This document shows positions 1-51,338 of a DNA stretch of 51,338 nt, piece after piece; position 1 is the first letter of the stretch; the number at the start of each line of letters is the position of its first letter. The notes beneath the pieces are model-generated. The model saw only the letters and a program-made list of their open reading frames with translations, searched no databases and was not told where the DNA came from. This stretch comes from Planctomycetaceae bacterium. Lineage in GTDB: Bacteria > Planctomycetota > Planctomycetia > Planctomycetales > Planctomycetaceae. The stretch spans positions 1-51,338 of the forward strand of contig JBDNFT010000660.1 of the NCBI GenBank assembly GCA_041689695.1. The letters are read 5' to 3'. The position numbers were made by a program, and so were the translations under genes.

Positions 1-171
1 ACAGAGCCGCGTATCTACCAGCAAAACAACTGCTCTGTTGTAATCGCCAAAACGGTCGGAACGGCAGTATCAGCAGTGCTTCAGCATCACCTTGATGCGA
101 CGATTATCAGCGTCAATCAGGGACCAAGCGGATCTATTATGCTGGCAGTGACGAAGGGTGATGACGAATGA
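1..171 (+). CDS. partial ORF (3' end only), unknown function
   Basis: Frame 1 is open from base 1 to TGA 169-171. No motif recognised. Confidence 0.3.
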   Translation, partial: TEPRIYQQNNCSVVIAKTVGTAVSAVLQHHLDATIISVNQGPSGSIMLAVTKGDDE

Positions 172-192
172 ATAAAATCACAGCAGCCGGTC

Positions 193-399
193 GTGAAAAC
201 ATCGCAGTCTCAGCCCGATATGTGTTCGACTGCAATCAATACCAGGGAACTGCTGCCAGTCGGCTCATCTGTCGAACTTGTGACATACAAAAATGGTCGC
301 GAAAAATACGGTAGGTATCTGGCGTCGGTGTACAAAGATGAAATCCAAATCAACGACCAGATGGTCGATGAGGGTTTTGCAGTTTATGTGGGGTATTGA
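193..399 (+). CDS. SNase/thermonuclease-like protein, C-terminal half only (possible remnant)
   Basis: GTG start. REKYGRYLASVYKDEIQINDQMVDEGFA resembles the staphylococcal nuclease signature DKYGR-LA-Y..G..vN..LV..GlA. The N-terminal catalytic half is absent and the upstream frame is closed at 169-171. Confidence 0.45.
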   Translation: MKTSQSQPDMCSTAINTRELLPVGSSVELVTYKNGREKYGRYLASVYKDEIQINDQMVDEGFAVYVGY

Positions 400-626
400 C
401 GACAATGACTGCTGCAGAAAAACTTGAGTATTGCTGGGTCTTTTTGCATCCGAAACACGGATGGATTGGCGGCACTGCCGACGATAAATGGGGTGGTTTG
501 TTGGCCACTGAATCTAGCGCTGGGATCAGTGACGCTAAGGAAAGAGAATACCCGATCAAGATACTGAGCAGACCTGTTCGAAACAAAGCAATGCCAGGAT
601 CAGTCAGACCATCTATCCGAAAGTGA
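396..626 (+). CDS. hypothetical protein
   Basis: ATGA start/stop overlap with the upstream ORF suggests translational coupling. No motif recognised. Confidence 0.4.
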   Translation: MTTMTAAEKLEYCWVFLHPKHGWIGGTADDKWGGLLATESSAGISDAKEREYPIKILSRPVRNKAMPGSVRPSIRK

Positions 627-663
627 TTTCGGAAACACGCAAAGAAAGCGTCAAGGATATCCA

Positions 664-1017
664 ATGCGAACATTTTGCTTAGAAGTCTTCGGAGCCATAG
701 TAGCCGGATCCACCATTATTGGGGCGTCGATGATTGACGTCAGCGATCCTGTTGTGGTTACTGCAGGAGCAGCAGTGTTGGCAGCGCTGACGAGTGCGGT
801 GAAAGTGTTGTGGGATCGGAATACAGCATTGAGCAAAACGACAGACATAGCGCTGTCCAAGTGCGAAGCGGAACACGTAAACGCATCGGCAAAAGTGGAT
901 GTGCTTGTGCAAAAGGTAATCGAACTATCTGGCCAGGTTGGCAAGATGCAGGGCAGGATTGAAGGATTCCAAGAGGCAACCGGAAAAGTCGTAGACGTGC
1001 ATCTGAACGGAATTTAA
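664..1017 (+). CDS. small membrane-anchored coiled-coil protein (holin/spanin-like, unverified)
   Basis: Hydrophobic N-terminus (FGAIVAGSTIIGASMI, VVVTAGAAVLAALTSAV) followed by a heptad-like C-terminus. Converges on the giant ORF. Confidence 0.5.
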   Translation: MRTFCLEVFGAIVAGSTIIGASMIDVSDPVVVTAGAAVLAALTSAVKVLWDRNTALSKTTDIALSKCEAEHVNASAKVDVLVQKVIELSGQVGKMQGRIEGFQEATGKVVDVHLNGI

Positions 1018-1026
1018 GACTGAGTC

Positions 1027-4000
1027 TTATTCGCCTGACTTGTACAAAGACTTTATTCGAGAGCGTCCCGCTGCGACCTCCGGTTTTAGTCGGAACGTGT
1101 TGTCTTTGCCTTTTTCAACAAGGCTCTTGTTCGCTGCCTTGTATGCCTCGTTGTAGATCCTGATCGCATCTGCAACGTTCGGGATTATTTCCGGAACCAG
1201 CGAGCGTGACACCATGCGGCCTTTGTCCTCGCTGCCTGAAAATTCCCTTTTCTCATGCGGCTTCTTTTCGCCCATGACTCGCCCTGAGGCATTCAGGACG
1301 ATGTCATACATTTCCTTTTGAATCGCGTCCGAAAGTTCCGGCGAGTCCTCGCCGTCAATCACTTTCTGCAACCCTGCCTGTTCGTCAGGAAGCGCGGTCC
1401 TCAGCTTTTCCGTCGCCTCGGCGGCCGCCGCGTACTCAAGGTGTTTCAAGAGAACCTGCTGGATCTTTTCTTTTTGGCCCTGATGCTTCAGAACTCGCAC
1501 TTCATTCGCCGCGTCGCTGCGTTTGTTCGTCCTGGCCTCATACGTTCGTGCGCTGAGCCCAAAGAACATCATCATTGAAAGAACTGATCCTAACTCAACT
1601 CCCTCTTCTTCGATCGCCTTGCGGACGTCCTGTCCAATGAGAGGCGTGATGCGTTTAAGTAACCATTTCCGGGTTGCGACATCTTCGCCCATCATTGTTT
1701 CTCTTACAGCAAGGTCCACAACGGCAGATGTAGCTGGCGCGAGTTTTCCTCTAAAGTAGCGGCCAAATACTCCAAGCCGGTCTATGTCCCTAGTTTCCCA
1801 TCGGTCTTTTTGCTGTCCGCTTATCATTCTTATGAGAAATGATAAATGCTGCCCCAGTCCTGCGGTCATGTCGATATGTGAATTCCCGATTCGAATGCTT
1901 CCGAAGTTCAGGCTTCTCCAGTCGGTTTCGTGGTCCCATTCTTCATCATCGCCGGGGGGGCCAAAAGCTGCAGTCAGACCAGCAACAACGAAGCTCATGA
2001 CTGCCATCTGTGCGGCGGCTTGCTTGCCCCACTCTTTAGCAGCCAGTCGCCGCACTGCCCATGATGCGCCTTCGCCGCGAAACCACGTTGAATTGTGCCA
2101 AACCGGCTGGCCTGACCACCATTGCAGTCTACTCATCCACCAGCGAGGCGAGAATAAGACCGCCGTCGCAGCTTCAAGGGCATTCATGTATCTCCCGAGA
2201 CTCCCCCGTCCGCTGCCGACATTCACTATATTTGCGATAATCCGAAGCTCGGCATTCGAGATAGACAAGCCTTCGCCTTCGCGCGATGTTGCAAACTTGC
2301 TGACAAGTTCGCGGAAGACAAGACGCCGTTGCGTATTGATGAACGCAGAACCTGCTCTTTCAGCGCCACCAACACCCCATAGATTATTGAACCACTCTGT
2401 CTGGTCAAGATTCCCCTCTTCACTTTTCATTCCATCGCCAATGCTTGTAACCGCCAGCTTGGCAATCTTTTCCATCCGAACCCATTGCGGGTCGGAATTC
2501 AATTCAGCCTCCGTGTCGAATACGTCTTGTTCGCTCGGGAAGATGCTTTTTGCTTTAAGTGGATTGGACGCAAACGCCTTTTGTGCCGCTTTTGCGTACA
2601 GAATCGGATGCGTGATTCCAAGCAAGTATCCCTGACGCCCGATCAGTGACTGGTCGATGGTCGTCAATCCCTTGCGCCACATGTTAAGAGCGGCAATTGG
2701 CCCTTTTACCAGTAATTTGTAAACGGCGTTCCGGTTCTTGAATATCCATGCCTTGCGTGTCTTCGACATCCTGTTCTGCATGTCGTCGATTTGCTTCATC
2801 TCGATCAGCATGGTTTTAGTCAGAGTTCTCTCTGGCTTCTTTGCGGCCGGCATGACGTCGCCATCAGCCAGGCGGCGAGTAAGTTCTGCCAATCGTTTCG
2901 TTAGCGTCCTCTCGTAGGCTGCGTCAGAACGAACCTGAGCTTCTCCTGAATTTAATCGCAGTTCTTCACGGCTTGCCTTCAGTGCATCCAGCGTCGCCCG
3001 CTTGGCTTCGATTGCTGGCGATGTGACACGCGGCTTTGGATCGTCCTTGTACAGTTTGCCTGCATCGTTGTCCGCTTCCATCTGGGTGATGGCACGGTCC
3101 AGCGCCTTCTCCGCGAGATTCAGTCGCTGCTCGTCGCTGAGTTCGTTTTTCCCGAACGCGGCGTTGTAACGCTTTTGGAGAGCATCACGATCTTCTCGCA
3201 GTTTGGTGAGCTCAGCGTCTGTCTTGAGGGTAGTTTTGCTGCCGATGATTTTCGTTCGTGTCTTTATCGCGTTATCAAGATCCGCGATTCTATTCCTTAC
3301 GCCAGTCTTCGCCGCGTCGAGTGCGGATTTAAGCTGGCCTTCGGTTTGCGTTGATATCCCTGACGCTTTCTTGGCAGCAGTGACATTCCTGCGAATCAGT
3401 CTTTGCTCATCACTGGACGGCGCTCGCTCTTGTCCTGTAGCCAGTGGCGGTTTCCCTGTTCCCGGCTCATTTGCTTCGTCGATTGCTGCCTGCTCCCATC
3501 CCTTGAGTTGCTCCAGCAGGAGAAGCTGTGCTTTCTGGTCGCGTCGAATAACGTCGATTTCATCCTCTGAGAGTTCAGAGTAGATGCCGATTCCGGACAT
3601 GGCTCTAGCTGTCTCTTCGATGGTGATGTCAGGGAGAAAACGCATCAGAATCTCATGGACAGCATCAACTGCCGCTTCACGTCCGGCCGCTGAAGCGTCG
3701 AGACTGTCGCGTTCAATGACGTATGCGTGAAGATCCCTCGCCGCCTTACCGATAGTGTCCGGAACGACGCTGTCGATTTTGTCGGTAATTCTGCTGATGT
3801 TGGCCGGGCCCCTCGCTGCAAATGCCGTATCCCATGCTTCCTGCAAAACAGGGATGTTCTCAGGGTTTGGCTTCTTCCCAAAATGCTTTGATAATCTATC
3901 AACGAAGGTACTGAAGCTCTCGACGCCTTTTTCGATATGTGCCCCAGCGAGTTCAATGAACTCGGGAAGCATTTTAGCAGCGCCTTCTATAGAGAAAAAC

Positions 4001-7000
4001 GTGTTGGCTTTCTGGAACGGCTTCCAGGCTTCGGCAAGGCGTTTATCTGCGGCCGTTTGAACGCTTTTCGGCGATGCTGGCTTTTTCGCAGTCGTCTTTG
4101 CAACCGCTGCGTCATGTGCTTTTTTGAGTTCGTCCTGAAGCTCAGTGCTTTTAGATTCCTCTTCGGCCAGCAGCTTTTCGAGGTCTTTAACCTTTGCTGC
4201 CAATTCATCAACGTCACTCTTCATTGCCTCCAGTTCTTTGCTGTTCGCCTTTCGTTTGTGGGCGGCTTCAAACAGAAGAACAGAACGTGCAAGCGAGTAG
4301 TCCCGTTCGATAACAGCTTTTCGGGCTTGCAGGTTCCGTCCTGCATCTGTCCCGCTCGTTTCCATCACATAAATCAGGGTTTCGGCTTCAATCCTCTTTA
4401 GTGAGGCTTCTCTTTCGTGAATCGCTTCTTTGACATCGTCGCCACTATTCGCAGCATCGATCTGGCCGCGTAATTCATCTTCGAGCATGTTGCTGAGTTC
4501 AGCGTTACGGAAGTTCAGTAGGTCGTTTTCCAGAGTAGTCGCGGATCTGGGGCTATCAACCAGCTCGCGAATCAGCTTATCGATTCGAACTCGACCATAT
4601 TCAGTTTTACCGATCTCCGCAGCCAGCTTCACGCTTTCCGCTCGACCCTGTTTGATTACAGGATCGCGTTCCGGCATACCGAGTTCAACGCGACGTTGAG
4701 CACTGAAGGCGTTCTTCGTGGAGAACTGCTTTTCCTGATCATCATCCTCTTCGTCTACGGCCGGCGGCAATTCATCTTTCATCGCGGCATCGAAACTGGC
4801 GTCGGTGCCTTCGTCTTCAAGACTAAACTCGTCTCCAAAGAAGTTCCATGTGTCGATCAGGTTCGCCCGGATCGAATTGACCGATGCGTCACCAAGACTT
4901 GCACGCAGTTCCTTTATCATCGCCTCGAACGTTTTGACACCCAGCTTGATTGTGCCGATCATTCGTTTCGCAACAGCGCGTGCAAGCTCGTCAGAAATCG
5001 GCAAGCCGGAACCAGCCGTCGGCTTTCGGAGTTCGGCCAAGATGATCGCGTTTTGCTTTGCGTTCTCTGCTTTTTGAGCATCGACCGCTTCTTTTGCTTC
5101 ACGGGCAGACTTCCGCAGCTCGGACTCGACTGGCGTTTCGACTGGCTCTGAATCTGCTTCCGTCGCAGGGTCCGGCGTCGCTGCAGGCGGTGTTGCTGTC
5201 GGGTTATCTCGCTGGAACATCATCTGGTTAACTTGAGCCAGTTGCGATTCCAGATTATCAAGCTCGATCTGTGTCTCAGATGGCTTGGCGAGAAACTCTG
5301 TGAGCTTCACATTCTCGGCTGTGCCCGACGCAATTGTTTTCTTTCTTAATGTAATTTGGCGTCGCAGGTCTGAGGATAGTGCCAATATGATGTCAACCAG
5401 CGAAGAGAACTTCGTTTCTTTGGTCTTATCAATCTGTTTGCCGTCCATCGTAATGACAGTGCCGGACGATGCTGTCCACTTTACAGAAGGGTTCCCTTTG
5501 TCGTCCTGCACGACTTTAGGACGCTCGCCGTAGTACAGATTGAATTGCACAGAACCATAATCAGCATCAGTGGCATAGTGATCAGATTCAGGGAATCCTG
5601 AAAACGCTTTAATCTTGCTATCCCGAGTCGCTATGCTGATCCTTTCACTTTCAGCATTAAACTTTTCTTTCAGCGACTTGTCAGCCTCAGCAATTGTGGC
5701 CAACTTCTTGCCGTCAACAATTATTGGGCCATCAGAATTGAAAGACACTTCAAGTTTATCTGCCAGCGCGGCTTGGCTCACATTGGTTGCATTAGCTCGT
5801 TCAATGTCATATTCACTGCCGCGAAGTCTGAACCGTTCTCGCGATCGTTGCTGATCCAGCGCCTCTGCTTCAAGACGCAATGAACGAATCTGGAATTCCA
5901 GTTCGCGTTGACGGTAGAACATTGGATCATCATTCATGGCCGCTTCCATGTCGGCCATTGACATCAGCGACTCGCTATACGGATCGTCAAATTCAGCGCC
6001 TGCTTTACCTGACAGTGCTTGTTCTGACGCTTTCGCCTTGCGTAGATTCATAGACATCAACGTGCCGTCGAGCGAGCGTTGCATCGCCATCACGAACGCC
6101 TGCACCGTCTCATTCAGGTTTCCTGACCTGATCATTCTCCCAAGGCGCTGTTCACGCTTTGACGGAACCATCGGAATATCGAGTTCCCAAATGGCTTTCA
6201 GTCGCTGCTGAACATTAATTCCGGTTCCGAGAGTGTCAGAATGCCCGATGACAATTCGAACCTCACCAGCGTTGACGCTGTCCTGAAACGCAAGTAGTTT
6301 TTCTGGCGTGCCGTTATGGTCATTGATTATCTGGACCTGATCCTTTGGGACGCCTTTCTCAATCAGCTTGCGTTTGATCTCGTTGTATAACCAACGGTCT
6401 TTCTTCTTTGTCGTCTTCACGGCTGCAACTGGAGTGTCGCCATCCGAATCGCTGTCTGAGTCATCATCTGAATCGTCGTCGGAATCGTCGCTCTCATCAA
6501 TTTCGAGCGTGACACCTTCACCGCGGGCAAAGTCTCTCAGCTTGGAAATATCTGTCCGGCCCGATGTGTCCGAAAAGATTAACTGCGTCAGGTTCTGCCC
6601 TGTCAACTCCTGATCGCCAACCTTCAGTGTTACGCCAGTGCCATCCTTGTAGTTCTGGTAAACGCCTTCAACCATTTTGTTGAGCTTGCTGCCAGGATCA
6701 TCAGGCGCAGAAGCATCCACCAGACGCACGTCGATGGCAGCGGCTTTCGCAGCACCATAAATCGTCACAGGAACCCATGAGTACGTTCGTTTGTCTTCAC
6801 CCTGCAGCCCTTTGTAGGCATCGTACAGATCAATGAAAAACTTTCCAAAATCATCGAACGCTGCGGACCTATCGACCATCACCAGAGTTTCTTTGCCGCC
6901 CTCCATCGTGGGGACTTTACCGCCGCCGTACTCTCTAATCTTGCCGTGCAACTCATCGCCAAGCAGAATATCCCATCCGGACTGAATGAACTGCGCAAGC

Positions 7001-10000
7001 TGGTGGCCGTTCTTAAACTTTGCCAATCGTGTTTTTCGCTGCAGTTTTCCGGCAGAGTTTTGTTCAAGCGAACTCATGACTTTTGCGAATGTCGCTACGA
7101 ACTGATCGAACGTCGTTACTCCAAATTCTTTAACGACGTCAGGAGCAACCATGTTCATCAGAAGCCACGATTCACCGAGCGTGTTTGTGATCGGTGTTCC
7201 CGTCGCCATGAATGTATTGCGGCCCTTATTGCCGTTCTGAATAAATCGCATTTTGATCAGCGCCGACAATGCCCGTCCAGAGACGTCGGTTGACAGACCT
7301 TTGATGGATCGATCGAGCTTCGTGACGAATGGCGGTTTCTTATAGTCGTGTGCCTCATCCAGAAACAAGGAATCGACTCCCATCTGCTCGAAGTACACGT
7401 CACTGTCCGTTCTCGCATTGACGCTTTTTATGATTTTATCCAATCGCTTTACGAGGGATTTGATCTGCTGCTGAATAGCCTTGACTGATGGTGATCCAGC
7501 CCCGTCTTCCAGTTGAGCTTCAAGCATTACGGCTTCGAGTTCTGCGATCAAACCTTCAACCATCTCCTGCTCAAGCGCTGGGTCATTCGGTAGTTTCATG
7601 TTGAACGTTGATTTCGCCATCACGATCGCGTCCCAGTTTCCAGTCGCGATGCGAGCCATGAACTTTGCGCGGTTTTCTGGATTCAGATCGTTTTTGCCTG
7701 CAACCAGCACTTTGGCAGCCGGGTACACTTCCGTGAACGTCCTCGCGAATTGACCGAGCGTTGAGTTCTGCACGACAATCAAAGGCTTCGTTGTTGTTCC
7801 CAGTCGCTTCATCTCCATGGCGATCGCGATCAACTCAGCCGTCTTTCCAGCGCCTACGCCGTGCGCGATCATGCCACGTCCTTCACGGATTGCCCGCCAG
7901 ATCGTGTTCTTCTGGTAAGGCCGCATTCGCTTGAGCCACAAATCAGACATCCCCGGAAACGTCAGGTGTTCTCCGTTGTATTGTGGTTTGACGTAGAAGT
8001 TCTTTTGCTCGTTGAACGCCTGTTCGATCAGGGGTATGGTCTCTTCGTTAGACTTAGACCACGCTTGAAATGAATCACGCATTTTTTCAGCTTTGATCTG
8101 CGCTGCCTGCGTTTGAGCCTCATCAGGAACTCTTTTCTTATGGTCGTTTGGGTCCGCCTTCGTAACACGGATCGTCGAGCCGTTCAGCGTCTTTGGAAGC
8201 AAGTCGGATAAGTGCATCCCAAGCGTGCCCCATTCGTTCTGAACATCCCGTGGAATACCCTCTGTGCGAACGCTCCAGATATCCACTTTGGCGTTATATC
8301 TGGCTGTTGAACCGTCCAGTTTCAGAACATCCGTTAACCAACGATTCACTACTTCAATGGGAACCCATGCCTGACCAAGACTCGGTGTGATTGAGTCGAT
8401 CGTCATCTTCGGTGGCTGAACCATCTTCAAGAGTTCGACATTCCGTTCAAACCTGCTGTCCCCCTCGGCTACCGACCGTTCTGCCGTTCTTAGTTTCGCC
8501 TGCACGTTTCCAGAAAGATAAGTGTCTGCTGGTTCCAGGAGACTCGTTTCGGGATCAAGTAAGACAGTACCGGAGTCCAGTAACTCGGCTTCAAGATCCT
8601 CTTCAGATGTTCCAGTCAGTTTGGACATCCACGGAAGATTAATTGCACCTCGCCAGGCCAAACTCATTTTGATAGCGTCTTCAGTTGTGTCGGCCGTCGT
8701 TGGAGCTGCGTCCGGGTTGACTGTTCTCTCTCTGAACACGTCAGCCTTGACATACCCCTTCGACAGAACACCGTTCTCAATGATTTCAACATCGTTTTCA
8801 ATGCCAGACGTGAAGAAGAAACCCGGATCGCGATGAAGCCAGTGGCTGTCTTTGTGATTCAGGGCACCGTGCGCCAGCCTGTAGGCATCGTAGGCGACAT
8901 TGAGCGCCTTCTGTGACTGTTTGTACTCATCCTGCGTTGCGTTATCGTTACGCATGTTTGCCAGATGAATCTCATAGGCATTTCGAACCTTCGTATAGGA
9001 AATCCCCTGCCTCATGGCGTTCGCGATTTTATCCGCCTTGGTGTCATCTTTCAGCTTTCGCGGCTTTCCATCCTTCGTCAGCAGCACGGCGTCTTTCAGC
9101 CATGACGGGGATACCCACTCGCCTTTGGATAACTCCTGAAGTTTTCCGCCGCGAAACTCGATCCTGCCCTCAACACCACTTGTCCCTGTGTCGAGTGATG
9201 GCATCAGCGGAGCGTTGTCTACTGTTGCTATGCCGGCAGGAAGATTCTTGACAGCCTTCTGAAGTTGATCGGCGAGGCTTGCGCCCTCAACTGGCATCAC
9301 CGTGTATTCCGTATCAGAATACTGCTTGCCCTCCATGGAGTGTGTGCCTATCACCATTTCAGGATGCGCGGCGAAATACTCATTGACCGTGATGTTTCCC
9401 TCTTTATCAACAAACGGTCCATTCTTCGTTTTCTTGGCTTTGTACGTGTACGTCCCGACGGACGAAAGATTCTGCCATGACGCACCCTTGAACGAGGAAC
9501 CGTCAGGCTTGCGGAAGAACATGATGTCTGTCGTCACTTCAGTGCCAGCGTTTGCCTTGAACGCAGTGTTTGGAAGTCGAATCGCCCCAACCAAATCCGC
9601 CTTGCTCGCCAACAGCGCCCGGTCTTCAGGATTCGCATCCATCGTGAAGTGAGTTGAGATTACTGCCGCCAGTCCACCTGGACGTAGTGAGTCCAGCATT
9701 CTCGCAATGAAATAGTTGTGGAGGTTCATCTCGCGGCCGTAGCGAGTCTTTGCGTCTGCCGGCCCGATCTGGTGGAAAGGCACGTTCGTCGCAGCAATGT
9801 CGATGGTTCCCGCTGGGATTGGAACTTCCTCGAACCCCTTCACATGAACATCAGCATCTGGATACAACTGTTTGACCATCTCACCAGTCAACGAATCGAG
9901 TTCGATCGCAATTACTTCAGAGTTGTTGGAAATACTCTCTGGCATCAACCCGATCAGACTACCGATACCGGCAGACGGCTCCATGAACCTACCGCCAGTG

Positions 10001-13000
10001 ACGCCCATTTGTTCAAGAGCGCCCCAGATTCCGTTGGTGATGACGTCGCGGCTGGTGAAGTGTGCATTGAGAACACTGGCCTTTGCTTTCTTCCACTCGT
10101 TCGGCGTTAAAGTCTCTTTCAAGAACCGATACGATTCGCCCCATTGTTTTTCCCATGCCTCAACACGGTTCCGAATTTCAATGATTGTCGAGTATTCGCC
10201 CTTCTTTTGGTACATCCGGGCTTTTTTGTACCACTCGTCATATTGATCCAGAAGTCCTGGACGCTCAATGAATTCCTTGCCCTTGTTCTCGTCGAACACA
10301 TGCTGAAGTGATCCCCAGCCTGTGTACCGCATCAGAACTTGTTGCTCCGCCGCTGTGGCTTGCCGATTGTCTTTCTGAATTTCCTTCAGGAGTGTGATGG
10401 CTGCGATGTTGGCCTTCAGTTTCGTAATGAGCCCATTTGGCGCAATCGTATCGCCGGGCTGGATCTTCAGGTTTCGCGGACCTGCCATTGTTCCCGAAAC
10501 TGTCTTAGCTGGCTTTCGGCTTCCTCGGTTAGAGGGTTTTCGTCCGGGCTTTGGTTTTGCTCCAGAACTCTGCTCTGTGCCAGTTCCCTCAGTGCTAGTT
10601 CCGGTTCCTTCGGATTCTGTTTCCGAAGTGCTGTCAGTTCCTCCAGGTAGCGAATCGCTGTTTGGTCTAGTTCCTGCTTCAGCTTCCCCGTCTTTAGAAG
10701 TGCTTCCAGCTTCCGGGGCCAGTGTTGTTCCAGATTCTCCAGACTCTCCGCCCATGCCCTCGTCTGATGAGGCTTCACCTTGGTCGCTTGTTCCATCGGT
10801 AGATACCTTTCTTGAAGTGAGTACGTCAGCCACGCTTCCTGCGTCATCGATTCCGGAATACTCCGGCAACCGCTTTAACGTCCGCCATGCCAGCTCGATT
10901 CCTTCTGCAGCATTCAGCGTGATCTCGTTTCCAAACTTATTCACCACAAACGCAACAAACTCGTCGAACTTCGCCACGCCATGATCCAGCGCAGCCTTTA
11001 CCAGTCGCGCGGAGGCTCGCATCTGTTCGCGAGTAAGACCCATTGGTGCTGTAAAGCCAAACGCCTTTCCAAAGTCGTCAGCGGCATCGTCCAGCTCTTT
11101 CTTAGTCTGCTCTGATCGCGACTTTGCTTCGTCCTTTTTCCTCTGAGATCTTGCCCCCGGCGATTCAATCATGTCGATTGCCCCGGATGGCTTTGGAGTC
11201 TTTGGTTTCCGCGTCTTTGCTTTACCCTTATTTTTTGGAGTCAACTGTTCTACCAAAAGATCAATGGCGTCTTTGTGGTTCGATGGCCTCACGTCTTCTG
11301 CTGGAAACCACTTACTGTTGACAAGAATTCCACGGCTGATCTGTATGCCCTGAACAGTCCCGGTTTCGCCACTGGAAATAATCTGAACCTTGTCGTCTAG
11401 GTTTAGGGCTGTCGCCTTTGGCTCCTGCGCTGGCTTTTGGCCAAGCAGTTCCTCGCGAAGCATTTGCTCCATAAGATCCTCTTGAGATGGTTCAGGCTCG
11501 CTCGCCTTAGCCTTGTTCTCCTGATCAATCTCAGATTGTGCCCTTGCCACTGCCGCTGGCTTGTGGAATTCGACCTGTTCTTCCAGATCTTTAATCCTCG
11601 CCATGTGATCTCTGTCGCCAGCCTTGTGTTTTGGATCGCGGTAGAGTGGCTGCAGTTCGCCGTAAAGCCTGTCGTGCTCAATAGCCGATGGCTTTTCTGC
11701 CTTGGCCTTTTGTTCAACAACCGGAAACGGCTCTGTTTTAGGCTCAGGCTTCGATTTTCCTGCCTTCGGTGGAACCGGCTTGCCGTCCTTGATCGGGATC
11801 TGAGAAACAAGGTACTTCGCCGGAAGAACGCCTGGCGATTTGGTGACGTCATCATGCTGGCGATATTCGCTGGCAGGTATGTCAAAGACGTTTGCGACAC
11901 CGGCCCTGTATCTCGGATCGTCCGTTTCCATTCCGGACTCATCGTCCACCACTCGCGCCGTACTCTGCAGCATCCCCTGTTTGGCGTAATTCAACCCGTT
12001 GTCGCGGATGCCTTTGGTCATTTCCTTAGACGAGACGTGAACTACACGAACCACGCCCTCTGGCTTTGGCGTCCATGTTTGTGCAGGCTTTGTTTTGGGT
12101 TCCGGCGTCCGCTCGAATCCGGAGACGTCTGTCCCGGAAAGCACGCTTCCATCGGCGTCGAACCGCACGCTGATGGTTCCCGAATTCTCGCTGATCCCAT
12201 CCAACACGCCTGTCCGACCAGTCACGGCCTGCGTCAAGCGGTCGCCAACATTGAATCCGCCGTCCTTGATGGACTGTTTGCGTTTCTCCGCGTCCGCTTC
12301 TCTTCGCTTCTCTAAACGCAGATCCGGCGATTCGATGACATCTGCTGTTCCTTGTGCTGGTGTTTGATCGCTCTTTGATATCGCGTATTCGTATTCTGCT
12401 TTTGTCAACACCCTTCCATTGCCGTCCGCGTCGTCCATTGAATACGACTTGATTTTCGGTGGATTGGCAATGATCTCACGGTATTCCTTGGCTTTGATTG
12501 CATCCGGGTGGTTTTCGTTTGCTGAGATACCCCACTTTTGCTTTCGCAAAGAGCCTAATTGCCGTGTAGCCTTATTGACCGCTGCTGTATCATCGTCTTC
12601 TGAGACAACAGGCTTTCGCCCTTCTGTGAGTTGGCGGTCTACTAGATCGCGACGAGTGATAACTTCACTCTTTCCTCCGACTGACCCTGTATAGTTCACC
12701 TTCTGATCGAGTGTCTTTTTGAACCTTGCTGCTTTGCTCGCCTCTTGAAGTGTCAACTTTGGCTTTGCTGCGTCTGCTTCGGCCTTGTCGGCATCAGCCT
12801 TATCGAATCCAGCCTTTCTTGCAATTTCATCTTCGTACTGTTGTTTGATCTTCGGGGATTCTTCTCTTGCTTGCTGCTCGGTATCAAACAGCATATCGCC
12901 ACCGCCTCGCGGCTGATCAGAACTTCGCACAGCAAACTTTTGGCCGCTACGCATATTTGCGATATAAACTTGGCCAACTTCTGTTGGAAGCTCTGACGTA

Positions 13001-15342
13001 AGTGGTGGAGTAGCCTGATCTGCCGGAGCGATTGCGTCTGGAGAAGAAAAGACTACGTTCCCGTCTGTTGACTTGCTTTCTGCCCAATCGCCCACTGCTG
13101 CCGAAGTGCTCTCGTCATCAACTGCCGGTATTTCAGGCTTCACCAACGGCTTCAGGATGCTTGGAACAACCGCTGGCTGCTCGCCGAACAGGTATTCCTC
13201 CATTGAATCCTTGGTCGCCTTTGACATCTTGCCAGGCTTCTCGCCACGGAATATGGTGGCGTTGAAATCGTCGCCTCGTGATTCCGCTTCCTTAAGTGCA
13301 TTTGACTGCAGCCAAGTCTCCGCACGCCGAAAAGTCATGCGAAGAGTCATGCCTGTCTTGCCTTCGGTTCCAGTGCTGACCTTCGGGAAAGGGGTTGTTG
13401 GTCGCCCTGAAGACGTTTGCACGACTTCATCCGATGACAGCATGTCGCCGACAACGCCGCGACGTGGCGTGTCTGCAGTGGCTTCTGGCGATGTCGCATC
13501 CTCCTGCGGAGCGATTGCGTCTGGAGAAGCAACCTGCCCCATGGCGGAATCCACCATGGGAGCAGCAGCGTCGGTCTTTAATACCCCGACTTCGGGGTCT
13601 TGGGTGGCGACTTCGGGTTCTTGGGCGACTTCGTCCCCTTCGGGTGCTTCGGTGAGCTTTTCATTTTGAGCTTTCAATCGGTTAAAGATTCTATCCTCTA
13701 CATCATCAGGCACATTGCCTGACATGTCTTCTTGCGGAGCAGGCGCTGGATCGAGCTCAGGCTTTCGCATTCCCAACGGATCGGGGTTGTTCAGGTTGTC
13801 TGCAAGTTTCTGACGATTCGCACGGTTCGGGTTGTCAACTGGCGGCATTCCATCGGCAATAGCAGCGTCGTAGTTTTGTTTAGATGGCTTCTTGATGAAC
13901 GCATCCACTGCTGGTCGAACAGGCGTGGTGGACGTATCTGGCGAGTCTGTTGCTCCTTGCTGCTCGTCTCGACGTCGCAGCATTTCATCGATCGGGATTT
14001 GCTGGATTTCACCGTCGTCTGATTTCTGCTGATCTTCTGGGAGGACAGGCAGTCGCTGATTACCACTTGACGCCAAACGTCCTACCTGTCGAGCGCCTTC
14101 CATCGTCCCCATCATTAACATCGTTTGCAAGACAGTGTCTTTCAGCACTGCTTTGTAATCGACATCCTGGTTCAGCATTTTCTCAGTTGCATAGCCGTGC
14201 AGGACTTCCGTCAATACCTCTTCAACCAATTCGGCGGACGTGTCTTTAGCCAGCGACTTGGCACCACTGGCCAATGCTTTCATGGATGCCGGGCTAGATG
14301 CGATCTTGTTCGCAATCGCCTGTCTCATCACACGACTTTCAATACCGCCAAGCCCTGGGATCTTGCTCATTATCGGCATGATGGATGCTTCAATTCCTCC
14401 CTGAATTGCTGCATACCTTGTCAACTCATCGCCGGCGAGTCCAGCTTCTTTACCTTCGTACTCCGCTCGGCTGTATTCCTGGCTCCCGAACTGGCCAGCC
14501 ATTACGGCCATACCAACAGCCGGAGTGCCAATCATTGACGCTGCAATGCCGGGCAACATTTGTGCTACGTTTTCTGCAACTCCTGCAAAAGCCTTGGAAA
14601 TTTCAGGATGTGCATATTTTTCGTCGCGGTGTTGAGCCATTTCAGACTCAGCGCCGGCCGCTTGTGCCTCAGCTTGGTCAGCAGCCTGTGTTGCCACGTC
14701 GCCATAGCCCAGTTTTTTAACGAGAGGCGAAGCCATTCGGGAGAATGGAGCAACAAAGCCAAGCGTTGATCGCTCCATGAACGCTCGCGTTTCTTTGCCG
14801 AGGTTCGATGGCTCTTTGCGAATGTTTTCGCGTCCCTTATCGAATGACGCCTGTCGTTGTTCTTGCTCTGTCCGTGCCTGCTCAGCAGCTTTGGTGGAAT
14901 CAACGCCTTCGGAGATCAGTTCTTCCGTGCGAGTGCGTGCAAGTGCTCGTTGCCTGAGGGGACTGGAAGCAACGGCGTTCTCGAATTCCATCCGCGCGGG
15001 GATGTCTGCGATTGCTTCGTCGATAGGTTTTTCGATGCCGTCAACTTTTACGGTTGACGGAGCAGGCTTCTGTTTTTCAAACTGCGGCCCCTTCCTCAGA
15101 AGCTCTTTCCGGTTTTGTCTCCCCTCAACAGATCCAGGATCTTCACCCTTCGAAGCATCTTGCTGTTTTGCTTCGTTGATCAGAGCGTTTTTTCGTTTGT
15201 CGATTTCGTCTTGGTACTTCTGCTGCTGTTCCTTTCGCGCAGCATTTTGACGCGCAGACTCTTCAGCATCTTTTATTGCTTTTTGTCTCTGGATTTCTTC
15301 TGCTGTCGTAATTGGACCGTATCGTTGATACCCATCAGCCAT
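1027..15342 (-). CDS. giant polyvalent virion/ejection-type protein with DNA N6-adenine methyltransferase and SF2 helicase core (DarB-like)
   Basis: Uninterrupted 4,771-codon ORF. Its ATG at 15342 lies 1 nt from the stop of the upstream gene. Motifs: EPSAGIGSL (aa 1788), NVPF (aa 1853), GVGAGKT (aa 2495), DEAH (aa 2662), QRLGRMIRSG (aa 3065). Both termini are hydrophobic. Confidence 0.9.
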   Translation of the reverse strand: MADGYQRYGPITTAEEIQRQKAIKDAEESARQNAARKEQQQKYQDEIDKRKNALINEAKQQDASKGEDPGSVEGRQNRKELLRKGPQFEKQKPAPSTVKVDGIEKPIDEAIADIPARMEFENAVASSPLRQRALARTRTEELISEGVDSTKAAEQARTEQEQRQASFDKGRENIRKEPSNLGKETRAFMERSTLGFVAPFSRMASPLVKKLGYGDVATQAADQAEAQAAGAESEMAQHRDEKYAHPEISKAFAGVAENVAQMLPGIAASMIGTPAVGMAVMAGQFGSQEYSRAEYEGKEAGLAGDELTRYAAIQGGIEASIMPIMSKIPGLGGIESRVMRQAIANKIASSPASMKALASGAKSLAKDTSAELVEEVLTEVLHGYATEKMLNQDVDYKAVLKDTVLQTMLMMGTMEGARQVGRLASSGNQRLPVLPEDQQKSDDGEIQQIPIDEMLRRRDEQQGATDSPDTSTTPVRPAVDAFIKKPSKQNYDAAIADGMPPVDNPNRANRQKLADNLNNPDPLGMRKPELDPAPAPQEDMSGNVPDDVEDRIFNRLKAQNEKLTEAPEGDEVAQEPEVATQDPEVGVLKTDAAAPMVDSAMGQVASPDAIAPQEDATSPEATADTPRRGVVGDMLSSDEVVQTSSGRPTTPFPKVSTGTEGKTGMTLRMTFRRAETWLQSNALKEAESRGDDFNATIFRGEKPGKMSKATKDSMEEYLFGEQPAVVPSILKPLVKPEIPAVDDESTSAAVGDWAESKSTDGNVVFSSPDAIAPADQATPPLTSELPTEVGQVYIANMRSGQKFAVRSSDQPRGGGDMLFDTEQQAREESPKIKQQYEDEIARKAGFDKADADKAEADAAKPKLTLQEASKAARFKKTLDQKVNYTGSVGGKSEVITRRDLVDRQLTEGRKPVVSEDDDTAAVNKATRQLGSLRKQKWGISANENHPDAIKAKEYREIIANPPKIKSYSMDDADGNGRVLTKAEYEYAISKSDQTPAQGTADVIESPDLRLEKRREADAEKRKQSIKDGGFNVGDRLTQAVTGRTGVLDGISENSGTISVRFDADGSVLSGTDVSGFERTPEPKTKPAQTWTPKPEGVVRVVHVSSKEMTKGIRDNGLNYAKQGMLQSTARVVDDESGMETDDPRYRAGVANVFDIPASEYRQHDDVTKSPGVLPAKYLVSQIPIKDGKPVPPKAGKSKPEPKTEPFPVVEQKAKAEKPSAIEHDRLYGELQPLYRDPKHKAGDRDHMARIKDLEEQVEFHKPAAVARAQSEIDQENKAKASEPEPSQEDLMEQMLREELLGQKPAQEPKATALNLDDKVQIISSGETGTVQGIQISRGILVNSKWFPAEDVRPSNHKDAIDLLVEQLTPKNKGKAKTRKPKTPKPSGAIDMIESPGARSQRKKDEAKSRSEQTKKELDDAADDFGKAFGFTAPMGLTREQMRASARLVKAALDHGVAKFDEFVAFVVNKFGNEITLNAAEGIELAWRTLKRLPEYSGIDDAGSVADVLTSRKVSTDGTSDQGEASSDEGMGGESGESGTTLAPEAGSTSKDGEAEAGTRPNSDSLPGGTDSTSETESEGTGTSTEGTGTEQSSGAKPKPGRKPSNRGSRKPAKTVSGTMAGPRNLKIQPGDTIAPNGLITKLKANIAAITLLKEIQKDNRQATAAEQQVLMRYTGWGSLQHVFDENKGKEFIERPGLLDQYDEWYKKARMYQKKGEYSTIIEIRNRVEAWEKQWGESYRFLKETLTPNEWKKAKASVLNAHFTSRDVITNGIWGALEQMGVTGGRFMEPSAGIGSLIGLMPESISNNSEVIAIELDSLTGEMVKQLYPDADVHVKGFEEVPIPAGTIDIAATNVPFHQIGPADAKTRYGREMNLHNYFIARMLDSLRPGGLAAVISTHFTMDANPEDRALLASKADLVGAIRLPNTAFKANAGTEVTTDIMFFRKPDGSSFKGASWQNLSSVGTYTYKAKKTKNGPFVDKEGNITVNEYFAAHPEMVIGTHSMEGKQYSDTEYTVMPVEGASLADQLQKAVKNLPAGIATVDNAPLMPSLDTGTSGVEGRIEFRGGKLQELSKGEWVSPSWLKDAVLLTKDGKPRKLKDDTKADKIANAMRQGISYTKVRNAYEIHLANMRNDNATQDEYKQSQKALNVAYDAYRLAHGALNHKDSHWLHRDPGFFFTSGIENDVEIIENGVLSKGYVKADVFRERTVNPDAAPTTADTTEDAIKMSLAWRGAINLPWMSKLTGTSEEDLEAELLDSGTVLLDPETSLLEPADTYLSGNVQAKLRTAERSVAEGDSRFERNVELLKMVQPPKMTIDSITPSLGQAWVPIEVVNRWLTDVLKLDGSTARYNAKVDIWSVRTEGIPRDVQNEWGTLGMHLSDLLPKTLNGSTIRVTKADPNDHKKRVPDEAQTQAAQIKAEKMRDSFQAWSKSNEETIPLIEQAFNEQKNFYVKPQYNGEHLTFPGMSDLWLKRMRPYQKNTIWRAIREGRGMIAHGVGAGKTAELIAIAMEMKRLGTTTKPLIVVQNSTLGQFARTFTEVYPAAKVLVAGKNDLNPENRAKFMARIATGNWDAIVMAKSTFNMKLPNDPALEQEMVEGLIAELEAVMLEAQLEDGAGSPSVKAIQQQIKSLVKRLDKIIKSVNARTDSDVYFEQMGVDSLFLDEAHDYKKPPFVTKLDRSIKGLSTDVSGRALSALIKMRFIQNGNKGRNTFMATGTPITNTLGESWLLMNMVAPDVVKEFGVTTFDQFVATFAKVMSSLEQNSAGKLQRKTRLAKFKNGHQLAQFIQSGWDILLGDELHGKIREYGGGKVPTMEGGKETLVMVDRSAAFDDFGKFFIDLYDAYKGLQGEDKRTYSWVPVTIYGAAKAAAIDVRLVDASAPDDPGSKLNKMVEGVYQNYKDGTGVTLKVGDQELTGQNLTQLIFSDTSGRTDISKLRDFARGEGVTLEIDESDDSDDDSDDDSDSDSDGDTPVAAVKTTKKKDRWLYNEIKRKLIEKGVPKDQVQIINDHNGTPEKLLAFQDSVNAGEVRIVIGHSDTLGTGINVQQRLKAIWELDIPMVPSKREQRLGRMIRSGNLNETVQAFVMAMQRSLDGTLMSMNLRKAKASEQALSGKAGAEFDDPYSESLMSMADMEAAMNDDPMFYRQRELEFQIRSLRLEAEALDQQRSRERFRLRGSEYDIERANATNVSQAALADKLEVSFNSDGPIIVDGKKLATIAEADKSLKEKFNAESERISIATRDSKIKAFSGFPESDHYATDADYGSVQFNLYYGERPKVVQDDKGNPSVKWTASSGTVITMDGKQIDKTKETKFSSLVDIILALSSDLRRQITLRKKTIASGTAENVKLTEFLAKPSETQIELDNLESQLAQVNQMMFQRDNPTATPPAATPDPATEADSEPVETPVESELRKSAREAKEAVDAQKAENAKQNAIILAELRKPTAGSGLPISDELARAVAKRMIGTIKLGVKTFEAMIKELRASLGDASVNSIRANLIDTWNFFGDEFSLEDEGTDASFDAAMKDELPPAVDEEDDDQEKQFSTKNAFSAQRRVELGMPERDPVIKQGRAESVKLAAEIGKTEYGRVRIDKLIRELVDSPRSATTLENDLLNFRNAELSNMLEDELRGQIDAANSGDDVKEAIHEREASLKRIEAETLIYVMETSGTDAGRNLQARKAVIERDYSLARSVLLFEAAHKRKANSKELEAMKSDVDELAAKVKDLEKLLAEEESKSTELQDELKKAHDAAVAKTTAKKPASPKSVQTAADKRLAEAWKPFQKANTFFSIEGAAKMLPEFIELAGAHIEKGVESFSTFVDRLSKHFGKKPNPENIPVLQEAWDTAFAARGPANISRITDKIDSVVPDTIGKAARDLHAYVIERDSLDASAAGREAAVDAVHEILMRFLPDITIEETARAMSGIGIYSELSEDEIDVIRRDQKAQLLLLEQLKGWEQAAIDEANEPGTGKPPLATGQERAPSSDEQRLIRRNVTAAKKASGISTQTEGQLKSALDAAKTGVRNRIADLDNAIKTRTKIIGSKTTLKTDAELTKLREDRDALQKRYNAAFGKNELSDEQRLNLAEKALDRAITQMEADNDAGKLYKDDPKPRVTSPAIEAKRATLDALKASREELRLNSGEAQVRSDAAYERTLTKRLAELTRRLADGDVMPAAKKPERTLTKTMLIEMKQIDDMQNRMSKTRKAWIFKNRNAVYKLLVKGPIAALNMWRKGLTTIDQSLIGRQGYLLGITHPILYAKAAQKAFASNPLKAKSIFPSEQDVFDTEAELNSDPQWVRMEKIAKLAVTSIGDGMKSEEGNLDQTEWFNNLWGVGGAERAGSAFINTQRRLVFRELVSKFATSREGEGLSISNAELRIIANIVNVGSGRGSLGRYMNALEAATAVLFSPRWWMSRLQWWSGQPVWHNSTWFRGEGASWAVRRLAAKEWGKQAAAQMAVMSFVVAGLTAAFGPPGDDEEWDHETDWRSLNFGSIRIGNSHIDMTAGLGQHLSFLIRMISGQQKDRWETRDIDRLGVFGRYFRGKLAPATSAVVDLAVRETMMGEDVATRKWLLKRITPLIGQDVRKAIEEEGVELGSVLSMMMFFGLSARTYEARTNKRSDAANEVRVLKHQGQKEKIQQVLLKHLEYAAAAEATEKLRTALPDEQAGLQKVIDGEDSPELSDAIQKEMYDIVLNASGRVMGEKKPHEKREFSGSEDKGRMVSRSLVPEIIPNVADAIRIYNEAYKAANKSLVEKGKDNTFRLKPEVAAGRSRIKSLYKSGE
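1483..2745 (-). other. Trp-rich hydrophobic C-terminal module of the giant ORF (approx aa 4200-4620)
   Basis: WWMSRLQWWSGQPVWHNSTWF and a TM-like AAQMAVMSFVVAGLTAAFG. No named family recognised. Confidence 0.4.
6010..7940 (-). other. SF2 (SNF2/DEAD-like) helicase domain of the giant ORF (approx aa 2470-3110)
   Basis: Walker A GVGAGKT at 7840-7860, DEAH at 7348-7359, motif VI QRLGRMIRSG near 6121-6150. An acidic D/S insert separates the two lobes. Confidence 0.8.
9340..10400 (-). other. N6-adenine DNA methyltransferase domain of the giant ORF (approx aa 1650-2000)
   Basis: AdoMet-binding motif I EPSAGIGSL is encoded at 9955-9981. Catalytic motif IV NVPF (an NPPY/F variant) is at 9775-9786. 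Confidence 0.8.
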
Positions 15343-15343
15343 T

Positions 15344-17128
15344 TCAATTACCTATCTTGTACCCAGCTTTTTTAAGAATCTCTTCTGCTTCAGCAAGATC
15401 AGGATCACTGGTGTCTTTTGTCATAACAGAATTGATCACGATATCCGCCGCCATCCGCACAGTCTGATCCATTGTCGATGTTGAGCTGTGCTTCTCTCGC
15501 AGTGCCTGCAACTGCTTTCCGCCGGGAAGACCGCTCAGCGTTTTACCAACTTCTGCTGGCAATGGCGACCTCGCAGACAATACAGGTGGTTTCGCCGATG
15601 CTTGTCCCGCTGGCATTTGCTGTGGCGCTATTTGCCATTGCTCATTGCCTCGTGGATCAATCGGGCCTTGCGGCTGAAAAGGCTGTTGCTGTGGTTGTTG
15701 CTGTTGCTGCTTCAGCTTCTCTCGGTCTATTTCCTGTTGATACAGTTTTTGTGGCGGAAGACCTTCTTCCTCTCGGAAGTAATGTTCATGTGGGGCAAAT
15801 TCGTCCATTGCCGCTTTGTCGAGATCATCCGTGTTTTTGTAAACAGGCTCGCCGGTTTCAGGGTCCGTCTTTGCTCCAAGCTTGTCCCGTAATTTCTGCA
15901 TGGCGATCTCTCTGTCGAGTGCCCCTTTTCGCTGTTTCGAAGCGAGCTCCTGTGTTGTCGGAGCCGCCTTCCCCTGGCCGGAAGAGAGTGGCTCATATGT
16001 CCGGAATCCTCGCGAATCAAGGCTGACGATAAACTCGGCTCCAGTTTTTTTGTGCGTTACCAATGATCCGTCAAAGCCATCCTGCGAACTCTGAACCCTT
16101 TCATTGGGGATAATCGCCGAGAGTTTTCTCTGATGCTCCAGCATTGCTTGCTGCTTCAGCCCTTCGTCAAACGGGCCATTCATCACGTTTTTCTGAAACG
16201 ACTCATCCAGCGTTTTCATTTCTTTCTGTTGTGACTCGCTGAAATCCATTCCAGCGTTGCGGGCCTGCTGAATCTGTTCGTTCCATCGCTCAGACACGCC
16301 GAACGTTTCCCTCTGGGTCGCGTTCTGCTGCGTGTATCCTTGCTGTATTTCGTCGCGCTGTGTTTGCTGACCGAACTGTTGCTGATCGCGCTGAGTTGAA
16401 TACCCGAACTGCGAGGCATCGCGTTGCAGAAGATCCTGCTGCTGTTGCTGATCGCGCTGCGTTTGGTATCCGAACTGCTGTTGATCGCGCTGCGTTGAAT
16501 ACCCGAACTGCGAGGCATCGCGTTGCAACTGATCTTGCTGTTGTGCTCGATCGCGCTGAGTTTGGTATCCGAACTGCTGCTGATCGCGTTGCGTTTGGTA
16601 TCCGAACTGCTGCTGATCGCGTTGCAACTGATCTTGCTGCTGTGCTCGATCGCGCTGCGTCGAATATCCGAATTGCGAGGCATCACGCCTCAGCAGATCT
16701 TTTTGCTGCTGCTGATCGCGTTGAGTTTGCTGTCCGAACTGTTGTGCTGAAGCGTCCGCAGCAATGCCGGCACGCTGGTTCGTGTTCTGTTGTCCGTACA
16801 ATTGCTGCTGTTGATCACGCCTTGCAGTTGCCGCTTGCTGCTGTGCGGCGAGGGCGGATTCAATACCACCTTTTTGTTTGACGAGACTTTTTTGGGTAAT
16901 GTCTTCACGGTTTTTATTAAGGACCGCGATGTATCTGTTTTGGGCCTCTCGATATCTCTCCTCCTCTAATCTCCGTTTTTCCAGTTCGTCTTGTTCTGCT
17001 TGCGTACCCCCCTGACTGCGGCCAAATGATGGCGCTCGATTGTACGTGTCTGTTCCATACGGATGACGAGATTTGTATTGGACCATGAGAACGACGCCTG
17101 TACTGAGTGTTAGAAGACCGGGACGCAA
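15344..17128 (-). CDS. Gln-rich tandem-repeat protein, putative internal virion/ejection protein
   Basis: TTG start per ORF track (alternative ATG at 17086). About 10 QQFGYQTQRD-type units span aa 129-277. It lies between the tail genes and the giant ORF. Confidence 0.7.
   Translation of the reverse strand: MRPGLLTLSTGVVLMVQYKSRHPYGTDTYNRAPSFGRSQGGTQAEQDELEKRRLEEERYREAQNRYIAVLNKNREDITQKSLVKQKGGIESALAAQQQAATARRDQQQQLYGQQNTNQRAGIAADASAQQFGQQTQRDQQQQKDLLRRDASQFGYSTQRDRAQQQDQLQRDQQQFGYQTQRDQQQFGYQTQRDRAQQQDQLQRDASQFGYSTQRDQQQFGYQTQRDQQQQQDLLQRDASQFGYSTQRDQQQFGQQTQRDEIQQGYTQQNATQRETFGVSERWNEQIQQARNAGMDFSESQQKEMKTLDESFQKNVMNGPFDEGLKQQAMLEHQRKLSAIIPNERVQSSQDGFDGSLVTHKKTGAEFIVSLDSRGFRTYEPLSSGQGKAAPTTQELASKQRKGALDREIAMQKLRDKLGAKTDPETGEPVYKNTDDLDKAAMDEFAPHEHYFREEEGLPPQKLYQQEIDREKLKQQQQQPQQQPFQPQGPIDPRGNEQWQIAPQQMPAGQASAKPPVLSARSPLPAEVGKTLSGLPGGKQLQALREKHSSTSTMDQTVRMAADIVINSVMTKDTSDPDLAEAEEILKKAGYKIGN
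16298..16744 (-). repeat. in-frame tandem repeats (33-66 nt units) encoding QFGYQTQRD(Q/R)... motifs
   Basis: The plus strand shows a repeated ggtatccgaactgctgctgatcgcg(c/t)tgcg. Confidence 0.85.
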
Positions 17129-17159
17129 TCGCGATTGGCTTCGTTACTGATTTCTGTTA

Positions 17160-18206
17160 TCAACGACGGTATACAAGATCGTGAGAGCCGCGTGATGGTC
17201 GGTCAGTGTCAACAGCCCATGATGCCCCGTTGTTAGTGGATTTTTGCACTTGACCATTAATAAGCCTGAACCTAGCAGGCACGCTCGCCGAGTAATTCAG
17301 TTCTGCTTGCCTTTGCTGGAATGCCAACTGCTCCCTTTGTAGTGCGCCCTGTTGCGCCAACTCCTCCCTCTGGAATACCAACTGATCCCTTTGTAGTTCG
17401 CCCCGTTGCGTCAAATCCTCCCTCTGGAAACCCAATTGTTTTTCCTGCGCGTAAACATTCGAAACGTCCATAGATGATGGACCGCTGGATTGGACACCTT
17501 GTTGAAGAAAGCTCAATCGCCTGCCTGCCAAATCGTTCTCGTTTGTGGTGTTCTGATTCCACTGAGACGCGAGTCCAGTCGCACGGTTTTGTAAAGTGTT
17601 CTGGTAGGCCGCGCTCAGGCTTGCGTCTGTCGAGATGCGATTCTGCAACAACTGATCTTCAAGACTCAATAGCTGGCGAGTGTTATCAAAATTCGTCCCG
17701 CGCTGCAGAGAATCATGGATCGTTGTGTTTCCCAGCCCACGCATGATTGCGGACTGAGACGACGCTGCCAGTCTCTGGGTGTTCTGCCGATTCAAGTCAT
17801 CTCGCATTGAGTTTCCGTAGAGATCGACTCTCGCCATGTTGCGATCGCGAGTCGCACTGGCATCCGCAGTGACAGCGTCGTAATTGTTTGAAAGCTGTTG
17901 GTAGCCTTGGTCGCCACGAGACCGCGAGTTAAGGATTTGCTGGTCGTAACCTGCGGATGCCGCATTGAATCTGGCCGCGTCTTGTTGCCCTGAATACATT
18001 CGCTGAGCCTCAACGCCCGGTGATCCGAAATCTCTCATGGCTGTTGGTCCAGCCTGATTGAACGAAGGCAATGATCCAGACGGGCTCATTGGTCCAGCCT
18101 GTGGCGGTTTTGGCAATGATGGCACGAAAGTCCCGCTCATACCGCCCGGAAATGTCACACGCTCGTAACCCGCTGGCGTTGGGACATTAAAATTATTTCT
18201 TGCCAT
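17160..18206 (-). CDS. Gln/Asn-rich putative internal virion protein
   Basis: AAGGA SD about 8 nt upstream of ATG 18206. C-terminal repeats QRGELQRDQLVFQREELAQQGALQREQLAFQQRQ. Confidence 0.7.
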   Translation of the reverse strand: MARNNFNVPTPAGYERVTFPGGMSGTFVPSLPKPPQAGPMSPSGSLPSFNQAGPTAMRDFGSPGVEAQRMYSGQQDAARFNAASAGYDQQILNSRSRGDQGYQQLSNNYDAVTADASATRDRNMARVDLYGNSMRDDLNRQNTQRLAASSQSAIMRGLGNTTIHDSLQRGTNFDNTRQLLSLEDQLLQNRISTDASLSAAYQNTLQNRATGLASQWNQNTTNENDLAGRRLSFLQQGVQSSGPSSMDVSNVYAQEKQLGFQREDLTQRGELQRDQLVFQREELAQQGALQREQLAFQQRQAELNYSASVPARFRLINGQVQKSTNNGASWAVDTDRPSRGSHDLVYRR

Positions 18207-18228
18207 TTGCGTGTATCCTTGCCTTGAG

Positions 18229-18675
18229 TCAATAACGAATAACTACTGCTCGCCAAAATCGCACATCACTGCCGCCAACGTTTGCTGTCGCTACCCTGAT
18301 GGTAACCGTATTATCAGCAGACACGTATCCTGACCATGAAATAATACCAGTGGCTGGGGCTTCAACTGGAGATACGATCACATTGTCTCCAGATAGTGCC
18401 CCGGTCACAGTTATCGTAAGGTTTTGAACAGTGCCATTCCTGGCGAATGACAAACTTGCTGTTCCTTTCCCTGAAAAAACTGACAACCCAGTTTCGTCCT
18501 GCGTCAATCCACCAGTGGATTTCAGTCGTAAGACCAGTCGCCCGTCGCTATCAATCGTGATTCCGGTGTCGAGAACAAGAAGCCCTGGCGTTGATAATGC
18601 GCCAAGGGCTCTTCGTGTTCGAAGAGTCGCTTCTGGATCGTTTATGATTTTTCCCAAACCGACTGACAGGCTCAT
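18229..18675 (-). CDS. virion structural protein (hypothetical)
   Basis: ATGA overlap with the upstream gene stop (18672-18675). Beta-rich sequence within the tail module. Confidence 0.6.
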   Translation of the reverse strand: MSLSVGLGKIINDPEATLRTRRALGALSTPGLLVLDTGITIDSDGRLVLRLKSTGGLTQDETGLSVFSGKGTASLSFARNGTVQNLTITVTGALSGDNVIVSPVEAPATGIISWSGYVSADNTVTIRVATANVGGSDVRFWRAVVIRY

Positions 18676-20555
18676 GGCGTGCTCCGCATGATTCTTTGCA
18701 TTGTCTCGGTCGCCTGCTCAACGCCAATCGTCAGTTGCTCCATTGCCCATGGTCCAGATGAAGACAACCGCAGGTATCCATGTTCTATGAATCCGCGAGG
18801 CCACTGACATGCGTTACGGCCGCCTTTGATTCGCCCAGTGATTCTCGGCGCAATATCCAATGCTCGCTCCATGCTTGACGCACTGCATATTGCCCACGTC
18901 ACGCTATCACTGCTTTCACTCAGCGTGGCATAGAGTTCAACCAGCATCATGCCACTGAATGGCCCAATGTAGACAAAGCTCTCGATTGCGTTTCCATCAT
19001 CAGTATTTGAATCCACGTCAATAAACCGAACATAGCCATCCTGTCCGTATTCCAGAATACTGCGATCCGCAGCCGTGTTTCCGGCCAACAGATGGACGGA
19101 AAAAGGATTGTGATCTGAGTTCGCATACGTGAATGGCCACCATGCTTCGTTTCTTACGTCCCAGACATAATTTACTGTCCCTGATCCGTTAATAGGAGAG
19201 ATGTAGACACGGACGGCAATCGCCCTGTCATCCCACTCCAGTGTTACGATGTTTTCACTAAGATTGGTGTCAGACAATCTTTCGTCGATCGTCATGGACG
19301 TCAGTCTGTTCGGAATGCCGTTCTCGGGGTTAATGCGATAAATCCCACCGCGTGAACCGAAGAAATAGACAATCCCTTCAGGCGATTGGCACCATGCTTT
19401 ACCAAAAGCGATCCCGGTAATATCGGTCACGCTGACATTGATCCCCCCTTCAGCCGGGTTGCCAACAAGACGGCGGATTGAATGCGAGCCTCCAATCAGC
19501 ATTACATCATCGGTGTACGGAATCAGGGCTGTCACAATATCTGGATTCTTGCCGTAGCCAGAAGTCACATTCCCTGCAACCGCCTGCTGAACCGTCGCTG
19601 TATCAGGAGCGTAGTCGAAATCGAAAGGATCACCGACCGCCGACATAAAAATGTTGTTCGGATCAGTCTCCAGCCCACTCAGTACGATTCGTCCTCCCCA
19701 GACGGCAATCAGCGAGCATCGTGATCCGCTCAGGCGAACACAACTTCCACCACTTGCGTATGCTCCGCTCCCTATTGAGCCAATTATCTCAAAGGTGTCG
19801 GCCGTTATGTTTTCAATCACCCACGTTTCATTTGTTGCCGCGTTGCCAACAACCCCCGTGATTGTGACCTGATCCCCGTTACTAAATCCATGTGAAACAA
19901 TAGTGACTACAATCGGCGTTGCATTTGAGGCGTTTGTGATTGGTTGAACGTTTGATTCCTGCGATGGCATTGTGCCGCCAGTCGCTGCCGTCCATGTAAT
20001 CATTTCGTTCGCTGATACGTTGTAATACTTGTAGTTCGCTCCGTCACAGAAAAAAATTTGCTTGAAGAATGATTCGGCAAATATGACAGTCTTTGCCGAT
20101 GACATGGCAGAGGTTCCAGAGAGAATTGGTTGGATTCCAGTTCTGGTGATTACAGCAGCATTTCCACCAGAAATACCCACAAGAGTTGTGACCCTCGCTC
20201 CAGTTGTCAAGATTGTGCTTGGTCCTAATTGTCGAACAGCCCCTGAAGCCGTGACCCTCACTCCTCCAGGTGGGTCTCCTAATGAACCTGTCTGACGGCT
20301 TTCGTTTTCAACAACGGCAACAACATGCACAAGACACTGGCCTGCCAAAGCCCCATTGATTCGATCGGGACAATACTTTAGCGTTCCAGCTCGCGATGCC
20401 CCTCGGTTTCGTCCTGTTTTGGGATCATACCCGATCACGTTATCGCACTTAGATGCTGTGTGCGTTCCGTCTTGGCCTCCCTTTTGACGCAATAATGCTG
20501 AAGCCTCATTGAGCCCTTTTAGCGGAAATTGGATTTCAATTCGACGGGTTGGCAT
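18672..20555 (-). CDS. large tail protein (nozzle/tubular-B-like or beta-propeller-like; unverified)
   Basis: 627 aa, placed between the fibre paralogs and the internal proteins. The function is a positional inference only. Confidence 0.7.
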   Translation of the reverse strand: MPTRRIEIQFPLKGLNEASALLRQKGGQDGTHTASKCDNVIGYDPKTGRNRGASRAGTLKYCPDRINGALAGQCLVHVVAVVENESRQTGSLGDPPGGVRVTASGAVRQLGPSTILTTGARVTTLVGISGGNAAVITRTGIQPILSGTSAMSSAKTVIFAESFFKQIFFCDGANYKYYNVSANEMITWTAATGGTMPSQESNVQPITNASNATPIVVTIVSHGFSNGDQVTITGVVGNAATNETWVIENITADTFEIIGSIGSGAYASGGSCVRLSGSRCSLIAVWGGRIVLSGLETDPNNIFMSAVGDPFDFDYAPDTATVQQAVAGNVTSGYGKNPDIVTALIPYTDDVMLIGGSHSIRRLVGNPAEGGINVSVTDITGIAFGKAWCQSPEGIVYFFGSRGGIYRINPENGIPNRLTSMTIDERLSDTNLSENIVTLEWDDRAIAVRVYISPINGSGTVNYVWDVRNEAWWPFTYANSDHNPFSVHLLAGNTAADRSILEYGQDGYVRFIDVDSNTDDGNAIESFVYIGPFSGMMLVELYATLSESSDSVTWAICSASSMERALDIAPRITGRIKGGRNACQWPRGFIEHGYLRLSSSGPWAMEQLTIGVEQATETMQRIMRSTP

Positions 20556-20556
20556 T

Positions 20557-21456
20557 TTATGGCACCACGAATGTCATGTTGATTATGAGGAAGTCGCCCA
20601 CATGGGGCGCATCGCCGCGAACCGGTGTTTTTGCTGTGATTGTCTGATTGTGTGAAATCACGGCATTCGCAGCAGTCAGGGTTCCAAAATCCGTATGATA
20701 AATCGGACGCGGACTGAAAGCTCCATGTGTGGTTGCCGTTCCTGCTCCGGGAATCATGCCATACCATAAGACTGGACTGCCGCCGTTCATGTGCAGATTC
20801 ACTACAGTATTAAAGGCAGTGTTCATGTGCGAACACGTAGCCTCTACCAGATGGCCTGTTGGACCAATCCAGCGATGTTGACAACCGTTTGTTAAAACAA
20901 GCGTGGTGGAGGTATTGTAGTTCGTTCCGACAAAAGCCATTGAAACATGCTTCACCATCTCTAACGTACCGAAAGCAAGGCTTATGATGGGAGAGGCTGG
21001 AATAATTGAACCAGCGCTTGGAAATATAGCATTGGAGACAGTCAACAGCGTGGTACTTACAGCACTACACATTCCGTAGTAGAAGACTCCTGCTCCAATC
21101 TCGACACGAACCGGCAATCCAACTGAGAAGTAGTCGCTCGCTTTCCGATTGACTCCACCAGACGGAGCTCCGCCATCAAATAGTACCCTATCCCAAGTAA
21201 TAGCACCCGATTCAGTGTACGCAATTTGGTCAATCACCGTCCAACGCTCTAACGGAGGAACTGGAGCAGTAGCTACAAAGTCCGTACCATCGTAGGATAT
21301 GTAGTCCCCCAACACTGGAGCTGGAGACGCCTTAAACAATAAAGACCGAAGCTGTTTCTTCGTGAGTTTCTTACTGACGCCTGCCTGTTCGATTTCGATT
21401 TCGTCGGTTTCGTTGAGAACCAACGCTTCTGGCATGTCTGAAATTTTCACCACCAT
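20557..21456 (-). CDS. tail fibre/receptor-binding-like protein, paralog B
   Basis: About 55% identical by eye to the 21495-22358 product. Shares GGAPSGGVNRK..DYFSVGLPVRVEIGAGVFYYG and an N-terminal ...AGVSKK.TK.. motif. Confidence 0.75.
   Translation of the reverse strand: MVVKISDMPEALVLNETDEIEIEQAGVSKKLTKKQLRSLLFKASPAPVLGDYISYDGTDFVATAPVPPLERWTVIDQIAYTESGAITWDRVLFDGGAPSGGVNRKASDYFSVGLPVRVEIGAGVFYYGMCSAVSTTLLTVSNAIFPSAGSIIPASPIISLAFGTLEMVKHVSMAFVGTNYNTSTTLVLTNGCQHRWIGPTGHLVEATCSHMNTAFNTVVNLHMNGGSPVLWYGMIPGAGTATTHGAFSPRPIYHTDFGTLTAANAVISHNQTITAKTPVRGDAPHVGDFLIINMTFVVP
21071..21174 (-). repeat. near-identical tract shared by the two paralogs (copy B)
   Basis: 104 nt, roughly 92% identical to 21967-22070 and including a 50-nt perfect run. 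The rest of the two genes is much more diverged. Confidence 0.85.
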
Positions 21457-21494
21457 AAGATTTCTCCTTGTGTGCTACGTCGTGATGTCATTTA

Positions 21495-22358
21495 TTACGT
21501 CAACACAAAAGCCATGCAGATAACAAGGAAGTCTGCCGTATCGCCAGCAGTCGTCACCACTGCGGTAATCGTCTGACTGTCGGCAATCGCGAGGTTCGCT
21601 TGAATCAGGTCACCCAGCGCGGAGTTAACGAAAGCTCCATGAGTTGTTGCTGTTCCTGCTGCGGGAATTACACCAGCGGTCGAAACGTTTGTTCCACCAT
21701 TCATTTTCAGATTGACGACAGTCGTTCCTGACGTATTCATATGCGAACACGAATAAGCCACAAGGCGACCGGGTGCGCCTCGCCAACGATGAAGGCAGCC
21801 TTTCACCAACGGAATAGTCGGTCCCAGCGTGTTGTAGGTCACCGCCGGAACACTCATCTCCACATGCTTCACCATCTCTAACTTACCGAAAGTGAGGCTG
21901 ATAATTGGACTTATTGGAAGAATCGCCCCAGACATCGTCAATAGCGTGTCTGTGACCGCCGTGCATATTCCGTAGTAGAAGACTCCTGCTCCAATCTCGA
22001 CACGAACCGGCAATCCGACTGAGAAGTAGTCACCGCCTTTCCGATTAACTCCACCAGACGGAGCTCCGCCAGCAAACGTGATCGTGGATGACGTGGCGGG
22101 GGCCGCTTCGGTGTACGCAATTTGATTAATCACCGTCCAACGCCCTGTCTGAGGAGATCCAGCAATAAAGACAAAGTCCGTACCATCGTGGGCTAATACG
22201 TCCCCTAACACTGGTGCTGCCTCTGCTGGATCAATAAACAGATTTTGCCGAAACAGCGTCTTTGTGATTTTCTTACTGACTCCAGCCGTTTCGATTTCTA
22301 AGATGTCGGCCTCATTGAGAATTGAAGCCGCCGCAAGTCCTGAAATGGCAACACCCAC
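21495..22358 (-). CDS. tail fibre/receptor-binding-like protein, paralog A
   Basis: Tandem paralog of 20557-21456 in the same orientation. Confidence 0.75.
   Translation of the reverse strand: MGVAISGLAAASILNEADILEIETAGVSKKITKTLFRQNLFIDPAEAAPVLGDVLAHDGTDFVFIAGSPQTGRWTVINQIAYTEAAPATSSTITFAGGAPSGGVNRKGGDYFSVGLPVRVEIGAGVFYYGICTAVTDTLLTMSGAILPISPIISLTFGKLEMVKHVEMSVPAVTYNTLGPTIPLVKGCLHRWRGAPGRLVAYSCSHMNTSGTTVVNLKMNGGTNVSTAGVIPAAGTATTHGAFVNSALGDLIQANLAIADSQTITAVVTTAGDTADFLVICMAFVLT
21967..22070 (-). repeat. near-identical tract shared by the two paralogs (copy A)
   Basis: See 21071-21174. Confidence 0.85.
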
Positions 22359-22370
22359 GATGATTCTCCT

Positions 22371-22727
22371 TTACGTTGTTCGATCAATGACAGACGCCGC
22401 AATTGAGCGTCTCGCTGTGTGTCCGGACGCGACGGCGTTAATCTCGATTGTGTATTCCAGATCCAAATCCAAAGCAAGGCTCGCTGGCAGTTTGCCCTGA
22501 TACTTGCCATTGCTGCCTGGCACATAATCCATATCCGATGGACCAAACGCAAGTGCGTTCACCGCTCCGGCAGATGCTGTCCGAACACCAGTCGCTGAAA
22601 CCAGCGAATATCCTGAGTACAACGAGAACGTGACAGAACCGTCGTTGACGTAAGCTCCGTCAGTCGCCTTCTGGAGCCACGTCCATTCGATGATGTTGTC
22701 GTTCTTGCGGAAGAGCGTTTCGCTCAT
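22371..22727 (-). CDS. virion protein (hypothetical)
   Basis: 4-nt overlap with the upstream gene. Beta-rich sequence. Confidence 0.6.
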   Translation of the reverse strand: MSETLFRKNDNIIEWTWLQKATDGAYVNDGSVTFSLYSGYSLVSATGVRTASAGAVNALAFGPSDMDYVPGSNGKYQGKLPASLALDLDLEYTIEINAVASGHTARRSIAASVIDRTT

Positions 22728-22945
22728 TGATTCATCCTGATGTCGCCATATAGATGCGGATCAACATTGATCGTACCAGAAAGGTGCGGAACAAAGCTGA
22801 TCGTACCAGAAAGGTGAGGAACTACGCGGATTGTACCGTGCAGAAAATCTGGGGCAATGACTTCAGCTTTTACAAACGACCCGTATCGACGACCTGGATA
22901 CGGTACACCTGCTCGTGACTGAGTTATCGCTTCCATGTGTCGCAC
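22724..22945 (-). CDS. small repeat-containing virion protein (hypothetical)
   Basis: Tightly packed between its neighbours. Contains three 10-aa units (VPHLSGTISF, VPHLSGTINV, DPHLYGDIRM). Confidence 0.55.
   Translation of the reverse strand: MRHMEAITQSRAGVPYPGRRYGSFVKAEVIAPDFLHGTIRVVPHLSGTISFVPHLSGTINVDPHLYGDIRMNQ
22740..22845 (-). repeat. three in-frame 30-nt tandem repeats
   Basis: gatcgtaccagaaaggtg(c/a)ggaac... is repeated at 22769 and 22799, with degenerate flanking copies. Confidence 0.8.
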
Positions 22946-22946
22946 C

Positions 22947-23504
22947 TCATGTTATCGAAAAACTGTCGCCACTTACTGGAGCTGTTGTCAACGCAACGAA
23001 TGTCAGCAAAGGAAGTGCCGCCGCGCTGCACGATGTGATTACTGTCCCTTGCCCTCTCAGGCCAACCGTTGTCGTGTTGTTGTCAAAAATAATGACTCTG
23101 CCGTTCCATTGATTGGCGACACTTCCGGCCGGCGAGATTCCCGAAGGCGTGAATGACGATGTTGACGGCGCAGTCGCTCCTACCACCCCGCGAATGATCG
23201 TGCGATTCGAGAACAGGAAACTGTCTCCAACCTTATCAACAAGCAACTGTCCCGCATGTAGCACGCCGTCAAACACCAGTTCGTCAGTAACCTCAACTGA
23301 GCCACTATAGATTCTCACAAGGTAGCTCGCGTTTGTTACGCGAACTTCCGAGAGCGTGAACGTCCAGACGCCAGTGCTGCCAGTCTCTAAAATCGTATCT
23401 CCGCCGGTATTCAGCAACGCTCCGGCCTCATCGCGAACAAACGCAGTGTGCCCGCTGACGACACCTGAAATGTGCGGAAAGCTAATTGAAATCACTGCGC
23501 TCAT
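22947..23504 (-). CDS. virion protein (hypothetical)
   Basis: 4-nt overlap with the fibre gene upstream. No motif recognised. Confidence 0.6.
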   Translation of the reverse strand: MSAVISISFPHISGVVSGHTAFVRDEAGALLNTGGDTILETGSTGVWTFTLSEVRVTNASYLVRIYSGSVEVTDELVFDGVLHAGQLLVDKVGDSFLFSNRTIIRGVVGATAPSTSSFTPSGISPAGSVANQWNGRVIIFDNNTTTVGLRGQGTVITSCSAAALPLLTFVALTTAPVSGDSFSIT

Positions 23505-24706
23505 GTTAATAGCCCCAAGTTTCTCAATGCCGCCGCTATCTGCGCGATCGTGTACCCGCCGAACGTAGCTGAATCATTTGCAATACCAGACGAGTTCGCA
23601 ACAAAGGCTCCTGCCGAAACGCCAGTCGTTTGCCGCGTGACAGCCGTAGTGCCATAGAAACCCAGCTTGTTCCCTGTAACGCCAACCCTGATGTCCCGGA
23701 GTGTTCCCGTGCCACCGGCGTAGCTCCCGATCGTAAATACGTTAGTGTCAAAACCACACACTCCTCGCTCGAAGTTCGAGCCCGCTGAGGACCAAGTGTT
23801 ATAGACCTGGATTCGATGTGGAGTCGTGCCGTTTCTTACTCCTACCAGACCTGCCCCACCATCGCGGAACAAAGCTGTTTCGAGCGCACTTGTTGTGTTC
23901 ACGCTACCTGTACTTGCCCAACCAAATGCCCCATTGTTCCACATGGTCGTATGAAAAGTGCTTATCACAGACATCGACCCAAGAAACATTGGCCGTCCGG
24001 CTGAATCAATCGACGAAGTAACAGCATTGCCAGGGGTTCTCCACTCTTGCTGATTCACCGTCAGGCCAGCGAATCCCCCCGACGTGATCGCGACAGCATC
24101 ACTAACTGGCGTCACTAAAACTTGACCAAATGTCTTGGCCCCAGCGATTGTCTGAGCACCTGTTGTAACAACACCGCGAGCCGAGGATGATGCACTTGGG
24201 ATATTTATCGTGACGGTCGAGACCGCTGCGTCCACCTCGACATCAACGCCTGCTGTTCCAACCGCAATCGTATAGGAAGTGCTACTCAGAGCATTGATTG
24301 TTATGTCACCTGCGTTTGTGCCAGTCAATCCCAGGTCAGTCTTCAGCGTCGCCAGCGGCTGCACTTCCGGCACGCCAGTGCCTCCAGTCTTGCGATAGAC
24401 AACACTCGCCGTTGCCATATTGGCTTGATTTGCCAGCGTCACAACACCTGCAGCAATTGTTAATGCCGTCGCTCCAGTCACGTCGCCCGTATGAGTTGCA
24501 TTGGAAGTTTTCGCTGTATTTGCAGCTACATCTGCTGTCGCAGCGACGGCAGACGCAAGATTGACATATGTCTGGTCGCCTCGCAAAACAGTGTTAGCAT
24601 CTGCTGTCCCTGTTCCAAGGTTCGCTGTTGGCATTCGCCCGGCCGATGCTGACAGGGTGGACAGCAAGCCTCGCATTTGTTTCCAAAACGTAATTTCCGA
24701 AGGCAT
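23501..24706 (-). CDS. tail fibre protein
   Basis: N-terminal ANLGTGTADANTVLRGDQTYV is a motif common in phage fibre N-termini. The remainder is Gly/Thr/Ala-rich beta sequence. Confidence 0.65.
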   Translation of the reverse strand: MPSEITFWKQMRGLLSTLSASAGRMPTANLGTGTADANTVLRGDQTYVNLASAVAATADVAANTAKTSNATHTGDVTGATALTIAAGVVTLANQANMATASVVYRKTGGTGVPEVQPLATLKTDLGLTGTNAGDITINALSSTSYTIAVGTAGVDVEVDAAVSTVTINIPSASSSARGVVTTGAQTIAGAKTFGQVLVTPVSDAVAITSGGFAGLTVNQQEWRTPGNAVTSSIDSAGRPMFLGSMSVISTFHTTMWNNGAFGWASTGSVNTTSALETALFRDGGAGLVGVRNGTTPHRIQVYNTWSSAGSNFERGVCGFDTNVFTIGSYAGGTGTLRDIRVGVTGNKLGFYGTTAVTRQTTGVSAGAFVANSSGIANDSATFGGYTIAQIAAALRNLGLLT

Positions 24707-24747
24707 GGGGCGGATCTCTCAGATTACCGAACGCAGACAATGCCTGT

Positions 24748-24783
24748 GAAAATCTGAAGCCGCCGCGATCACGACGGCTTCAG
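24748..24783 (-). terminator. intrinsic terminator-like hairpin after the 194-aa gene
   Basis: 9-bp stem CTGAAGCCG/CGGCTTCAG with a 12-nt loop, followed on the minus strand by ATTTTC. Confidence 0.45.
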
Positions 24784-24806
24784 ACGGTTTGGCAAGAATG
24801 AAACCA

Positions 24807-25391
24807 TTACACCGGAAGCAAGAGCACAGTGACGAGACCGCGAGCCGCTGTCGTGGTTCCAGTCACGTCCATTCCGATTGCATCGCCAGCCGCCAACAGG
24901 ATTGTCGCTGGAGTCGCGCTGAGTGCCAACGTTTGGTTGGTGTTGGCTCCGACTCTCAGGTTTGCTGATCCGGTATGTAGTACCGTGCCGCTGGCAATCG
25001 CCACGCCACTTGCTGCTTTGCGGATTTCTGCCGTAACGCCACTCGCGTCTGATCCGACAACCAGCGGACGAACAATGATTGACTGAACCTGAAGCGCCCG
25101 ACTCGCCACGAAAAACGGATCATCGATCGCAGTTGCTTCGCCGTAGTTAAAGCTGACTGCATATGCGCCAGACAACCCTTCAGTGACGAACAGAGATGAA
25201 GCTCTGGTGCCGATGTTGACGAAACGAGTTGTTGACAGCCCGGTGCCGTTTGTTTTGATAAACTGGCATCCCGGTGCATACCCCAAAGTTGCTGCAGCCG
25301 GAACGGTTGATCCGTAGGCCAGAAGGATGCCAAGAGACGGGTCTTTTGCGACTTCGCCAAGTCCGTCGTGAATGTTAAGCGCGCGAGACAT
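24807..25391 (-). CDS. small virion protein (hypothetical)
   Basis: 194 aa, beta-rich, flanked by hairpins on both sides. Confidence 0.6.
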   Translation of the reverse strand: MSRALNIHDGLGEVAKDPSLGILLAYGSTVPAAATLGYAPGCQFIKTNGTGLSTTRFVNIGTRASSLFVTEGLSGAYAVSFNYGEATAIDDPFFVASRALQVQSIIVRPLVVGSDASGVTAEIRKAASGVAIASGTVLHTGSANLRVGANTNQTLALSATPATILLAAGDAIGMDVTGTTTAARGLVTVLLLPV

Positions 25392-25476
25392 AGTACAACT
25401 CTGCTTTCTTCTTCTGGTTAAAAAGGTGGGGCTTTAAGTAAGCCATCTTAAAGGCATATGCCAACTCGAAAAACTT

Positions 25477-26475
25477 TTATTGGTAGTTTGTCGGACCAAG
25501 CCCGACGTGCTGCACTCGCGGGCCTTGTCGCATGAAGCTGCGACGCTGGTGACTGTAGTCCAGGTTCTGTCCGATGATCCCCGGATTGCTTGTCTGGCGA
25601 TCGAATGAAACGGCCGCCTGGAGTTTCATTCTAAACATCTGCATGTGAATGCCAGCTTCGCCTTTGAATTCAAGCTCCACGGCTCCAAGGACCGCTTCGC
25701 GAAGACATTCTGACAAGGGCAGTCCGCCCATCGGAAACGGCAACGCGGATGTAAGCTGATAAGGGTTGATCGTGTAGAACCCGGAAATCGTGTAGGCAGA
25801 GTCCGCCGTCGGCCAGAGTGTCATCATCCATCGCTGACCACTCGCGCCAGTCTGATCCTGCGTAAAGACAGCGAACCGAGTTGGCTGAGAAGCAAAGTCG
25901 GCAACACCGCTTTTCTGATACGACAGCAATTGCTGCTTGTCGGCACGCTGAACCGTGTATCCCAGCGATGTTGATGAATGATCAAGGAACAGATCGCCTC
26001 GGAAGCCACCGAACAAATCAGGCAGTACGTAATCGATCTGCTGCAACGTGTATGACGATCCGGCGGCCGCTGCCACTGCCGCGTTGTCCAAAATCAGCGA
26101 TGTGTCGCTGGATCGTGTTGCTACCGGGTAGCTCACACCGCCAACAGTAAACTCCGCATCCGCCGCCCAGGCCGGAAACAAAGTACCAACGCCAGTCACG
26201 ACACCAGCCACAACAGTGACGGTCCCGGTCGCGTATGGAGCGTTGATGCTGAACGACCGGAACTTTGGCTGCATGAACGACCACATGTGAACCTGAAGCT
26301 CGTTCGGCAGTATGTCAGGTTCGTAAACCCACCGACAGCCGATATCAACGCACATGTTGACTCGCGTTGTGAAATCAGCATCATCCCAACCAGTGATGTC
26401 AATGCCCCGGCCCAGCATGTTGCCAGCGGCCTTCAGCAGATCGTCACGATTAAGCGTTAATGTTGAATCAGCCAC
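25477..26475 (-). CDS. virion protein (adaptor/tail-tubular-like by position only)
   Basis: 332 aa in the head-to-tail region of the module. Confidence 0.6.
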   Translation of the reverse strand: MADSTLTLNRDDLLKAAGNMLGRGIDITGWDDADFTTRVNMCVDIGCRWVYEPDILPNELQVHMWSFMQPKFRSFSINAPYATGTVTVVAGVVTGVGTLFPAWAADAEFTVGGVSYPVATRSSDTSLILDNAAVAAAAGSSYTLQQIDYVLPDLFGGFRGDLFLDHSSTSLGYTVQRADKQQLLSYQKSGVADFASQPTRFAVFTQDQTGASGQRWMMTLWPTADSAYTISGFYTINPYQLTSALPFPMGGLPLSECLREAVLGAVELEFKGEAGIHMQMFRMKLQAAVSFDRQTSNPGIIGQNLDYSHQRRSFMRQGPRVQHVGLGPTNYQ

Positions 26476-26479
26476 GAAC

Positions 26480-26938
26480 TTACGCTCCCGCGATTTGTAC
26501 CTGACTCATCAGGTACGGTTTTGTCTCTGATCCTACCTTGACGTCGATCCATGCTCCCCGACGGCCGATGAACTTTCCGGCAGTCGGCTTATCGTCAATC
26601 AGGACCGTGACCTTGCTCTGCGCTGGGGTGTTGTCCCAATCGTCACTGGCCGGCAAGTCGCTGATGCTATCGACTTTTGCGTCATCTTCTGGACTGCACA
26701 GCAGGTCGCCAATAGTTGTGAACTCAATCGCAAACGCACGACCATCTTTGGTCGCGATCAACCAATTCATCACCACGCCCAATGCGGCCTGTTTCGTGAT
26801 GACACTGCCGATACCCAAATTCTGACAGCACTTGAACGCCCATGCGTGCATCCGGACCAGCGATTGTGGCAGTGGCCGTTGATCCTCGCCATCATGGAAC
26901 AGAATCGATCGGTAGTAACTGGCTGTTGTACGATCCAT
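26480..26938 (-). CDS. hypothetical virion-module protein
   Basis: The track ORF runs to 27040 and would overlap the upstream gene. The internal ATG at 26938 (MDRTTASYY...) removes that overlap. Confidence 0.5.
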   Translation of the reverse strand: MDRTTASYYRSILFHDGEDQRPLPQSLVRMHAWAFKCCQNLGIGSVITKQAALGVVMNWLIATKDGRAFAIEFTTIGDLLCSPEDDAKVDSISDLPASDDWDNTPAQSKVTVLIDDKPTAGKFIGRRGAWIDVKVGSETKPYLMSQVQIAGA

Positions 26939-26952
26939 TGAAAACCCTTTTA

Positions 26953-26995
26953 GAATAAAACAAGATTGACGCGGCGACATTGTGTCGCCGGTCAA
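26953..26995 (-). terminator. hairpin between virion genes (weak terminator or RNA stability element)
   Basis: TTGACgcGGCGACAttgTGTCGCCggTCAA forms a 13-14 bp stem with a bulge. A T-rich tract follows about 10 nt later on the minus strand. Confidence 0.35.
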
Positions 26996-27005
26996 CCAAG
27001 TAAGA

Positions 27006-27833
27006 TTACACGAATAGCTGGGCACAAGTCCAGCGGTCAATCTTGCTTACACCAGCAGCGGTAGCGACAAGCTTCTGACCGAACAGTAATCCAAACCGAA
27101 CGTCGGCAGGGAAATCAGTTCCGGTCTCGTTCGGAACAGCTTTCGTGTTTCCGCATGAAACACCGTTGACGTACCATGTCAGCAGTCCCGTACGGCGAGT
27201 GAATCGCATTCCGAGCTTGACATAAGTGTCGGCCACCAACACAACACACGCGGAGTTGACTGTCTGATCAGCAACGACACCAACACCGTCTGCCTTGTAG
27301 ATCGTGTCAACAGACCCCGAACCCTCTGGCATTCGGAAGCCCACAAAGTTGCCAGTCGCAGCCATGATCGGAGGATCAGCAGCGGAAAGCGGGATATCAA
27401 CCGTGGCTGCAACATTGTCCCAAAGGCCAATGATCATTCCGAGATTTGTGATGGAGCCAACCTTCACGCGAGCCTCGAACCACAAATCACCAAGCTGCGA
27501 TGAAATCTGGAACACTGTCCGAATCGAGCGGATGAAATTCCCTTCATTGGCGGTCGCTTCAGTCAAAGCGATCTCGCCGCCTGTGACATCAGGGTAGGTG
27601 ATTGTGCCTCCAGCGGAATTGAATCCAAAGTACGGAATACCAACCAGTGTTGCATCGCCTGTCACTGATGCGATTGATCCGCCGACATTGAAATCGTCAT
27701 CAACAATAATGCCATTGACATTACCGTCGCGAATGTCCTCAAGAGGACAATCTGCCCAAACACCAGACGACAAGCCGCGACTTGTATCAGCGGTTCTTCC
27801 GCCGTTGTACTGCACTGCGTTAGACATGATCAA
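27006..27833 (-). CDS. virion structural protein, beta-sandwich-like (decoration or second capsid protein?)
   Basis: 275 aa, first gene after the capsid terminator. The function is a guess. Confidence 0.6.
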   Translation of the reverse strand: MIMSNAVQYNGGRTADTSRGLSSGVWADCPLEDIRDGNVNGIIVDDDFNVGGSIASVTGDATLVGIPYFGFNSAGGTITYPDVTGGEIALTEATANEGNFIRSIRTVFQISSQLGDLWFEARVKVGSITNLGMIIGLWDNVAATVDIPLSAADPPIMAATGNFVGFRMPEGSGSVDTIYKADGVGVVADQTVNSACVVLVADTYVKLGMRFTRRTGLLTWYVNGVSCGNTKAVPNETGTDFPADVRFGLLFGQKLVATAAGVSKIDRWTCAQLFV

Positions 27834-27954
27834 GACCTTTCAACTACTTCAGCATCGCCACTGAACCCCTCCAGTGGTCATTCGCTGCCTCGTGGCAACT
27901 GGGGTCCGTTCCCACACGGCTCTCTTTTCCGATCAACAAGATCGGACGGGATCA

Positions 27955-27990
27955 CAAGAAAAAGACAAGGGCGGACACAAAACCGCCCTT
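27955..27990 (-). terminator. intrinsic terminator after the major capsid gene
   Basis: 8-bp GC stem AAGGGCGG/CCGCCCTT with an 8-nt loop, followed on the minus strand by GTCTTTTTCTT. Confidence 0.7.
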
Positions 27991-28001
27991 GTCAGTCACG
28001 A

Positions 28002-29108
28002 TTACTTCGCGAACACCGCACATCGGCGACGATTCGTACAGAGGATATTATAGGTTAAATCAACAAACACCCTATAATAGTTGTGTTGATTCGGGGCTGG
28101 TGTCGGCCCCGTTTCACGAAGGTAGTCACCCTTCAAGCAGTACGGATAGAACACCGCGTGATCAACCTGGTAAATCGGATCTGTCGCAGCCGTGTACACG
28201 GTCGTGTCATCCAGTTGCGGGACATAAACCAGCGGGTTCTTTTTGAAAGTCAGGGTGCCGTCGGTATCCTGGACGCCACCATGGCTGTTACCGACGCCAG
28301 CGGTATACGGCGCAATGTCACGACCGAGATTCTCGTTCTGAGCTTCGCCCACATTTTCAAAGGCACTTGTCGTGACTTCGTTCATGTAGTAACGGCGATC
28401 GTTCGCGCGCGGAGTGCTCATGTCCCCCTTCGTTACGGGTGACTTGAAGTTTGTCGCGCGGAGTGCGGTTCGCATTTTCGGCAGGAGATCCTGCTTGTTT
28501 ACGGCCGCGTACTGTGCCGAGTAGTTTCGGAACTTCGGCGAATCAGTCAGGTTCAAGCCTGCGATTGTCGCGTGCATGACGCCGTCTGGTCCAGTCGGGT
28601 ATCCACCCGTGAAGCCAGTCGTCGCGTTAAACACAATCCAATACGGCAAGCCGTATGGATTCAATCGGTCAGACGAATTCGGAACCTGCCACGCCTTGGC
28701 CTCCAATTCTTCCGCCAAGTCGAGCATCGCGACGTGTCGGCGAGGCTTGACAGTGTCGTTGATCGTGGACTTGCCACGATTCATTAGGATGTCAGTCTGG
28801 TAGTGGTATGCCCACTTGGACTGAGCATGACGCCACGGAACCTGGATATCATCCATCAGGTCTGGAATATCCACGTCATCAATGTCCGTCATTCCCGTGT
28901 GCGACGCAGCGCCAGACAACCGGGTCAACAGATTTTTACGGATTGCGATCCCGTCACCGAAGACGATCTTGTCGTCTTTCAGCCAGTGACTCATCATTTC
29001 ATAATCGACGAGATTCTGGGCGATTTGCTCCCAGTTCATTCGATCCAAGTCCGGCAAAATGCTTTGGACCAAATCGGCTACGTCTTGTGGTGTGACAACT
29101 CCAGGCAT
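28002..29108 (-). CDS. major capsid protein (by position, size and the downstream terminator)
   Basis: 368 aa directly after the scaffold-like gene. A strong terminator follows. Confidence 0.6.
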   Translation of the reverse strand: MPGVVTPQDVADLVQSILPDLDRMNWEQIAQNLVDYEMMSHWLKDDKIVFGDGIAIRKNLLTRLSGAASHTGMTDIDDVDIPDLMDDIQVPWRHAQSKWAYHYQTDILMNRGKSTINDTVKPRRHVAMLDLAEELEAKAWQVPNSSDRLNPYGLPYWIVFNATTGFTGGYPTGPDGVMHATIAGLNLTDSPKFRNYSAQYAAVNKQDLLPKMRTALRATNFKSPVTKGDMSTPRANDRRYYMNEVTTSAFENVGEAQNENLGRDIAPYTAGVGNSHGGVQDTDGTLTFKKNPLVYVPQLDDTTVYTAATDPIYQVDHAVFYPYCLKGDYLRETGPTPAPNQHNYYRVFVDLTYNILCTNRRRCAVFAK

Positions 29109-29149
29109 GGTACTCTGTCTTTCTTTATGGTTTGTTTAGCCAGCAAAAC

Positions 29150-30163
29150 CTACGAGTGACTTTTCCAGAATTCTTTTTCTTTAGCTGTTGCCGATGCCTG
29201 CCCTGTCAGGGCTTTGGTCCCTGAGGAACGAGGTCTCGACAACGCTTGTGAACCAGCCTTCTTGATGTCGCTTGTAAGCTCTTTGCGGGCGAATGTTTTG
29301 GTTTGTTTCCAGAAAGAGGCTTGAACGGCCTCTTGAATAAGTTCATCTTCGGACGGCATGGGCTTACCTCCGGACTGATAGCCGTTCATCAGAACCTCCA
29401 TCTTTTGAAAGACTTGGTCCCGATTAGCGACAGCTTCCGGCGATGTCTTCATCAGATCTCCGCGTCGGCCATTGCCAAGCAGTGACTTGAATTCTTCGCC
29501 GAGTTTGTTGATCGAATCGTCAAACCGCTCACAGTGCGCTGCCCACGCACGGTCTCGATCGGCTTGGAAAACCTGCTTGACCATTGCTTCTGCTCTGGTA
29601 GCACGTTGCCACATTTTCTCCTGCAATCCGACGACATCTGGGTCGTGCCCCAGCTCAATCATCTCTGCCCAATCTGGTTCAACCTCAACTTCTTCAGCTG
29701 GAGTTTGATCATCTTTGGCGGGAGACTCTTTGCTTGACTGTCGTGCCTGCAGTCGCTGTTGTAGCTTCTCGACTCGCGCGACTTCCTTTTCCAGTGATTT
29801 CTCGCTGGTGAAGCCCTTGATCTCACCGAGTGTGTAACCAAGCTCAGTAGCTCGATCCAACAGTTCATCGCTGATGATATTCTCAGCGGATTCAACAGTT
29901 GACTGGGTTTCAGTCTCCTCTTCAGTTTCAACACTTTCAGTGTCTTCGCTGGCATCGTCTGACGTCTCGGACGGAGTTTTCTTTGTTTCGTTTTCGGCTT
30001 TCAGTGCCGAAAGATCATCGATTTCTGATGAAGGGCTGGAATCATAACCGGGATCAACAGCGGAATACTCGCTGGTGGAAACAGGCGTAGACTCGCTGCT
30101 GGAAACGCTTTCAGAAGCGACATCAGAAGCGACATCAGAATTGCCTTCGGTTTCCAGACTCAT
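29150..30163 (-). CDS. scaffolding protein
   Basis: Acidic S/E/T-rich N-terminus and helical/coiled-coil remainder, located between portal and capsid. The ATG at 30163 (second codon of the track ORF) has an AAGGG SD. Confidence 0.55.
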   Translation of the reverse strand: MSLETEGNSDVASDVASESVSSSESTPVSTSEYSAVDPGYDSSPSSEIDDLSALKAENETKKTPSETSDDASEDTESVETEEETETQSTVESAENIISDELLDRATELGYTLGEIKGFTSEKSLEKEVARVEKLQQRLQARQSSKESPAKDDQTPAEEVEVEPDWAEMIELGHDPDVVGLQEKMWQRATRAEAMVKQVFQADRDRAWAAHCERFDDSINKLGEEFKSLLGNGRRGDLMKTSPEAVANRDQVFQKMEVLMNGYQSGGKPMPSEDELIQEAVQASFWKQTKTFARKELTSDIKKAGSQALSRPRSSGTKALTGQASATAKEKEFWKSHS

Positions 30164-30176
30164 CAATCAGACCCTT

Positions 30177-30216
30177 AAAAGAAAATGGGAGCGCGAGTTT
30201 TTCAACTCGGCTCCCA
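30177..30216 (-). terminator. strong hairpin plus T-tract immediately upstream of the scaffold gene
   Basis: Minus strand reads TGGGAGCcGAGTTgaaaAACTCgcGCTCCCA followed by TTTTCTTTTAA. Confidence 0.55.
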
Positions 30217-30339
30217 CAGAGGGCCGTGATGTTCTGTGGACATCTTCTGCGAGGAGTGGTAGCTATTCCACTGATCTCGCTATGTCCGTCTGCCTGTTAC
30301 CGAGCTAATCAGCCCGGCTCCCGTTGTATTATTTACGAA

Positions 30340-30368
30340 ACATTATGAAGAAAAAGAAAACCTGTCAA
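30340..30368 (-). promoter_or_regulatory. sigma70-like promoter inside the late operon
   Basis: Minus strand has TTGACA (30368-30363), a 17-nt spacer and TAATGT. Alternatively CATAAT with a 15-nt spacer. Confidence 0.4.
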
Positions 30369-30377
30369 GCGATTTGA

Positions 30378-30698
30378 TTATCCGCCAAGTGCTGAAATCG
30401 CCTGTGACCGTTGTTCGGGCGTTGAGTCAGCCCAAAATTTCCGCAATCCCTTAAATCCATCTTCCGACTGAACGACATCAAATGCCTGCTGAATGTATGA
30501 CAGGTGAGCGTCTGTCATAATGCCTGCAAGACAAATCTCGTACGACTCTTTTAATTCACGCTTCGTTGATTCAGGAAGCATGGGTTTATTAGATTCTTTT
30601 CTGCGAATGTTCTCTTTGCTGACGATGTATTCCATCGCCCTGATGTCATCCTTGTCGGGTGCCTGAGACACGTTTATTGATAAGATTACTGTGGTCAT
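30378..30698 (-). CDS. hypothetical protein
   Basis: 106-aa ORF in operon context. Confidence 0.5.
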   Translation of the reverse strand: MTTVILSINVSQAPDKDDIRAMEYIVSKENIRRKESNKPMLPESTKRELKESYEICLAGIMTDAHLSYIQQAFDVVQSEDGFKGLRKFWADSTPEQRSQAISALGG

Positions 30699-30738
30699 TT
30701 TCGCTCTTCATTTATCAAATTTGTGACTAAAGATTTGG

Positions 30739-31143
30739 TTACCGATACTTTCGGCAACTTGCAGTCCTTATTTTTGGTTGGGGGTCTGAATACCCGCCCT
30801 GCCTGTCAAACATGCCAAGCGTTTCGAGAACCTTCTTTCTCTGCCCCTTGGATTCGAAGATAATGTCTCCGTCCTTTGTGTGATTCACCTGGCCACAACC
30901 CTGCGATCTCAGGTGATCCATGTGCTCTTTGATTTGTCCCGGATGAACACCGGCCGCAGAAGAGACCATTGGGTAGTTAGAAGGAACCGTCGAGATTGAC
31001 GACATTCCTCCCCAATAAGTCTTGGCCGTGCGACCGTCGGAAAGTTTGATCTGGCCGTTCTTCACGCGGCGATCGTGATCTTTGAACGACATGGATAAAT
31101 CAACCAATTCGCCATCATCAGTTTTGAATTCGTATACCGGCAT
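30739..31143 (-). CDS. hypothetical protein (N-terminus resembles FmdB-type MPxYEF but lacks the cysteines)
   Basis: Starts MPVYEFKTDDGELV. Located directly after the portal gene. Confidence 0.5.
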   Translation of the reverse strand: MPVYEFKTDDGELVDLSMSFKDHDRRVKNGQIKLSDGRTAKTYWGGMSSISTVPSNYPMVSSAAGVHPGQIKEHMDHLRSQGCGQVNHTKDGDIIFESKGQRKKVLETLGMFDRQGGYSDPQPKIRTASCRKYR

Positions 31144-31163
31144 GAAATCTTCCTTTAAGTCAA

Positions 31164-32912
31164 CTAGGATTCCTGGCCGCCACCTGCGAGGGCCATCATT
31201 TCGCGCTGCTGGTCCATTCCACGATCTGTCATGCCTCGACTAACGTTTTCTCGCGTGTAGTTTCCGTTTGGTTTGCCAGGTTTCGGAGCTTGGCCACCGC
31301 CACCGAACTTCTCTTGCGGTGGCAATGCTTCCTGTATCATTGGAACTATCTGGGTGAGCTCAGGAAGATCGTAATACTTCGCTAGTTTTGACAAATATAC
31401 GTAAACGTCTGGCTGAATGCCAAGTTGAATTGATGGCATAATATCCTCTCGCCAAATCGCCCGCAGAAGCTCAGCGCGTTGACCTGGAGAGACGGACGTC
31501 ATTGAGTATGGCTCAATCGAGATTGCATACTGTTCGTAATCGCCGGTACGGACATCCATTTCTTGTCCGAATCCATTATCACGGCGAGGCCACTTGATTG
31601 GCAGCTTCATGTCCGTGCCTGGTATTTCCCGCGTCAGGTCAAATTCCTGCGTCGGATGATGATGCAGGTAGAACGCGACGTCTTCAAGGACCGCCTCGGT
31701 TGCAGACAGCAAAACCCCTTGCATTGATTCAATACGCACGTTCGCTGCCTGCTTAATCATCTGCTCCTGCCCCAACGTGGAGGCAGACGCCCCGAGCCCC
31801 ATTTGTTGCGAAAGGTTGCCCATCATAAAATCAGCCATCGACTTCACGTTCAGAGCGAATCCCAGCGTCTGCTGATTGACACCCCCGAAGCTGGCTTCCC
31901 TGAATGCGTTCGGATTGCCAACCGCGATCACATCGCCGTCACTCGTCTTGATGATGGACTGGCCGTCAGTGACTCCCTGTAAGTCAGTGATGCCGATTGT
32001 CTTCTGCCGGGATGCCTGCTCACCGAGTTTCGTGTAGAGCTTGTTTTCAAGGTCATCCAATGCGATCCAGTTGGCGATGGGCGAAAGCGGCATGATGTTG
32101 TTGAGAACAGGATTGAATCCGAACATGTGATACGGACCATGCTTTGGACCCTCCCATTTAACGGTCTTTAATGGTCTGTCGCCGCCATCGACCGAGAAGG
32201 TTACAATCTCGTTCTCTTCAGGCACGAAGATCTGCCAGATCTCGCACATTTCAGTAAATGAATCGGTGTTCGCATTGCCGTCAGGCTTTGAGATGTTGGA
32301 CATCCCGTCACGGCCGGCACTCATCTTTTCGATAGCCGTCAGTTGTCCTCTCGCCTCCTTATTGAACGTGAGATCTTTCTTTGCTTCAGCGAGCGACATT
32401 CGATACTTGTGCCCCCAGAACGAGACCTGACGGCGATCCCATTTCGTGGCGGTTGTGTCGAACACGAAGTCGTCGAACATGATCGCTTCGCAGAACACCT
32501 CTGTGATCGGCAATATCTCGCCGTCGATTTCCGGCGAGTCTATAATGTCGAGACCGACTTCCATGATGCCAACAAGAAAAATGGCAGACAGAACCCATAG
32601 TCGGTGTTCAGCCTCAAACTTCATGTTCTTGAGCGCCTGGTTCATTGCGAGCTCCAGCTCAATGGCTGAAGACTGAAGTTCCGGCCGGTGCGTGAAACAC
32701 AACACCTGCGGGTTTCTCGAAGAGAGCTGCTGTAGCAATGACTCGACCGACAATTGCAGCATGTTGATTGGGCGATCGTCGCCATTCTGCTGGCCGTAGT
32801 GCGGGCCGGTGTATGCTTTCATGGCTTCTGCCAGTTCATCCCTGAACGGCTTCAGTTGTTTCAGGTTTGGCTCAATGGCGTTTTTAAGGGCCATGAAACG
32901 TTTATGGTCCAT
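31164..32912 (-). CDS. portal protein
   Basis: 582 aa immediately downstream of the large terminase with a 3-nt gap. Size and position are typical. Confidence 0.7.
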   Translation of the reverse strand: MDHKRFMALKNAIEPNLKQLKPFRDELAEAMKAYTGPHYGQQNGDDRPINMLQLSVESLLQQLSSRNPQVLCFTHRPELQSSAIELELAMNQALKNMKFEAEHRLWVLSAIFLVGIMEVGLDIIDSPEIDGEILPITEVFCEAIMFDDFVFDTTATKWDRRQVSFWGHKYRMSLAEAKKDLTFNKEARGQLTAIEKMSAGRDGMSNISKPDGNANTDSFTEMCEIWQIFVPEENEIVTFSVDGGDRPLKTVKWEGPKHGPYHMFGFNPVLNNIMPLSPIANWIALDDLENKLYTKLGEQASRQKTIGITDLQGVTDGQSIIKTSDGDVIAVGNPNAFREASFGGVNQQTLGFALNVKSMADFMMGNLSQQMGLGASASTLGQEQMIKQAANVRIESMQGVLLSATEAVLEDVAFYLHHHPTQEFDLTREIPGTDMKLPIKWPRRDNGFGQEMDVRTGDYEQYAISIEPYSMTSVSPGQRAELLRAIWREDIMPSIQLGIQPDVYVYLSKLAKYYDLPELTQIVPMIQEALPPQEKFGGGGQAPKPGKPNGNYTRENVSRGMTDRGMDQQREMMALAGGGQES

Positions 32913-32915
32913 TTG

Positions 32916-34931
32916 TCACTCCGGTTTCCAGTAAGACTTCTGACCGATCTTCTTCATCGACTTCTCATACTGCTCGCGTCGCCACTGGAATGACCCGTGC
33001 GGAGCTTCGTTTTTCACATCAGATTCCCGCTTCACCTGATAGCCGTCGATGCCCAGTACAGAACAACCCAATGCAATTGCCGCATCGCCGTGCGCCAGGC
33101 CCATTCCAGCGCCGTCGTCAGTCACTTCTGCAGCCGAGTGAACCAACCTGCCGTTCTTCATAAAATAGCGGCCGCACTCCTTTAGGGCCAATAATGAGTT
33201 CAGTTGAACTCGCTTATCCCGGACTGCTGATTCCATGTTTTTCAACAACGCAAGCCCTCTGTCGTTATTGACGTAGCCGATTTTCTCAGTCACCTGTCGA
33301 TACGCGATTCTCGCTTTTAACTCGTGGTAGACATTCCCGTATCTCAAATCCTTCACGACTTTATTGATGAACAATTGGCCCAGGGGGCCGTTTACTTCCG
33401 GCACAAGATACCCGTTCCAGAACCATTTACAAACCCAGACTGCCAACTCGCCAAATTGAATTGGATCAAGGCGATTCGACCGCCACTCGAAAACATGATC
33501 TCCGGAATTTCTCTCAATGACCTCCAGAACTGAGTAACTCGACCATCCCCCGCCCGTGCCTGCTGCCACGTCGGCTCCAATCGAATACTCGCCTTTTGGT
33601 GGCCTTCCATCTACCAGCAAACACCACAACGACGTCAGTCCGCCAAGCATCAGGCTTTCGAACATCCACTCATTCTGCTTCGATGGATTCCTAACGATAT
33701 CCCCTTGCATTAACGGCGGCTTCGTCTTCTCCATCGCACTTGCCAGAAGCTGCGGATTGAAGATCTGCGCAGTCGCTCCCCCGAAGTTTCTGTCGAGTTC
33801 TGCGGCGATAGATTGCGGCGTTGAGCCAGGACGCATCCAGACGTGGTCGTAATAGAGCGAGCGTATCCTATCATCGACAATAAACGGGTAGTTCTGACCG
33901 GGTTTATTTGGATGTTTGTATGTCCCGTCGTTGTTTGAAAACTTGCTCCAGAATTCAACATCGTCAATCGCAAGATGGTACGTGTCAGTACCTAACTTCG
34001 TCTTTCCGTGGTAAAGCCCCCGGCGCTTGTCTTCGTCGTCTTTCCAGTCCACGACAACCCGGACCCCGTTGCGGCTGTCGTCTGTCATCACGTCATAGAA
34101 CGCCCCTGCCATACCGCGATCGCGGTTCGCCGTTGAGACAAACACGCGGCATGGCGTAACGTGGACTGTCGAGTCCATGGCCGCGTAATCTTCGCCATGC
34201 TCGAAGAAGTGAAACTCATCCATTAACAGATACGCTTTGCGGCCTCCACGCGCGATGTCTCCCTTCGCCGCATACGCCGTTATGGACGATCCGTTTCTAA
34301 TGTTTTTCAAAGTGTTCTTCGAAATGTTCCGTTCGTAGTCTGCCGGTGAAAATAACCAAAACGGTAATCTCCTCAACAGGAACTCTAATTTGGAAAACAA
34401 CGCATCCGGGTCGTCAGGGTTGTTCGCCGACAACAAATCCTTCGAGACGAACCCGATGTGCGTCTGATCGTGAAAGATGAAATCCCACGACGTAAGCGCC
34501 CCCGCGATAATCCATGAGATTCCTGTCTCGCGTGATTTCGGAATGATAATGTCGTTCCGGCCCAGGTGTTCAACGCATTTCAGGATCAGGTCATCCTGAT
34601 ACTTGCGTGTGATGAACGGAATGATTTTGTTTGAGCCGTAACGATTGTTCGTGTTCCATTCCTGACGCTCTCGCGTCTCCATCAAATAGCAGAACGTGTT
34701 GATGAAGAACAAAGGATCGCGGGCACACAGCATCCAGATTTCGCGAGCGTTTTCCTGGCTATCGTATCCAAGCTCCAGTAGCAATTTCCTGAATCGCATG
34801 TTCAGGACCGTGTTCTTCGGCGTCAGGGTGCTGTACACAGCGACATCCCGATCAGGGACGCCGATTAACCTTAGTGTTTCACAAGTTGACCTAACGCTGT
34901 CTGCCATGGTGTTATGCCACAGATCTTTCAA
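32916..34931 (-). CDS. terL: terminase large subunit
   Basis: ATPase-like PKSRETGISW (Walker A region) and YLLMDEFHFF (Walker B). C-terminal nuclease-like GADVAAGTGGG. TTG start in the track, alternative ATG at 34907. Confidence 0.85.
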   Translation of the reverse strand: MKDLWHNTMADSVRSTCETLRLIGVPDRDVAVYSTLTPKNTVLNMRFRKLLLELGYDSQENAREIWMLCARDPLFFINTFCYLMETRERQEWNTNNRYGSNKIIPFITRKYQDDLILKCVEHLGRNDIIIPKSRETGISWIIAGALTSWDFIFHDQTHIGFVSKDLLSANNPDDPDALFSKLEFLLRRLPFWLFSPADYERNISKNTLKNIRNGSSITAYAAKGDIARGGRKAYLLMDEFHFFEHGEDYAAMDSTVHVTPCRVFVSTANRDRGMAGAFYDVMTDDSRNGVRVVVDWKDDEDKRRGLYHGKTKLGTDTYHLAIDDVEFWSKFSNNDGTYKHPNKPGQNYPFIVDDRIRSLYYDHVWMRPGSTPQSIAAELDRNFGGATAQIFNPQLLASAMEKTKPPLMQGDIVRNPSKQNEWMFESLMLGGLTSLWCLLVDGRPPKGEYSIGADVAAGTGGGWSSYSVLEVIERNSGDHVFEWRSNRLDPIQFGELAVWVCKWFWNGYLVPEVNGPLGQLFINKVVKDLRYGNVYHELKARIAYRQVTEKIGYVNNDRGLALLKNMESAVRDKRVQLNSLLALKECGRYFMKNGRLVHSAAEVTDDGAGMGLAHGDAAIALGCSVLGIDGYQVKRESDVKNEAPHGSFQWRREQYEKSMKKIGQKSYWKPE

Positions 34932-34957
34932 GTTTCAGTTACTTTATCCCGAGTGCG

Positions 34958-35179
34958 TTATTTTAACCCACTGTTCAGCAACGCTGTGAGCCTTTCCAAT
35001 CTGGAAAACAATGCCTCTGTTGGACTCTTCCTTGTTTTATAGCAGGCAATGTACTGGTCTTTTGCCTTCACTAATTCGCGGAGCTGATCCCGCTCGAACG
35101 CGAGCCCTCTCGCCACTTCTCCGCCAAACTTAACGAGTTCCGCAATTTCAATTTCACTGGGTATCACCGGTAATGCCAT
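34958..35179 (-). CDS. small helical protein (hypothetical)
   Basis: 73 aa, between the first late gene and terL. Confidence 0.45.
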   Translation of the reverse strand: MALPVIPSEIEIAELVKFGGEVARGLAFERDQLRELVKAKDQYIACYKTRKSPTEALFSRLERLTALLNSGLK

Positions 35180-35197
35180 AGTTGCTTTGTCCCGACT

Positions 35198-35884
35198 TCA
35201 AATCGTATGCGTGCCTTCCACTCCACGGGCCTCGCGAAGTTTTGTACGCTCAGTCAACCACATCAACGCCTCTTGCACTGATGCCAACGCAAGATTGCTC
35301 TCAGCGCAAGCAAACGGGCCAGACTGGAAGTCAGCTAGTCGATCTTCAACTATCGCCAGCAGTGCTTCGATGCTGATTCCATTCACTTCTCCAGCCTCCA
35401 GAATTGCCCCTTTCTGGAATTTGATATCCACTGCGTCACATGCCGGTCCGTTGTGCGAATGCTCGATGCGGTAATGATGGCAAGCATTTCCAACACCGGG
35501 CTCATCCACAACAAGGATCGTCAACGCTTTGTTCAGCACGTTGGTTCCGTGCTTGGTAATTTCTCTCAATTTACGCCCTTCTACAAGTGGCAATTCATCC
35601 ACCACAGACTCATTGATGACTGAATCGTAACTCGCCTCGAAAATATGTGGCTTGCATGGGTAAAACTCACCCTTGACGCCCTTGATAATCCAATCACGGC
35701 ATTCCGCACGCATTGTGCCTTCCAGGGTCTCAATGAAAAGATCGGTGCCGTTGTGGCTTGCGGTATGCCCGTTGTACGTAATCCATCCAACAAGGCTATC
35801 TAAATGCGATCCATCATCGTTGTTTGTAATGAATTGCCTCGCCTCAATCTCTACTGGTTTCTTACGAAATATCGCCATTTTCAA
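35198..35884 (-). CDS. two-domain phage protein (N-terminal PGDYG-like beta-barrel domain plus a conserved C-terminal phage domain)
   Basis: FRKKPVEIEARQF ... RDWIIKGVKGEFYPCKPHIFEASY at the N-terminus. C-terminal FQKGAILEAGEVNGISIEALLAIVEDRLADFQSGPF...REARGVEGT. GGAG SD upstream. Confidence 0.65.
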   Translation of the reverse strand: MKMAIFRKKPVEIEARQFITNNDDGSHLDSLVGWITYNGHTASHNGTDLFIETLEGTMRAECRDWIIKGVKGEFYPCKPHIFEASYDSVINESVVDELPLVEGRKLREITKHGTNVLNKALTILVVDEPGVGNACHHYRIEHSHNGPACDAVDIKFQKGAILEAGEVNGISIEALLAIVEDRLADFQSGPFACAESNLALASVQEALMWLTERTKLREARGVEGTHTI

Positions 35885-35904
35885 ATCTCCAAAAGCCGCA
35901 TTGT

Positions 35905-35937
35905 AAAAAAAACGAACCGAAACGGCTACCTCGGTTC
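35905..35937 (-). terminator. intrinsic terminator about 20 nt upstream of the first late gene
   Basis: Minus strand reads GAACCGAggtagccgttTCGGTTC followed by G and T8. Confidence 0.5.
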
Positions 35938-36027
35938 ATTTTACGTCGCGTACGACTGGAAGGATGCTCTTCGCAAACACGCCGACAAAGTTTCCCAACG
36001 GACACGAAACCGGATCGAAACGTTTCT

Positions 36028-36087
36028 AAGTCTTCAATAAGTCTTCAGAACTTCTGCAATAAGTCTTCAAAAAGTCTAAAGTCTTCA
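36028..36087. repeat. array of AAGTCTTCA direct repeats with 11-nt phasing
   Basis: Full copies at 36028, 36039, 36061 and 36079. Partial or degenerate copies at 36050 and 36072. Confidence 0.8.
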
Positions 36088-36089
36088 AA

Positions 36090-36117
36090 GCCCGCAACAG
36101 CTTGTTGCGGGCTTTTT
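36090..36117 (+). terminator. plus-strand intrinsic terminator
   Basis: GCCCGCAACAgctTGTTGCGGGC followed by TTTTT. The minus-strand T-tract is weak. Confidence 0.6.
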
Positions 36118-36190
36118 GCGTGCCGCTAATGTCCAGCAATCGAACACTGAATTGACCGTGTTCGCAATTCACCTTTGCAGGACCGAATCA

Positions 36191-36415
36191 ATGCGACAAA
36201 AACAGGCTACGGCGGACACACACCAGCCGATCGACGACGGCAAAACCTATACGATGCCTGCATTCATGGCGGCGACTGGCTGGGGGCGTCATGCACTCAA
36301 ACACGCACGACAGCAGGGGTTGAGAGTCGTCAAAGTCTCTGGCCGGTGTTTTGTGCGTGGGAAGGACTTTTCTGAGTTCCTCGGCAAGCTGGCTGACAGC
36401 GAGGTGAACTCATGA
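36191..36415 (+). CDS. excisionase/MerR-like HTH DNA-binding protein
   Basis: TYTMPAFMAATGWGRHALKHARQQGLRVVKVSGRCFVRGKDFSEFL matches the Xis-family pattern. The internal ATG at 36191 is preferred over the track start at 36116. Confidence 0.6.
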   Translation: MRQKQATADTHQPIDDGKTYTMPAFMAATGWGRHALKHARQQGLRVVKVSGRCFVRGKDFSEFLGKLADSEVNS

Positions 36416-36615
36416 GCGGTTATCTCGACGGCGACACTGGCGCCCAATGCCACCAGGCACTACGTGACGGCAGGACACTCGAAGACGTCGCAAGCCGTCT
36501 GCACATGGACACAGAGTATCTCGGGCGGCTGTTGCAACTGCCGACGGCACCGACAGCCAGCGACGATCCGGACGGCGATTTGTGGGCAACCGATAGATTG
36601 GACGGGGTGTTATGA
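36412..36615 (+). CDS. small HTH protein (hypothetical regulator)
   Basis: ATGA overlap with the upstream gene. HTH-like RTLEDVASRLHMDTEYLGRLL. Confidence 0.5.
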   Translation: MSGYLDGDTGAQCHQALRDGRTLEDVASRLHMDTEYLGRLLQLPTAPTASDDPDGDLWATDRLDGVL

Positions 36616-36956
36616 GCAACACGCCAGCAACTCTAAAACTCGAAGACCTCGCTATCGAACCCCTCAGCGAACTCTGCAAAGTAGCCTACGAAGAAACAGC
36701 GTGGGCGCTCGAAAGCACGCTCAAGAAGGCTATCAATTTTGGGCGACTGCTTTGCATTGCAAAAGCAAAGATACCGCATGGTGGATGGTCAGTATGGTCA
36801 GTGTACTGCCTTACCGCAAAACGGACAGAACGAGCACAGCACCGCCGGGATCTTCACACTCCCTTTTTTACCCAATTTCTGAACCTCGACGCACGGCCCA
36901 GACATGGTGCTTTTACCAGTCAGGAAATTGATTTGTATGTGCTGCGTCAACTTTAA
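36612..36956 (+). CDS. DUF3102-like protein (3' extent uncertain)
   Basis: ATGA overlap with the upstream gene. FGRLLCIAKAKIPHGGWSVW resembles the DUF3102 core HGxWxxW. The last ~160 nt overlap a convergent Zn-ribbon ORF. Confidence 0.35.
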   Translation: MSNTPATLKLEDLAIEPLSELCKVAYEETAWALESTLKKAINFGRLLCIAKAKIPHGGWSVWSVYCLTAKRTERAQHRRDLHTPFFTQFLNLDARPRHGAFTSQEIDLYVLRQL

Positions 36957-37052
36957 TCCACTCGGAAGCAGTTTTTTATTTACTTGTTCAACGCATTTAC
37001 ACCCTGTCGATTTCTTCGCCACATTCAGCCTCCTGAGCAACACTCGGCGCAA
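36798..37052 (-). CDS. small 4-Cys zinc-ribbon protein
   Basis: CKC...(59 aa)...CPFCG arrangement, recalled from small phage and plasmid proteins. Overlaps the 3' end of the plus-strand ORF. Confidence 0.5.
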   Translation of the reverse strand: MRRVLLRRLNVAKKSTGCKCVEQVNKKLLPSGLKLTQHIQINFLTGKSTMSGPCVEVQKLGKKGSVKIPAVLCSFCPFCGKAVH

Positions 37053-37160
37053 TCATCTTTTGCCACCAACCGCCCATGTGTTCAACATCTCGTAAACAAG
37101 TCCACCCGAGCTGACCTTGCGTGGCGAAATACTTTCCATTGGTCCGTAAATGGAACACAC

Positions 37161-37472
37161 TCACTGGCACCGGGGGCTGTCGGGATCTTCGTCCCACCAC
37201 CAATACCACCGAATCTCGTCGATTTTGTCGTAAGTAAACCAACCGCGATGTTCCATTTTCAACTGATAAGAATCAGGCACCAAAATCTCCTTATCGAAAA
37301 CAACAGTCGGCCTCTTGTCGCATTTCGGACACGGATTCTGGTATTCGTCATGCGGGCAATGCAGTCCATACCACACATGCTGACAATACTCGCACTTTCG
37401 CTCGAAATGCCAACTTGGCTCTTCATCAGAGCCTGCACTAACTGCGAATTCACACTCGCACTCTTCGCTCAT
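37161..37472 (-). CDS. Cys/His-rich zinc-finger protein
   Basis: CEYCQHVWYGLHCPHD...CPKCD. 4-nt overlap with the upstream gene. Confidence 0.55.
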   Translation of the reverse strand: MSEECECEFAVSAGSDEEPSWHFERKCEYCQHVWYGLHCPHDEYQNPCPKCDKRPTVVFDKEILVPDSYQLKMEHRGWFTYDKIDEIRWYWWWDEDPDSPRCQ

Positions 37473-38146
37473 GGTGTCTTTTCCTGTGCCAGAAATTTAT
37501 CCCACTCGACCTGGTGTTTTCTGCACTCGGTCAGAACATCAAGTGGATATTTTTCCATCAGTTCTTTCACGATCGCTGTCACATCCTGTGTCAACGACTT
37601 CTCCAGCCGTTCGATAACCTCGAACTGCGCGCGGCGATCATCAGCCATCCGCTGGCTTGTGATCGCCCCGGCCAGCTTAGCTTTGGCGTCTTCACGCTTG
37701 GCGCAGATTTCGAGGAACTTATTCGGCTCGGTCCTGGAATAAAGGTACCACGACCATGCGGCCATTGATGATGCCATCAACGGAGTCACATTCGGCAAAG
37801 CCATGTTCCGGTACGCGAAGTCGATGTCGCCGTCCGCGTCTGTCGGATTTCCGCGAGTTCGCTTCTCCAGTATCCGAAGCTGGACGTCGAAGTCCTTATC
37901 GGCCATTTTACCCTTGCCAAGATTAGCCGATTTTCTGGCATGTTCTTCATCGCTAACATCACTGTGTGTGTCGCTGTCGTCCAGTTCGCTGGCTTCTTTT
38001 CGGATACCTGCTGCCACCCTGCGATCCTCCTTTTTCTTGTCGTTCTTGTTTTTGTTGTACCTGGCCACCTGGTCAGGTGTCCGGCGGTCATACCGCATCT
38101 TTCCATACGACAACCCTGGAGCGACTGGTTCATCGTCGTCCGTCAC
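37469..38146 (-). CDS. hypothetical protein with a charged N-terminus
   Basis: GTG start overlapping the TGA of the RHH ORF (GTGA). 225 aa. Confidence 0.55.
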   Translation of the reverse strand: MTDDDEPVAPGLSYGKMRYDRRTPDQVARYNKNKNDKKKEDRRVAAGIRKEASELDDSDTHSDVSDEEHARKSANLGKGKMADKDFDVQLRILEKRTRGNPTDADGDIDFAYRNMALPNVTPLMASSMAAWSWYLYSRTEPNKFLEICAKREDAKAKLAGAITSQRMADDRRAQFEVIERLEKSLTQDVTAIVKELMEKYPLDVLTECRKHQVEWDKFLAQEKTP

Positions 38147-38295
38147 TTTATCGCCCCCAACAACTGCTGCCGAACCCAGTCTGAGATCGATTCAGCGTTT
38201 GCTTTTTTGGCGAGTTTTTCAACCGCCTTGACGTCGTTTTTTGTCATCCGGACTCGCAATGTCTGACTCTTCATTAACCCGTCTGGTTTTTTCAT
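38143..38295 (-). CDS. ribbon-helix-helix (CopG/Arc-like) DNA-binding protein, 50 aa
   Basis: Hand-translated as MKKPDGLMKSQTLRVRMTKNDVKAVEKLAKKANAESISDWVRQQLLGAIK. GGAG SD 9 nt upstream. Below the 60-aa cutoff of the ORF track. Confidence 0.6.
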   Translation of the reverse strand: MKKPDGLMKSQTLRVRMTKNDVKAVEKLAKKANAESISDWVRQQLLGAIK

Positions 38296-38321
38296 TTCTT
38301 AAATCTCCAATACAAAAGGAA

Positions 38322-38355
38322 CACACTTGACGCCACACTTGTATCAGGTTACCGT
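38322..38355 (+). promoter_or_regulatory. candidate recombinase promoter with two CACACTTG direct repeats (possible RHH operator)
   Basis: TTGACG 38327-38332, 17-nt spacer, TACCGT 38350-38355. Repeats at 38322 and 38334. Confidence 0.35.
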
Positions 38356-38388
38356 ATGGCTGTCAAGTCTTTTAAGAAAGAACAAACA

Positions 38389-39096
38389 ATGAACGCAATC
38401 CTCTACACACGATTCTCGCCTCGCCCTTCGAAAGAGGGGGACGCAGAACGAGTCGCCGCAAATGAAGACGCTGATTCCATCATCCTGCAGCTCGATGTCT
38501 GTAATCGTTACGCCATGATGAAGGGGCTCGTTGTTACAGAGACGATCAAAGACCCCGAGACGTCAGCTCGGCATACTCCGCTGTTTGAGCGAGAAGGCGG
38601 ATCGCGTCTCAAGTTCCTGCCTCGTGGCACGCACGTCCTTTGCTCAAAACTGGACCGCGCGTTCAGGGATACCAGCGATGGACTGCTGAGTACGGACCAT
38701 TTCAGGAAGAACGGCATCATCCTGCATTTCTGCGATCTTGGTGGCTGCACTCTCGACATCTCGTCGCCCGAAGGCCATTTCATGTTCACGATACTTTTGG
38801 CAGCAGCGTCGCTTGAGCCTCTTCGCACAGCAAGTCGAACGAGCCTCGCAATGAAAGACCGCCAGAAGAACGGCCAGCGAATGACCAGCGCGGCCACGCT
38901 CCCGTTTGGGCAAATGGTTGACCCGAATGACGACTCGCTAACGATCCCGTGCCAAGAGGAACTCGACGCCATTATACACGCGAAGTCAATGCGAAAAAAC
39001 AACCTCTCTTTGCGTGATATCGCAAACTACATCGGCCCGATCCGCGGCAAGATCCTCTCGCCGCAATCTGTCAAAAACATGCTCGCAAAAGAATAA
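38389..39096 (+). CDS. small serine recombinase (resolvase/invertase family)
   Basis: MNAILYTRFSPRPS (catalytic Ser region), KLDRAFRD, and C-terminal HTH LSLRDIANYIG...SPQSVKNML. The ATG at 38389 is preferred because the predicted TSS lies after the 38356 ATG. Confidence 0.8.
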   Translation: MNAILYTRFSPRPSKEGDAERVAANEDADSIILQLDVCNRYAMMKGLVVTETIKDPETSARHTPLFEREGGSRLKFLPRGTHVLCSKLDRAFRDTSDGLLSTDHFRKNGIILHFCDLGGCTLDISSPEGHFMFTILLAAASLEPLRTASRTSLAMKDRQKNGQRMTSAATLPFGQMVDPNDDSLTIPCQEELDAIIHAKSMRKNNLSLRDIANYIGPIRGKILSPQSVKNMLAKE

Positions 39097-39144
39097 GCCT
39101 GAAAGTCAGTTTTCCAAATCCTGTTTCAAGAAAGAAGTCCCCAA

Positions 39145-39534
39145 ATGGCATTTTATTACCAAATTGTATCCCAAACGCCCATCAGAGATCTTGCCGTAAT
39201 ATGGATTAGGGAAGGTGGTAAAGTCGCAGACATTCGCCCCGTGATCGCACAAGCTGTTTTGAAACACATACACGAAGACCCGGATGATGATTGTTTTTCT
39301 TCAGGCTTCATTGCGTGTTATCCTGGTGATTATATGGAAATTGATATTGTTGGCTGTCCGTATGCGTTTCCCGGTGCAAAACTCGACGTGTATTATGTTT
39401 TGCCGTGCTCATTGGATCAATGGCGAGATCTCTTCAAGTCAGATAAGTATAAAGCAAAGATTGCGCAGATTCTGGGATCTGAATACCTCGACCTTCAGTT
39501 GACTGAATGGACTCATGGTCCAATGTTTAGTTGA
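39145..39534 (+). CDS. hypothetical protein (accessory)
   Basis: 129-aa ORF. Its stop TGA lies inside the TTGACA of the 34-nt repeat. Confidence 0.5.
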   Translation: MAFYYQIVSQTPIRDLAVIWIREGGKVADIRPVIAQAVLKHIHEDPDDDCFSSGFIACYPGDYMEIDIVGCPYAFPGAKLDVYYVLPCSLDQWRDLFKSDKYKAKIAQILGSEYLDLQLTEWTHGPMFS

Positions 39535-39563
39535 CACTTCCGAAAAAATTACGTAACGTTTGG
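39530..39563 (+). promoter_or_regulatory. 34-nt repeat copy A containing a sigma70-like promoter
   Basis: GTTGACACTTCCGAAAAAATTACGTAACGTTTGG: TTGACA, 17-nt spacer, TAACGT. Identical to 40583-40616. The TTACGTAA palindrome overlaps the -10. Confidence 0.45.
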
Positions 39564-39620
39564 GTTCAATCGGTTGTACAAGAATCGATTCAAAGTCTTT
39601 GCGGGTAATTCCGCACTGAG

Positions 39621-39660
39621 AAACCCACTCCAACGCTCTACCGGTGGACGTGGGTTTTTT
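39621..39660 (+). terminator. terminator-like hairpin in the leader of the 39677 gene
   Basis: AAACCCACTCCA...TGGAcGTGGGTTT followed by a T6 run. It ends 16 nt before ATG 39677. Confidence 0.6.
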
Positions 39661-39676
39661 CATGGAGTTTTCAAAG

Positions 39677-40540
39677 ATGAAAAAAATTCAGTTTTTAGAC
39701 CATACGCCGCTGAAAATTAAGGCAATAAGAAAGAGTGTTGAAAAAATATTTAAGAAAAAGATTTCATATGATGAAATCATTCTTCATCTAAGAAAGAAGA
39801 ACGAAAAGAAAGAGGCATTAACCTGCTTTTTAGAAAAAAAACTAATAGAAGCCGAGATGCCTTTCTTTAATGTTTATCCAAAAGTTGTCGAGGCGCTTAT
39901 TCGAACCTCGCTTTCAATTGTTCCAGAGACAATACCACGATCAATTATCCATAGTCTCGGATCAATCTGCATAAAACTACCTCTTGATAAAAACAATAGA
40001 GGATTTGACTTTTTCATTCTTTCTGTGTTTAACAGCGAAACAATGAAGGAGATGGAAAGCCTAGGATGTTCACGAATTTTACATGTTGAAAACATTCCTT
40101 CAATGGTGGTTTTTGGTCAAGGTGACAACGAGGGATTCACATTAGCCGTGCCGTTGGGTATGCGTGTCAGTGATGTTCAATCTCAAATAAGTGATGAAGC
40201 AATCGTAGATATAGCAAAGCCATTTATCCGCATCGCCCTTGGCGTGATGATGCTGGCCGCTGATCCTGATTACATTAAGCCTGTGCTTCTAAAAGCCGAC
40301 GAAGATAAAACAACACCAATTGAAGAACGAATTGCCAGAGCTCGCAATCGCGGAGTCTATGGGTTCACGATAGGTGAAGAGATCGAACGCTCACCACACT
40401 TCCGCAGGCCGCACTTCGCAATCCGATGGACTGGCAAGGGTGGCGAGATCCCAAAACTTGTCGCAGTTAAGGGTTCGATTGTCGGCAAGAAAGAACTTGT
40501 GACCGTGCCTACTGGCTATGAAAACGACGTGCGAAAATGA
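39677..40540 (+). CDS. hypothetical protein (AT-rich accessory gene)
   Basis: GGAG SD 9 nt before ATG 39677. The Lys-rich N-terminus is visibly AT-richer than its surroundings. C-terminal SPHFRRPHFAIRWTGKGG. Confidence 0.6.
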   Translation: MKKIQFLDHTPLKIKAIRKSVEKIFKKKISYDEIILHLRKKNEKKEALTCFLEKKLIEAEMPFFNVYPKVVEALIRTSLSIVPETIPRSIIHSLGSICIKLPLDKNNRGFDFFILSVFNSETMKEMESLGCSRILHVENIPSMVVFGQGDNEGFTLAVPLGMRVSDVQSQISDEAIVDIAKPFIRIALGVMMLAADPDYIKPVLLKADEDKTTPIEERIARARNRGVYGFTIGEEIERSPHFRRPHFAIRWTGKGGEIPKLVAVKGSIVGKKELVTVPTGYENDVRK

Positions 40541-40587
40541 ACGACATTTCATCGCTCGGTTGGTTCCTGTGCCCACTGTCTGGTTGA
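40538..40587 (+). pseudogene. fossil duplicate of the primase gene start (16 codons: MNDISSLGWFLCPLSG*)
   Basis: About 80% nt identity to 40741-40785. Its ATG overlaps the stop of the upstream gene (ATGA). It terminates at the TGA inside TTGACA of repeat copy B. Confidence 0.6.
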
Positions 40588-40616
40588 CACTTCCGAAAAA
40601 ATTACGTAACGTTTGG
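40583..40616 (+). promoter_or_regulatory. 34-nt repeat copy B containing a sigma70-like promoter
   Basis: Identical to 39530-39563. Confidence 0.45.
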
Positions 40617-40684
40617 CCCGCGAGTTTGTATAGAAGCATAGCTCGCATACAATTCACTATCATCAGCCCCCCGGCTGATCTTTG

Positions 40685-40727
40685 CCCGCCGGTGACGTGC
40701 CTTCTATCACGTTGCCGGCGGGATTTT
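40685..40727 (+). terminator. terminator/attenuator-like hairpin in the primase leader
   Basis: CCCGCCGGTGACGTG / CACGTTGCCGGCGGG gives 15 bp if two G-U pairs form (plus-strand RNA only), followed by ATTTTC. It ends 13 nt before ATG 40741. Confidence 0.5.
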
Positions 40728-40740
40728 CATGGATTGATGG

Positions 40741-43161
40741 ATGAACGATCTCTCGTCGCTGAGTTGGTTCTTGTGCCCAATGTTGTCGGGAACGAAGAAT
40801 CCCGGCAGCATCCTCGGAAAAGAATGGCCGTCAAAGTGTTCAAACGACCCGAGCGTCATCAATTCATGGCCGGCCGGATCCAATATCGGCGTCCTGCTTG
40901 GTTCGAATTCGGGTTTGATCGACCTGGAATACGACAGCGATCTTGGCGAACAGCTCGTCAATGACTGGATGGCTGAATGCGGAAACACGGTAACGCCGAC
41001 ATACAAATCCGCGAAGTCCGTGCATCGCCTGTTCAAGTGGGATGACAAATTCGCACTCGAAGGGGCGAAATTCGGCCACATGGGCGTTGAATTCAGGTTT
41101 GGGTGCAATGTCGCCCAATCAGTTATTCCGCCGTCATTGCACGAATCTGGCGTTCATTACGAATGGCTTGAAGGACTCTCGCCGTGGGAATGCGAAGTCG
41201 CCGCGCTGCCGGAGAATGTCTACAAAAACTTCCTGATTATGAAGTCGTCGCAGGAAAAGGCCGTCGCGAAGGCCGTCAAAATCGACCCGAGATATCAATC
41301 CGGCGATTCACTGCTGACGAAGGCCCGAAACCACATTGAAAAGACAATGGATTGGGAAACAATCCTTGCGGTAGACGGTTGGAAATTCTGCCGCAACCGT
41401 GGAAATGCTCAAGACTGGTGGCGGCCGGGCAAAACGAAAGGCAGCATCAGCGCTACCGTGAATTTCGGCGATTCGAACACGCTGCGAGTGTTCTCGACGT
41501 CCTGCGACCCGCTGGAACCTGATTCATCGTACGACAAGTTCGCGTACCTGTGCATAACGAAGCATGGCGATGACCCGGTCAAAGCAGCGTTCGCCCTGTG
41601 CCCCAAGGAATCTTTGGAGCGTAAGAATCAACCGAAAATCACCGTTAAAAACAGGCCACCCGTCGCGCCCGCCGTGCCAACGCCGCCAGTGGTGCCCGCA
41701 GAAACGGTTCCACCTGCTGTCAAAGCCGTTGGCAACCTGCGGAATCGCGTCAAACCGATTCCGGATGCCGTCGCCAGCGAGCCATCGCCTGACGCGGAAA
41801 TCCGCATAGAAGTGAACCCGGTACCAGCCTCCGAGTGCATCCCCGTAGTCGATGACGCATGGGTTCTCGATCCTGCAGACGACGGTATCGACGATCCCGA
41901 GTCAGACGAAGACTTCATGGCGACGATGGTTCCGAAGACAGGAATGATCCGGGCCGTGTACCAATACTATCAAGTCGTTTCGCAATATCCGTCGGCAATT
42001 TTCGGCATGGCAACAGCTCTGACCTTCTGCCAGACGATGTTCGGGCGGCGAATTCGCAGTCAAACAGACCTTCGCACCAACGATTACAACATCGCGATGG
42101 GCACGACTGGCTGCGGGAAAGAAGCCTGTGAAAACACGATCTACAATCTGTTCAAATCTGTCGGAAAAGATCTCTGCCACCCGTCAGACATGCAATCCGG
42201 GAACGGATTGCTGGCCGCAATCCATGCCCAACCGCACGGGCTCTGGCTTTGCGACGAATTCGGCATAATGCTTGAGTCAATCATTGATCCAAAATCAAAC
42301 CCGCATTTGAAGAACATTGCAGCGCATCTGTTGAAGTTCTACACGAAGGCCAACAAGGATTACGGCGGCGCTGGCCACGCTAGTGGTGTCCGAAACAAAA
42401 CCATTCAACCCCATCTGTCAGTGCTCGGAATGTCCACCCCGCTCGTTCTCAGCTCGATTACAGCAAAACAAGTTGATCAGGGGCTCTTCGGCAGGCTGGC
42501 ATTTTTCGTGTGCCAGGATCGCCCGAAAAAGCGAATCAGCCCTCTTCAGCCGCCGAAAGAGTTTCTGGTCAAGATGGTCCAGAGATGGATCGAATGGGAA
42601 CCGATGCGCCCAGGCAACGTGAACAAAACCCCGAATCCCGAAATGATGTACATGACTCCAGAAGCATGGGATCGCTGGGACAAGCACTCAGACGACATTC
42701 GGGAGAAAATGGACATGGAAGGCGAGCTTCGTGCCGCCGTCTGGGTTCGAGTCGCCGAACGCACAATGAAGCTGGCAATGACGCATCGAGCCGCCCGACT
42801 CGCCGAAGACCCCGCCCACGCCGACTGGGGCTCAATCCACATGGAAATGGAAGACATTGACTGGGCGATCAAGCTGTCAAACCATATCGGGAGAGTCTCC
42901 TGCAACCTGCTGCTCTCCGAAGTTGAAGACCGCCAGATGTCCGAAGCCCAAACAAAAATCCTCACCGCCGTCCGGTCACAGGAATCAATCACGCAGAGAG
43001 TCCTCAGCAGCAACAACAAGAAAATCACCACCGCCCAATTCAACGCCGCCGCCCTCGCCCTCGAAGCCCAGGGACTCATTAAAATCAGCCGTATCAAGCC
43101 CCAAAATGGCGGTCGTGAAAAAGTAGTGTACATCAAGACCAAGAAAGGCGGAGAAGACTGA
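40741..43161 (+). CDS. bifunctional primase-polymerase (AEP) fused to a DUF3987/P4-like helicase ATPase
   Basis: N-terminal AEP motifs GLIDLEYDSD and SAKSVHRLFKW. C-terminal Walker A GTTGCGKE and Walker B LWLCDEFG. Confidence 0.8.
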   Translation: MNDLSSLSWFLCPMLSGTKNPGSILGKEWPSKCSNDPSVINSWPAGSNIGVLLGSNSGLIDLEYDSDLGEQLVNDWMAECGNTVTPTYKSAKSVHRLFKWDDKFALEGAKFGHMGVEFRFGCNVAQSVIPPSLHESGVHYEWLEGLSPWECEVAALPENVYKNFLIMKSSQEKAVAKAVKIDPRYQSGDSLLTKARNHIEKTMDWETILAVDGWKFCRNRGNAQDWWRPGKTKGSISATVNFGDSNTLRVFSTSCDPLEPDSSYDKFAYLCITKHGDDPVKAAFALCPKESLERKNQPKITVKNRPPVAPAVPTPPVVPAETVPPAVKAVGNLRNRVKPIPDAVASEPSPDAEIRIEVNPVPASECIPVVDDAWVLDPADDGIDDPESDEDFMATMVPKTGMIRAVYQYYQVVSQYPSAIFGMATALTFCQTMFGRRIRSQTDLRTNDYNIAMGTTGCGKEACENTIYNLFKSVGKDLCHPSDMQSGNGLLAAIHAQPHGLWLCDEFGIMLESIIDPKSNPHLKNIAAHLLKFYTKANKDYGGAGHASGVRNKTIQPHLSVLGMSTPLVLSSITAKQVDQGLFGRLAFFVCQDRPKKRISPLQPPKEFLVKMVQRWIEWEPMRPGNVNKTPNPEMMYMTPEAWDRWDKHSDDIREKMDMEGELRAAVWVRVAERTMKLAMTHRAARLAEDPAHADWGSIHMEMEDIDWAIKLSNHIGRVSCNLLLSEVEDRQMSEAQTKILTAVRSQESITQRVLSSNNKKITTAQFNAAALALEAQGLIKISRIKPQNGGREKVVYIKTKKGGED

Positions 43162-43183
43162 CGGTGATCGTGACGGCATTTGG

Positions 43184-43210
43184 CGGCAATCGAGCGATTG
43201 CCGATTTTTA
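43184..43210 (+). terminator. terminator after the primase/helicase gene
   Basis: CGGCAATCGagCGATTGCCG followed by ATTTTTA. The stem is built from two inverted iteron copies. Confidence 0.5.
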
Positions 43211-43523
43211 AGATTCGTCTGATGATATGGAATATGATTTTTCCATATTACATACCGTTTCGATTGCCGTCGGTTGCCGACCGATTGACGTCAAGGTAAA
43301 CGGCAATCGACTAGGATAGCTGGGCAGGATAGGCAAGATCACTTTGGTAAGAAACAAAGGAAATCCGAAGGATATAGGGGGGGTGGTTATACTTTGTATA
43401 GTCTCTCAGACCGATTGCCGATAGTTTCTGGGTATTTCTCTTCAGGTCTGTTTCAGGTCAGTTTTACCATCCATATCTCGCTGGTGTTCCCCCTCTGTAG
43501 ACAAAAACTGACGGCAGTCGATT
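43184..43523. repeat. iteron-like 9-mers (CGATTGCCG / CGGCAATCG) plus an AT-rich inverted repeat; candidate replication origin
   Basis: Copies at 43184, 43195, 43261, 43271 (variant), 43281 (variant), 43301, 43411 and 43512 (variant). ATATGGAA-n8-TTCCATAT at 43226-43249. Confidence 0.45.
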
Positions 43524-43645
43524 TCCATATTGCATTTCAATCCATAATCCATACTGTACGGACGGCAAGAAAAACACGCCAACCAAACAACCATTGTCCT
43601 CAACCAAATCCGATGCCGGAATCCCAGCAACGGTAGGAAACAAAT

Positions 43646-43903
43646 ATGATCGAAGAAGCAACGCCGGAAGACATGACCAAGTTCAAAGCACGTAAAGGTG
43701 GAGGCCCGCCTTCCAACACGCGAATCAGAATGGATTTGCTCGATATCGGATCAGGATGCACTATCAAAAACGAGCCTGACATGACAGAAGCAAAACGAAG
43801 AGCACAAGTCATTGCCTCAAATCTCCGTAAGACAGGCAAGCGATTCTCTGTAAGATGGCTCTCTGAGGACAAGGACACCGTTAGGGTGGTAAGAACCCTG
43901 TGA
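43646..43903 (+). CDS. hypothetical small protein
   Basis: AGGAAA SD. Pattern KGGGP...F-V-W...V-V-RT loosely parallels the 49814-50050 product. Confidence 0.5.
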   Translation: MIEEATPEDMTKFKARKGGGPPSNTRIRMDLLDIGSGCTIKNEPDMTEAKRRAQVIASNLRKTGKRFSVRWLSEDKDTVRVVRTL

Positions 43904-43927
43904 CACAATCGGATCGCGTCTCAGGGC

Positions 43928-43964
43928 ATTCTCACGATCTTGGGGACGTCCTGAGAATCTTTTT
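43928..43964 (+). terminator. weak terminator after the 43646 gene
   Basis: ATTCTCA / TGAGAAT stem with a 17-nt loop, followed by CTTTTT. Confidence 0.35.
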
Positions 43965-44198
43965 ATCAAAAATTTGATAGAGGGGGATAAAGGCTAACCC
44001 CGCAGCGTTCGCCACGGCGATGGCAGGGGGCTGGGCAAAAACTCAAGCAGACATGATCGCCGAGCCGGATCGATGCACATGCCAGTTCATCGCCCATCAA
44101 TCAAAAATCCCTGTATTTATGGCCATATTCGCTGTCAATGAGCGTTCCCTCGTTGACACGCACCATGAGTGATATCATATCGACAACAACACAGTGTC

Positions 44199-44233
44199 AT
44201 CGCACTGACTACACACACACCATGCCTGTAGTC
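44199..44233. other. long hairpin in a non-coding region
   Basis: CACTGACTACA-n13-TGTAGTCAGTG (11 bp, extendable by 3 bp after a mismatch). Confidence 0.6.
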
Positions 44234-44380
44234 AGTGTGATACAGGCCGTTATCGGCATGATGACACGGCCATGAGTGCGCATCACCGAGTTGTAGCGCT
44301 GGCTACAATTCCCACCCATCCTCCAACTCCGAGTATCAATCAGCACTCGTACTGCACACATGCACAGCACTCAGACATCC

Positions 44381-44424
44381 GGATCTCACGAACAAACAAA
44401 TAGGATGATGGTATTTGTTCGTGA
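44381..44424. other. long hairpin in a non-coding region
   Basis: CTCACGAACAAACAAATA-n9-TATTTGTTCGTGAG (about 14 bp with a bulge). Confidence 0.6.
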
Positions 44425-44594
44425 GCATCCCTGAGAAATACTTCCGAGCCGAACGTGCGAAAACACTGGCTTTCTCGTGCTCCCGAAACTATTTCCGATA
44501 ATCTTCCGAAATGCAACCGGAATTGTTGTAACATTACCGTCTGAGTTACGTATTGACATGTAGGAACTTCAATCACCCAAACGAGGACAGAAAA

Positions 44595-45014
44595 ATGAAC
44601 AACATCGACGCAGCAAACAGTGCAGTGAACAGCCCGGAACAGTGGGACGTCGCGGCACGAATGATCAGCGAAGGAGTCACAGAGAAGGACGGACGGCTCT
44701 ATCACGACGGTAAGATCGTTGAGCCTCCACTGGCTGACATCGTGGCAAGGACTCGTGGTTTCCAGTGTGCGGAGCGATTTGTGAAGCACCTGCAAGTTGA
44801 GCAAGGAACGACAAGATCAAGCTACGTGTCCAACGGAATGTCAGTCGGGATCGACTGGGAAGTTAACGGAAAGCACGCAACGTTGGTGGCATGTGTCTTG
44901 TTCGCTGACCGGTCTGAAACGCACACGTTGTCGCATCAGGAAGCAATCAATATCGTTCGATCCGCAATCGACCACACAGACTACGCTCGCGTCTACCATG
45001 ACATGATTTCGTGA
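44595..45014 (+). CDS. hypothetical early protein
   Basis: GAGGA SD within the conserved leader TTCAATCACCCAAACGAGGACA. ATG at 44595. Confidence 0.55.
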   Translation: MNNIDAANSAVNSPEQWDVAARMISEGVTEKDGRLYHDGKIVEPPLADIVARTRGFQCAERFVKHLQVEQGTTRSSYVSNGMSVGIDWEVNGKHATLVACVLFADRSETHTLSHQEAINIVRSAIDHTDYARVYHDMIS

Positions 45015-45020
45015 TCTCAA

Positions 45021-45058
45021 CACATCGCCCTGCCTCGCGTGAGGCAGGGATCTTTCAG
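45021..45058 (+). repeat. family-1 hairpin cassette, copy 1
   Basis: CCCTGCCTCgcgtGAGGCAGGG (45028-45049) followed by ATCTTTCAG. Confidence 0.8.
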
Positions 45059-45092
45059 TAACATTTGGCCCGCAAGGCCTTGGAGAATTAAG

Positions 45093-45404
45093 ATGACAAA
45101 CGAATCAATCAACCTGCTGATGTCAATGGTAAACCGAGAACTAGCAGTCCAGAGCTTTGGGTCCATGCTCGCATGGTGTCCAGTCGATGGTGGTGCCGCG
45201 GTCCGAGACGACATCACACATGAGGAGTTCTGTCGCGTTGCAACGCGATTCCCGAGCCGTGACGGATTGCGAATGATCGACGCAATAATCGCGGCCGGAG
45301 TCGGTGGTCATCTTCAAGTCAGTGACCACGGATGCGGAAAAACCAGCATGCAATCGTTCGCAGTTAACGGACGTCTCGCAGCTGACGTAAATCTAGGACA
45401 GTAA
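45093..45404 (+). CDS. hypothetical early protein
   Basis: GGAG SD. The internal ATG at 45093 is preferred because the track start lies inside the hairpin. Confidence 0.5.
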   Translation: MTNESINLLMSMVNRELAVQSFGSMLAWCPVDGGAAVRDDITHEEFCRVATRFPSRDGLRMIDAIIAAGVGGHLQVSDHGCGKTSMQSFAVNGRLAADVNLGQ

Positions 45405-45469
45405 TTCCTCTCGTCACCCATGTACCGCCATAAGCAAGCGGCTACAAACAGCGTGGGTGGCGAACTTGG

Positions 45470-45503
45470 CGGGGCGGCAGTCGATGATTGTCGCCCCGTT
45501 TTC
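45470..45503 (+). terminator. intrinsic terminator after the 45093 gene
   Basis: CGGGGCG-n15-CGCCCCG followed by TTTTC. Confidence 0.55.
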
Positions 45504-45517
45504 TCCAAAGGATAAAA

Positions 45518-45622
45518 ATGATTCCTGCGAATCGACGAACAATCTATCTTCCCACACGCAACCCTGCCTCGCGTGAGGCAGGGATCTTCCTTCAATCACC
45601 CAAACGAGGACAACGACGATGA
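45518..45622 (+). CDS. possible 34-codon upstream ORF read through the family-1 hairpin
   Basis: AAGGA SD 5 nt upstream. Its stop overlaps the ATG of the 45619 gene (ATGA). Translation MIPANRRTIYLPTRNPASREAGIFLQSPKRGQRR. Confidence 0.3.
   Translation: MIPANRRTIYLPTRNPASREAGIFLQSPKRGQRR
45553..45618 (+). repeat. family-1 hairpin cassette, copy 2
   Basis: Hairpin at 45562-45583, then ATCTTCCTTCAATCACCCAAACGAGGACAAC. Confidence 0.8.
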
Positions 45623-45834
45623 AATTGACAATCCGGAACGAATTCACGGGGAATGAAATCACTGTAGATGCCAGCAAGCTGGTCACACGAGCCAAGCTGA
45701 AGTCATGGCGGCGTAAGCTACATGCTGACGACTGCACGAGCGGAGACTCGCTTGGCGGTCGTGGCAAGCAGGTGAACCAGAGTGCATACGATGCACTACT
45801 GATGCGAGCTGAGCAAGTTTTGATGACCGAATAA
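45619..45834 (+). CDS. hypothetical early protein
   Basis: 71-aa ORF preceded by the conserved SD cassette. Confidence 0.5.
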   Translation: MKLTIRNEFTGNEITVDASKLVTRAKLKSWRRKLHADDCTSGDSLGGRGKQVNQSAYDALLMRAEQVLMTE

Positions 45835-45836
45835 CC

Positions 45837-45897
45837 ACACATCGCCCTGCCTCGCATGAGGCAGGGATCTTCCAACCCCCAATCAAGGACAACGAAA
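45837..45897 (+). repeat. family-1 hairpin cassette, copy 3
   Basis: CCCTGCCTCgcatGAGGCAGGG (45845-45866), then ATCTTCC...CAATCAAGGACAAC. Confidence 0.8.
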
Positions 45898-46095
45898 ATG
45901 GACCCGAATGCAACACTATATGCGATGAACGAATCATCCGCGGCCAGGGATTGGTCGGACGCGATTGAGCACGGCACGAACCTGCTCGAATGGCTCGCGA
46001 AAGGTGGATTCCCCCCTGCTGGCTACGTCACCCGTGGCGATGCTGAGTCGCACGTCCGAGCGGTGATCCGCAACTGCGAAGACAACCTGTCATAG
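45898..46095 (+). CDS. hypothetical early protein
   Basis: ATG at 45898 after the AAGGA SD. The track start lies in the hairpin loop. Confidence 0.5.
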   Translation: MDPNATLYAMNESSAARDWSDAIEHGTNLLEWLAKGGFPPAGYVTRGDAESHVRAVIRNCEDNLS

Positions 46096-46148
46096 GCTGG
46101 CCAGTTGGCCGGTGATGCTTTCAAACCCACTAACCAAGGATCATACAA

Positions 46149-46340
46149 ATGCAAACGAAACAGCTTATCACACACAGAAGCTTCAGTAAGATAATGATCG
46201 ACGACGCGTGCTTCGCGCGAATCGACAAGCTCGTAGACGGCACATGGCGACGCACTCAGGGGGCTTCAATCGAAGTTGGTACTGCGGAGCACGCGGCACA
46301 ATGGCTGACAGCGTTGTCGCTGGCGGTCACCCTGTCCTGA
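46149..46340 (+). CDS. hypothetical early protein
   Basis: CCAAGGATCA SD region upstream. Confidence 0.45.
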   Translation: MQTKQLITHRSFSKIMIDDACFARIDKLVDGTWRRTQGASIEVGTAEHAAQWLTALSLAVTLS

Positions 46341-46405
46341 GTCTTTTAACAAGGATCCACTACCCGAATCAGGCGTGACACCAATCCTCCTAACATCACC
46401 TAACC

Positions 46406-46672
46406 ATGGACAAGCAAATGCTCATTAAGATCGACACACACACGGAACTTCTGGACGAGATAATCAGACTCAGACTCGTGCAGGTATCATCGATAAATGC
46501 TGAAGGAAACTGGGTTCCGGTGACGGACCGCAAGGAGTTGTACGCTGCCGCAATCAACGCCTTAATCGACGAGACATGCAATTTTAATCTGAGAGTCCAC
46601 GTGAACAGCGTTTTCGGGACACAGGACGACATCGTCTCGGTTTGCCTCGAAGACGCGCCTGCCGACGACTGA
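46406..46672 (+). CDS. hypothetical early protein
   Basis: 88-aa acidic ORF with no clear SD. Confidence 0.45.
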   Translation: MDKQMLIKIDTHTELLDEIIRLRLVQVSSINAEGNWVPVTDRKELYAAAINALIDETCNFNLRVHVNSVFGTQDDIVSVCLEDAPADD

Positions 46673-46689
46673 ACCTGCCAGCGATCCCC

Positions 46690-46766
46690 CGAGTCTGGCA
46701 GTCTGCGGGCTGCCAGCGTCGGGTAATTTCACCCGGGTTCAAGACTCTTCTTCAGGATCAAATGCA
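46690..46766 (+). repeat. family-2 structured leader, copy 1
   Basis: CTGGCAGtctgcgggCTGCCAG, then CGGGTaatttcACCCG, then TTCAGGATCAAATGCA-ATG. Confidence 0.8.
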
Positions 46767-47360
46767 ATGAAAACCACAACACTAATACGTGATATCGTCG
46801 GCTTGCGTGCAAGCCGACGTCTTCCGGCCGGACTCCCAGACGTCGTTCGATTGTCAACGGACGAAATGATCGAACGCGGATTGACTCGCGTCCAGGCTGC
46901 GAGATTACGAGCATCGCTGAAGCTGGCAATCGAGATCAATGAGCCCGAACACGCCTACGAGCGCGAACGTATCGTTTCCCCAACGTCAGCCATGCGATAT
47001 TGCCAGCGCGAGTTTGCCACGATGGCACGACATTCGGCACAGGAAGAATTCTGGATCGTGACGTTGGATACGAAGAACCAGCCGATCAACAAACACCAAA
47101 TCACGGTTGGCACGCTTCGCAACAGCCTCGTTCATCCGCGCGAGGTTTTTCGGCCGGCAATTGCTGATGCCGCGAACTGCATCCTTGCGATACACAATCA
47201 TCCGAGCGGTGATCCAACTCCCAGCGATCAGGACATAAGTGTCACAAAACGGCTTCACGAAGCCGCCGAGATTATCGGAATCCCAGTCGTTGACCACATC
47301 ATTGTGGCCGGTGAGAAGGCGCTTAGCATACAGGAATGGCTAGGCGCAACAGGACGCTGA
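46767..47360 (+). CDS. radC: RadC-like JAB/MPN domain protein
   Basis: HNHPSGDPTPSDQDISVTKRL (JAMM-like HxHPSG) and EEFWIVTLD. Confidence 0.85.
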   Translation: MKTTTLIRDIVGLRASRRLPAGLPDVVRLSTDEMIERGLTRVQAARLRASLKLAIEINEPEHAYERERIVSPTSAMRYCQREFATMARHSAQEEFWIVTLDTKNQPINKHQITVGTLRNSLVHPREVFRPAIADAANCILAIHNHPSGDPTPSDQDISVTKRLHEAAEIIGIPVVDHIIVAGEKALSIQEWLGATGR

Positions 47361-47365
47361 GATTG

Positions 47366-47443
47366 TTCGAGTCTGGCCATCTGCGGGTGGCCAGCGTCGA
47401 GCAATTTCGCTCAGTTCAGTCTTTACTTTCAGGATCAAATGCA
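47366..47443 (+). repeat. family-2 structured leader, copy 2
   Basis: CTGGCCAtctgcgggTGGCCAG (compensated stem), then GAGCaatttcGCTC, then TTCAGGATCAAATGCA-ATG. Confidence 0.8.
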
Positions 47444-47902
47444 ATGACTACAAAGAACCAGCTATCACTCGTTACACGGCGAGTTCGCGAACTACGCAAG
47501 GCCATGAAGGAATCAGAGATTGCTGAACGTGCCTACTTAGCGCGAGCGTGCAAGGAGACTCGTGACAATCTCCCAAACATTGTGTTAGACATGACACGCA
47601 TGGCGCTGGCAGGTCTGTTGACACCGGAGATCCTGTCCCAGGTCAGGCATAGCAGTTCGACAATAACAATCGAGATCGAACGCGAAGATCTCGTGAAGTG
47701 GCGGAAAATCGGCCATCTGTCTGCGACTTACAAATCATTCGACAAAACCGATGCTGATGGCGTGAATTGGATCAGGGTGACTGTGGAGGTCCAATTCCTG
47801 ACTGCGATTCAAATTCGATATCGAAGACAACTCCCAGCCAGTTGCAGCTGCAAGGTCACTGACGAGATCAGCACATACAAAACATTGACATGCAACACCT
47901 GA
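47444..47902 (+). CDS. hypothetical early protein
   Basis: ATG at 47444 directly after the family-2 leader. Confidence 0.55.
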   Translation: MTTKNQLSLVTRRVRELRKAMKESEIAERAYLARACKETRDNLPNIVLDMTRMALAGLLTPEILSQVRHSSSTITIEIEREDLVKWRKIGHLSATYKSFDKTDADGVNWIRVTVEVQFLTAIQIRYRRQLPASCSCKVTDEISTYKTLTCNT

Positions 47903-47908
47903 GAGCCA

Positions 47909-47956
47909 CCAATTCCCCCCGTGCGTGACAGGCGCGGGGACTATTGGTTTCTTTCC
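47909..47956 (+). terminator. intrinsic terminator after the 47444 gene
   Basis: CCAAT..CCCCGTGC-n7-GCGCGGGG..ATTGG followed by TTTCTTTCC. Confidence 0.55.
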
Positions 47957-47985
47957 AAGTATTCAAGATTTGCGGGATCACGACA

Positions 47986-48219
47986 ATGGCAATAATTGTG
48001 ACAATCGAAGACGTTCATAGACTGGCAGTGATAGCAATCGCGTTACGCATTTATGAGTCAGACAGCTGCTATTTGCCACCCGAAGAAGGCTGGGATGTTT
48101 GGCGAGCCGTCTGGCGAGAATCAGGACGGCTTTTCAGAATCTATGAAAGCGAAGCTCGCCGCGTTCAAGATGGCTGGCGGCATCGCCGCGAAAGCGATCA
48201 AAGCACAATCTGTTCTTGA
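47986..48219 (+). CDS. hypothetical early protein (3' part ambiguous with an overlapping frame)
   Basis: ATG at 47986. An alternative frame, 48053-48235, also reads like protein. Confidence 0.4.
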   Translation: MAIIVTIEDVHRLAVIAIALRIYESDSCYLPPEEGWDVWRAVWRESGRLFRIYESEARRVQDGWRHRRESDQSTICS

Positions 48220-48235
48220 TGCGTTGGGGGAATGA

Positions 48236-48312
48236 TTCGAGTCTGGCAGTCTGCGGGCTGCCAGCGTCGAGCAATTTCGCTCAGTTCAATATCTACTTTC
48301 AGGATCAGAACA
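48236..48312 (+). repeat. family-2 structured leader, copy 3
   Basis: CTGGCAGtctgcgggCTGCCAG, then GAGCaatttcGCTC, then TTCAGGATCAGAACA-ATG. Confidence 0.8.
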
Positions 48313-48678
48313 ATGAACAAATATCAAGCAATCGCAATCAACCACGGATCAACAGCGAAAACAACGGCCGGCATTGTCTGGTTTTTCAGAGCGAATCCAG
48401 CGGCACGGAAGGATCTGGCGAATCTCTGCCCAAAACCAATGTCCAAATGGGAATGGAAAGCTGTGCAGGAAGAGCGCAAGCGAAACCCAGACGCAAAGCG
48501 AGCCAGAGACAGAGACGACACTATGTTCCGCTCTGTGTACCTGAGGAAACTCAGGGCTGAAGAAAAAAAGCTACGGGAATACGATCGTTTTTCCGTGGCG
48601 GGTATCTGTGATTTCGTTGACACGCTGTCAGGACGGCAACAGCGCCTCGATTTTCGCAATGCGCTGTTGCCGTCCTGA
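48313..48678 (+). CDS. hypothetical early protein (basic)
   Basis: ATG at 48313 after the family-2 leader. The 3' end contains the 20-bp inverted repeat. Confidence 0.55.
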   Translation: MNKYQAIAINHGSTAKTTAGIVWFFRANPAARKDLANLCPKPMSKWEWKAVQEERKRNPDAKRARDRDDTMFRSVYLRKLRAEEKKLREYDRFSVAGICDFVDTLSGRQQRLDFRNALLPS

Positions 48679-48680
48679 CA
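48626..48680. repeat. perfect 20-bp inverted repeat with a 15-nt spacer
   Basis: TGTCAGGACGGCAACAGCGC (48626-48645) and GCGCTGTTGCCGTCCTGACA (48661-48680). The stop codon 48676-48678 lies inside the right arm. Confidence 0.9.
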
Positions 48681-48759
48681 TATGCCGCGAGGCTGTTGTG
48701 CCAGGCGATGAACACTATCATGGGTGGCGGGAAATGTACGGCATCGACGACTGAGTAAT

Positions 48760-48826
48760 CACAACCCACCCGGCCTCAACGTGAGGCCGGGATCTTTCAG
48801 CAATCACACACCAAAGGAACTGCGGA
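48760..48826 (+). repeat. family-1 hairpin cassette, copy 4 (compensated stem)
   Basis: CCCGGCCTCaacgtGAGGCCGGG (48769-48791), then ATCTTTCAGCAATCACACACCAAAGGAAC. Confidence 0.8.
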
Positions 48827-49294
48827 ATGAATTCTCCCCACCGTGATGTATCTGCGATTGCCATGCAGGTAAATGAGTATTTGCTGTTGAATGGAGTGAA
48901 TAAGAAGCTTTTGCTTCTTACAGTCAATTGGTCACACTGCTGGCAGCGGTTGGTTGTTATCGCGAATCGGAAAACAAGGCGGTACACGATTGCCAGCGGG
49001 GACGATGCACGGCTGAGTAAAGCTCAACTTAAACTGGTTCTGAAAGGCGTGCGTCTTGAAATAGAAAAGTTCATAAAAGAGCATGATGTTCGTCTCAGGA
49101 GATACGAGTCCGAGATGGCTGAAGAGGCGGAGTTCATGCGTTTCGTCTCAATTGCGAATGAGGCCGGTCTGAGGACGGCAGTTTACGACAAAGGTAAGTT
49201 TTCGATTGCATGTAGTTTCGATCAAGCGCTCAGGATTGTGCGCTTGATCGCAGATAACCGGGACAGTGTTTTTACGGAGCCTGCTTCAACGTGA
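48827..49294 (+). CDS. hypothetical early protein
   Basis: 155-aa ORF. Its 3' end overlaps family-1 copy 5. Confidence 0.55.
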   Translation: MNSPHRDVSAIAMQVNEYLLLNGVNKKLLLLTVNWSHCWQRLVVIANRKTRRYTIASGDDARLSKAQLKLVLKGVRLEIEKFIKEHDVRLRRYESEMAEEAEFMRFVSIANEAGLRTAVYDKGKFSIACSFDQALRIVRLIADNRDSVFTEPAST

Positions 49295-49331
49295 GGCCGG
49301 GTTCTTCCACCAGCCAATAAGGACAATCAAA
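49279..49331 (+). repeat. family-1 hairpin cassette, copy 5 (degenerate)
   Basis: CCTGCTTCaacgtGAGGCCGG has one mismatch and one wobble. It is followed by GTTCTTCC...CCAATAAGGACAATC. Confidence 0.65.
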
Positions 49332-49574
49332 ATGCGGCATGAAAGCATTTGCAGCGATTGCGGAAAGTTGATTGCTCACAACAGCAATCTCTGTCCGTGT
49401 TATCAAGAAAGAAACAAACAGGTACACGAAGTGGGCGGTACGAGCTGCTCGGTGGATGACGAAAACAGACTGGGTGATGATTCCGCAATTGTGATAGGTC
49501 ACGCTCCAGGCCGTGGGGATGGAACACCAGTGAAGCTAAGGGACGACGCGCGGCACTACGGCCAAGAGAAGTAA
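49332..49574 (+). CDS. small Cys-containing protein (hypothetical)
   Basis: MRHESICSDCGKLIAHNSNLCPC. AAGGA SD upstream. Confidence 0.5.
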   Translation: MRHESICSDCGKLIAHNSNLCPCYQERNKQVHEVGGTSCSVDDENRLGDDSAIVIGHAPGRGDGTPVKLRDDARHYGQEK

Positions 49575-49813
49575 AAATCTCGATTGACATTTCATAGCGA
49601 TTTTGAAACACTTTCGCGAATAATAAAAAACGGTCTGCATCGACCGGTGGATGACTGACCCACAAATCGATCCGGTAATCATCCAGAGCCGTGCTATCGC
49701 GTCGTCGAGAGAAGATCCAAGGGCACGATGACTGCTATTGCCCGCAATCGGATGAGGGGACAGGTTGTTTCATTGTTTCAGCTTGTTCCCGCAGTCTATT
49801 TTTGGAAACCAAA

Positions 49814-50050
49814 ATGAAGATCGAAAACATCCCGATGCCTGGCCTCAAAAGTAAAGGCCGGCCGGCAAAATATGACTTCGCGTCTCTGCCGGTCGTGACA
49901 GCCACGGACACGCCGTGCATGACGATCGAAAATGCTCCGTATCATGCTGTCTATGCCTGTGCCGCGAGGTACTCGCAGAAAAATCCCGGAACTGTTTTCC
50001 GTGTCGAAAGAGCCGGAAAGCGAAAGATTCACGTTTGGCGTACGAAATAA
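49814..50050 (+). CDS. hypothetical small protein
   Basis: The internal ATG at 49814 (MKIENIPMPGLKSKGRPAKYDF...) is preferred over the track start at 49691. Confidence 0.5.
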   Translation: MKIENIPMPGLKSKGRPAKYDFASLPVVTATDTPCMTIENAPYHAVYACAARYSQKNPGTVFRVERAGKRKIHVWRTK

Positions 50051-50075
50051 TTCCGAAAAACGTACGAAACATGTA

Positions 50076-50103
50076 TTGACGTGCTTAATTCAGTCGTTAG
50101 ATT
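50076..50103 (+). promoter_or_regulatory. sigma70-like promoter upstream of the small membrane ORF / tRNA / csrA cluster
   Basis: TTGACG, 16-nt spacer, TAGATT. Preceded by TTCCGAAAAACGTACGAAAC boxes. Confidence 0.4.
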
Positions 50104-50120
50104 CTCTGGAGTGACGAACA

Positions 50121-50291
50121 ATGTTGATCTTTGAGGTTTTGGATTTCGCGATGATACTGGCGTTCTGTTTGGGGATGCTGATGATCGTGATTGAATGCGT
50201 GGCCACGATGGTCGATCACTTCTCGACGTCGAGGCTGAGCCAGAAAGACTTCGCGAGGATGATTAAAGAGAACGAGCCCGGAGACCCTTGA
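50121..50291 (+). CDS. 56-aa membrane protein (hypothetical)
   Basis: Hand-translated as MLIFEVLDFAMILAFCLGMLMIVIECVATMVDHFSTSRLSQKDFARMIKENEPGDP. GGAG SD. Below the ORF-track cutoff. Confidence 0.45.
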   Translation: MLIFEVLDFAMILAFCLGMLMIVIECVATMVDHFSTSRLSQKDFARMIKENEPGDP

Positions 50292-50325
50292 TCAGGTCCG
50301 AAGTGCATGATGCGTCCGGGTTTTT

Positions 50326-50397
50326 GGCTGGGTAGCTCAGCGGTAGAGCGTCATGGTGAAAACGTGAAGGTCGCAGGTTCGATTCCTGCCCCAGCCT
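50326..50397 (+). tRNA. tRNA-Phe (anticodon GAA)
   Basis: Hand-folded cloverleaf. Acceptor GGCTGGG/CCCAGCC, D arm GCTC-AGCGGTA-GAGC, anticodon arm TCATG-GTGAAAA-CGTGA, T arm GCAGG-TTCGATT-CCTGC. No encoded CCA. Confidence 0.8.
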
Positions 50398-50441
50398 ATG
50401 ATGAATTTCGTTTCAATTTAGTATCACGGAGGATTGTTTAT

Positions 50442-50669
50442 ATGTTAGTTCTAAGTCGCAAAGTGAATGAAGAAATCACCATTGGTGACGACATTCGAAT
50501 CATGGTGATCGAGGTTCGGGGAGACAAAGTCCGCATTGGCGTTGATGCCCCAAAAGACGTTCCAATACACCGAAAAGAAATTTTCGGCGCAATCAAGGTG
50601 GCTGCGGATGCGGCGATGGCGGCGATGGCGGCCGCTCAATTAGAAACGGATGGTGGGAAAATGGAATAG
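50442..50669 (+). CDS. csrA: carbon storage regulator CsrA/RsmA homologue
   Basis: MLVLSRKVNEEITIGDDIRIMVIEVRGDKVRIGVDAPKDVPIHRKEI aligns along its length with E. coli CsrA. GGAGGA SD at about 50428. The track ORF start at 50307 runs through the tRNA. Confidence 0.9.
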   Translation: MLVLSRKVNEEITIGDDIRIMVIEVRGDKVRIGVDAPKDVPIHRKEIFGAIKVAADAAMAAMAAAQLETDGGKME

Positions 50670-50720
50670 TTCATCGCTAGCAGTTTCGGGGGAGTCTGTG
50701 CAAAACGCGCCCCCACTTGT

Positions 50721-50793
50721 CGCAGCGTGGAGAAGTTGGAATCTCACTCGGTTCATACCCGAGAGGTCGCCAGTTCGAATCTGGCCGCTGCCA
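50721..50793 (+). tRNA. tRNA-Met (anticodon CAU), initiator-like
   Basis: Hand-folded: CGCAGCG-TG-GAGA-AGTTGGAA-TCTC-A-CTCGG-TTCATAC-CCGAG-AGGTC-GCCAG-TTCGAAT-CTGGC-CGCTGCC-A. Has a C1xC72 mismatch, A11:U24 and three G/C pairs closing the anticodon stem. No encoded CCA. Confidence 0.75.
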
Positions 50794-51134
50794 ATCCCAG
50801 ACATAGTTTAACCGTCTTGATTTGAGTGCGCATTAGAATCAAGTCAGAACAAGAGTTAGTAGCTCTAGGTCCGAGTATTGAGTCTCGGTGTGCGGGAATG
50901 AGGCGCAGCTCTGGTGAGCAACAAGATCCATAACCTTGGAGGGGCGGTTCGGATCCAGCACAGCCAAGTCAATGAAAAATGGCGGTCTCCCTGTCATGCC
51001 TTAAATGCTCCAGGGGTGAATCGGCACGGTTCTGTCGCGATGAACCAACCGATCGAGGATTTCGACGTAAGCTAATTCTCACGCGGCTAAAAAATGAGGC
51101 CGCAATTTTTTTGACAGAATGATGAGGTGCTTAA

Positions 51135-51338
51135 TTGATCGAATACGAAATCATCGCGGTTCCCCGACCGCAGGGCAGCAAGAAACACGTCGGTCGGGGA
51201 ATCATGGTTGAGGTGTCGAAGCACGTCGCGAACTGGCGGGCCTTCGCGCGGATGTGCGCTGTCCCAGCGATGGCAGGTCGCCCTGTTGTTCACAAGCCGA
51301 ATGCGTTAGTCGTCGAGGTGGCGTTTTATTTTGACCGA
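51135..51338 (+). CDS. rusA: RusA-like Holliday junction resolvase (5' part, runs off the window)
   Basis: TTG start 5 nt after GAGGTG. IIAVPRPQGSKKH...NWRAFARMCA...ALVVEVAFYFDR fits the phage RusA N-terminal pattern (P.PKgRPR...; v.l.i.fy..rp). Confidence 0.55.
   Translation, partial: MIEYEIIAVPRPQGSKKHVGRGIMVEVSKHVANWRAFARMCAVPAMAGRPVVHKPNALVVEVAFYFDR

Follow-up and report, generated by a model that had tools for sequence, protein, structure and literature searches.

Giant phage proteins built around a DarB-like antirestriction core are known from several phage groups, and those of the Bcep22/PEp14/JC1 type (PHROG 10089) are the nearest in size class and in their position after the structural genes to the protein reported here. 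They include Bcep22 gp75 (4,602 aa), JC1 gp69 (4,515 aa), PEp14 gp27 (4,914 aa), Gervaise gp28 and SopranoGao gp06, of which JC1 gp69 was found in purified virions by mass spectrometry (PMC9144972), and Bcep22 gp75 and PEp14 gp27 occupy the same place at the end of the virion genes. The F116/H66-like and PEp14-like PLxRFG giants ('tail-700', NCBIfam NF032893) are likewise virion proteins that close the late module, and for H66 gp60 (3,787 aa) detection in the virion by mass spectrometry is stated in the record note. The experimentally characterised archetype of the core is P1 DarB (2,255 aa), a head-internal protein that acts in cis to guard incoming DNA against type I restriction (PMC5512222). 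P1 is a myovirus, and its DarB is half the size of the present protein and lacks the N-domain/C-module scaffold described below. Packaging of DarB in P1 reportedly requires Hdf, DarA, DdrA and Ulx (Piya 2017, as cited in PMC9144972), no homologs of which were seen in the window, as we call the whole stretch of 51,338 nt under study, the giant gene being one ORF within it. In polyvalent proteins more generally, a single injected chain combines several domains of unrelated origin (Iyer, Burroughs, Anand, de Souza and Aravind, 2017), and the module of SWI2/SNF2 ATPase, adenine methyltransferase (MTase) and LPD36 is among the commonest in them (PMC5512222). In the searched passages of that article no N-domain plus C-module carrier, Cys depletion or membrane-anchor helix is described, and the words 'transmembrane' and 'cysteine' each occur 0 times.

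A functional precedent is provided by the virion RNA polymerase of N4 (vRNAP, gp50, ~3,500 aa), a giant enzyme that is kept in the capsid, passes a ~35 Å channel and ends up tethered at the inner membrane, and thus exemplifies an ejected enzyme that is unfolded, then refolded and held at the membrane (PMC13434306). We regard N4 gp50 and T7 gp16 as works-alikes of the giant protein, whose own virion storage we infer; the cargo differs, however, being an MTase-translocase here and a polymerase or transglycosylase in N4 and T7. No sequence or fold similarity to ejection proteins of this kind was detected, and the PDB sequence search matched SNF2 proteins only.

The features of the giant gene and its upstream neighbours are as follows, in the direction of translation:

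15344..18675, minus strand: three ORFs of 594, 348 and 148 aa upstream of the giant gene, none containing Cys
1027..15342, minus strand: whole giant ORF, 4,771 aa, ATG start, 0 Cys
14023..14775, minus strand: scaffold N-domain, an all-alpha bundle (aa ~190-440), including the Gly/Ala/Met-rich hydrophobic segment aa 262-283
13036..13464, minus strand: cargo island (aa 627-769), a domain shared with F116/H66-like Pseudomonas podophage giants at 46-53% identity
12052..12363, minus strand: cargo island (aa 994-1097), conserved in the ortholog P0023
10753..11145, minus strand: small helical domain (aa ~1400-1530)
10543..10815, minus strand: S/T/G/E-rich low-complexity linker (aa ~1510-1600), from the composition table
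10063..10425, minus strand: LPD36-type helical domain (aa ~1640-1760), with the GxG[GAS] motif as GWGS 1675-1678
9163..10065, minus strand: gamma-class EcoKI/TaqI-like N6-adenine DNA MTase (aa ~1760-2060), with FTS 1762-1764, EPSAGIGSL 1788 and NVPF 1853
6013..7935, minus strand: SWI2/SNF2-type SF2 ATPase (aa ~2470-3110), with GVGAGKT 2495, DEAH 2662 and QRLGRMIRSG 3065
6436..6498, minus strand: Asp/Ser acidic insert in the ATPase (aa 2949-2969)
5143..6015, minus strand: post-helicase extension of the DarB-like core (aa ~3110-3400)
1483..4755, minus strand: scaffold C-module (aa ~3530-4620), with a long helical region ahead of a Trp-rich helical domain
1918..2022, minus strand: putative membrane anchor, with a basic patch (AKEWGKQ), hydrophobic helix aa 4441-4464 and acidic cluster GPPGDDEEWDHETDW

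The strand of the gene had been omitted from the preliminary description. That description had reported a 4,771-codon frame free of in-frame stops, and the ORF list and the translation, which holds a single, terminal stop, bear this out. Its five cited motifs lie at the residues listed above (K2500 within GVGAGKT), and its reading of the composition was equally sound: Gly and Ala make up 32% of aa 201-300 around the first hydrophobic segment, aa 1501-1600 are rich in S/T/G/E, and 10 Trp fall in aa 4401-4500, where the second hydrophobic segment lies. The preceding 594-aa ORF is indeed Gln-rich (18.5% Gln) and ends in GGT AAT TGA, followed by a single A and the ATG of the giant gene; this 1-nt gap to a late gene suggests that the two are probably translationally coupled. 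Colinear orthologs without stops were found on three independent metagenomic contigs at 49-60% amino acid identity, which argues against an assembly artefact. The ortholog L051 is ~53% identical across aa 1439-4767, L057 (at least 4,401 aa) reaches 60% identity in the core, and the representative P0023 (4,737 aa) is colinear. The giant ORF is therefore a real, conserved phage gene.

The central region, aa ~1640-3210, is at the level of sequence a complete DarB-type triad of LPD36, EcoKI/TaqI-like N6-adenine MTase and SWI2/SNF2 ATPase. The protein scored 1195 bits with PHROG 10089 ('DarB-like antirestriction'), a match confined to profile positions 1633-3253 of 4647, that is to the core, and reaching aa 3425. 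The LPD36 domain, whose GxG[GAS] motif is defined in PMC5512222, sits immediately N-terminal to the MTase, and its G1675 and G1677 are invariant in an 8-sequence alignment (A4) that includes P1 DarB. The gamma-class MTase motifs X (F-T-x), I (ExxxGxG) and IV (N-[PV]-P-[FY]) are present, and the A4 MTase profile matched BsaXI (2.5e-10), EcoKI HsdM (2.6e-10) and TaqI (3.4e-4) in the PDB, with weak matches of the region to phrog_3820 and Pfam N6_Mtase. The ATPase, fused C-terminally to the MTase, retains intact motifs I, II and VI; it matched Pfam SNF2-rel_dom (32.1 bits, cut-off 24.9) and ResIII (23.6 bits, cut-off 22.5), and ISWI, INO80 and DDM1 among PDB sequences. The MTase and SF2 folds proposed by eye have thus gained profile-level support from PHROG, Pfam and PDB. 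By BLASTP, P1 DarB aligned with the MTase region (32.6% over 187 aa, 2e-21), NVPF being present in both, and with the helicase N-lobe (22.8% over 400 aa, 2e-17); the LPD36 GxG[GAS] motif is also shared. Homologous cores were found in 133 phage records, 77 of which span at least 80% of the core. By analogy with P1 DarB, the core may protect incoming DNA against restriction.

The likeness to the Bcep22-type giants lies in this core, where identity is ~31% over ~1,450-1,600 aa; BLAST alignments run to aa 3182 for PEp14 and to aa 3207 for Bcep22, and the post-helicase extension is kept in L051, L057, P0023 and P0024. The N- and C-terminal thirds of these giants, in contrast, have no detectable similarity to the giant protein. 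BLASTP and HMM comparisons with known DarB-like giants found nothing beyond the core, hhalign of the terminal thirds gave probabilities of 0.3% and 1.4%, and tblastn with aa 3110-4771 gave no phage match and with aa 1-1640 only a 143-aa island. Several Bcep22-type genes are annotated with a lytic transglycosylase domain, but Pfam searches found none in the giant protein, and the genomes around those giants are unrelated to the phage of the window.

The terminal regions belong instead to a separate family. Its N-domain, with no Pfam or PHROG match, recurs at the N-terminus of 17 or more family representatives, and the 13-sequence alignment A3 holds 10 invariant columns (G301, E318, G330, G333, E335, E371, E374, T378, T403 and T407); its core motif EAGL...QGGIE...GLGGxE...EExxTE is present in the giant protein. 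The ~1,100-aa C-module, recognised by the motifs IGRQG, NxxNxxSGRG, AKE[WY] and GxxRIG (alignment A1) together with a charge-flanked hydrophobic helix, is likewise present in the giant protein and was found at 45 IMG/VR loci and, always in C-terminal position, in 11,178 representative clusters at E<=1e-3 (6,356 at E<=1e-30). AF2 models of the N-domain (pLDDT 74) and of aa 4051-4771 (pLDDT 71.7) yielded no fold match in Foldseek searches against the PDB, the best E values being 0.25 for the C-module and 0.11 for the N-domain. In the BFVD, the C-module matched only C-terminal fragments of large proteins from uncultured Caudovirales, and where these bear names they are polyvalent ('Large polyvalent protein associated domain'), helicase or 'MuF C-terminal domain'. 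Family members are typically 1,300-2,500 aa long (median 1,808 aa), and short ones (~1,500 aa) such as P0089 and P0066, which carry the same N-domain, consist of N-domain and C-module alone, whereas other giants on this scaffold carry Strawberry-notch helicase or PBECR3 cargo. As read from these alignments, the N-domain and C-module are the carrier, and ~3,100 aa of cargo are inserted between them in the giant protein. The carrier family (~11,000 clusters), widespread among uncultured phages, has no Pfam, PHROG, NCBIfam or PDB counterpart, and the scaffold is absent from cultured phages at the BLAST level.

The preliminary description had suspected hidden effector domains in aa 1-1640 and 3110-4200; Pfam and PDB sequence searches revealed none that could be named, and these regions are mostly carrier scaffold and linkers. 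The island aa 627-769 had tblastn matches in 26 Pseudomonas phage records and is also kept in P0023 and P0020, and the island aa 994-1097 had no Pfam match. The small helical domain directly precedes the C-module in many family members and has a weak second copy at aa ~3766-3840 (internal alignment z = 4.8, equalled by 1 of 500 shuffles). The island aa 627-769 is the one cargo domain shared with the PLxRFG giants, whose C-termini also bear a comparable hydrophobic helix with an acidic cluster behind it. Membership in the PLxRFG/NF032893 family itself was considered and rejected: the giant protein lacks the PLxRFG motif and had no match at E<=1 to this C-terminal ~680-aa domain, to which the positive controls H66 gp60 and PEp14 gp27 scored 800 and 725 bits in the same search.

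Two further properties were noted. First, none of its 4,771 residues is Cys, whereas the frequency of Cys over the rest of the window is 1.2% (P about 4e-26), and Cys is likewise absent from 128 of 144 family representatives and 33 of 45 IMG/VR family members. The three upstream ORFs, which had no Pfam or PHROG matches, are also devoid of Cys over a total of 1,090 aa, compared with the 1.2% of the remaining window, and are candidate co-ejected internal virion proteins; immediate upstream neighbours of family genes at IMG/VR loci are similarly Cys-depleted. The Bcep22-type giants are Cys-free too, and comparable blocks without Cys lie upstream of the giant genes in Bcep22, PEp14 and H66. T7 gp15 (0/747) and gp16 (0/1,318) resemble the giant protein in this respect. 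P1 DarB itself has 9 Cys, so DarB function as such does not entail the depletion. Second, one transmembrane-like helix lies close to each end of the protein. The C-terminal one was present in 118 of 131 family representatives, preceded by a basic patch in 101 of these 118 and followed by an acidic cluster in 59 of them, against a background of 12.5%. The same basic/helix/acidic layout recurs, despite unrelated sequences, near the C-termini of Bcep22 gp75, Gervaise gp28, PEp14 gp27, SopranoGao gp06 and H66 gp60, at 270-350 aa from the C-terminus in the Bcep22-type giants, so that it is conserved across three unrelated C-terminal module types. Since the hydrophobic helices of the giant protein are rich in Gly and Ala and of no more than moderate hydrophobicity (KD 1.5-1.7), they could also be buried core helices and not membrane segments.

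The giant gene stands after the virion structural genes, as do those of its homologs JC1 gp69 and H66 gp60, whose presence in virions is known. More than 100 phage records carry a giant annotated as DarB-like at this place in the gene order, so in itself the arrangement is nothing unusual: a DarB core in a giant late-module protein is already known from the homologous virion giants of the Bcep22, PEp14 and Ralstonia types, and what had not previously been described is the N-domain plus C-module carrier itself. Nor is the family gene generally the last of its block, since 32 of the 36 related viral contigs have same-strand genes after it. The label 'podovirus-type' is not established: except for the large terminase, the structural genes of the window had no PHROG or Pfam matches and no homologs that could be recognised. 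The proposal of an ejection protein, on the other hand, was strengthened by the size, the late-module position, the lack of Cys and the transmembrane-like helix near each end, which fall short of proof.

For the giant protein we infer virion packaging, ejection, membrane topology, enzymatic activity and an anti-restriction outcome, and we favour, with moderate confidence, the reading that it is a virion-internal polyvalent protein that is ejected ahead of or with the phage DNA, becomes anchored in the membrane and counteracts restriction. It would be packaged together with its three small Cys-free neighbours and, at infection, travel in a mostly unfolded state along the tail channel and across the oxidising periplasm, where the lack of any cysteine would prevent trapping by disulfides. 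The C-module helix would lodge in the inner membrane, with the cargo side facing the cytoplasm as proposed from the positive-inside rule; the ATPase would move along the incoming genome, and the MTase, acting in cis like P1 DarB against type I systems, would modify or shield restriction targets that contain adenine. A wider extension of this scheme, which we offer only tentatively and consider doubtful, is that N-domain and C-module form a general and hitherto unrecognised protein-delivery chassis of uncultured short-tailed phages, with a capsid- or conduit-binding N-domain, a C-terminal inner-membrane anchor and cargo of up to ~3,100 aa, that the absence of Cys is a signature of periplasm passage, and that the SWI2/SNF2 translocase doubles as a genome motor while methylating. 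Were this true, the cargo would include DarB-type or Strawberry-notch MTase/helicases, PBECR nucleases and others, and the basic/helix/acidic anchor in three unrelated C-modules would represent a convergent or very ancient rule.

Ejection is also compatible with a different main function, namely DNA import, in which the anchored SWI2/SNF2 dsDNA translocase would mainly pull the genome from the capsid and methylation would be secondary and co-translocational; we judge this unlikely. Walker A, DEAH and motif VI are intact, the ATPase lies on the N-side (predicted cytoplasmic) of the charge-flanked helix, and the occurrence of another SF2 helicase, of the Strawberry-notch type, in giants on the same scaffold suggests selection for a translocase as such. 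The role would be comparable to that of the RNA polymerases, which act as downstream motors in the T7 and N4 models, vRNAP remaining membrane-tethered (PMC13434306). Most family members (median 1,808 aa), however, carry no helicase, so the scaffold works without a motor. Moreover, the homologous P1 DarB is reportedly dispensable for infecting non-restricting hosts (Iida 1987 and Piya 2017, as cited in PMC9144972), and we know of no DarB-like protein for which polymerase-independent import has been shown.

It is less probable still that the scaffold is the tape measure of a long-tailed phage, a tail-length ruler ejected first with the enzymes as embedded passengers. A long, helical scaffold with transmembrane-like segments, family lengths within the tape-measure range, a few low-probability BFVD matches to tape-measure proteins (probability 0.06-0.11) and a phage morphology not fixed by the structural genes of the window would all suit such a role, but no tape-measure family of Pfam or PHROG was matched, and for the ORFs between the terminase and the giant gene these databases gave no match to sheath, tail-tube or chaperone families. 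What follows is a strand switch (in the window, L051, L004 and L005) or exonuclease genes (in L015), and not distal-tail, hub or baseplate genes; homologous cores occur in proven podophages; and, at the usual value of about 0.15 nm of tail per residue, 4,771 aa would set a tail of roughly 700 nm. Equally improbable in our view is an unpackaged cytoplasmic late enzyme that modifies progeny DNA before packaging, the termini serving as oligomerisation or regulatory regions. Orphan MTases that act before packaging are commonly encoded by phages, and the virion location of the giant protein rests on homologs; yet its position and size match giants detected in virions by mass spectrometry, the 1-nt gap suggests coupling to the preceding late gene, the Cys depletion is that of T7 gp15 and gp16, unlike the cytoplasmic-type genes of the window, and the scaffold is shared with proteins bearing other injected-effector domains such as PBECR3 (PMC5512222). 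An artefact, whether genes fused through sequencing errors or a decaying pseudogene, has a negligible chance of being correct: the C-module is split into two or three called genes in the related contigs L052 and L053, but 4,771 stop-free codons would arise by chance with a probability of ~1e-89 given the base composition of the window, the frame is open for more than 4,000 codons in the three independent contigs, the apparent gene split in L051 is a run of N and nothing else, and the catalytic motifs are intact.

In some podophages, between a fifth and a quarter of the genome is devoted to a giant DarB-like virion protein, and such proteins pose the question of how a ~500-kDa enzyme is packaged, passes a ~35 Å tail channel and acts on incoming DNA. 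Here the same anti-restriction core is mounted on a completely different carrier, and comparison of the carriers yields testable sequence rules for ejected proteins, namely near-total avoidance of cysteine and one hydrophobic helix, basic on its N-side and acidic on its C-side, about 200-350 residues from the C-terminus. The Cys signature could help to flag ejection proteins in uncultured phages whose structural genes match nothing, and the insertion of cargo into a carrier suggests a natural chassis with which large proteins could be delivered into Gram-negative cells.

The giant ORF extends from 1027 to 15342 on the minus strand, opens with an ATG and yields a translation with one terminal stop, its 4,771 codons being those claimed in the preliminary description; under the base composition of the window, a stop-free run this long has a probability of ~1e-89. 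A single base separates its ATG from the TGA of the preceding 594-aa ORF, in line with the 1-nt gap noted earlier, and the five motifs first read by eye were found at exactly the residues reported, EPSAGIGSL at aa 1788, NVPF at 1853, GVGAGKT at 2495, DEAH at 2662 and QRLGRMIRSG at 3065. Composition analysis also bore out the Gly/Ala-rich hydrophobic stretch (aa 262-283), the S/T/G/E linker (around aa 1510-1600) and the Trp-rich C-terminal block (aa 4401-4500), and placed a hydrophobic helix at aa 4441-4464. An assembly artefact was excluded, because the frame is kept open in three independent relatives: L051, a 52.5-kb ENA scaffold whose ortholog is ~53% identical across aa 1439-4767 and whose split into two genes is only apparent, being caused by a run of N; L057, a 63-kb contig where the frame stays open for at least 4,401 aa and the core is 60% identical to that of the giant ORF; and P0023, a 4,737-aa protein colinear with the giant ORF from the N-terminal domain through the C-terminus.

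The central part of the protein (aa ~1640-3210) is a DarB-type core composed of an LPD36 domain, an N6-adenine methyltransferase and a SWI2/SNF2 ATPase, and PHROG 10089 "DarB-like antirestriction" matched aa 1728-3425 with 1195 bits. The SF2 helicase proposed from its motifs was recovered by Pfam SNF2-rel_dom and ResIII above their curated cut-offs, and ISWI, INO80 and DDM1-type ATPases were found in a PDB sequence search. The methyltransferase has diverged too far for Pfam to recognise (N6_Mtase, E = 0.009); its proposed N6-adenine type was upheld by a profile made from eight core homologs including P1 DarB, which matched the adenine-specific DNA methyltransferases BsaXI, EcoKI HsdM (2.6e-10), StySJI HsdM, CamA, BseCI and TaqI. 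The pertinent text of Iyer et al. (PMC5512222) places the DarB methyltransferase in the EcoKI/TaqI-like gamma class, to which the enzyme of the giant ORF is likewise assigned by sequence. The same text defines LPD36 by a GxG[GAS] motif, which here reads GWGS (aa 1675-1678), with both glycines invariant over the homologs including P1 DarB. Compared with P1 DarB, the methyltransferase is 32.6% identical, with NVPF in both proteins, and the helicase N-lobe 22.8% identical. The catalytic motifs of the methyltransferase and ATPase are all intact, and both enzymes are therefore probably active. Beyond the core, Pfam searches with the whole protein and with eight segments at E<=5 returned nothing credible, and the sole NCBIfam match was that of the helicase lobe to a PLD anti-phage model. 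Between the two SNF2 ATPase lobes lies a pure Asp/Ser acidic insert, DESDDSDDDSDDDSDSDSDGD (aa 2949-2969; window 6436-6498, minus strand), for which a DNA mimic and a linker are both possibilities.

Using tblastn, the core was found in 133 phage records, 77 of which span at least 80% of it at ~31% identity; these matches include Burkholderia Bcep22, BcepIL02, BcepMigl, JC1 and CSP3, Erwinia PEp14, Pavtok and Stean, many Ralstonia phages, Klebsiella SopranoGao and LASTA, and Pseudomonas Itty13. The giant genes of these phages encode 4,369-4,914 aa and lie directly after the virion structural genes of their genomes, and mass spectrometry detected both H66 gp60 and JC1 gp69 (PMC9144972) in purified virions. 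Because of these homologs, this late position and these virion detections, a DarB core within a giant late-module virion protein is an established kind; the preliminary interpretation was right, yet it is not new, the kind having already been described. In Itty13 (NC_070969.1 1-14910), the core match runs opposite in strand to three long genes annotated as 'hypothetical proteins' (1,562, 1,153 and 970 aa), and its giant gene may be mis-annotated on the wrong strand.

What the giant ORF shares with the known giants is confined to aa ~1600-3210. Against 50,697 phage records, megablast of the giant ORF and of its 24-kb neighbourhood gave no match, the C-terminal third matched nothing, and the sole match of the N-terminal third was a 143-aa island at aa 627-769. 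This island (window 13036-13464, minus strand) shows 46-53% identity with a segment of the giant virion proteins from F116/H66-like Pseudomonas podophages and has the look of a mobile cargo domain. A search of a 5.8-billion-protein database with aa 1-1640 returned no match, a result of no weight as a negative: the H66 match was missing as well, probably because low-complexity stretches had crowded the candidate list of the word index. The NCBIfam "PLxRFG / tail-700" domain, found in the positive controls at the C-termini of H66 gp60 (800 bits) and PEp14 gp27 (725 bits), is absent from both the giant ORF and Bcep22 gp75. Homology of the C-terminal module (C-module, aa ~3530-4620) to PLxRFG-type or Bcep22-type C-termini was rejected, with hhalign probabilities of 0.3% and 1.4%. 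When the C-terminal 1,300-1,400 aa of the H66, PEp14 and SopranoGao proteins were compared by hhalign with those of Bcep22 and Gervaise, a common domain of ~160 residues (probability 95.9%) was observed upstream of their differing tails.

By sequence, the C-terminal region of the giant ORF is assigned to a very large family that carries no annotation. C-module relatives were found on 45 IMG/VR contigs and in 17 more proteins of a 90%-clustered database, and an exhaustive HMMER search retrieved 11,178 representative clusters at E <= 1e-3, 6,356 of them at E <= 1e-30. In every one of these proteins the module occupies the C-terminal end; among the top 144 representatives the median length is 1,808 aa. 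Since the short members P0089 (1,476 aa) and P0066 (1,584 aa) consist of a homolog of the N-domain (aa ~190-440) followed almost directly by one of the C-module, the giant ORF amounts to such a base protein whose two parts are set apart by an insertion of ~3,100 aa. The N-domain became visible only with the representative set; an iterative HMM search inside the 45 IMG/VR proteins reached L010 only. The cargo differs among members, and the DarB core occurs in none of the 45 IMG/VR proteins.

Cargo carried by members of the scaffold family
DarB-type core: representatives P0023, P0024, P0020 and P0025; contigs L051 and L057
Strawberry-notch-type helicase: representatives P0001, P0021 and P0085
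PBECR3 nuclease domain: representative P0002

AlphaFold models of the carrier parts are mostly helical (pLDDT 74 for the N-domain and 71.7 for aa 4051-4771), and Foldseek returned no significant PDB neighbour for either. In BFVD, the C-module (E down to 2e-17) has as neighbours pieces from the C-terminal ends of large proteins from uncultured Caudovirales, those named in UniProt being annotated as polyvalent, helicase or MuF-C. At the BLAST level no cultured phage carries the scaffold. What sets this example apart is that its DarB cargo sits on a carrier from another family, which is very abundant and uncharacterised. BLAST self-comparison of the giant ORF showed no internal repeats, and targeted alignment gave one weak pair only (z = 4.8, reached by 1 of 500 shuffles), a small helical domain of which a copy stands just before the C-module in many family members.

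Repeat pair, pattern ...GVxxFxxFVxxxxxxFG...AW
~10873-11103, minus strand: first copy, aa 1414-1490
~3823-4047, minus strand: second copy, aa 3766-3840

Two observations concern related contigs. On two long ones, L052 and L053 (68.8 and 76.5 kb), the gene calls at the contig end divide a ~54% identical C-module into two or three consecutive genes (L052 1-5021, L053 1-4417); frameshift errors, genuine splitting or permutation of the genome end could account for this. Contig L004 carries P0001, with a 54% identical C-module and its Strawberry-notch helicase, and further downstream it encodes a ResIII helicase, a protein with sigma-70 region 4 and a DNA-modification protein of Mom-like type (L004 6363-12239); this phage may therefore possess a second DNA-modification system.

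Near the C-terminus of the giant ORF, the most hydrophobic segment has a basic patch before it and an acidic cluster immediately after it, in the order AKEWGKQ, AAAQMAVMSFVVAGLTAAF, GPPGDDEEW. The helix was found in 118 of 131 family representatives, with the basic patch before it in 101 and the acidic cluster after it in 59 of these 118, against a background of 12.5%. A like arrangement stands 180-350 residues from the C-terminus in unrelated C-terminal modules, where the acidic cluster reads ...DDDKDRW in Bcep22 and Gervaise, ...DDGDDP in PEp14, ...DDGEDP in SopranoGao and ...EDAEDL in H66. Under the positive-inside rule, the helix would leave the cargo side in the cytoplasm and the last ~300 residues in the periplasm, a topology parallel to the membrane-tethered model of N4 vRNAP (PMC13434306); we propose it as a hypothesis only, because the helix is Gly/Ala-rich and moderately hydrophobic. 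A translocase anchored in this way could serve primarily as a DNA-import motor driven by its SNF2 domain, which we regard as improbable, since most family members are devoid of any helicase.

The giant gene closes a minus-strand late block that begins with the large terminase, its only recognisable structural gene, and on the plus-strand side lie genes for a serine-recombinase-like protein, a primase/polymerase and a DNA-repair protein.

Features of the window outside the giant gene
15344-18675, minus strand: three ORFs of 594, 348 and 148 aa, next to the giant gene on its upstream side
32916-34931, minus strand: large terminase, start of the late block
38356-39096, plus strand: serine recombinase/invertase-like ORF, 246 aa
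40741-43161, plus strand: primase/polymerase, 806 aa
50307-50794, plus strand: tRNA-Phe (50326-50397), CsrA-like ORF (similarity ~50439-50615) and tRNA-Met (50720-50794)

Among the 18 ORFs searched between the large terminase and the Gln-rich 594-aa ORF (17160-32912, minus strand), a 627-aa ORF gave the one PHROG match, a weak one in an Ig-like stretch, and from Pfam there were only a few matches below threshold; the virion module is very divergent from catalogued phages. No sheath, tail-tube or tape-measure family was matched in the late block by PHROG or Pfam, and its ORF list holds none long enough for a tape measure. That the giant ORF is itself the tape measure is unlikely: it matches no tape-measure profile, it is followed by a strand switch or DNA-metabolism genes and not by tail-tip genes, the tail length implied would be implausible, and homologous cores occur in proven podophages. 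A wider rule placing the family gene at the end of its strand block in every case did not hold, the same strand continuing in 32 of 36 loci. The serine recombinase suggests that the phage may be temperate, as Bcep22-like phages are. The 228-aa ORF upstream of the terminase (35198-35884, minus strand) had matches to several PHROGs that carry no functional assignment, together with a weak one to a MazG-like family of nucleotide pyrophosphohydrolases. A CsrA gene is present in L052 as well, after the giant gene, and association of CsrA with the virion has been reported for JC1, a Bcep22-like phage. The two ends of the window show no overlap that would mark a complete circular genome. Among 185,579 species genomes only five matches were obtained, all on MAG contigs, whose inconsistent labels (Planctomycetaceae, Chitinophaga, Aquaspirillum) allow no host assignment.

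Not one cysteine occurs in the 4,771 residues of the giant ORF, whereas the mean for the window's other likely genes is 1.2% (P ~4e-26) and base composition alone predicts ~107 TGY codons. The three ORFs directly upstream are Cys-free as well (0 in 1,090 aa) and matched no Pfam or PHROG family; the 594-aa ORF contains 18.5% Gln and has tandem FGYQTQRDQQQ-type repeats, the 348-aa ORF is likewise Gln/Asn-rich, and all three are candidate co-ejected internal proteins. Cysteine is also absent from 128 of the 144 top family representatives and from Bcep22 gp75, PEp14 gp27, SopranoGao gp06 and Gervaise gp28, with a single one in H66 gp60, and the genes immediately upstream of the giant genes of Bcep22, PEp14 and H66 are Cys-free. 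At the IMG/VR loci, the three nearest upstream ORFs contain 0.64% Cys and 49% are Cys-free, compared with 1.35% and 15% farther upstream. For calibration, the channel-forming ejection proteins of T7 lack cysteine (gp15, 0/747; gp16, 0/1,318), whereas other T7 virion proteins contain 0.5-2.2%, and DarB of the myovirus P1 has 9 Cys. Such absence would reflect selection against disulfide formation while the unfolded protein crosses the periplasm; no paper was found to give this explanation, and in the set of ejection-protein papers examined the word 'cysteine' occurred 0 times. A purely cytoplasmic late enzyme is very improbable, as it leaves unexplained the coupling to virion genes, the Cys depletion and the homologs detected in virions by mass spectrometry. 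We favour, with reasonable though not high confidence, an anti-restriction protein that is ejected from the virion. Two general sequence signatures, cysteine avoidance and the charge-flanked anchor helix, make the ejection of giant proteins testable.

Follow-up and report, generated by a model that had tools for sequence, protein, structure and literature searches.

Related elements in phage genomes

The early precursor RNA of phage T7 carries five RNase III signals (PMC3867540). The ideal length of a bacterial RNase III substrate is 22 bp, although many substrates are shorter than 20 bp, and internal loops direct single-strand cuts that leave stabilising 3' hairpins (PMC3867540). In T4-type phages, PeSLs by definition comprise a sigma-70 consensus promoter and a working terminator; they are repeats located between orphan genes in plastic regions, where they mediate indels (PMC2839356, PMC4122927). 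Cluster K mycobacteriophages contain the 13-bp SAS (GGGATAGGAGCCC), positioned 3-8 bp upstream of start codons, and the ESAS, which consist of 17-bp imperfect inverted repeats with variable spacers; SAS/ESAS are present in 11-19 copies per genome, and their function is presumed to be translational (PMC3203893).

The window analysed here, the whole stretch of 51,338 nucleotides (contig JBDNFT010000660.1 of assembly GCA_041689695.1), is a tailed-phage contig inside a Planctomycetota-like MAG, and the phage host is probably a planctomycete. Three copies of an element of about 85 bases (family 2) are located in a plus-strand array of about 12 small genes, mostly orphans, which forms an accessory or early region. 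As with PeSLs, these are conserved repeats of about 70-90 bp with a GC stem-loop next to orphan genes, in a region that may be plastic: a 500-bp gene cassette, flanked by repeats of a sister family (family 1), is present or absent between strains of the phage. Unlike PeSLs, the copies have neither a sigma-70 consensus inside the repeat nor a detectable terminator, and no indel bounded by family 2 was found in 11 strain contigs. The resemblance to SAS/ESAS lies in a block with a ribosome-binding site near the starts of a subset of non-structural genes, in the upstream inverted repeats and in the single orientation; on the other hand, the block is TTCAGGATCA rather than GGGATAGGAGCCC, the arms are 7-9 bp with fixed loops, the copies number three and the host phylum is different. 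The elements fall outside the SAS/ESAS definition and are analogous, not homologous, to it.

Position and sequence of the three copies

The preliminary description placed the three copies directly before the start codons at 46767, 47444 and 48313, which is correct, and the copies fill the whole of these intergenic gaps (Table 1). The copies are 85-95 % alike, with a mean column identity of 90 % in their alignment; all are co-oriented with the genes at a fixed distance from the start codons, and the 5' end of each lies at, or no more than about 15 nt from, the upstream stop codon. The core pattern has three exact matches in the window, where all other matches carry two mismatches, and three matches in the whole 5.86-Mb MAG, where the reversed control gives none. 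The TTCGAGT start attributed to all copies does not hold for copy 1, which begins CCCGAGT, and the string given as TTTCAGGATCA is CTTCAGGATCA in this copy.

Copy 1 lies between a small orphan gene (TGA stop codon, 46670-46672) and the RadC-like gene, the 3' 300 nt of which are 73-79 % identical to radC of the host genus. This gene looks to have been captured from the host, and the regions upstream of the host-genus radC genes are unrelated to the copy 1 leader. No homologues of the orphans behind copies 2 and 3 were found outside their own clusters, and these genes therefore yielded no diverged leaders. Copies 2 and 3 are traversed by ORFs in different frames, which, together with a natural 1-nt indel in copy 3, excludes a coding reading of the element. 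The additional 9-mer CTGCCAGCG that accompanies copy 1 only repeats the sequence of the hairpin 1 3' arm together with CG; it is possibly a recombination scar or a competing arm.

Table 1. Coordinates of the three copies, their parts and the adjacent genes
Feature	Position	Strand	Remarks
Copy 1	46681-46766	+	core 46688-46766, 46688-46769 through ATG; covariance model score 103 bits
Copy 1, extra CTGCCAGCG 9-mer (this copy only)	46675-46683	+	read directly from the sequence
Copy 1, hairpin 1	46695-46716	+	CTGGCAGTC / GGCTGCCAG; 9 bp, one of them U-G; apical loop UGCG
Copy 1, hairpin 2	46720-46735	+	CGGGT AATTTC ACCCG
Ribosome-binding block TTCAGGATCA	46751-46760; also 47428-47437, 48298-48307	+	6 nt before ATG 46767
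RadC-like JAB protein gene, downstream of copy 1	46767-47360	+	197 aa
Copy 2	47359-47443	+	core 47366-47443, 47366-47446 through ATG; 108.9 bits
Copy 2, hairpin 1	47373-47394	+	CTGGCCATC / GGTGGCCAG
Copy 2, hairpin 2	47399-47412	+	GAGC AATTTC GCTC; predicted alternative to the lower stem
Gene downstream of copy 2	47444-47902	+	152-aa orphan
Degenerate 3' leader half only	47954-47985	+	TTCAAGA...GGGATCA-N6-ATG; 10.4 bits
Copy 3	48229-48312	+	core 48236-48312, 48236-48315 through ATG; 105.4 bits
Copy 3, hairpin 1	48243-48264	+	
Copy 3, hairpin 2	48269-48282	+	
Gene downstream of copy 3	48313-48678	+	121-aa basic orphan

Conservation of pairing in hairpins 1 and 2

The stems were described correctly from the outset. 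Copies 1 and 3 share the hairpin 1 stem CTGGCAG/CTGCCAG; copy 2 has CTGGCCA/TGGCCAG, with two neighbouring pairs compensated relative to the other copies. For hairpin 2, copies 2 and 3 share GAGC/GCTC, and copy 1 has (C)GGGT/ACCC(G). Within the window, the loop AATTTC, the linker CGTC and TTCAGGATCA do not vary. Nor does the hairpin 1 loop TCTGCGGG, but the invariance claimed for it does not extend to other strains, as it reads TCTAGCGGG in copy 3 of 6 of 10 contigs. Within the 5' 48 nt of the element, every substitution falls in a stem with pairing kept and none falls in the loops or the linker, and the following 13-nt spacer varies.

All 13 pairs are standard pairs in each of the four distinct sequences (100 % of cells), these being drawn from three paralogous copies in one phage lineage, so that each covarying pair represents a single event; in slid controls, 18-48 % was paired. 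Four pairs of hairpins 1 and 2 are changed on both sides, a number that none of 500 shuffles reached. In simulations with four random substitutions, two doubly compensated pairs arose in 1e-4 of trials; this double-compensation pattern is present in two independent copy comparisons, each with a chance of approximately 1e-4. These figures substantiate the claim that the stems are kept by compensatory change. Helix P1, below hairpin 1, contributes one compensated pair and one half-change, and the apparent covariation in its columns 1-2 may reflect nothing but non-homologous flank. Intrastrand template switching in palindromes could generate the same symmetric changes without selection. The retention of the hairpins despite sequence change indicates real structured punctuation of a kind common in phages.

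Predicted folds

The two-hairpin picture is incomplete: the consensus of the flank-extended copies (RNAalifold) is one bulged hairpin of 19 pairs with two 2x2 loops (5 + 5 + 9 bp). This long hairpin, predicted to span 19-21 bp in copies 2 and 3, uses the 'invariant loop' AATTTC as a helix strand. In copy 2, the predicted fold consists of 12 + 9 bp flanking a 2x2 loop; its lower stem would pair 47359-47370 with 47397-47408 over 12 contiguous bp, taking in the last two bases of the radC stop codon. The long fold is predicted to be more stable than the two-hairpin fold by approximately 9 kcal/mol in copy 2, 7 in copy 3 and 1 in copy 1. The lower stems are irregular, that of copy 1 being shorter and the weakest, and in this copy hairpin 2 overlaps the 3' strand of the lower helix P1 (46688-46692 paired with 46719-46723). 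According to these models, hairpin 2 is a mutually exclusive competitor of the lower stem, with compensated pairs of its own.

Plus-strand folds of copies 1-3 have predicted energies of -31.9, -26.4 and -29.3 kcal/mol (z-scores -3.2, -2.4 and -3.9), and the corresponding minus-strand folds -28.1, -22.2 and -21.8 kcal/mol (z-scores -2.8, -2.4 and -1.8). Among the conserved pairs, several are G-U, and a number of the one-sided changes convert G-U to A-U, which works only in plus-strand RNA. Fold energies and pair types alike favour the sense strand. Where the copies lie, how they are oriented and how many G-U pairs they hold are consistent with sense-strand RNA, in agreement with the RNA-level reading of the preliminary description.

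Signals of the T7 R1.1 type likewise occur several times in the gaps of one operon, as irregular hairpins of some 20 bp that contain an internal loop. The geometry of these signals (an irregular hairpin of about 20 bp and no shorter than 11 bp, whose internal loop is close to the target site; PMC3867540) is found in the predicted folds of the elements, although planctomycete RNase III may follow other recognition rules. As predicted, copies 2 and 3 match in size and loop position, whereas copy 1 is shorter and weaker. The elements differ from the T7 signals in having no sequence similarity to them, symmetric 2x2 internal loops, a planctomycete host, a competing downstream hairpin with its own compensated pairs and a fused ribosome-binding leader. 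RNase III is encoded in the MAG, on contig C1007 at 4188-4556.

Leader and transcription signals

The 3' part of each copy consists of a variable pyrimidine-rich spacer followed by TTCAGGATCA-N6-7-ATG. The TTCAGGATCA block has three exact matches in the window, with at least one mismatch in any other match. The predicted accessibility of the Shine-Dalgarno sequence differs between copies, being sequestered in copy 1 and free in copy 2, which implies that there is no single shared translational-control fold; a shared Shine-Dalgarno-sequestering hairpin is rejected on the same grounds.

The earlier statement that the elements contain no -35/-10 pair was borne out by a consensus scan of 39000-51338, in which no copy has a sigma-70-like site, planctomycete promoter rules being poorly known; the best hexamers found by eye in the copies match at 3-4 of 6 positions with the wrong spacing. 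Sites of the TTGACA-N17-TAACGT type exist elsewhere in the phage. The copies carry stable GC hairpins, but neither hairpin is followed by a U-tract in any copy, and the terminator scan does not report the copies, while canonical U-tract terminators are located close by (e.g. 45470-45503).

Occurrence and strain variation

Rfam 15 at gathering thresholds yields two tRNAs as its only matches in the window, and at E <= 10 on 44400-49600 it gives nothing at the copies, including the radC motif; that the element is not a named motif is thus upheld. The radC RNA motif is a structured leader of radC genes in mobile elements. Copy 1 resembles it in being structured and in lying in what is presumably the 5' UTR of a mobile-element radC, but has no Rfam match, and the upstream regions of host-genus radC genes bear no relation to it.

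The covariance-model search recommended in the preliminary description brought to light no copy beyond the phage lineage in the genomes and viral loci examined. The model (R2) gave no convincing copy in 53 genomes of the genus and nothing in 5 primase-relative loci, in 53 IMG/VR loci related via the primase or in the 4 kb past the window end; in 150 genomes of the order, it produced five matches of 25-27 bits, all to unrelated sequence, one of them tRNA-like. Loose-pattern scans of metagenome and genome contig collections returned chance matches only, lacking stems or flanks, and neither an exact-pattern search of a viral contig collection nor blastn against phage records gave a match. Judged by sequence, the elements are confined to one species-level phage lineage within the genomes and loci searched.

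All three copies are kept in eleven strain contigs (at least 98.9 % identical), with a 1-nt insertion in the loop of copy 3 (after 48252), common among strains, as the sole change. A hairpin tolerates such an insertion, but in a DNA palindrome it would alter the distance between the half-sites. These 11 contigs show no rearrangement between the copies. Strain diversity amounts to approximately 10 variable sites in 4 kb, which is so low that constraint cannot be shown from strains.

Several other identities were rejected. The T-loop-like TTCGAGTC has no T-stem and no tRNA call, which speaks against a tRNA fragment or attP; the GTTRRRY/RYYYAAC core of an integron attC is absent (by eye); each copy has one GGA, not the two sites of a CsrA target; GCTC, the candidate for a lambda-type boxA, is not conserved in copy 1; and only scattered 7-8-mers are found for a trans RNA complementary to the loops. 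A CRISPR-repeat mimic (RNA anti-CRISPR) was discarded as the MAG has no CRISPR-like array of matching sequence, and 53 genus genomes gave only scattered single matches (<=3 mismatches), with the control of a similar order.

Proposed function and alternative explanations

The favoured reading, to which a probability of about 0.5 is assigned, is that the copies constitute a lineage-specific, transcribed intercistronic RNA module involved in processing and stability and serving as a standard ribosome-binding leader; transcription, transcript ends and cleavage at the copies are what we infer. The copies would be transcribed on the plus strand within the mRNA of the gene array and would fold into an outer helix, helix P1, a 2x2 internal loop and the 9-bp hairpin 1 with its UGCG apex, the 3' strand of the lower stem being able to switch to the small hairpin 2. 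The long hairpin may direct processing and confer stability in the manner of the T7 RNase III signals, and could also hold back 3' exonucleases. Cutting within or close to the internal loop would yield an upstream message that ends in hairpin 1, and the released 3' strand could form hairpin 2 where the downstream message now begins. The standard leader would provide uniform translation initiation for unrelated genes, radC among them, and, as repeated DNA, the copies may offer homology for cassette exchange, as seen directly for family 1.

A more specific cut-and-refold version of this scheme is tentative and unlikely. It proposes that the long hairpin spans the upstream stop codon and that an enzyme of the RNase III type cuts it or the ribosome unzips it on terminating, after which the 3' strand refolds into a hairpin that caps the downstream 5' end. 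Both products would be protected, and any gene newly acquired by the phage, like the host-like radC, would find a leader already in place; covariation among three columns (2 with 36, and 36 with 47) would then mark the two mutually exclusive helices. If the RNA module is real, interchangeable orphan genes are joined in an operon by a portable element that determines where messages end, how stable they are and how they are translated, with no dependence on promoters or terminators. Such a module would carry the PeSL and T7 RNase III ideas over to planctomycete phages, whose host gene-expression signals are barely known, and offer a compact example of two competing helices sharing one covarying base, albeit with a reach limited to three copies in one phage lineage without a wider family.

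Rather improbable is a composite cassette of the PeSL type, in which the hairpins terminate or attenuate upstream transcription and the 3' half is a promoter, of host type or specific to the phage, from which transcription starts anew, each downstream gene forming a short-leader unit. The setting resembles that of PeSLs, with repeats between orphans, plastic regions and indels (PMC2839356, PMC4122927), family 1 mediates such an indel here, and, as planctomycete promoter rules are poorly known, a non-sigma-70 motif (e.g. TTCA-N12-CTTTCAGG) could be missed. However, the copies lack promoter-like sites and U-tracts of the types that occur elsewhere in the phage or nearby, the spacer that would carry the -10 is their most variable part, and transcripts that began within the 3' block would have hardly any leader. 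It is slightly less probable still that the copies are a functionless repeat, spread recently between genes or left as a by-product of cassette recombination, with palindromes kept by template-switch or gene-conversion mutation. The low number and 85-95 % likeness of the copies, their single lineage and the single event behind each compensated pair would fit such an origin; the partial 9-mer duplicate next to copy 1 suggests sloppy recombination, and the variable sites are too few to show constraint. The confinement of 5' substitutions to stems beside a varying spacer, double compensation in two independent hairpins, and the fixed register to start codons with a shared ribosome-binding block argue against it.

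The view that the 7-N8-7 palindrome is a double-stranded DNA site, i.e. an operator or recombination site for a dimeric phage protein such as a regulator or the small serine recombinase encoded by the phage (38356-39096), draws on the perfection of the palindrome, its conserved centre and its three occurrences in one orientation. It is at variance with copy 2, in which both half-sites are altered symmetrically with only complementarity kept, with the common central insertion that shifts half-site spacing, with conservation that stretches over about 85 nt and takes in the ribosome-binding block as well as a second compensated hairpin, with several G-U pairs that would be mismatches in DNA, and with the absence of inter-copy rearrangement in the strain contigs, and is regarded as a little more doubtful than a functionless repeat. 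Hairpins with conserved flanks also occur in single-stranded DNA, as in ssiA/ssiB of RSF1010 and the promoters of the N4 virion RNA polymerase. An N4-type hairpin promoter is accompanied by a virion RNA polymerase gene and has a 5-7-bp stem and a 3-nt loop. The phage encodes its own Prim-Pol/DUF3987 primase-helicase 3.5 kb upstream of the copies, and these could be priming sites for this replicase or N4-like promoters; nevertheless, this is very improbable, as the 4771-aa product of the giant ORF is a DarB-like methylase-helicase and not an RNA polymerase, a virion RNA polymerase is absent, the loops measure 4-9 nt and not 3, the G-U pairs speak against hairpins of DNA, and the copies occur on one strand only, tied to start codons and the ribosome-binding block.

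Cassettes in the gene array

Hairpin-plus-leader cassettes punctuate the whole array, and family 2 is not unique in kind within the window. In related phages, equivalent positions are occupied by different GC hairpins with a leader of their own. The degenerate leader half (Table 1) is located behind a terminator-like hairpin at 47917-47939, and the presence of a leader half alone behind another hairpin indicates that the cassettes are modular.

Sequence and pairing of the family-2 leaders

The region 46300-49000 contains one element three times (family 2), each copy lying directly 5′ of an ATG (46767, the start of a RadC-like gene, 47444 and 48313). An alignment from the (T/C)(T/C)CGAGT start through the ATG gives copy lengths of 80-82 nt and a mean column identity of 90 %. 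The number and placement of copies given in the preliminary description are borne out by this alignment and by pattern counts, the core pattern having three exact matches in the window (every other match has two mismatches) and three in the whole 5.86-Mb assembly, against none for the reversed control. Within the window, TCTGCGGG, CGTC, AATTTC and TTCAGGATCA do not vary among the copies, and the 12-13-nt spacer 5′ of the ribosome-binding block varies freely. Details of the preliminary description required amendment: the start (T)TCGAGT applies to copies 2 and 3, copy 1 having CCCGAGT, and, as a small correction to the consensus, copy 1 reads CTTCAGG. The same phage was found by exact-protein look-ups in 11 contigs from other samples (98.9-100 % identical), in all of which the copies are unchanged save for a single difference: 6 of 10 contigs have an extra A in copy 3, in the apical loop of its first stem, hairpin 1 (TCTAGCGGG). 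The loop of hairpin 1, described as invariant, is thus so in the window but not among strains.

The stems were said to vary while pairing is preserved, and this holds: all 13 pairs are standard in each of the four distinct family-2 sequences, and four pairs are changed on both sides, a result reached by none of 500 shuffles, while slid controls gave 18-48 % pairing. When four random substitutions were simulated, two doubly compensated pairs appeared in 1e-4 of trials; the double-compensation pattern arose twice, between copies 2 and 3 and between copies 1 and 3. P1, the helix enclosing hairpin 1, reads UUCGA/UCGAG in copies 2 and 3, against CCCGA/UCGGG in copy 1, which amounts to one compensated pair and one U-G to C-G change. 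The base at alignment column 36 (G or A) covaries with each of its partners, in P1 and in hairpin 2, and since these helices use the same bases they are mutually exclusive. The stretch is non-coding, because the through-running ORFs of copies 2 and 3 differ in frame and a 1-nt insertion occurs naturally in copy 3. The 3′ arm of hairpin 1, together with CG, is repeated as a stray CTGCCAGCG 12 nt upstream of copy 1 (46675-46683); this repeat may be a recombination scar and could compete for pairing with the 5′ arm of hairpin 1.

Features of the phage contig, its strain variants and a related phage
Feature	Position	Strand	Remark
DarB-like antirestriction protein (methyltransferase + SNF2 helicase)	1027-15342	-	4771 aa; 28 % of contig
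Terminase large subunit	32916-34931		
Small serine recombinase, resolvase/invertase type	38356-39096	+	246 aa; replication module
Prim-Pol/DUF3987 primase	40741-43161		
CsrA with two tRNAs	50.3-50.8 kb		
Family-2 copy 1	46688-46766		long hairpin starts 9 nt after preceding stop
Family-2 copy 2	47366-47443		lowest pairs of long hairpin take in last two bases of radC stop
Family-2 copy 3	48236-48312		long hairpin spans stop of preceding 60-aa ORF
Copy 3 loop insertion	48252/48253		L288:3307-3387 and 5 other strain contigs
Hairpin 1 stem	alignment		CTGGCAG/CTGCCAG in copies 1 and 3; CTGGCCA/TGGCCAG in copy 2
Hairpin 2 stem	alignment		GAGC/GCTC in copies 2 and 3; (C)GGGT/ACCC(G) in copy 1
Small array hairpin	46096		other array hairpins: five of family 1
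Terminator-like hairpin	47917-47939		followed by degenerate copy of family-2 3′ half
Related phage (primase 59 % identical)	L281:12780-15130		same DNA in L282, L298; four compensated-stem GC hairpins (GGCAGAGGA.../GGCAGCGG...) immediately 3′ of stops

Predicted folds and possible mechanism

Folded alone, each copy is predicted to form the two hairpins of the preliminary description plus P1 (columns 1-5 with 32-36), hairpin 1 lengthening to 9 bp by two further pairs, a conserved U-G and a C-G, below a UGCG apex. This picture changes once the folded sequence takes in 12-13 nt of upstream flank: RNAalifold then favours a single long hairpin of 19 pairs (5 + 5 + 9), interrupted by two 2x2 internal loops, and its outermost helix has the ‘loop’ AATTTC as 3′ strand. 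The lower stem of copy 2 is predicted to have 12 contiguous pairs (21 bp overall). Forcing hairpin 2 to form is predicted to cost, relative to the long form, ~9 kcal/mol for copy 2, ~7 for copy 3 and ~1 for copy 1. In each copy the long form is predicted to start at the preceding stop codon or close to it. Predicted folding is better for the plus strand than for its complement, and several pairs are G-U or alternate between G-U and A-U, all of which would fit a sense-strand RNA, while DNA or an antisense RNA would fit less well.

The general reading of family 2 as a transcribed intercistronic RNA module, to which we assign a probability of about one in two, is favoured because the evidence opposes two alternatives. 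Were the element a promoter-terminator cassette, its lack of both signals would have to be reconciled with their presence elsewhere on the contig: a scan of the copies found no sigma-70-like site, in agreement with the earlier statement that the element has no conserved -35/-10, and no hairpin with a U-tract, yet examples of both exist on the contig, the sigma-70-like TTGACA-N17-TAACGT (39531, 40584) and U-tract terminators (40685, 45470). A duplex DNA site with fixed spacing is in turn difficult to reconcile with the symmetrical change of both hairpin 1 arms in copy 2, the 1-nt loop insertion common among strains and the G-U pairs.

For a transcribed module, the favoured and best-fitting specific model, by analogy, would be an RNase III signal of the T7 type, acting in processing and stability, because the predicted hairpin is irregular and ~20 bp long with an internal loop ~9-10 bp below the apex, sits between cistrons of a phage operon and belongs to a MAG that encodes RNase III, and because a single-strand cut would leave a protective 3′ hairpin on the upstream message (PMC3867540). 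A more detailed scheme, every step of which we infer and which we regard as rather unlikely, would have the long hairpin cut in this way, ending the upstream message in that protective structure. After the cut, or once a terminating ribosome had opened the lower stems, the freed strand would form hairpin 2, placing it within a few bases of the new 5′ end on the downstream message. Such refolding would explain why hairpin 2 is kept by compensation despite being the weaker fold. In the module as a whole, the fixed TTCAGGATCA-N6-7-ATG block would supply the ribosome-binding site.

Distribution and comparison with known systems

The element had been described as not a named motif, and no family in Rfam 15 matches the copies, either at gathering thresholds or at E <= 10. 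A covariance model (R2), of the kind proposed earlier for finding a wider family, recovered the three copies and nothing else in the window with filters off. Outside it, no convincing copy was found in 53 other genomes of the genus, in 150 genomes of the order (five weak matches were unrelated on inspection), at 5 loci around primase homologues or at 53 IMG/VR loci found by primase profile. A pattern scan of viral contigs and blastn against phage records gave no family-2 match, and loose pattern scans of metagenome and genome collections gave chance matches only. So far, the element is confined to a single phage lineage. Neither of the genes behind copies 2 and 3 has homologues outside its own cluster, and diverged leaders therefore cannot be found through them.

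Related phages (primase 55-60 % identical) have different GC hairpins right after stop codons, also with compensated stems, together with a conserved leader of their own, AAAACATTGGGG, which in the L281 phage precedes start codons in an analogous architecture of unrelated sequence. The architecture is common to the phage group, but the sequences are not. Family 2 is a real, neatly structured element with three copies in one lineage, which resembles T7 RNase III sites, PeSL cassettes and SAS/ESAS leaders but is a member of none. The T7 sites are cleaved by RNase III, for which family 2 would be a putative substrate; the promoter that defines PeSL is absent from family 2 and a terminator is not evident there, and the SAS/ESAS sequences (PMC3203893) are unrelated.

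Phage gene array and cassette exchange

The 51-kb contig, which the window covers in full and which is the longest of the 1307 in the MAG, is a tailed phage. The remaining MAG is Planctomycetota-like, with a PSCyt1/PSCyt2/PSD1 protein on one contig, and its tetranucleotide usage correlates with that of the phage at r = 0.96. The 3′ half of the phage radC (JAB-domain, 47040-47340) shares 73-79 % DNA identity with chromosomal radC in 21 of 24 genus genomes and on MAG contigs C66 and C543, the N-terminal 90 aa being unrelated to those genes. The radC similarity and the tetranucleotide match would both fit a host link and host-gene capture, and the phage radC looks like a host-derived gene fragment under a phage leader.

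The family-2 copies sit among ~12 small plus-strand genes (44.6-49.6 kb), nearly all of them orphans, and in this array each gap has a hairpin and then a leader. Given the terminator-like hairpin with its partial family-2 leader and the other gap hairpins, the cassettes are modular, family 2 being the most elaborate version in the array. For the gap before copy 3, the overlapping ORFs 47986-48219 and 48053-48235 are both candidates; gene callers of other assemblies took the 60-aa frame, with its stop right next to copy 3, and the rival 77-aa frame carries GGGATCA-N6-ATG, the leader usual in the array. A perfect 20-bp inverted repeat at 48626-48680 spans the stop of a 121-aa gene, its Rfam matches being spurious only (a microRNA model, 28 bits versus a threshold of 97). 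Elsewhere on the contig, an identical ~33-nt repeat, TTGACACTTCCGAAAAAATTACGTAACGTTTGG, at 39531-39563 and 40584-40616 looks like a sigma-70-type promoter and is absent from the family-2 copies.

Strains differ at ~10 variable sites between 46 and 50 kb of the window, a diversity too low for testing constraint. A 500-bp cassette (window 45055-45554), containing a 103-aa orphan gene, a U-tract terminator and a mini-ORF, is missing in seven strain contigs (L286-L288, L290-L292; L289 is without coverage there), and the junction lies within the 35-nt overlap of two repeats (45020-45057, 45554-45591) of family 1, a separate set of intergenic hairpins in the same array. Recombination between intergenic repeats has thus added or removed a gene here, and the repeated cassettes of this phage are real sites at which genes are gained and lost, as has likewise been described for PeSL repeats (PMC2839356, PMC4122927). 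No indel bounded by family-2 copies was seen among the strain contigs. Strain SNPs also occur in mosaic patches at 45613-45709, beginning right after a family-1 repeat, and 51164-51306, with ~20 sites per 100 nt in a nearly invariant surrounding kb, and their placement suggests patchwise recombination.

Follow-up and report, generated by a model that had tools for sequence, protein, structure and literature searches.

A phage csrA gene between tRNA-Phe and an initiator-like tRNA(CAU): probably an accessory cassette of neighbouring genes

A csrA gene flanked on one side by tRNA-Phe and on the other by a tRNA with a CAU anticodon raises the question of whether the three genes form a dedicated module for taking over or timing translation during phage infection, as an earlier note on this DNA had proposed, or are merely neighbours. 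Manipulating or protecting translation during infection is a role assumed for phage CsrA as well as for phage tRNAs; CsrA/RsmA proteins encoded by phages are already known, and manipulation of the host has been suggested as their function (Campa et al. 2021, PMC8450108). The region under study spans positions 50326-50793 of a Planctomycetaceae bacterium contig, within a window (the whole stretch of DNA analysed) of 51,338 nucleotides. We favour, at a probability of roughly 60%, the reading that the locus is a self-contained accessory translation cassette within the early/replication arm of a phage whose host is probably a planctomycete. Most simply, its three functions share a moron-like slot as neighbours and do not form a co-evolved machine.

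All features of the cassette lie on the + strand and are arranged as follows.

50076..50103, + strand: sigma-70-like promoter candidate, TTGACG-16 nt-TAGATT (consensus scan, 9/12 matches)
50121..50291, + strand: 56-aa ORF with a hydrophobic N-terminal half, the first gene of the cassette (ORF list; JGI gene call)
50326..50397, + strand: tRNA-Phe(GAA) (ARAGORN; Rfam 67.6 bits, full model)
50398..50441, + strand: csrA leader of 44 nt, with the Shine-Dalgarno (SD) sequence GGAGGA 8 nt 5' of the ATG (sequence)
50442..50669, + strand: csrA, encoding a 75-aa CsrA/RsmA-family protein with an Ala-rich C-terminal tail (PF02599, phrog_9500)
50721..50793, + strand: tRNA(CAU) whose acceptor and D arms are of the initiator type and whose anticodon arm is of the elongator-Met type (ARAGORN; Rfam 56.7 bits)
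50794..51082, + strand: spacer of about 290 nt from the tRNA to the terminator, apparently non-coding (short ORFs only)
51083..51112, + strand: intrinsic-terminator-like hairpin (6 bp, 9-nt loop) followed by AAUUUUUUU (sequence; MFE and centroid folds)
51135..51338, + strand: start of a RusA-like Holliday-junction resolvase gene, cut by the end of the window (blastn; JGI gene call)

Both cloverleaves were accepted by ARAGORN and by Rfam RF00005, whose gathering score is 29 bits. ARAGORN found exactly two tRNA genes across the 51-kb window, Phe(GAA) at 50326-50397 and CAU at 50720-50794, the latter extending one base at either end beyond the Rfam bounds (50721-50793). The distances of 44 nt between tRNA-Phe and csrA (50398-50441) and of 51 nt between csrA and the CAU tRNA (50670-50720) were as described in the earlier note, and the 56-aa ORF reported ahead of the cluster was present at 50121-50291. 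The N-terminal half of this ORF is hydrophobic and a GGA stands at -13 from its start codon; its product, which matched no Pfam or PHROG family, is possibly a small membrane protein. A 120-aa ORF starting at 50307 was rejected as an artefact, as it reads through the tRNA-Phe gene. The sigma70-like promoter said to precede the cluster was recovered by the scan at 50076-50103, but such sites occurred in the region at chance frequency (2 found against 5.6 expected), and the site is thus a promoter candidate only. The hairpin at 51083-51112, probably the end of the cassette transcript, was missed by a scan with a loop limit of 8, since its loop measures 9 nt. Between 50794 and 51082, there was no Rfam match at E ≤ 1, the folding energy was the same as that of shuffled sequences (z = -0.57), and GGA motifs in the spacer region (about 4 in about 340 nt, counted by eye) were at or below chance; a third RNA or a CsrB-like sponge in this interval was accordingly discarded. 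A shared GTGCTTAATT motif considered as a phage promoter was also rejected, having two copies only and not exceeding chance.

The window corresponds to JGI contig Ga0105055_10000795. Upstream of the cassette it encodes TerL (phrog_2, 1.3e-17), a prim-pol/DUF3987 primase (phrog_3022, 8e-44), RadC and a small serine recombinase, and the DNA of the downstream gene matched RusA-like resolvase genes of Gordonia phages by blastn. The ORFs scanned included no cellular housekeeping genes. Phage hallmark genes flank the cassette both upstream and downstream and its surroundings are phage-like, which upholds the description of the cluster as phage-borne. Structural and small early ORFs matched almost nothing in the Pfam and PHROG scans, as would be expected for a phage whose host has been poorly sampled. 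The same cassette was present on further contigs (L001, L002 and L248) from at least three metagenome datasets, and its recurrence in other samples means that it is not an assembly chimera. The window contains no terminal repeat as a sign of circularity, and joining its ends did not convincingly complete the RusA-like ORF. A primase query recovered no diverged relatives of the phage in IMG/VR, and CsrA queries against IMG/VR and the metagenomes returned identical copies only, the next relatives being at most 69% identical and without tRNAs. Searched by tblastn against the window, all the fetched loci gave isolated TerL-type matches only.

The csrA product matched Pfam PF02599 with 86.2 bits (cut-off 27) over positions 1-52 of 53, as well as the 'CsrA-like regulator' family phrog_9500 (8.7e-22) and solved CsrA/RsmE chains of the PDB (1t3o, 5dmb and 2jpp; E 5e-16). 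Its alignment with E. coli CsrA was gapless over 52 residues with 50% identity, in agreement with the claim that the homologue is full length and colinear with E. coli CsrA. Residues L2, L4, R6, V40, R44 and I47 were conserved both in this alignment and in an alignment of 23 sequences, across which M1, L2, R6, V30, G33, A36, P37, R44 and E46 were invariant. The RNA-binding residues in beta1 and beta5, which we take from E. coli mutagenesis to be L2, L4, R6, R/K7, V40, V/I42, R44 and I47, were all matched in the gapless alignment. Like other members of its family, the phage CsrA would be a homodimer that acts on GGA motifs. Since its nearest named relatives belong to Planctomycetes (65-75% identity across the domain), the host lineage is its most likely source, and the csrA gene was probably taken from a planctomycete-like host. 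This similarity is also the sole clue from which the host of the phage is deduced, probably a planctomycete. Because the SD sequence of the csrA leader, GGAGGA, consists of two overlapping GGA motifs, autoregulation of csrA through its own leader is a possibility.

The tRNA-Phe folds into a canonical cloverleaf with a GAA anticodon (ARAGORN and Rfam); CCA is not encoded, and G32 and U73 are unusual. For the CAU tRNA, the identity had to be judged from the determinants of bacterial initiators. Formylation depends mainly on a 1:72 mismatch (PMC9976931, PMC4611024), with A73, G2:C71, C3:G70 and G4:C69 as minor determinants (PMC9976931), and A11:U24 in the D stem, also among the elements listed for formyltransferase recognition, marks bacterial initiators (PMC4611024). 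The anticodon arm of initiators carries G29-G31:C39-C41 and a Cm32-A38 pair, and G29:C41 contacts 16S rRNA (PMC4611024). In the CAU tRNA, the sequence and the Rfam alignment gave C1xC72, flagged as non-standard by Rfam, along with G2:C71, C3:G70, A73 and a GAGA/UCUC D stem with A11:U24, so that the C x C mismatch and the A11:U24 pair on which the earlier note had relied are both present. Position 4:69 is A:U where the minor determinant of initiators is G4:C69, 5:68 is G:C, and CCA is not encoded. The anticodon stem contains C29:G41, G30:C40 and G31:C39; the three consecutive G/C pairs at 29-31:39-41 that had been counted as a hallmark therefore all exist, with the first in reverse orientation to the canonical G29:C41. 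The anticodon loop is UUCAUAC (U32, C38), compared with CUCAUAA (C32, A38) in initiators, and the whole arm, CUCGG-UUCAUAC-CCGAG, differs little from the arm found in ordinary tRNA-Met genes of the elongator type such as the one at locus L036, in which 1:72 is paired and 11:24 is C11:G24. The initiator-like assignment thus holds for the acceptor and D arms, whereas the anticodon arm is of the elongator-Met type. A chimera in which the anticodon stem-loop of an elongator is joined to the acceptor stem of an initiator is reported to remain fully formylatable (PMC4611024). Overall identity of the CAU tRNA was 68% to E. coli metY and 56% each to metT and ileX. Judged from its sequence, the tRNA likely, but no more than likely, works as an initiator, its anticodon arm being unlike that of initiators (C29:G41, U32/C38). 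In the absence of G29:C41 and C32-A38, its selection for the P site by the host ribosome and IF3 could be poor. We take tRNA-Ile2 to be recognizable by a paired 1:72, a C11:G24-type D stem and, as in E. coli ileX, C4:G69/C5:G68 as TilS determinants. This identity was excluded for the CAU tRNA, which has an unpaired 1:72, A:U at 4:69, G:C at 5:68 and the above 56% identity to ileX. An interpretation as an attP fragment was also dismissed, the gene being complete and no integrase adjoining it.

When the anticodon arm and T loop of the CAU tRNA were scanned as a pattern against IMG/VR and species genomes, matches were obtained on at least 120 IMG/VR contigs, and only 24 in 185,579 species genomes. 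The latter were scattered over Clostridia, Alphaproteobacteria, Bacteroidota, Actinomycetes and one Pirellulaceae MAG, on whose contig the tRNA is located inside a dense 10-tRNA array. This rarity in cellular genomes indicates that the class is not the housekeeping initiator of any sampled lineage. The related tRNA did not occur in E. coli genomes. From the IMG/VR matches listed and the genome matches, 60 unique A11:U24 sequences were compared. Among these, the 1:72 pair was formed in 3 members and unpaired in 57 (mismatches C-A, U-U, G-A, C-C, A-A, C-U and others), while the acceptor pairs 3:70 to 7:66 were formed in all 60 with abundant covariation. A mismatch kept amid covarying acceptor pairs points to selection and not to decay. 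In the same set of listed matches, G2:C71 was found in 53/60, C3:G70 in 57/60 and A73 in 55/60 sequences, and position 29:41 was U:A in 30, G:C in 15, A:U in 14 and C:G in 1. The class tRNA was the sole tRNA in 61 of 93 loci among the matches listed. By these sequence features, the CAU tRNA of the window falls into a large, mainly phage-borne class that is initiator-like and has an elongator-type anticodon loop, and the recognition of this class is the most useful by-product of the analysis.

Comparison of loci gave no support for a coupled unit of CsrA and initiator tRNA. None of the 144 loci anchored on the class tRNA (about 1.1 Mb) encoded CsrA. Relatives of the phage CsrA are encoded by 304 IMG/VR contigs, and in the 85 viral loci surveyed from these (754 kb, ±5 kb), any tRNA was present in 6 and a CAU tRNA in one, L006. 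In this single case, the tRNA, situated 2.3 kb upstream of a CsrA of 48% identity, is of the canonical initiator type (A1xA72, a GGG:CCC stem and the loop CUCAUAA) and shares the GCAGCG acceptor stem of the window tRNA. Among 52 metagenome CsrA loci, the sandwich was found only in the identical phage, and it is limited to near-identical copies of one phage lineage. The leader motifs quoted in the earlier note are present in the window at -10 to -13 from start codons, where they belong to repeated intergenic leader families, and a GGA occupies this Shine-Dalgarno position in 13 of 17 early genes. However, A(A/C/G)GGA(T/C) was observed 132 times in the window against an expectation of 136.8±11.4, most early leaders contain a single GGA, and predicted folds usually pair this GGA and do not place it in a hairpin loop. 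Such a pattern is typical of any SD-led gene set and gives no specific support for control of phage genes by CsrA, so that the leaders are best described as ordinary SD sequences. A dedicated module, in which CsrA would repress or time the early mRNAs of the phage via their GGA leaders together with its own initiator tRNA, would agree with the tight packing of the three genes in one apparent transcription unit, with the positions of the GGA motifs and with the pairing on L006. Given the near absence of co-occurrence in the loci surveyed from either side, the restriction of the arrangement to an identical phage in the metagenomes, and GGA motifs that are the SD itself and not enriched, we consider this proposal very unlikely.

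An equally improbable origin is capture, of which the sandwich would be a relic: csrA would have been picked up from the host chromosome with an adjoining tRNA. In cells, tRNA genes are sometimes found downstream of csrA: serV-argVYZQ lies 315 nt downstream of E. coli csrA, and planctomycete-like chromosomal contigs with close CsrAs (L007, L008 and L013) have a tRNA-Glu 160-200 nt downstream. The proximity of csrA to a tRNA is therefore not special in itself. The tRNAs of the phage, however, are Phe and CAU and not Glu, the class of the CAU tRNA resides mainly in phages and very seldom occurs in genomes, and three planctomycete csrA loci (L239, L243 and L244) have no adjoining tRNA. Somewhat more room is left for reading the CAU tRNA as an elongator tRNA-Met (or a copy in decay) which supplements the host pool together with tRNA-Phe next to an unrelated csrA, although we still regard this as unlikely. 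It would account for the near identity of the anticodon arm to elongator-type genes and for the missing G29:C41 and C32/A38, and it is compatible with the codon usage of the phage, which has 318 ATG and 378 Phe codons in 11,457 codons. It is at odds with the 1:72 position left unpaired in 57 of 60 class members (matches listed) while other acceptor pairs co-vary, with A11:U24 in place of the C11:G24 of E. coli metT, ileX and elongator-like class members, and with the higher identity to the E. coli initiator than to the elongator. An elongator tRNA-Met is expected to have a Watson-Crick pair at 1:72 and a pyrimidine at 11 opposite a purine at 24, and the CAU tRNA has neither. According to Seong and RajBhandary (1987), as cited in PMC9976931, the 1:72 mismatch keeps E. 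coli initiators from elongation, and on that account it would block use as an elongator.

In the preferred reading as an accessory cassette, a single RNA would span the promoter-like site, the 56-aa ORF, tRNA-Phe, csrA, the CAU tRNA, the spacer and the terminator. RNase P and 3' tRNA-processing enzymes would excise both tRNAs, and this excision would free a short monocistronic csrA mRNA with its 44-nt leader. Because neither tRNA gene encodes CCA, the host CCA-adding enzyme would presumably complete both tRNAs. MetRS would charge the CAU tRNA by virtue of its CAU anticodon and A73, and the formyltransferase would formylate it. The product could serve as a spare initiator, whose altered positions 32/38 may resist nucleases that cut the anticodon loop of host tRNA-fMet. 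The two tRNAs would thus supplement or protect translation, and the phage CsrA dimer would bind GGA mainly in host mRNAs and retune post-transcriptional control of the host during infection. To our knowledge, no VapC-like nuclease is known for the presumed host. A stronger form of the proposal holds that the CAU tRNA represents a widespread, phage-specific hybrid Met tRNA, which has a formylatable top half and an elongator anticodon arm and was selected for initiating yet escaping nucleases, and that its co-expression with the captured CsrA delivers initiation capacity and repression of host mRNAs together; this we hold to be doubtful. Escape from anticodon nucleases has been put forward as the effect of anticodon-loop changes in phage tRNAs (van den Berg et al. 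2023, PMC10264068). The tRNAs of the window also deviate in the loop (U32/C38 in the CAU tRNA, G32 in tRNA-Phe), and by analogy the U32/C38 loop may allow escape from such nucleases.

Every part of the locus is genuine and belongs to a type already described; the arrangement occurs in one phage lineage only. Phage CsrA and phage tRNA-Met/fMet have both been published already, and the locus as it stands reveals no new mechanism. In it, CsrA and tRNAs come together within one compact cassette, and the hosts of the phage, probably Planctomycetes, form a group that has been little studied. This cassette is a handy construct for asking whether CsrA targets host or phage mRNAs, whether tRNAs with altered loops initiate, and whether they resist tRNA-cleaving defences.

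Compared with the CsrA/RsmA proteins of phages and mobile elements (PMC8450108; phrog_9500, phrog_5527), the protein of the window is likewise a small full-length CsrA that is close to that of the presumed host lineage, and here too the host group itself encodes CsrA. It differs in having tRNAs on both sides within about 50 nt, an arrangement seen in 0 of 85 other viral loci, and in its own Ala-rich C-terminal tail. In the E. coli neighbourhood alaS-csrA-serV-argVYZQ, csrA is also followed by tRNAs on the same strand, as it is by tRNA-Glu on the planctomycete-like contigs, whereas the phage has other tRNAs and one on either side of csrA. With the E. coli tRNA-fMet of metY/metZWV, the CAU tRNA shares the anticodon, the unpaired 1:72, G2:C71, C3:G70, A73, A11:U24, G30:C40 and G31:C39; it differs by C×C in place of C×A, A4:U69, C29:G41, the loop UUCAUAC and the lack of an encoded CCA. 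Phages are reported generally to avoid encoding tRNA-fMet (PMC10264068). Temperate phages with a solitary tRNA-Met/tRNA-fMet(CAU) are on record, for example Sinorhizobium phiLM21-like prophages (PMC12429752), which resemble the phage of the window in that their tRNA genes are limited to a single CAU tRNA or very few. In the window, by comparison, the CAU tRNA is accompanied by tRNA-Phe and csrA, and the host lineage is another one. Similar tRNAs carried by phages in GenBank mostly lack annotation.

The CAU tRNA of the window (50721-50793) belongs to a large class of CAU tRNAs, represented among the 144 comparison loci L014-L157, that is found chiefly on viral contigs. Members retain an unpaired 1:72 position, G2:C71, C3:G70, A73 and A11:U24, but in their anticodon arm the 29:41 pair varies and the loop reads UUCAUAC. 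Matches were identified on at least 120 IMG/VR contigs, as compared with 24 in 185,579 species genomes, and the class member was mostly the sole tRNA at its locus. At L146 (75-1108), 10 tRNA genes are densely clustered on a contig of 12 kb that was assigned to a Pirellulaceae MAG. This cluster, which looks like a phage tRNA array, includes one initiator-like CAU tRNA with U1xC72 and may be a sign of planctomycete phages that employ the class. The tRNA-Phe of the window (50326-50397) has G at anticodon-loop position 32 and the discriminator U73, both of which are unusual in bacterial tRNA-Phe. CCA is encoded by neither tRNA gene of the window.

Among the viral (85) and metagenome (52) CsrA loci compared, a single further co-occurrence of CsrA with a CAU tRNA was found, on the GC-rich viral contig IMGVR_UViG_3300034073_003351 (locus L006). 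Its tRNA (L006 642-716) is of the canonical initiator type, with A1xA72, a GGG:CCC stem and the loop CUCAUAA, and shares the acceptor stem GCAGCG with the window tRNA; the CsrA homologue (L006 3001-3150) is located 2.3 kb downstream. The phage-like JGI contig Ga0613805_000073 (75.9 kb; UvrD helicase, HNH, UDG, PD-(D/E)XK and AAA_24) encodes a CsrA 71% identical to that of the window. No tRNA adjoins this csrA, and a tRNA-Ile(GAU) is found at a distance of 5.5 kb. In the chromosomal, planctomycete-like contigs of L007 and L008 (6001-6448) and L013 (6001-6477), a tRNA-Glu(UUC) lies 160-200 nt 3' of csrA, an order akin to E. coli csrA-serV (L238). At other csrA paralogues of planctomycetes this arrangement is absent.

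Two families of repeated elements occur in the window. The first, found among the early genes, is a GC-rich intergenic hairpin, CCCTGCCTCGCGTGAGGCAGGG followed by ATCTT:

45020-45060, intergenic, GC-rich hairpin
45554-45594, intergenic, GC-rich hairpin
45837-45877, intergenic, GC-rich hairpin
48762-48802, intergenic, GC-rich hairpin
49280-49312, intergenic, GC-rich hairpin

Several of these hairpins precede a conserved leader that has ACGAGGACA or CAAGGACA at its 3' end, ahead of the ATG. The hairpins may serve in termination, processing or regulation. The second family consists of leaders of up to 72 nt with 90% identity:

46690-46760, leader of the second family
47366-47447, leader of the second family
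48236-48307, leader of the second family

These leaders contain the hairpin CTGGCAGTCTGCGGGCTGCCAG, and their 3' end, TTTCAGGATCA, directly precedes the start codons. A 20-nt stretch that includes the ATG is identical at 46751-46770 and 47428-47447, which points to 46767 and 47444 as the true starts of two genes, in place of those called in the counterpart JGI record (Ga0105055_10000795).

The decamer GTGCTTAATT is present in both promoter-like regions bracketing the tRNA-csrA cassette (50081-50090 and 51127-51136); its two copies represent no excess over chance. Elsewhere, a single ORF occupies 28% of the window:

1027-15342, minus strand, ORF of 4771 aa

This ORF presumably encodes a giant protein of the virion or one associated with the tail.
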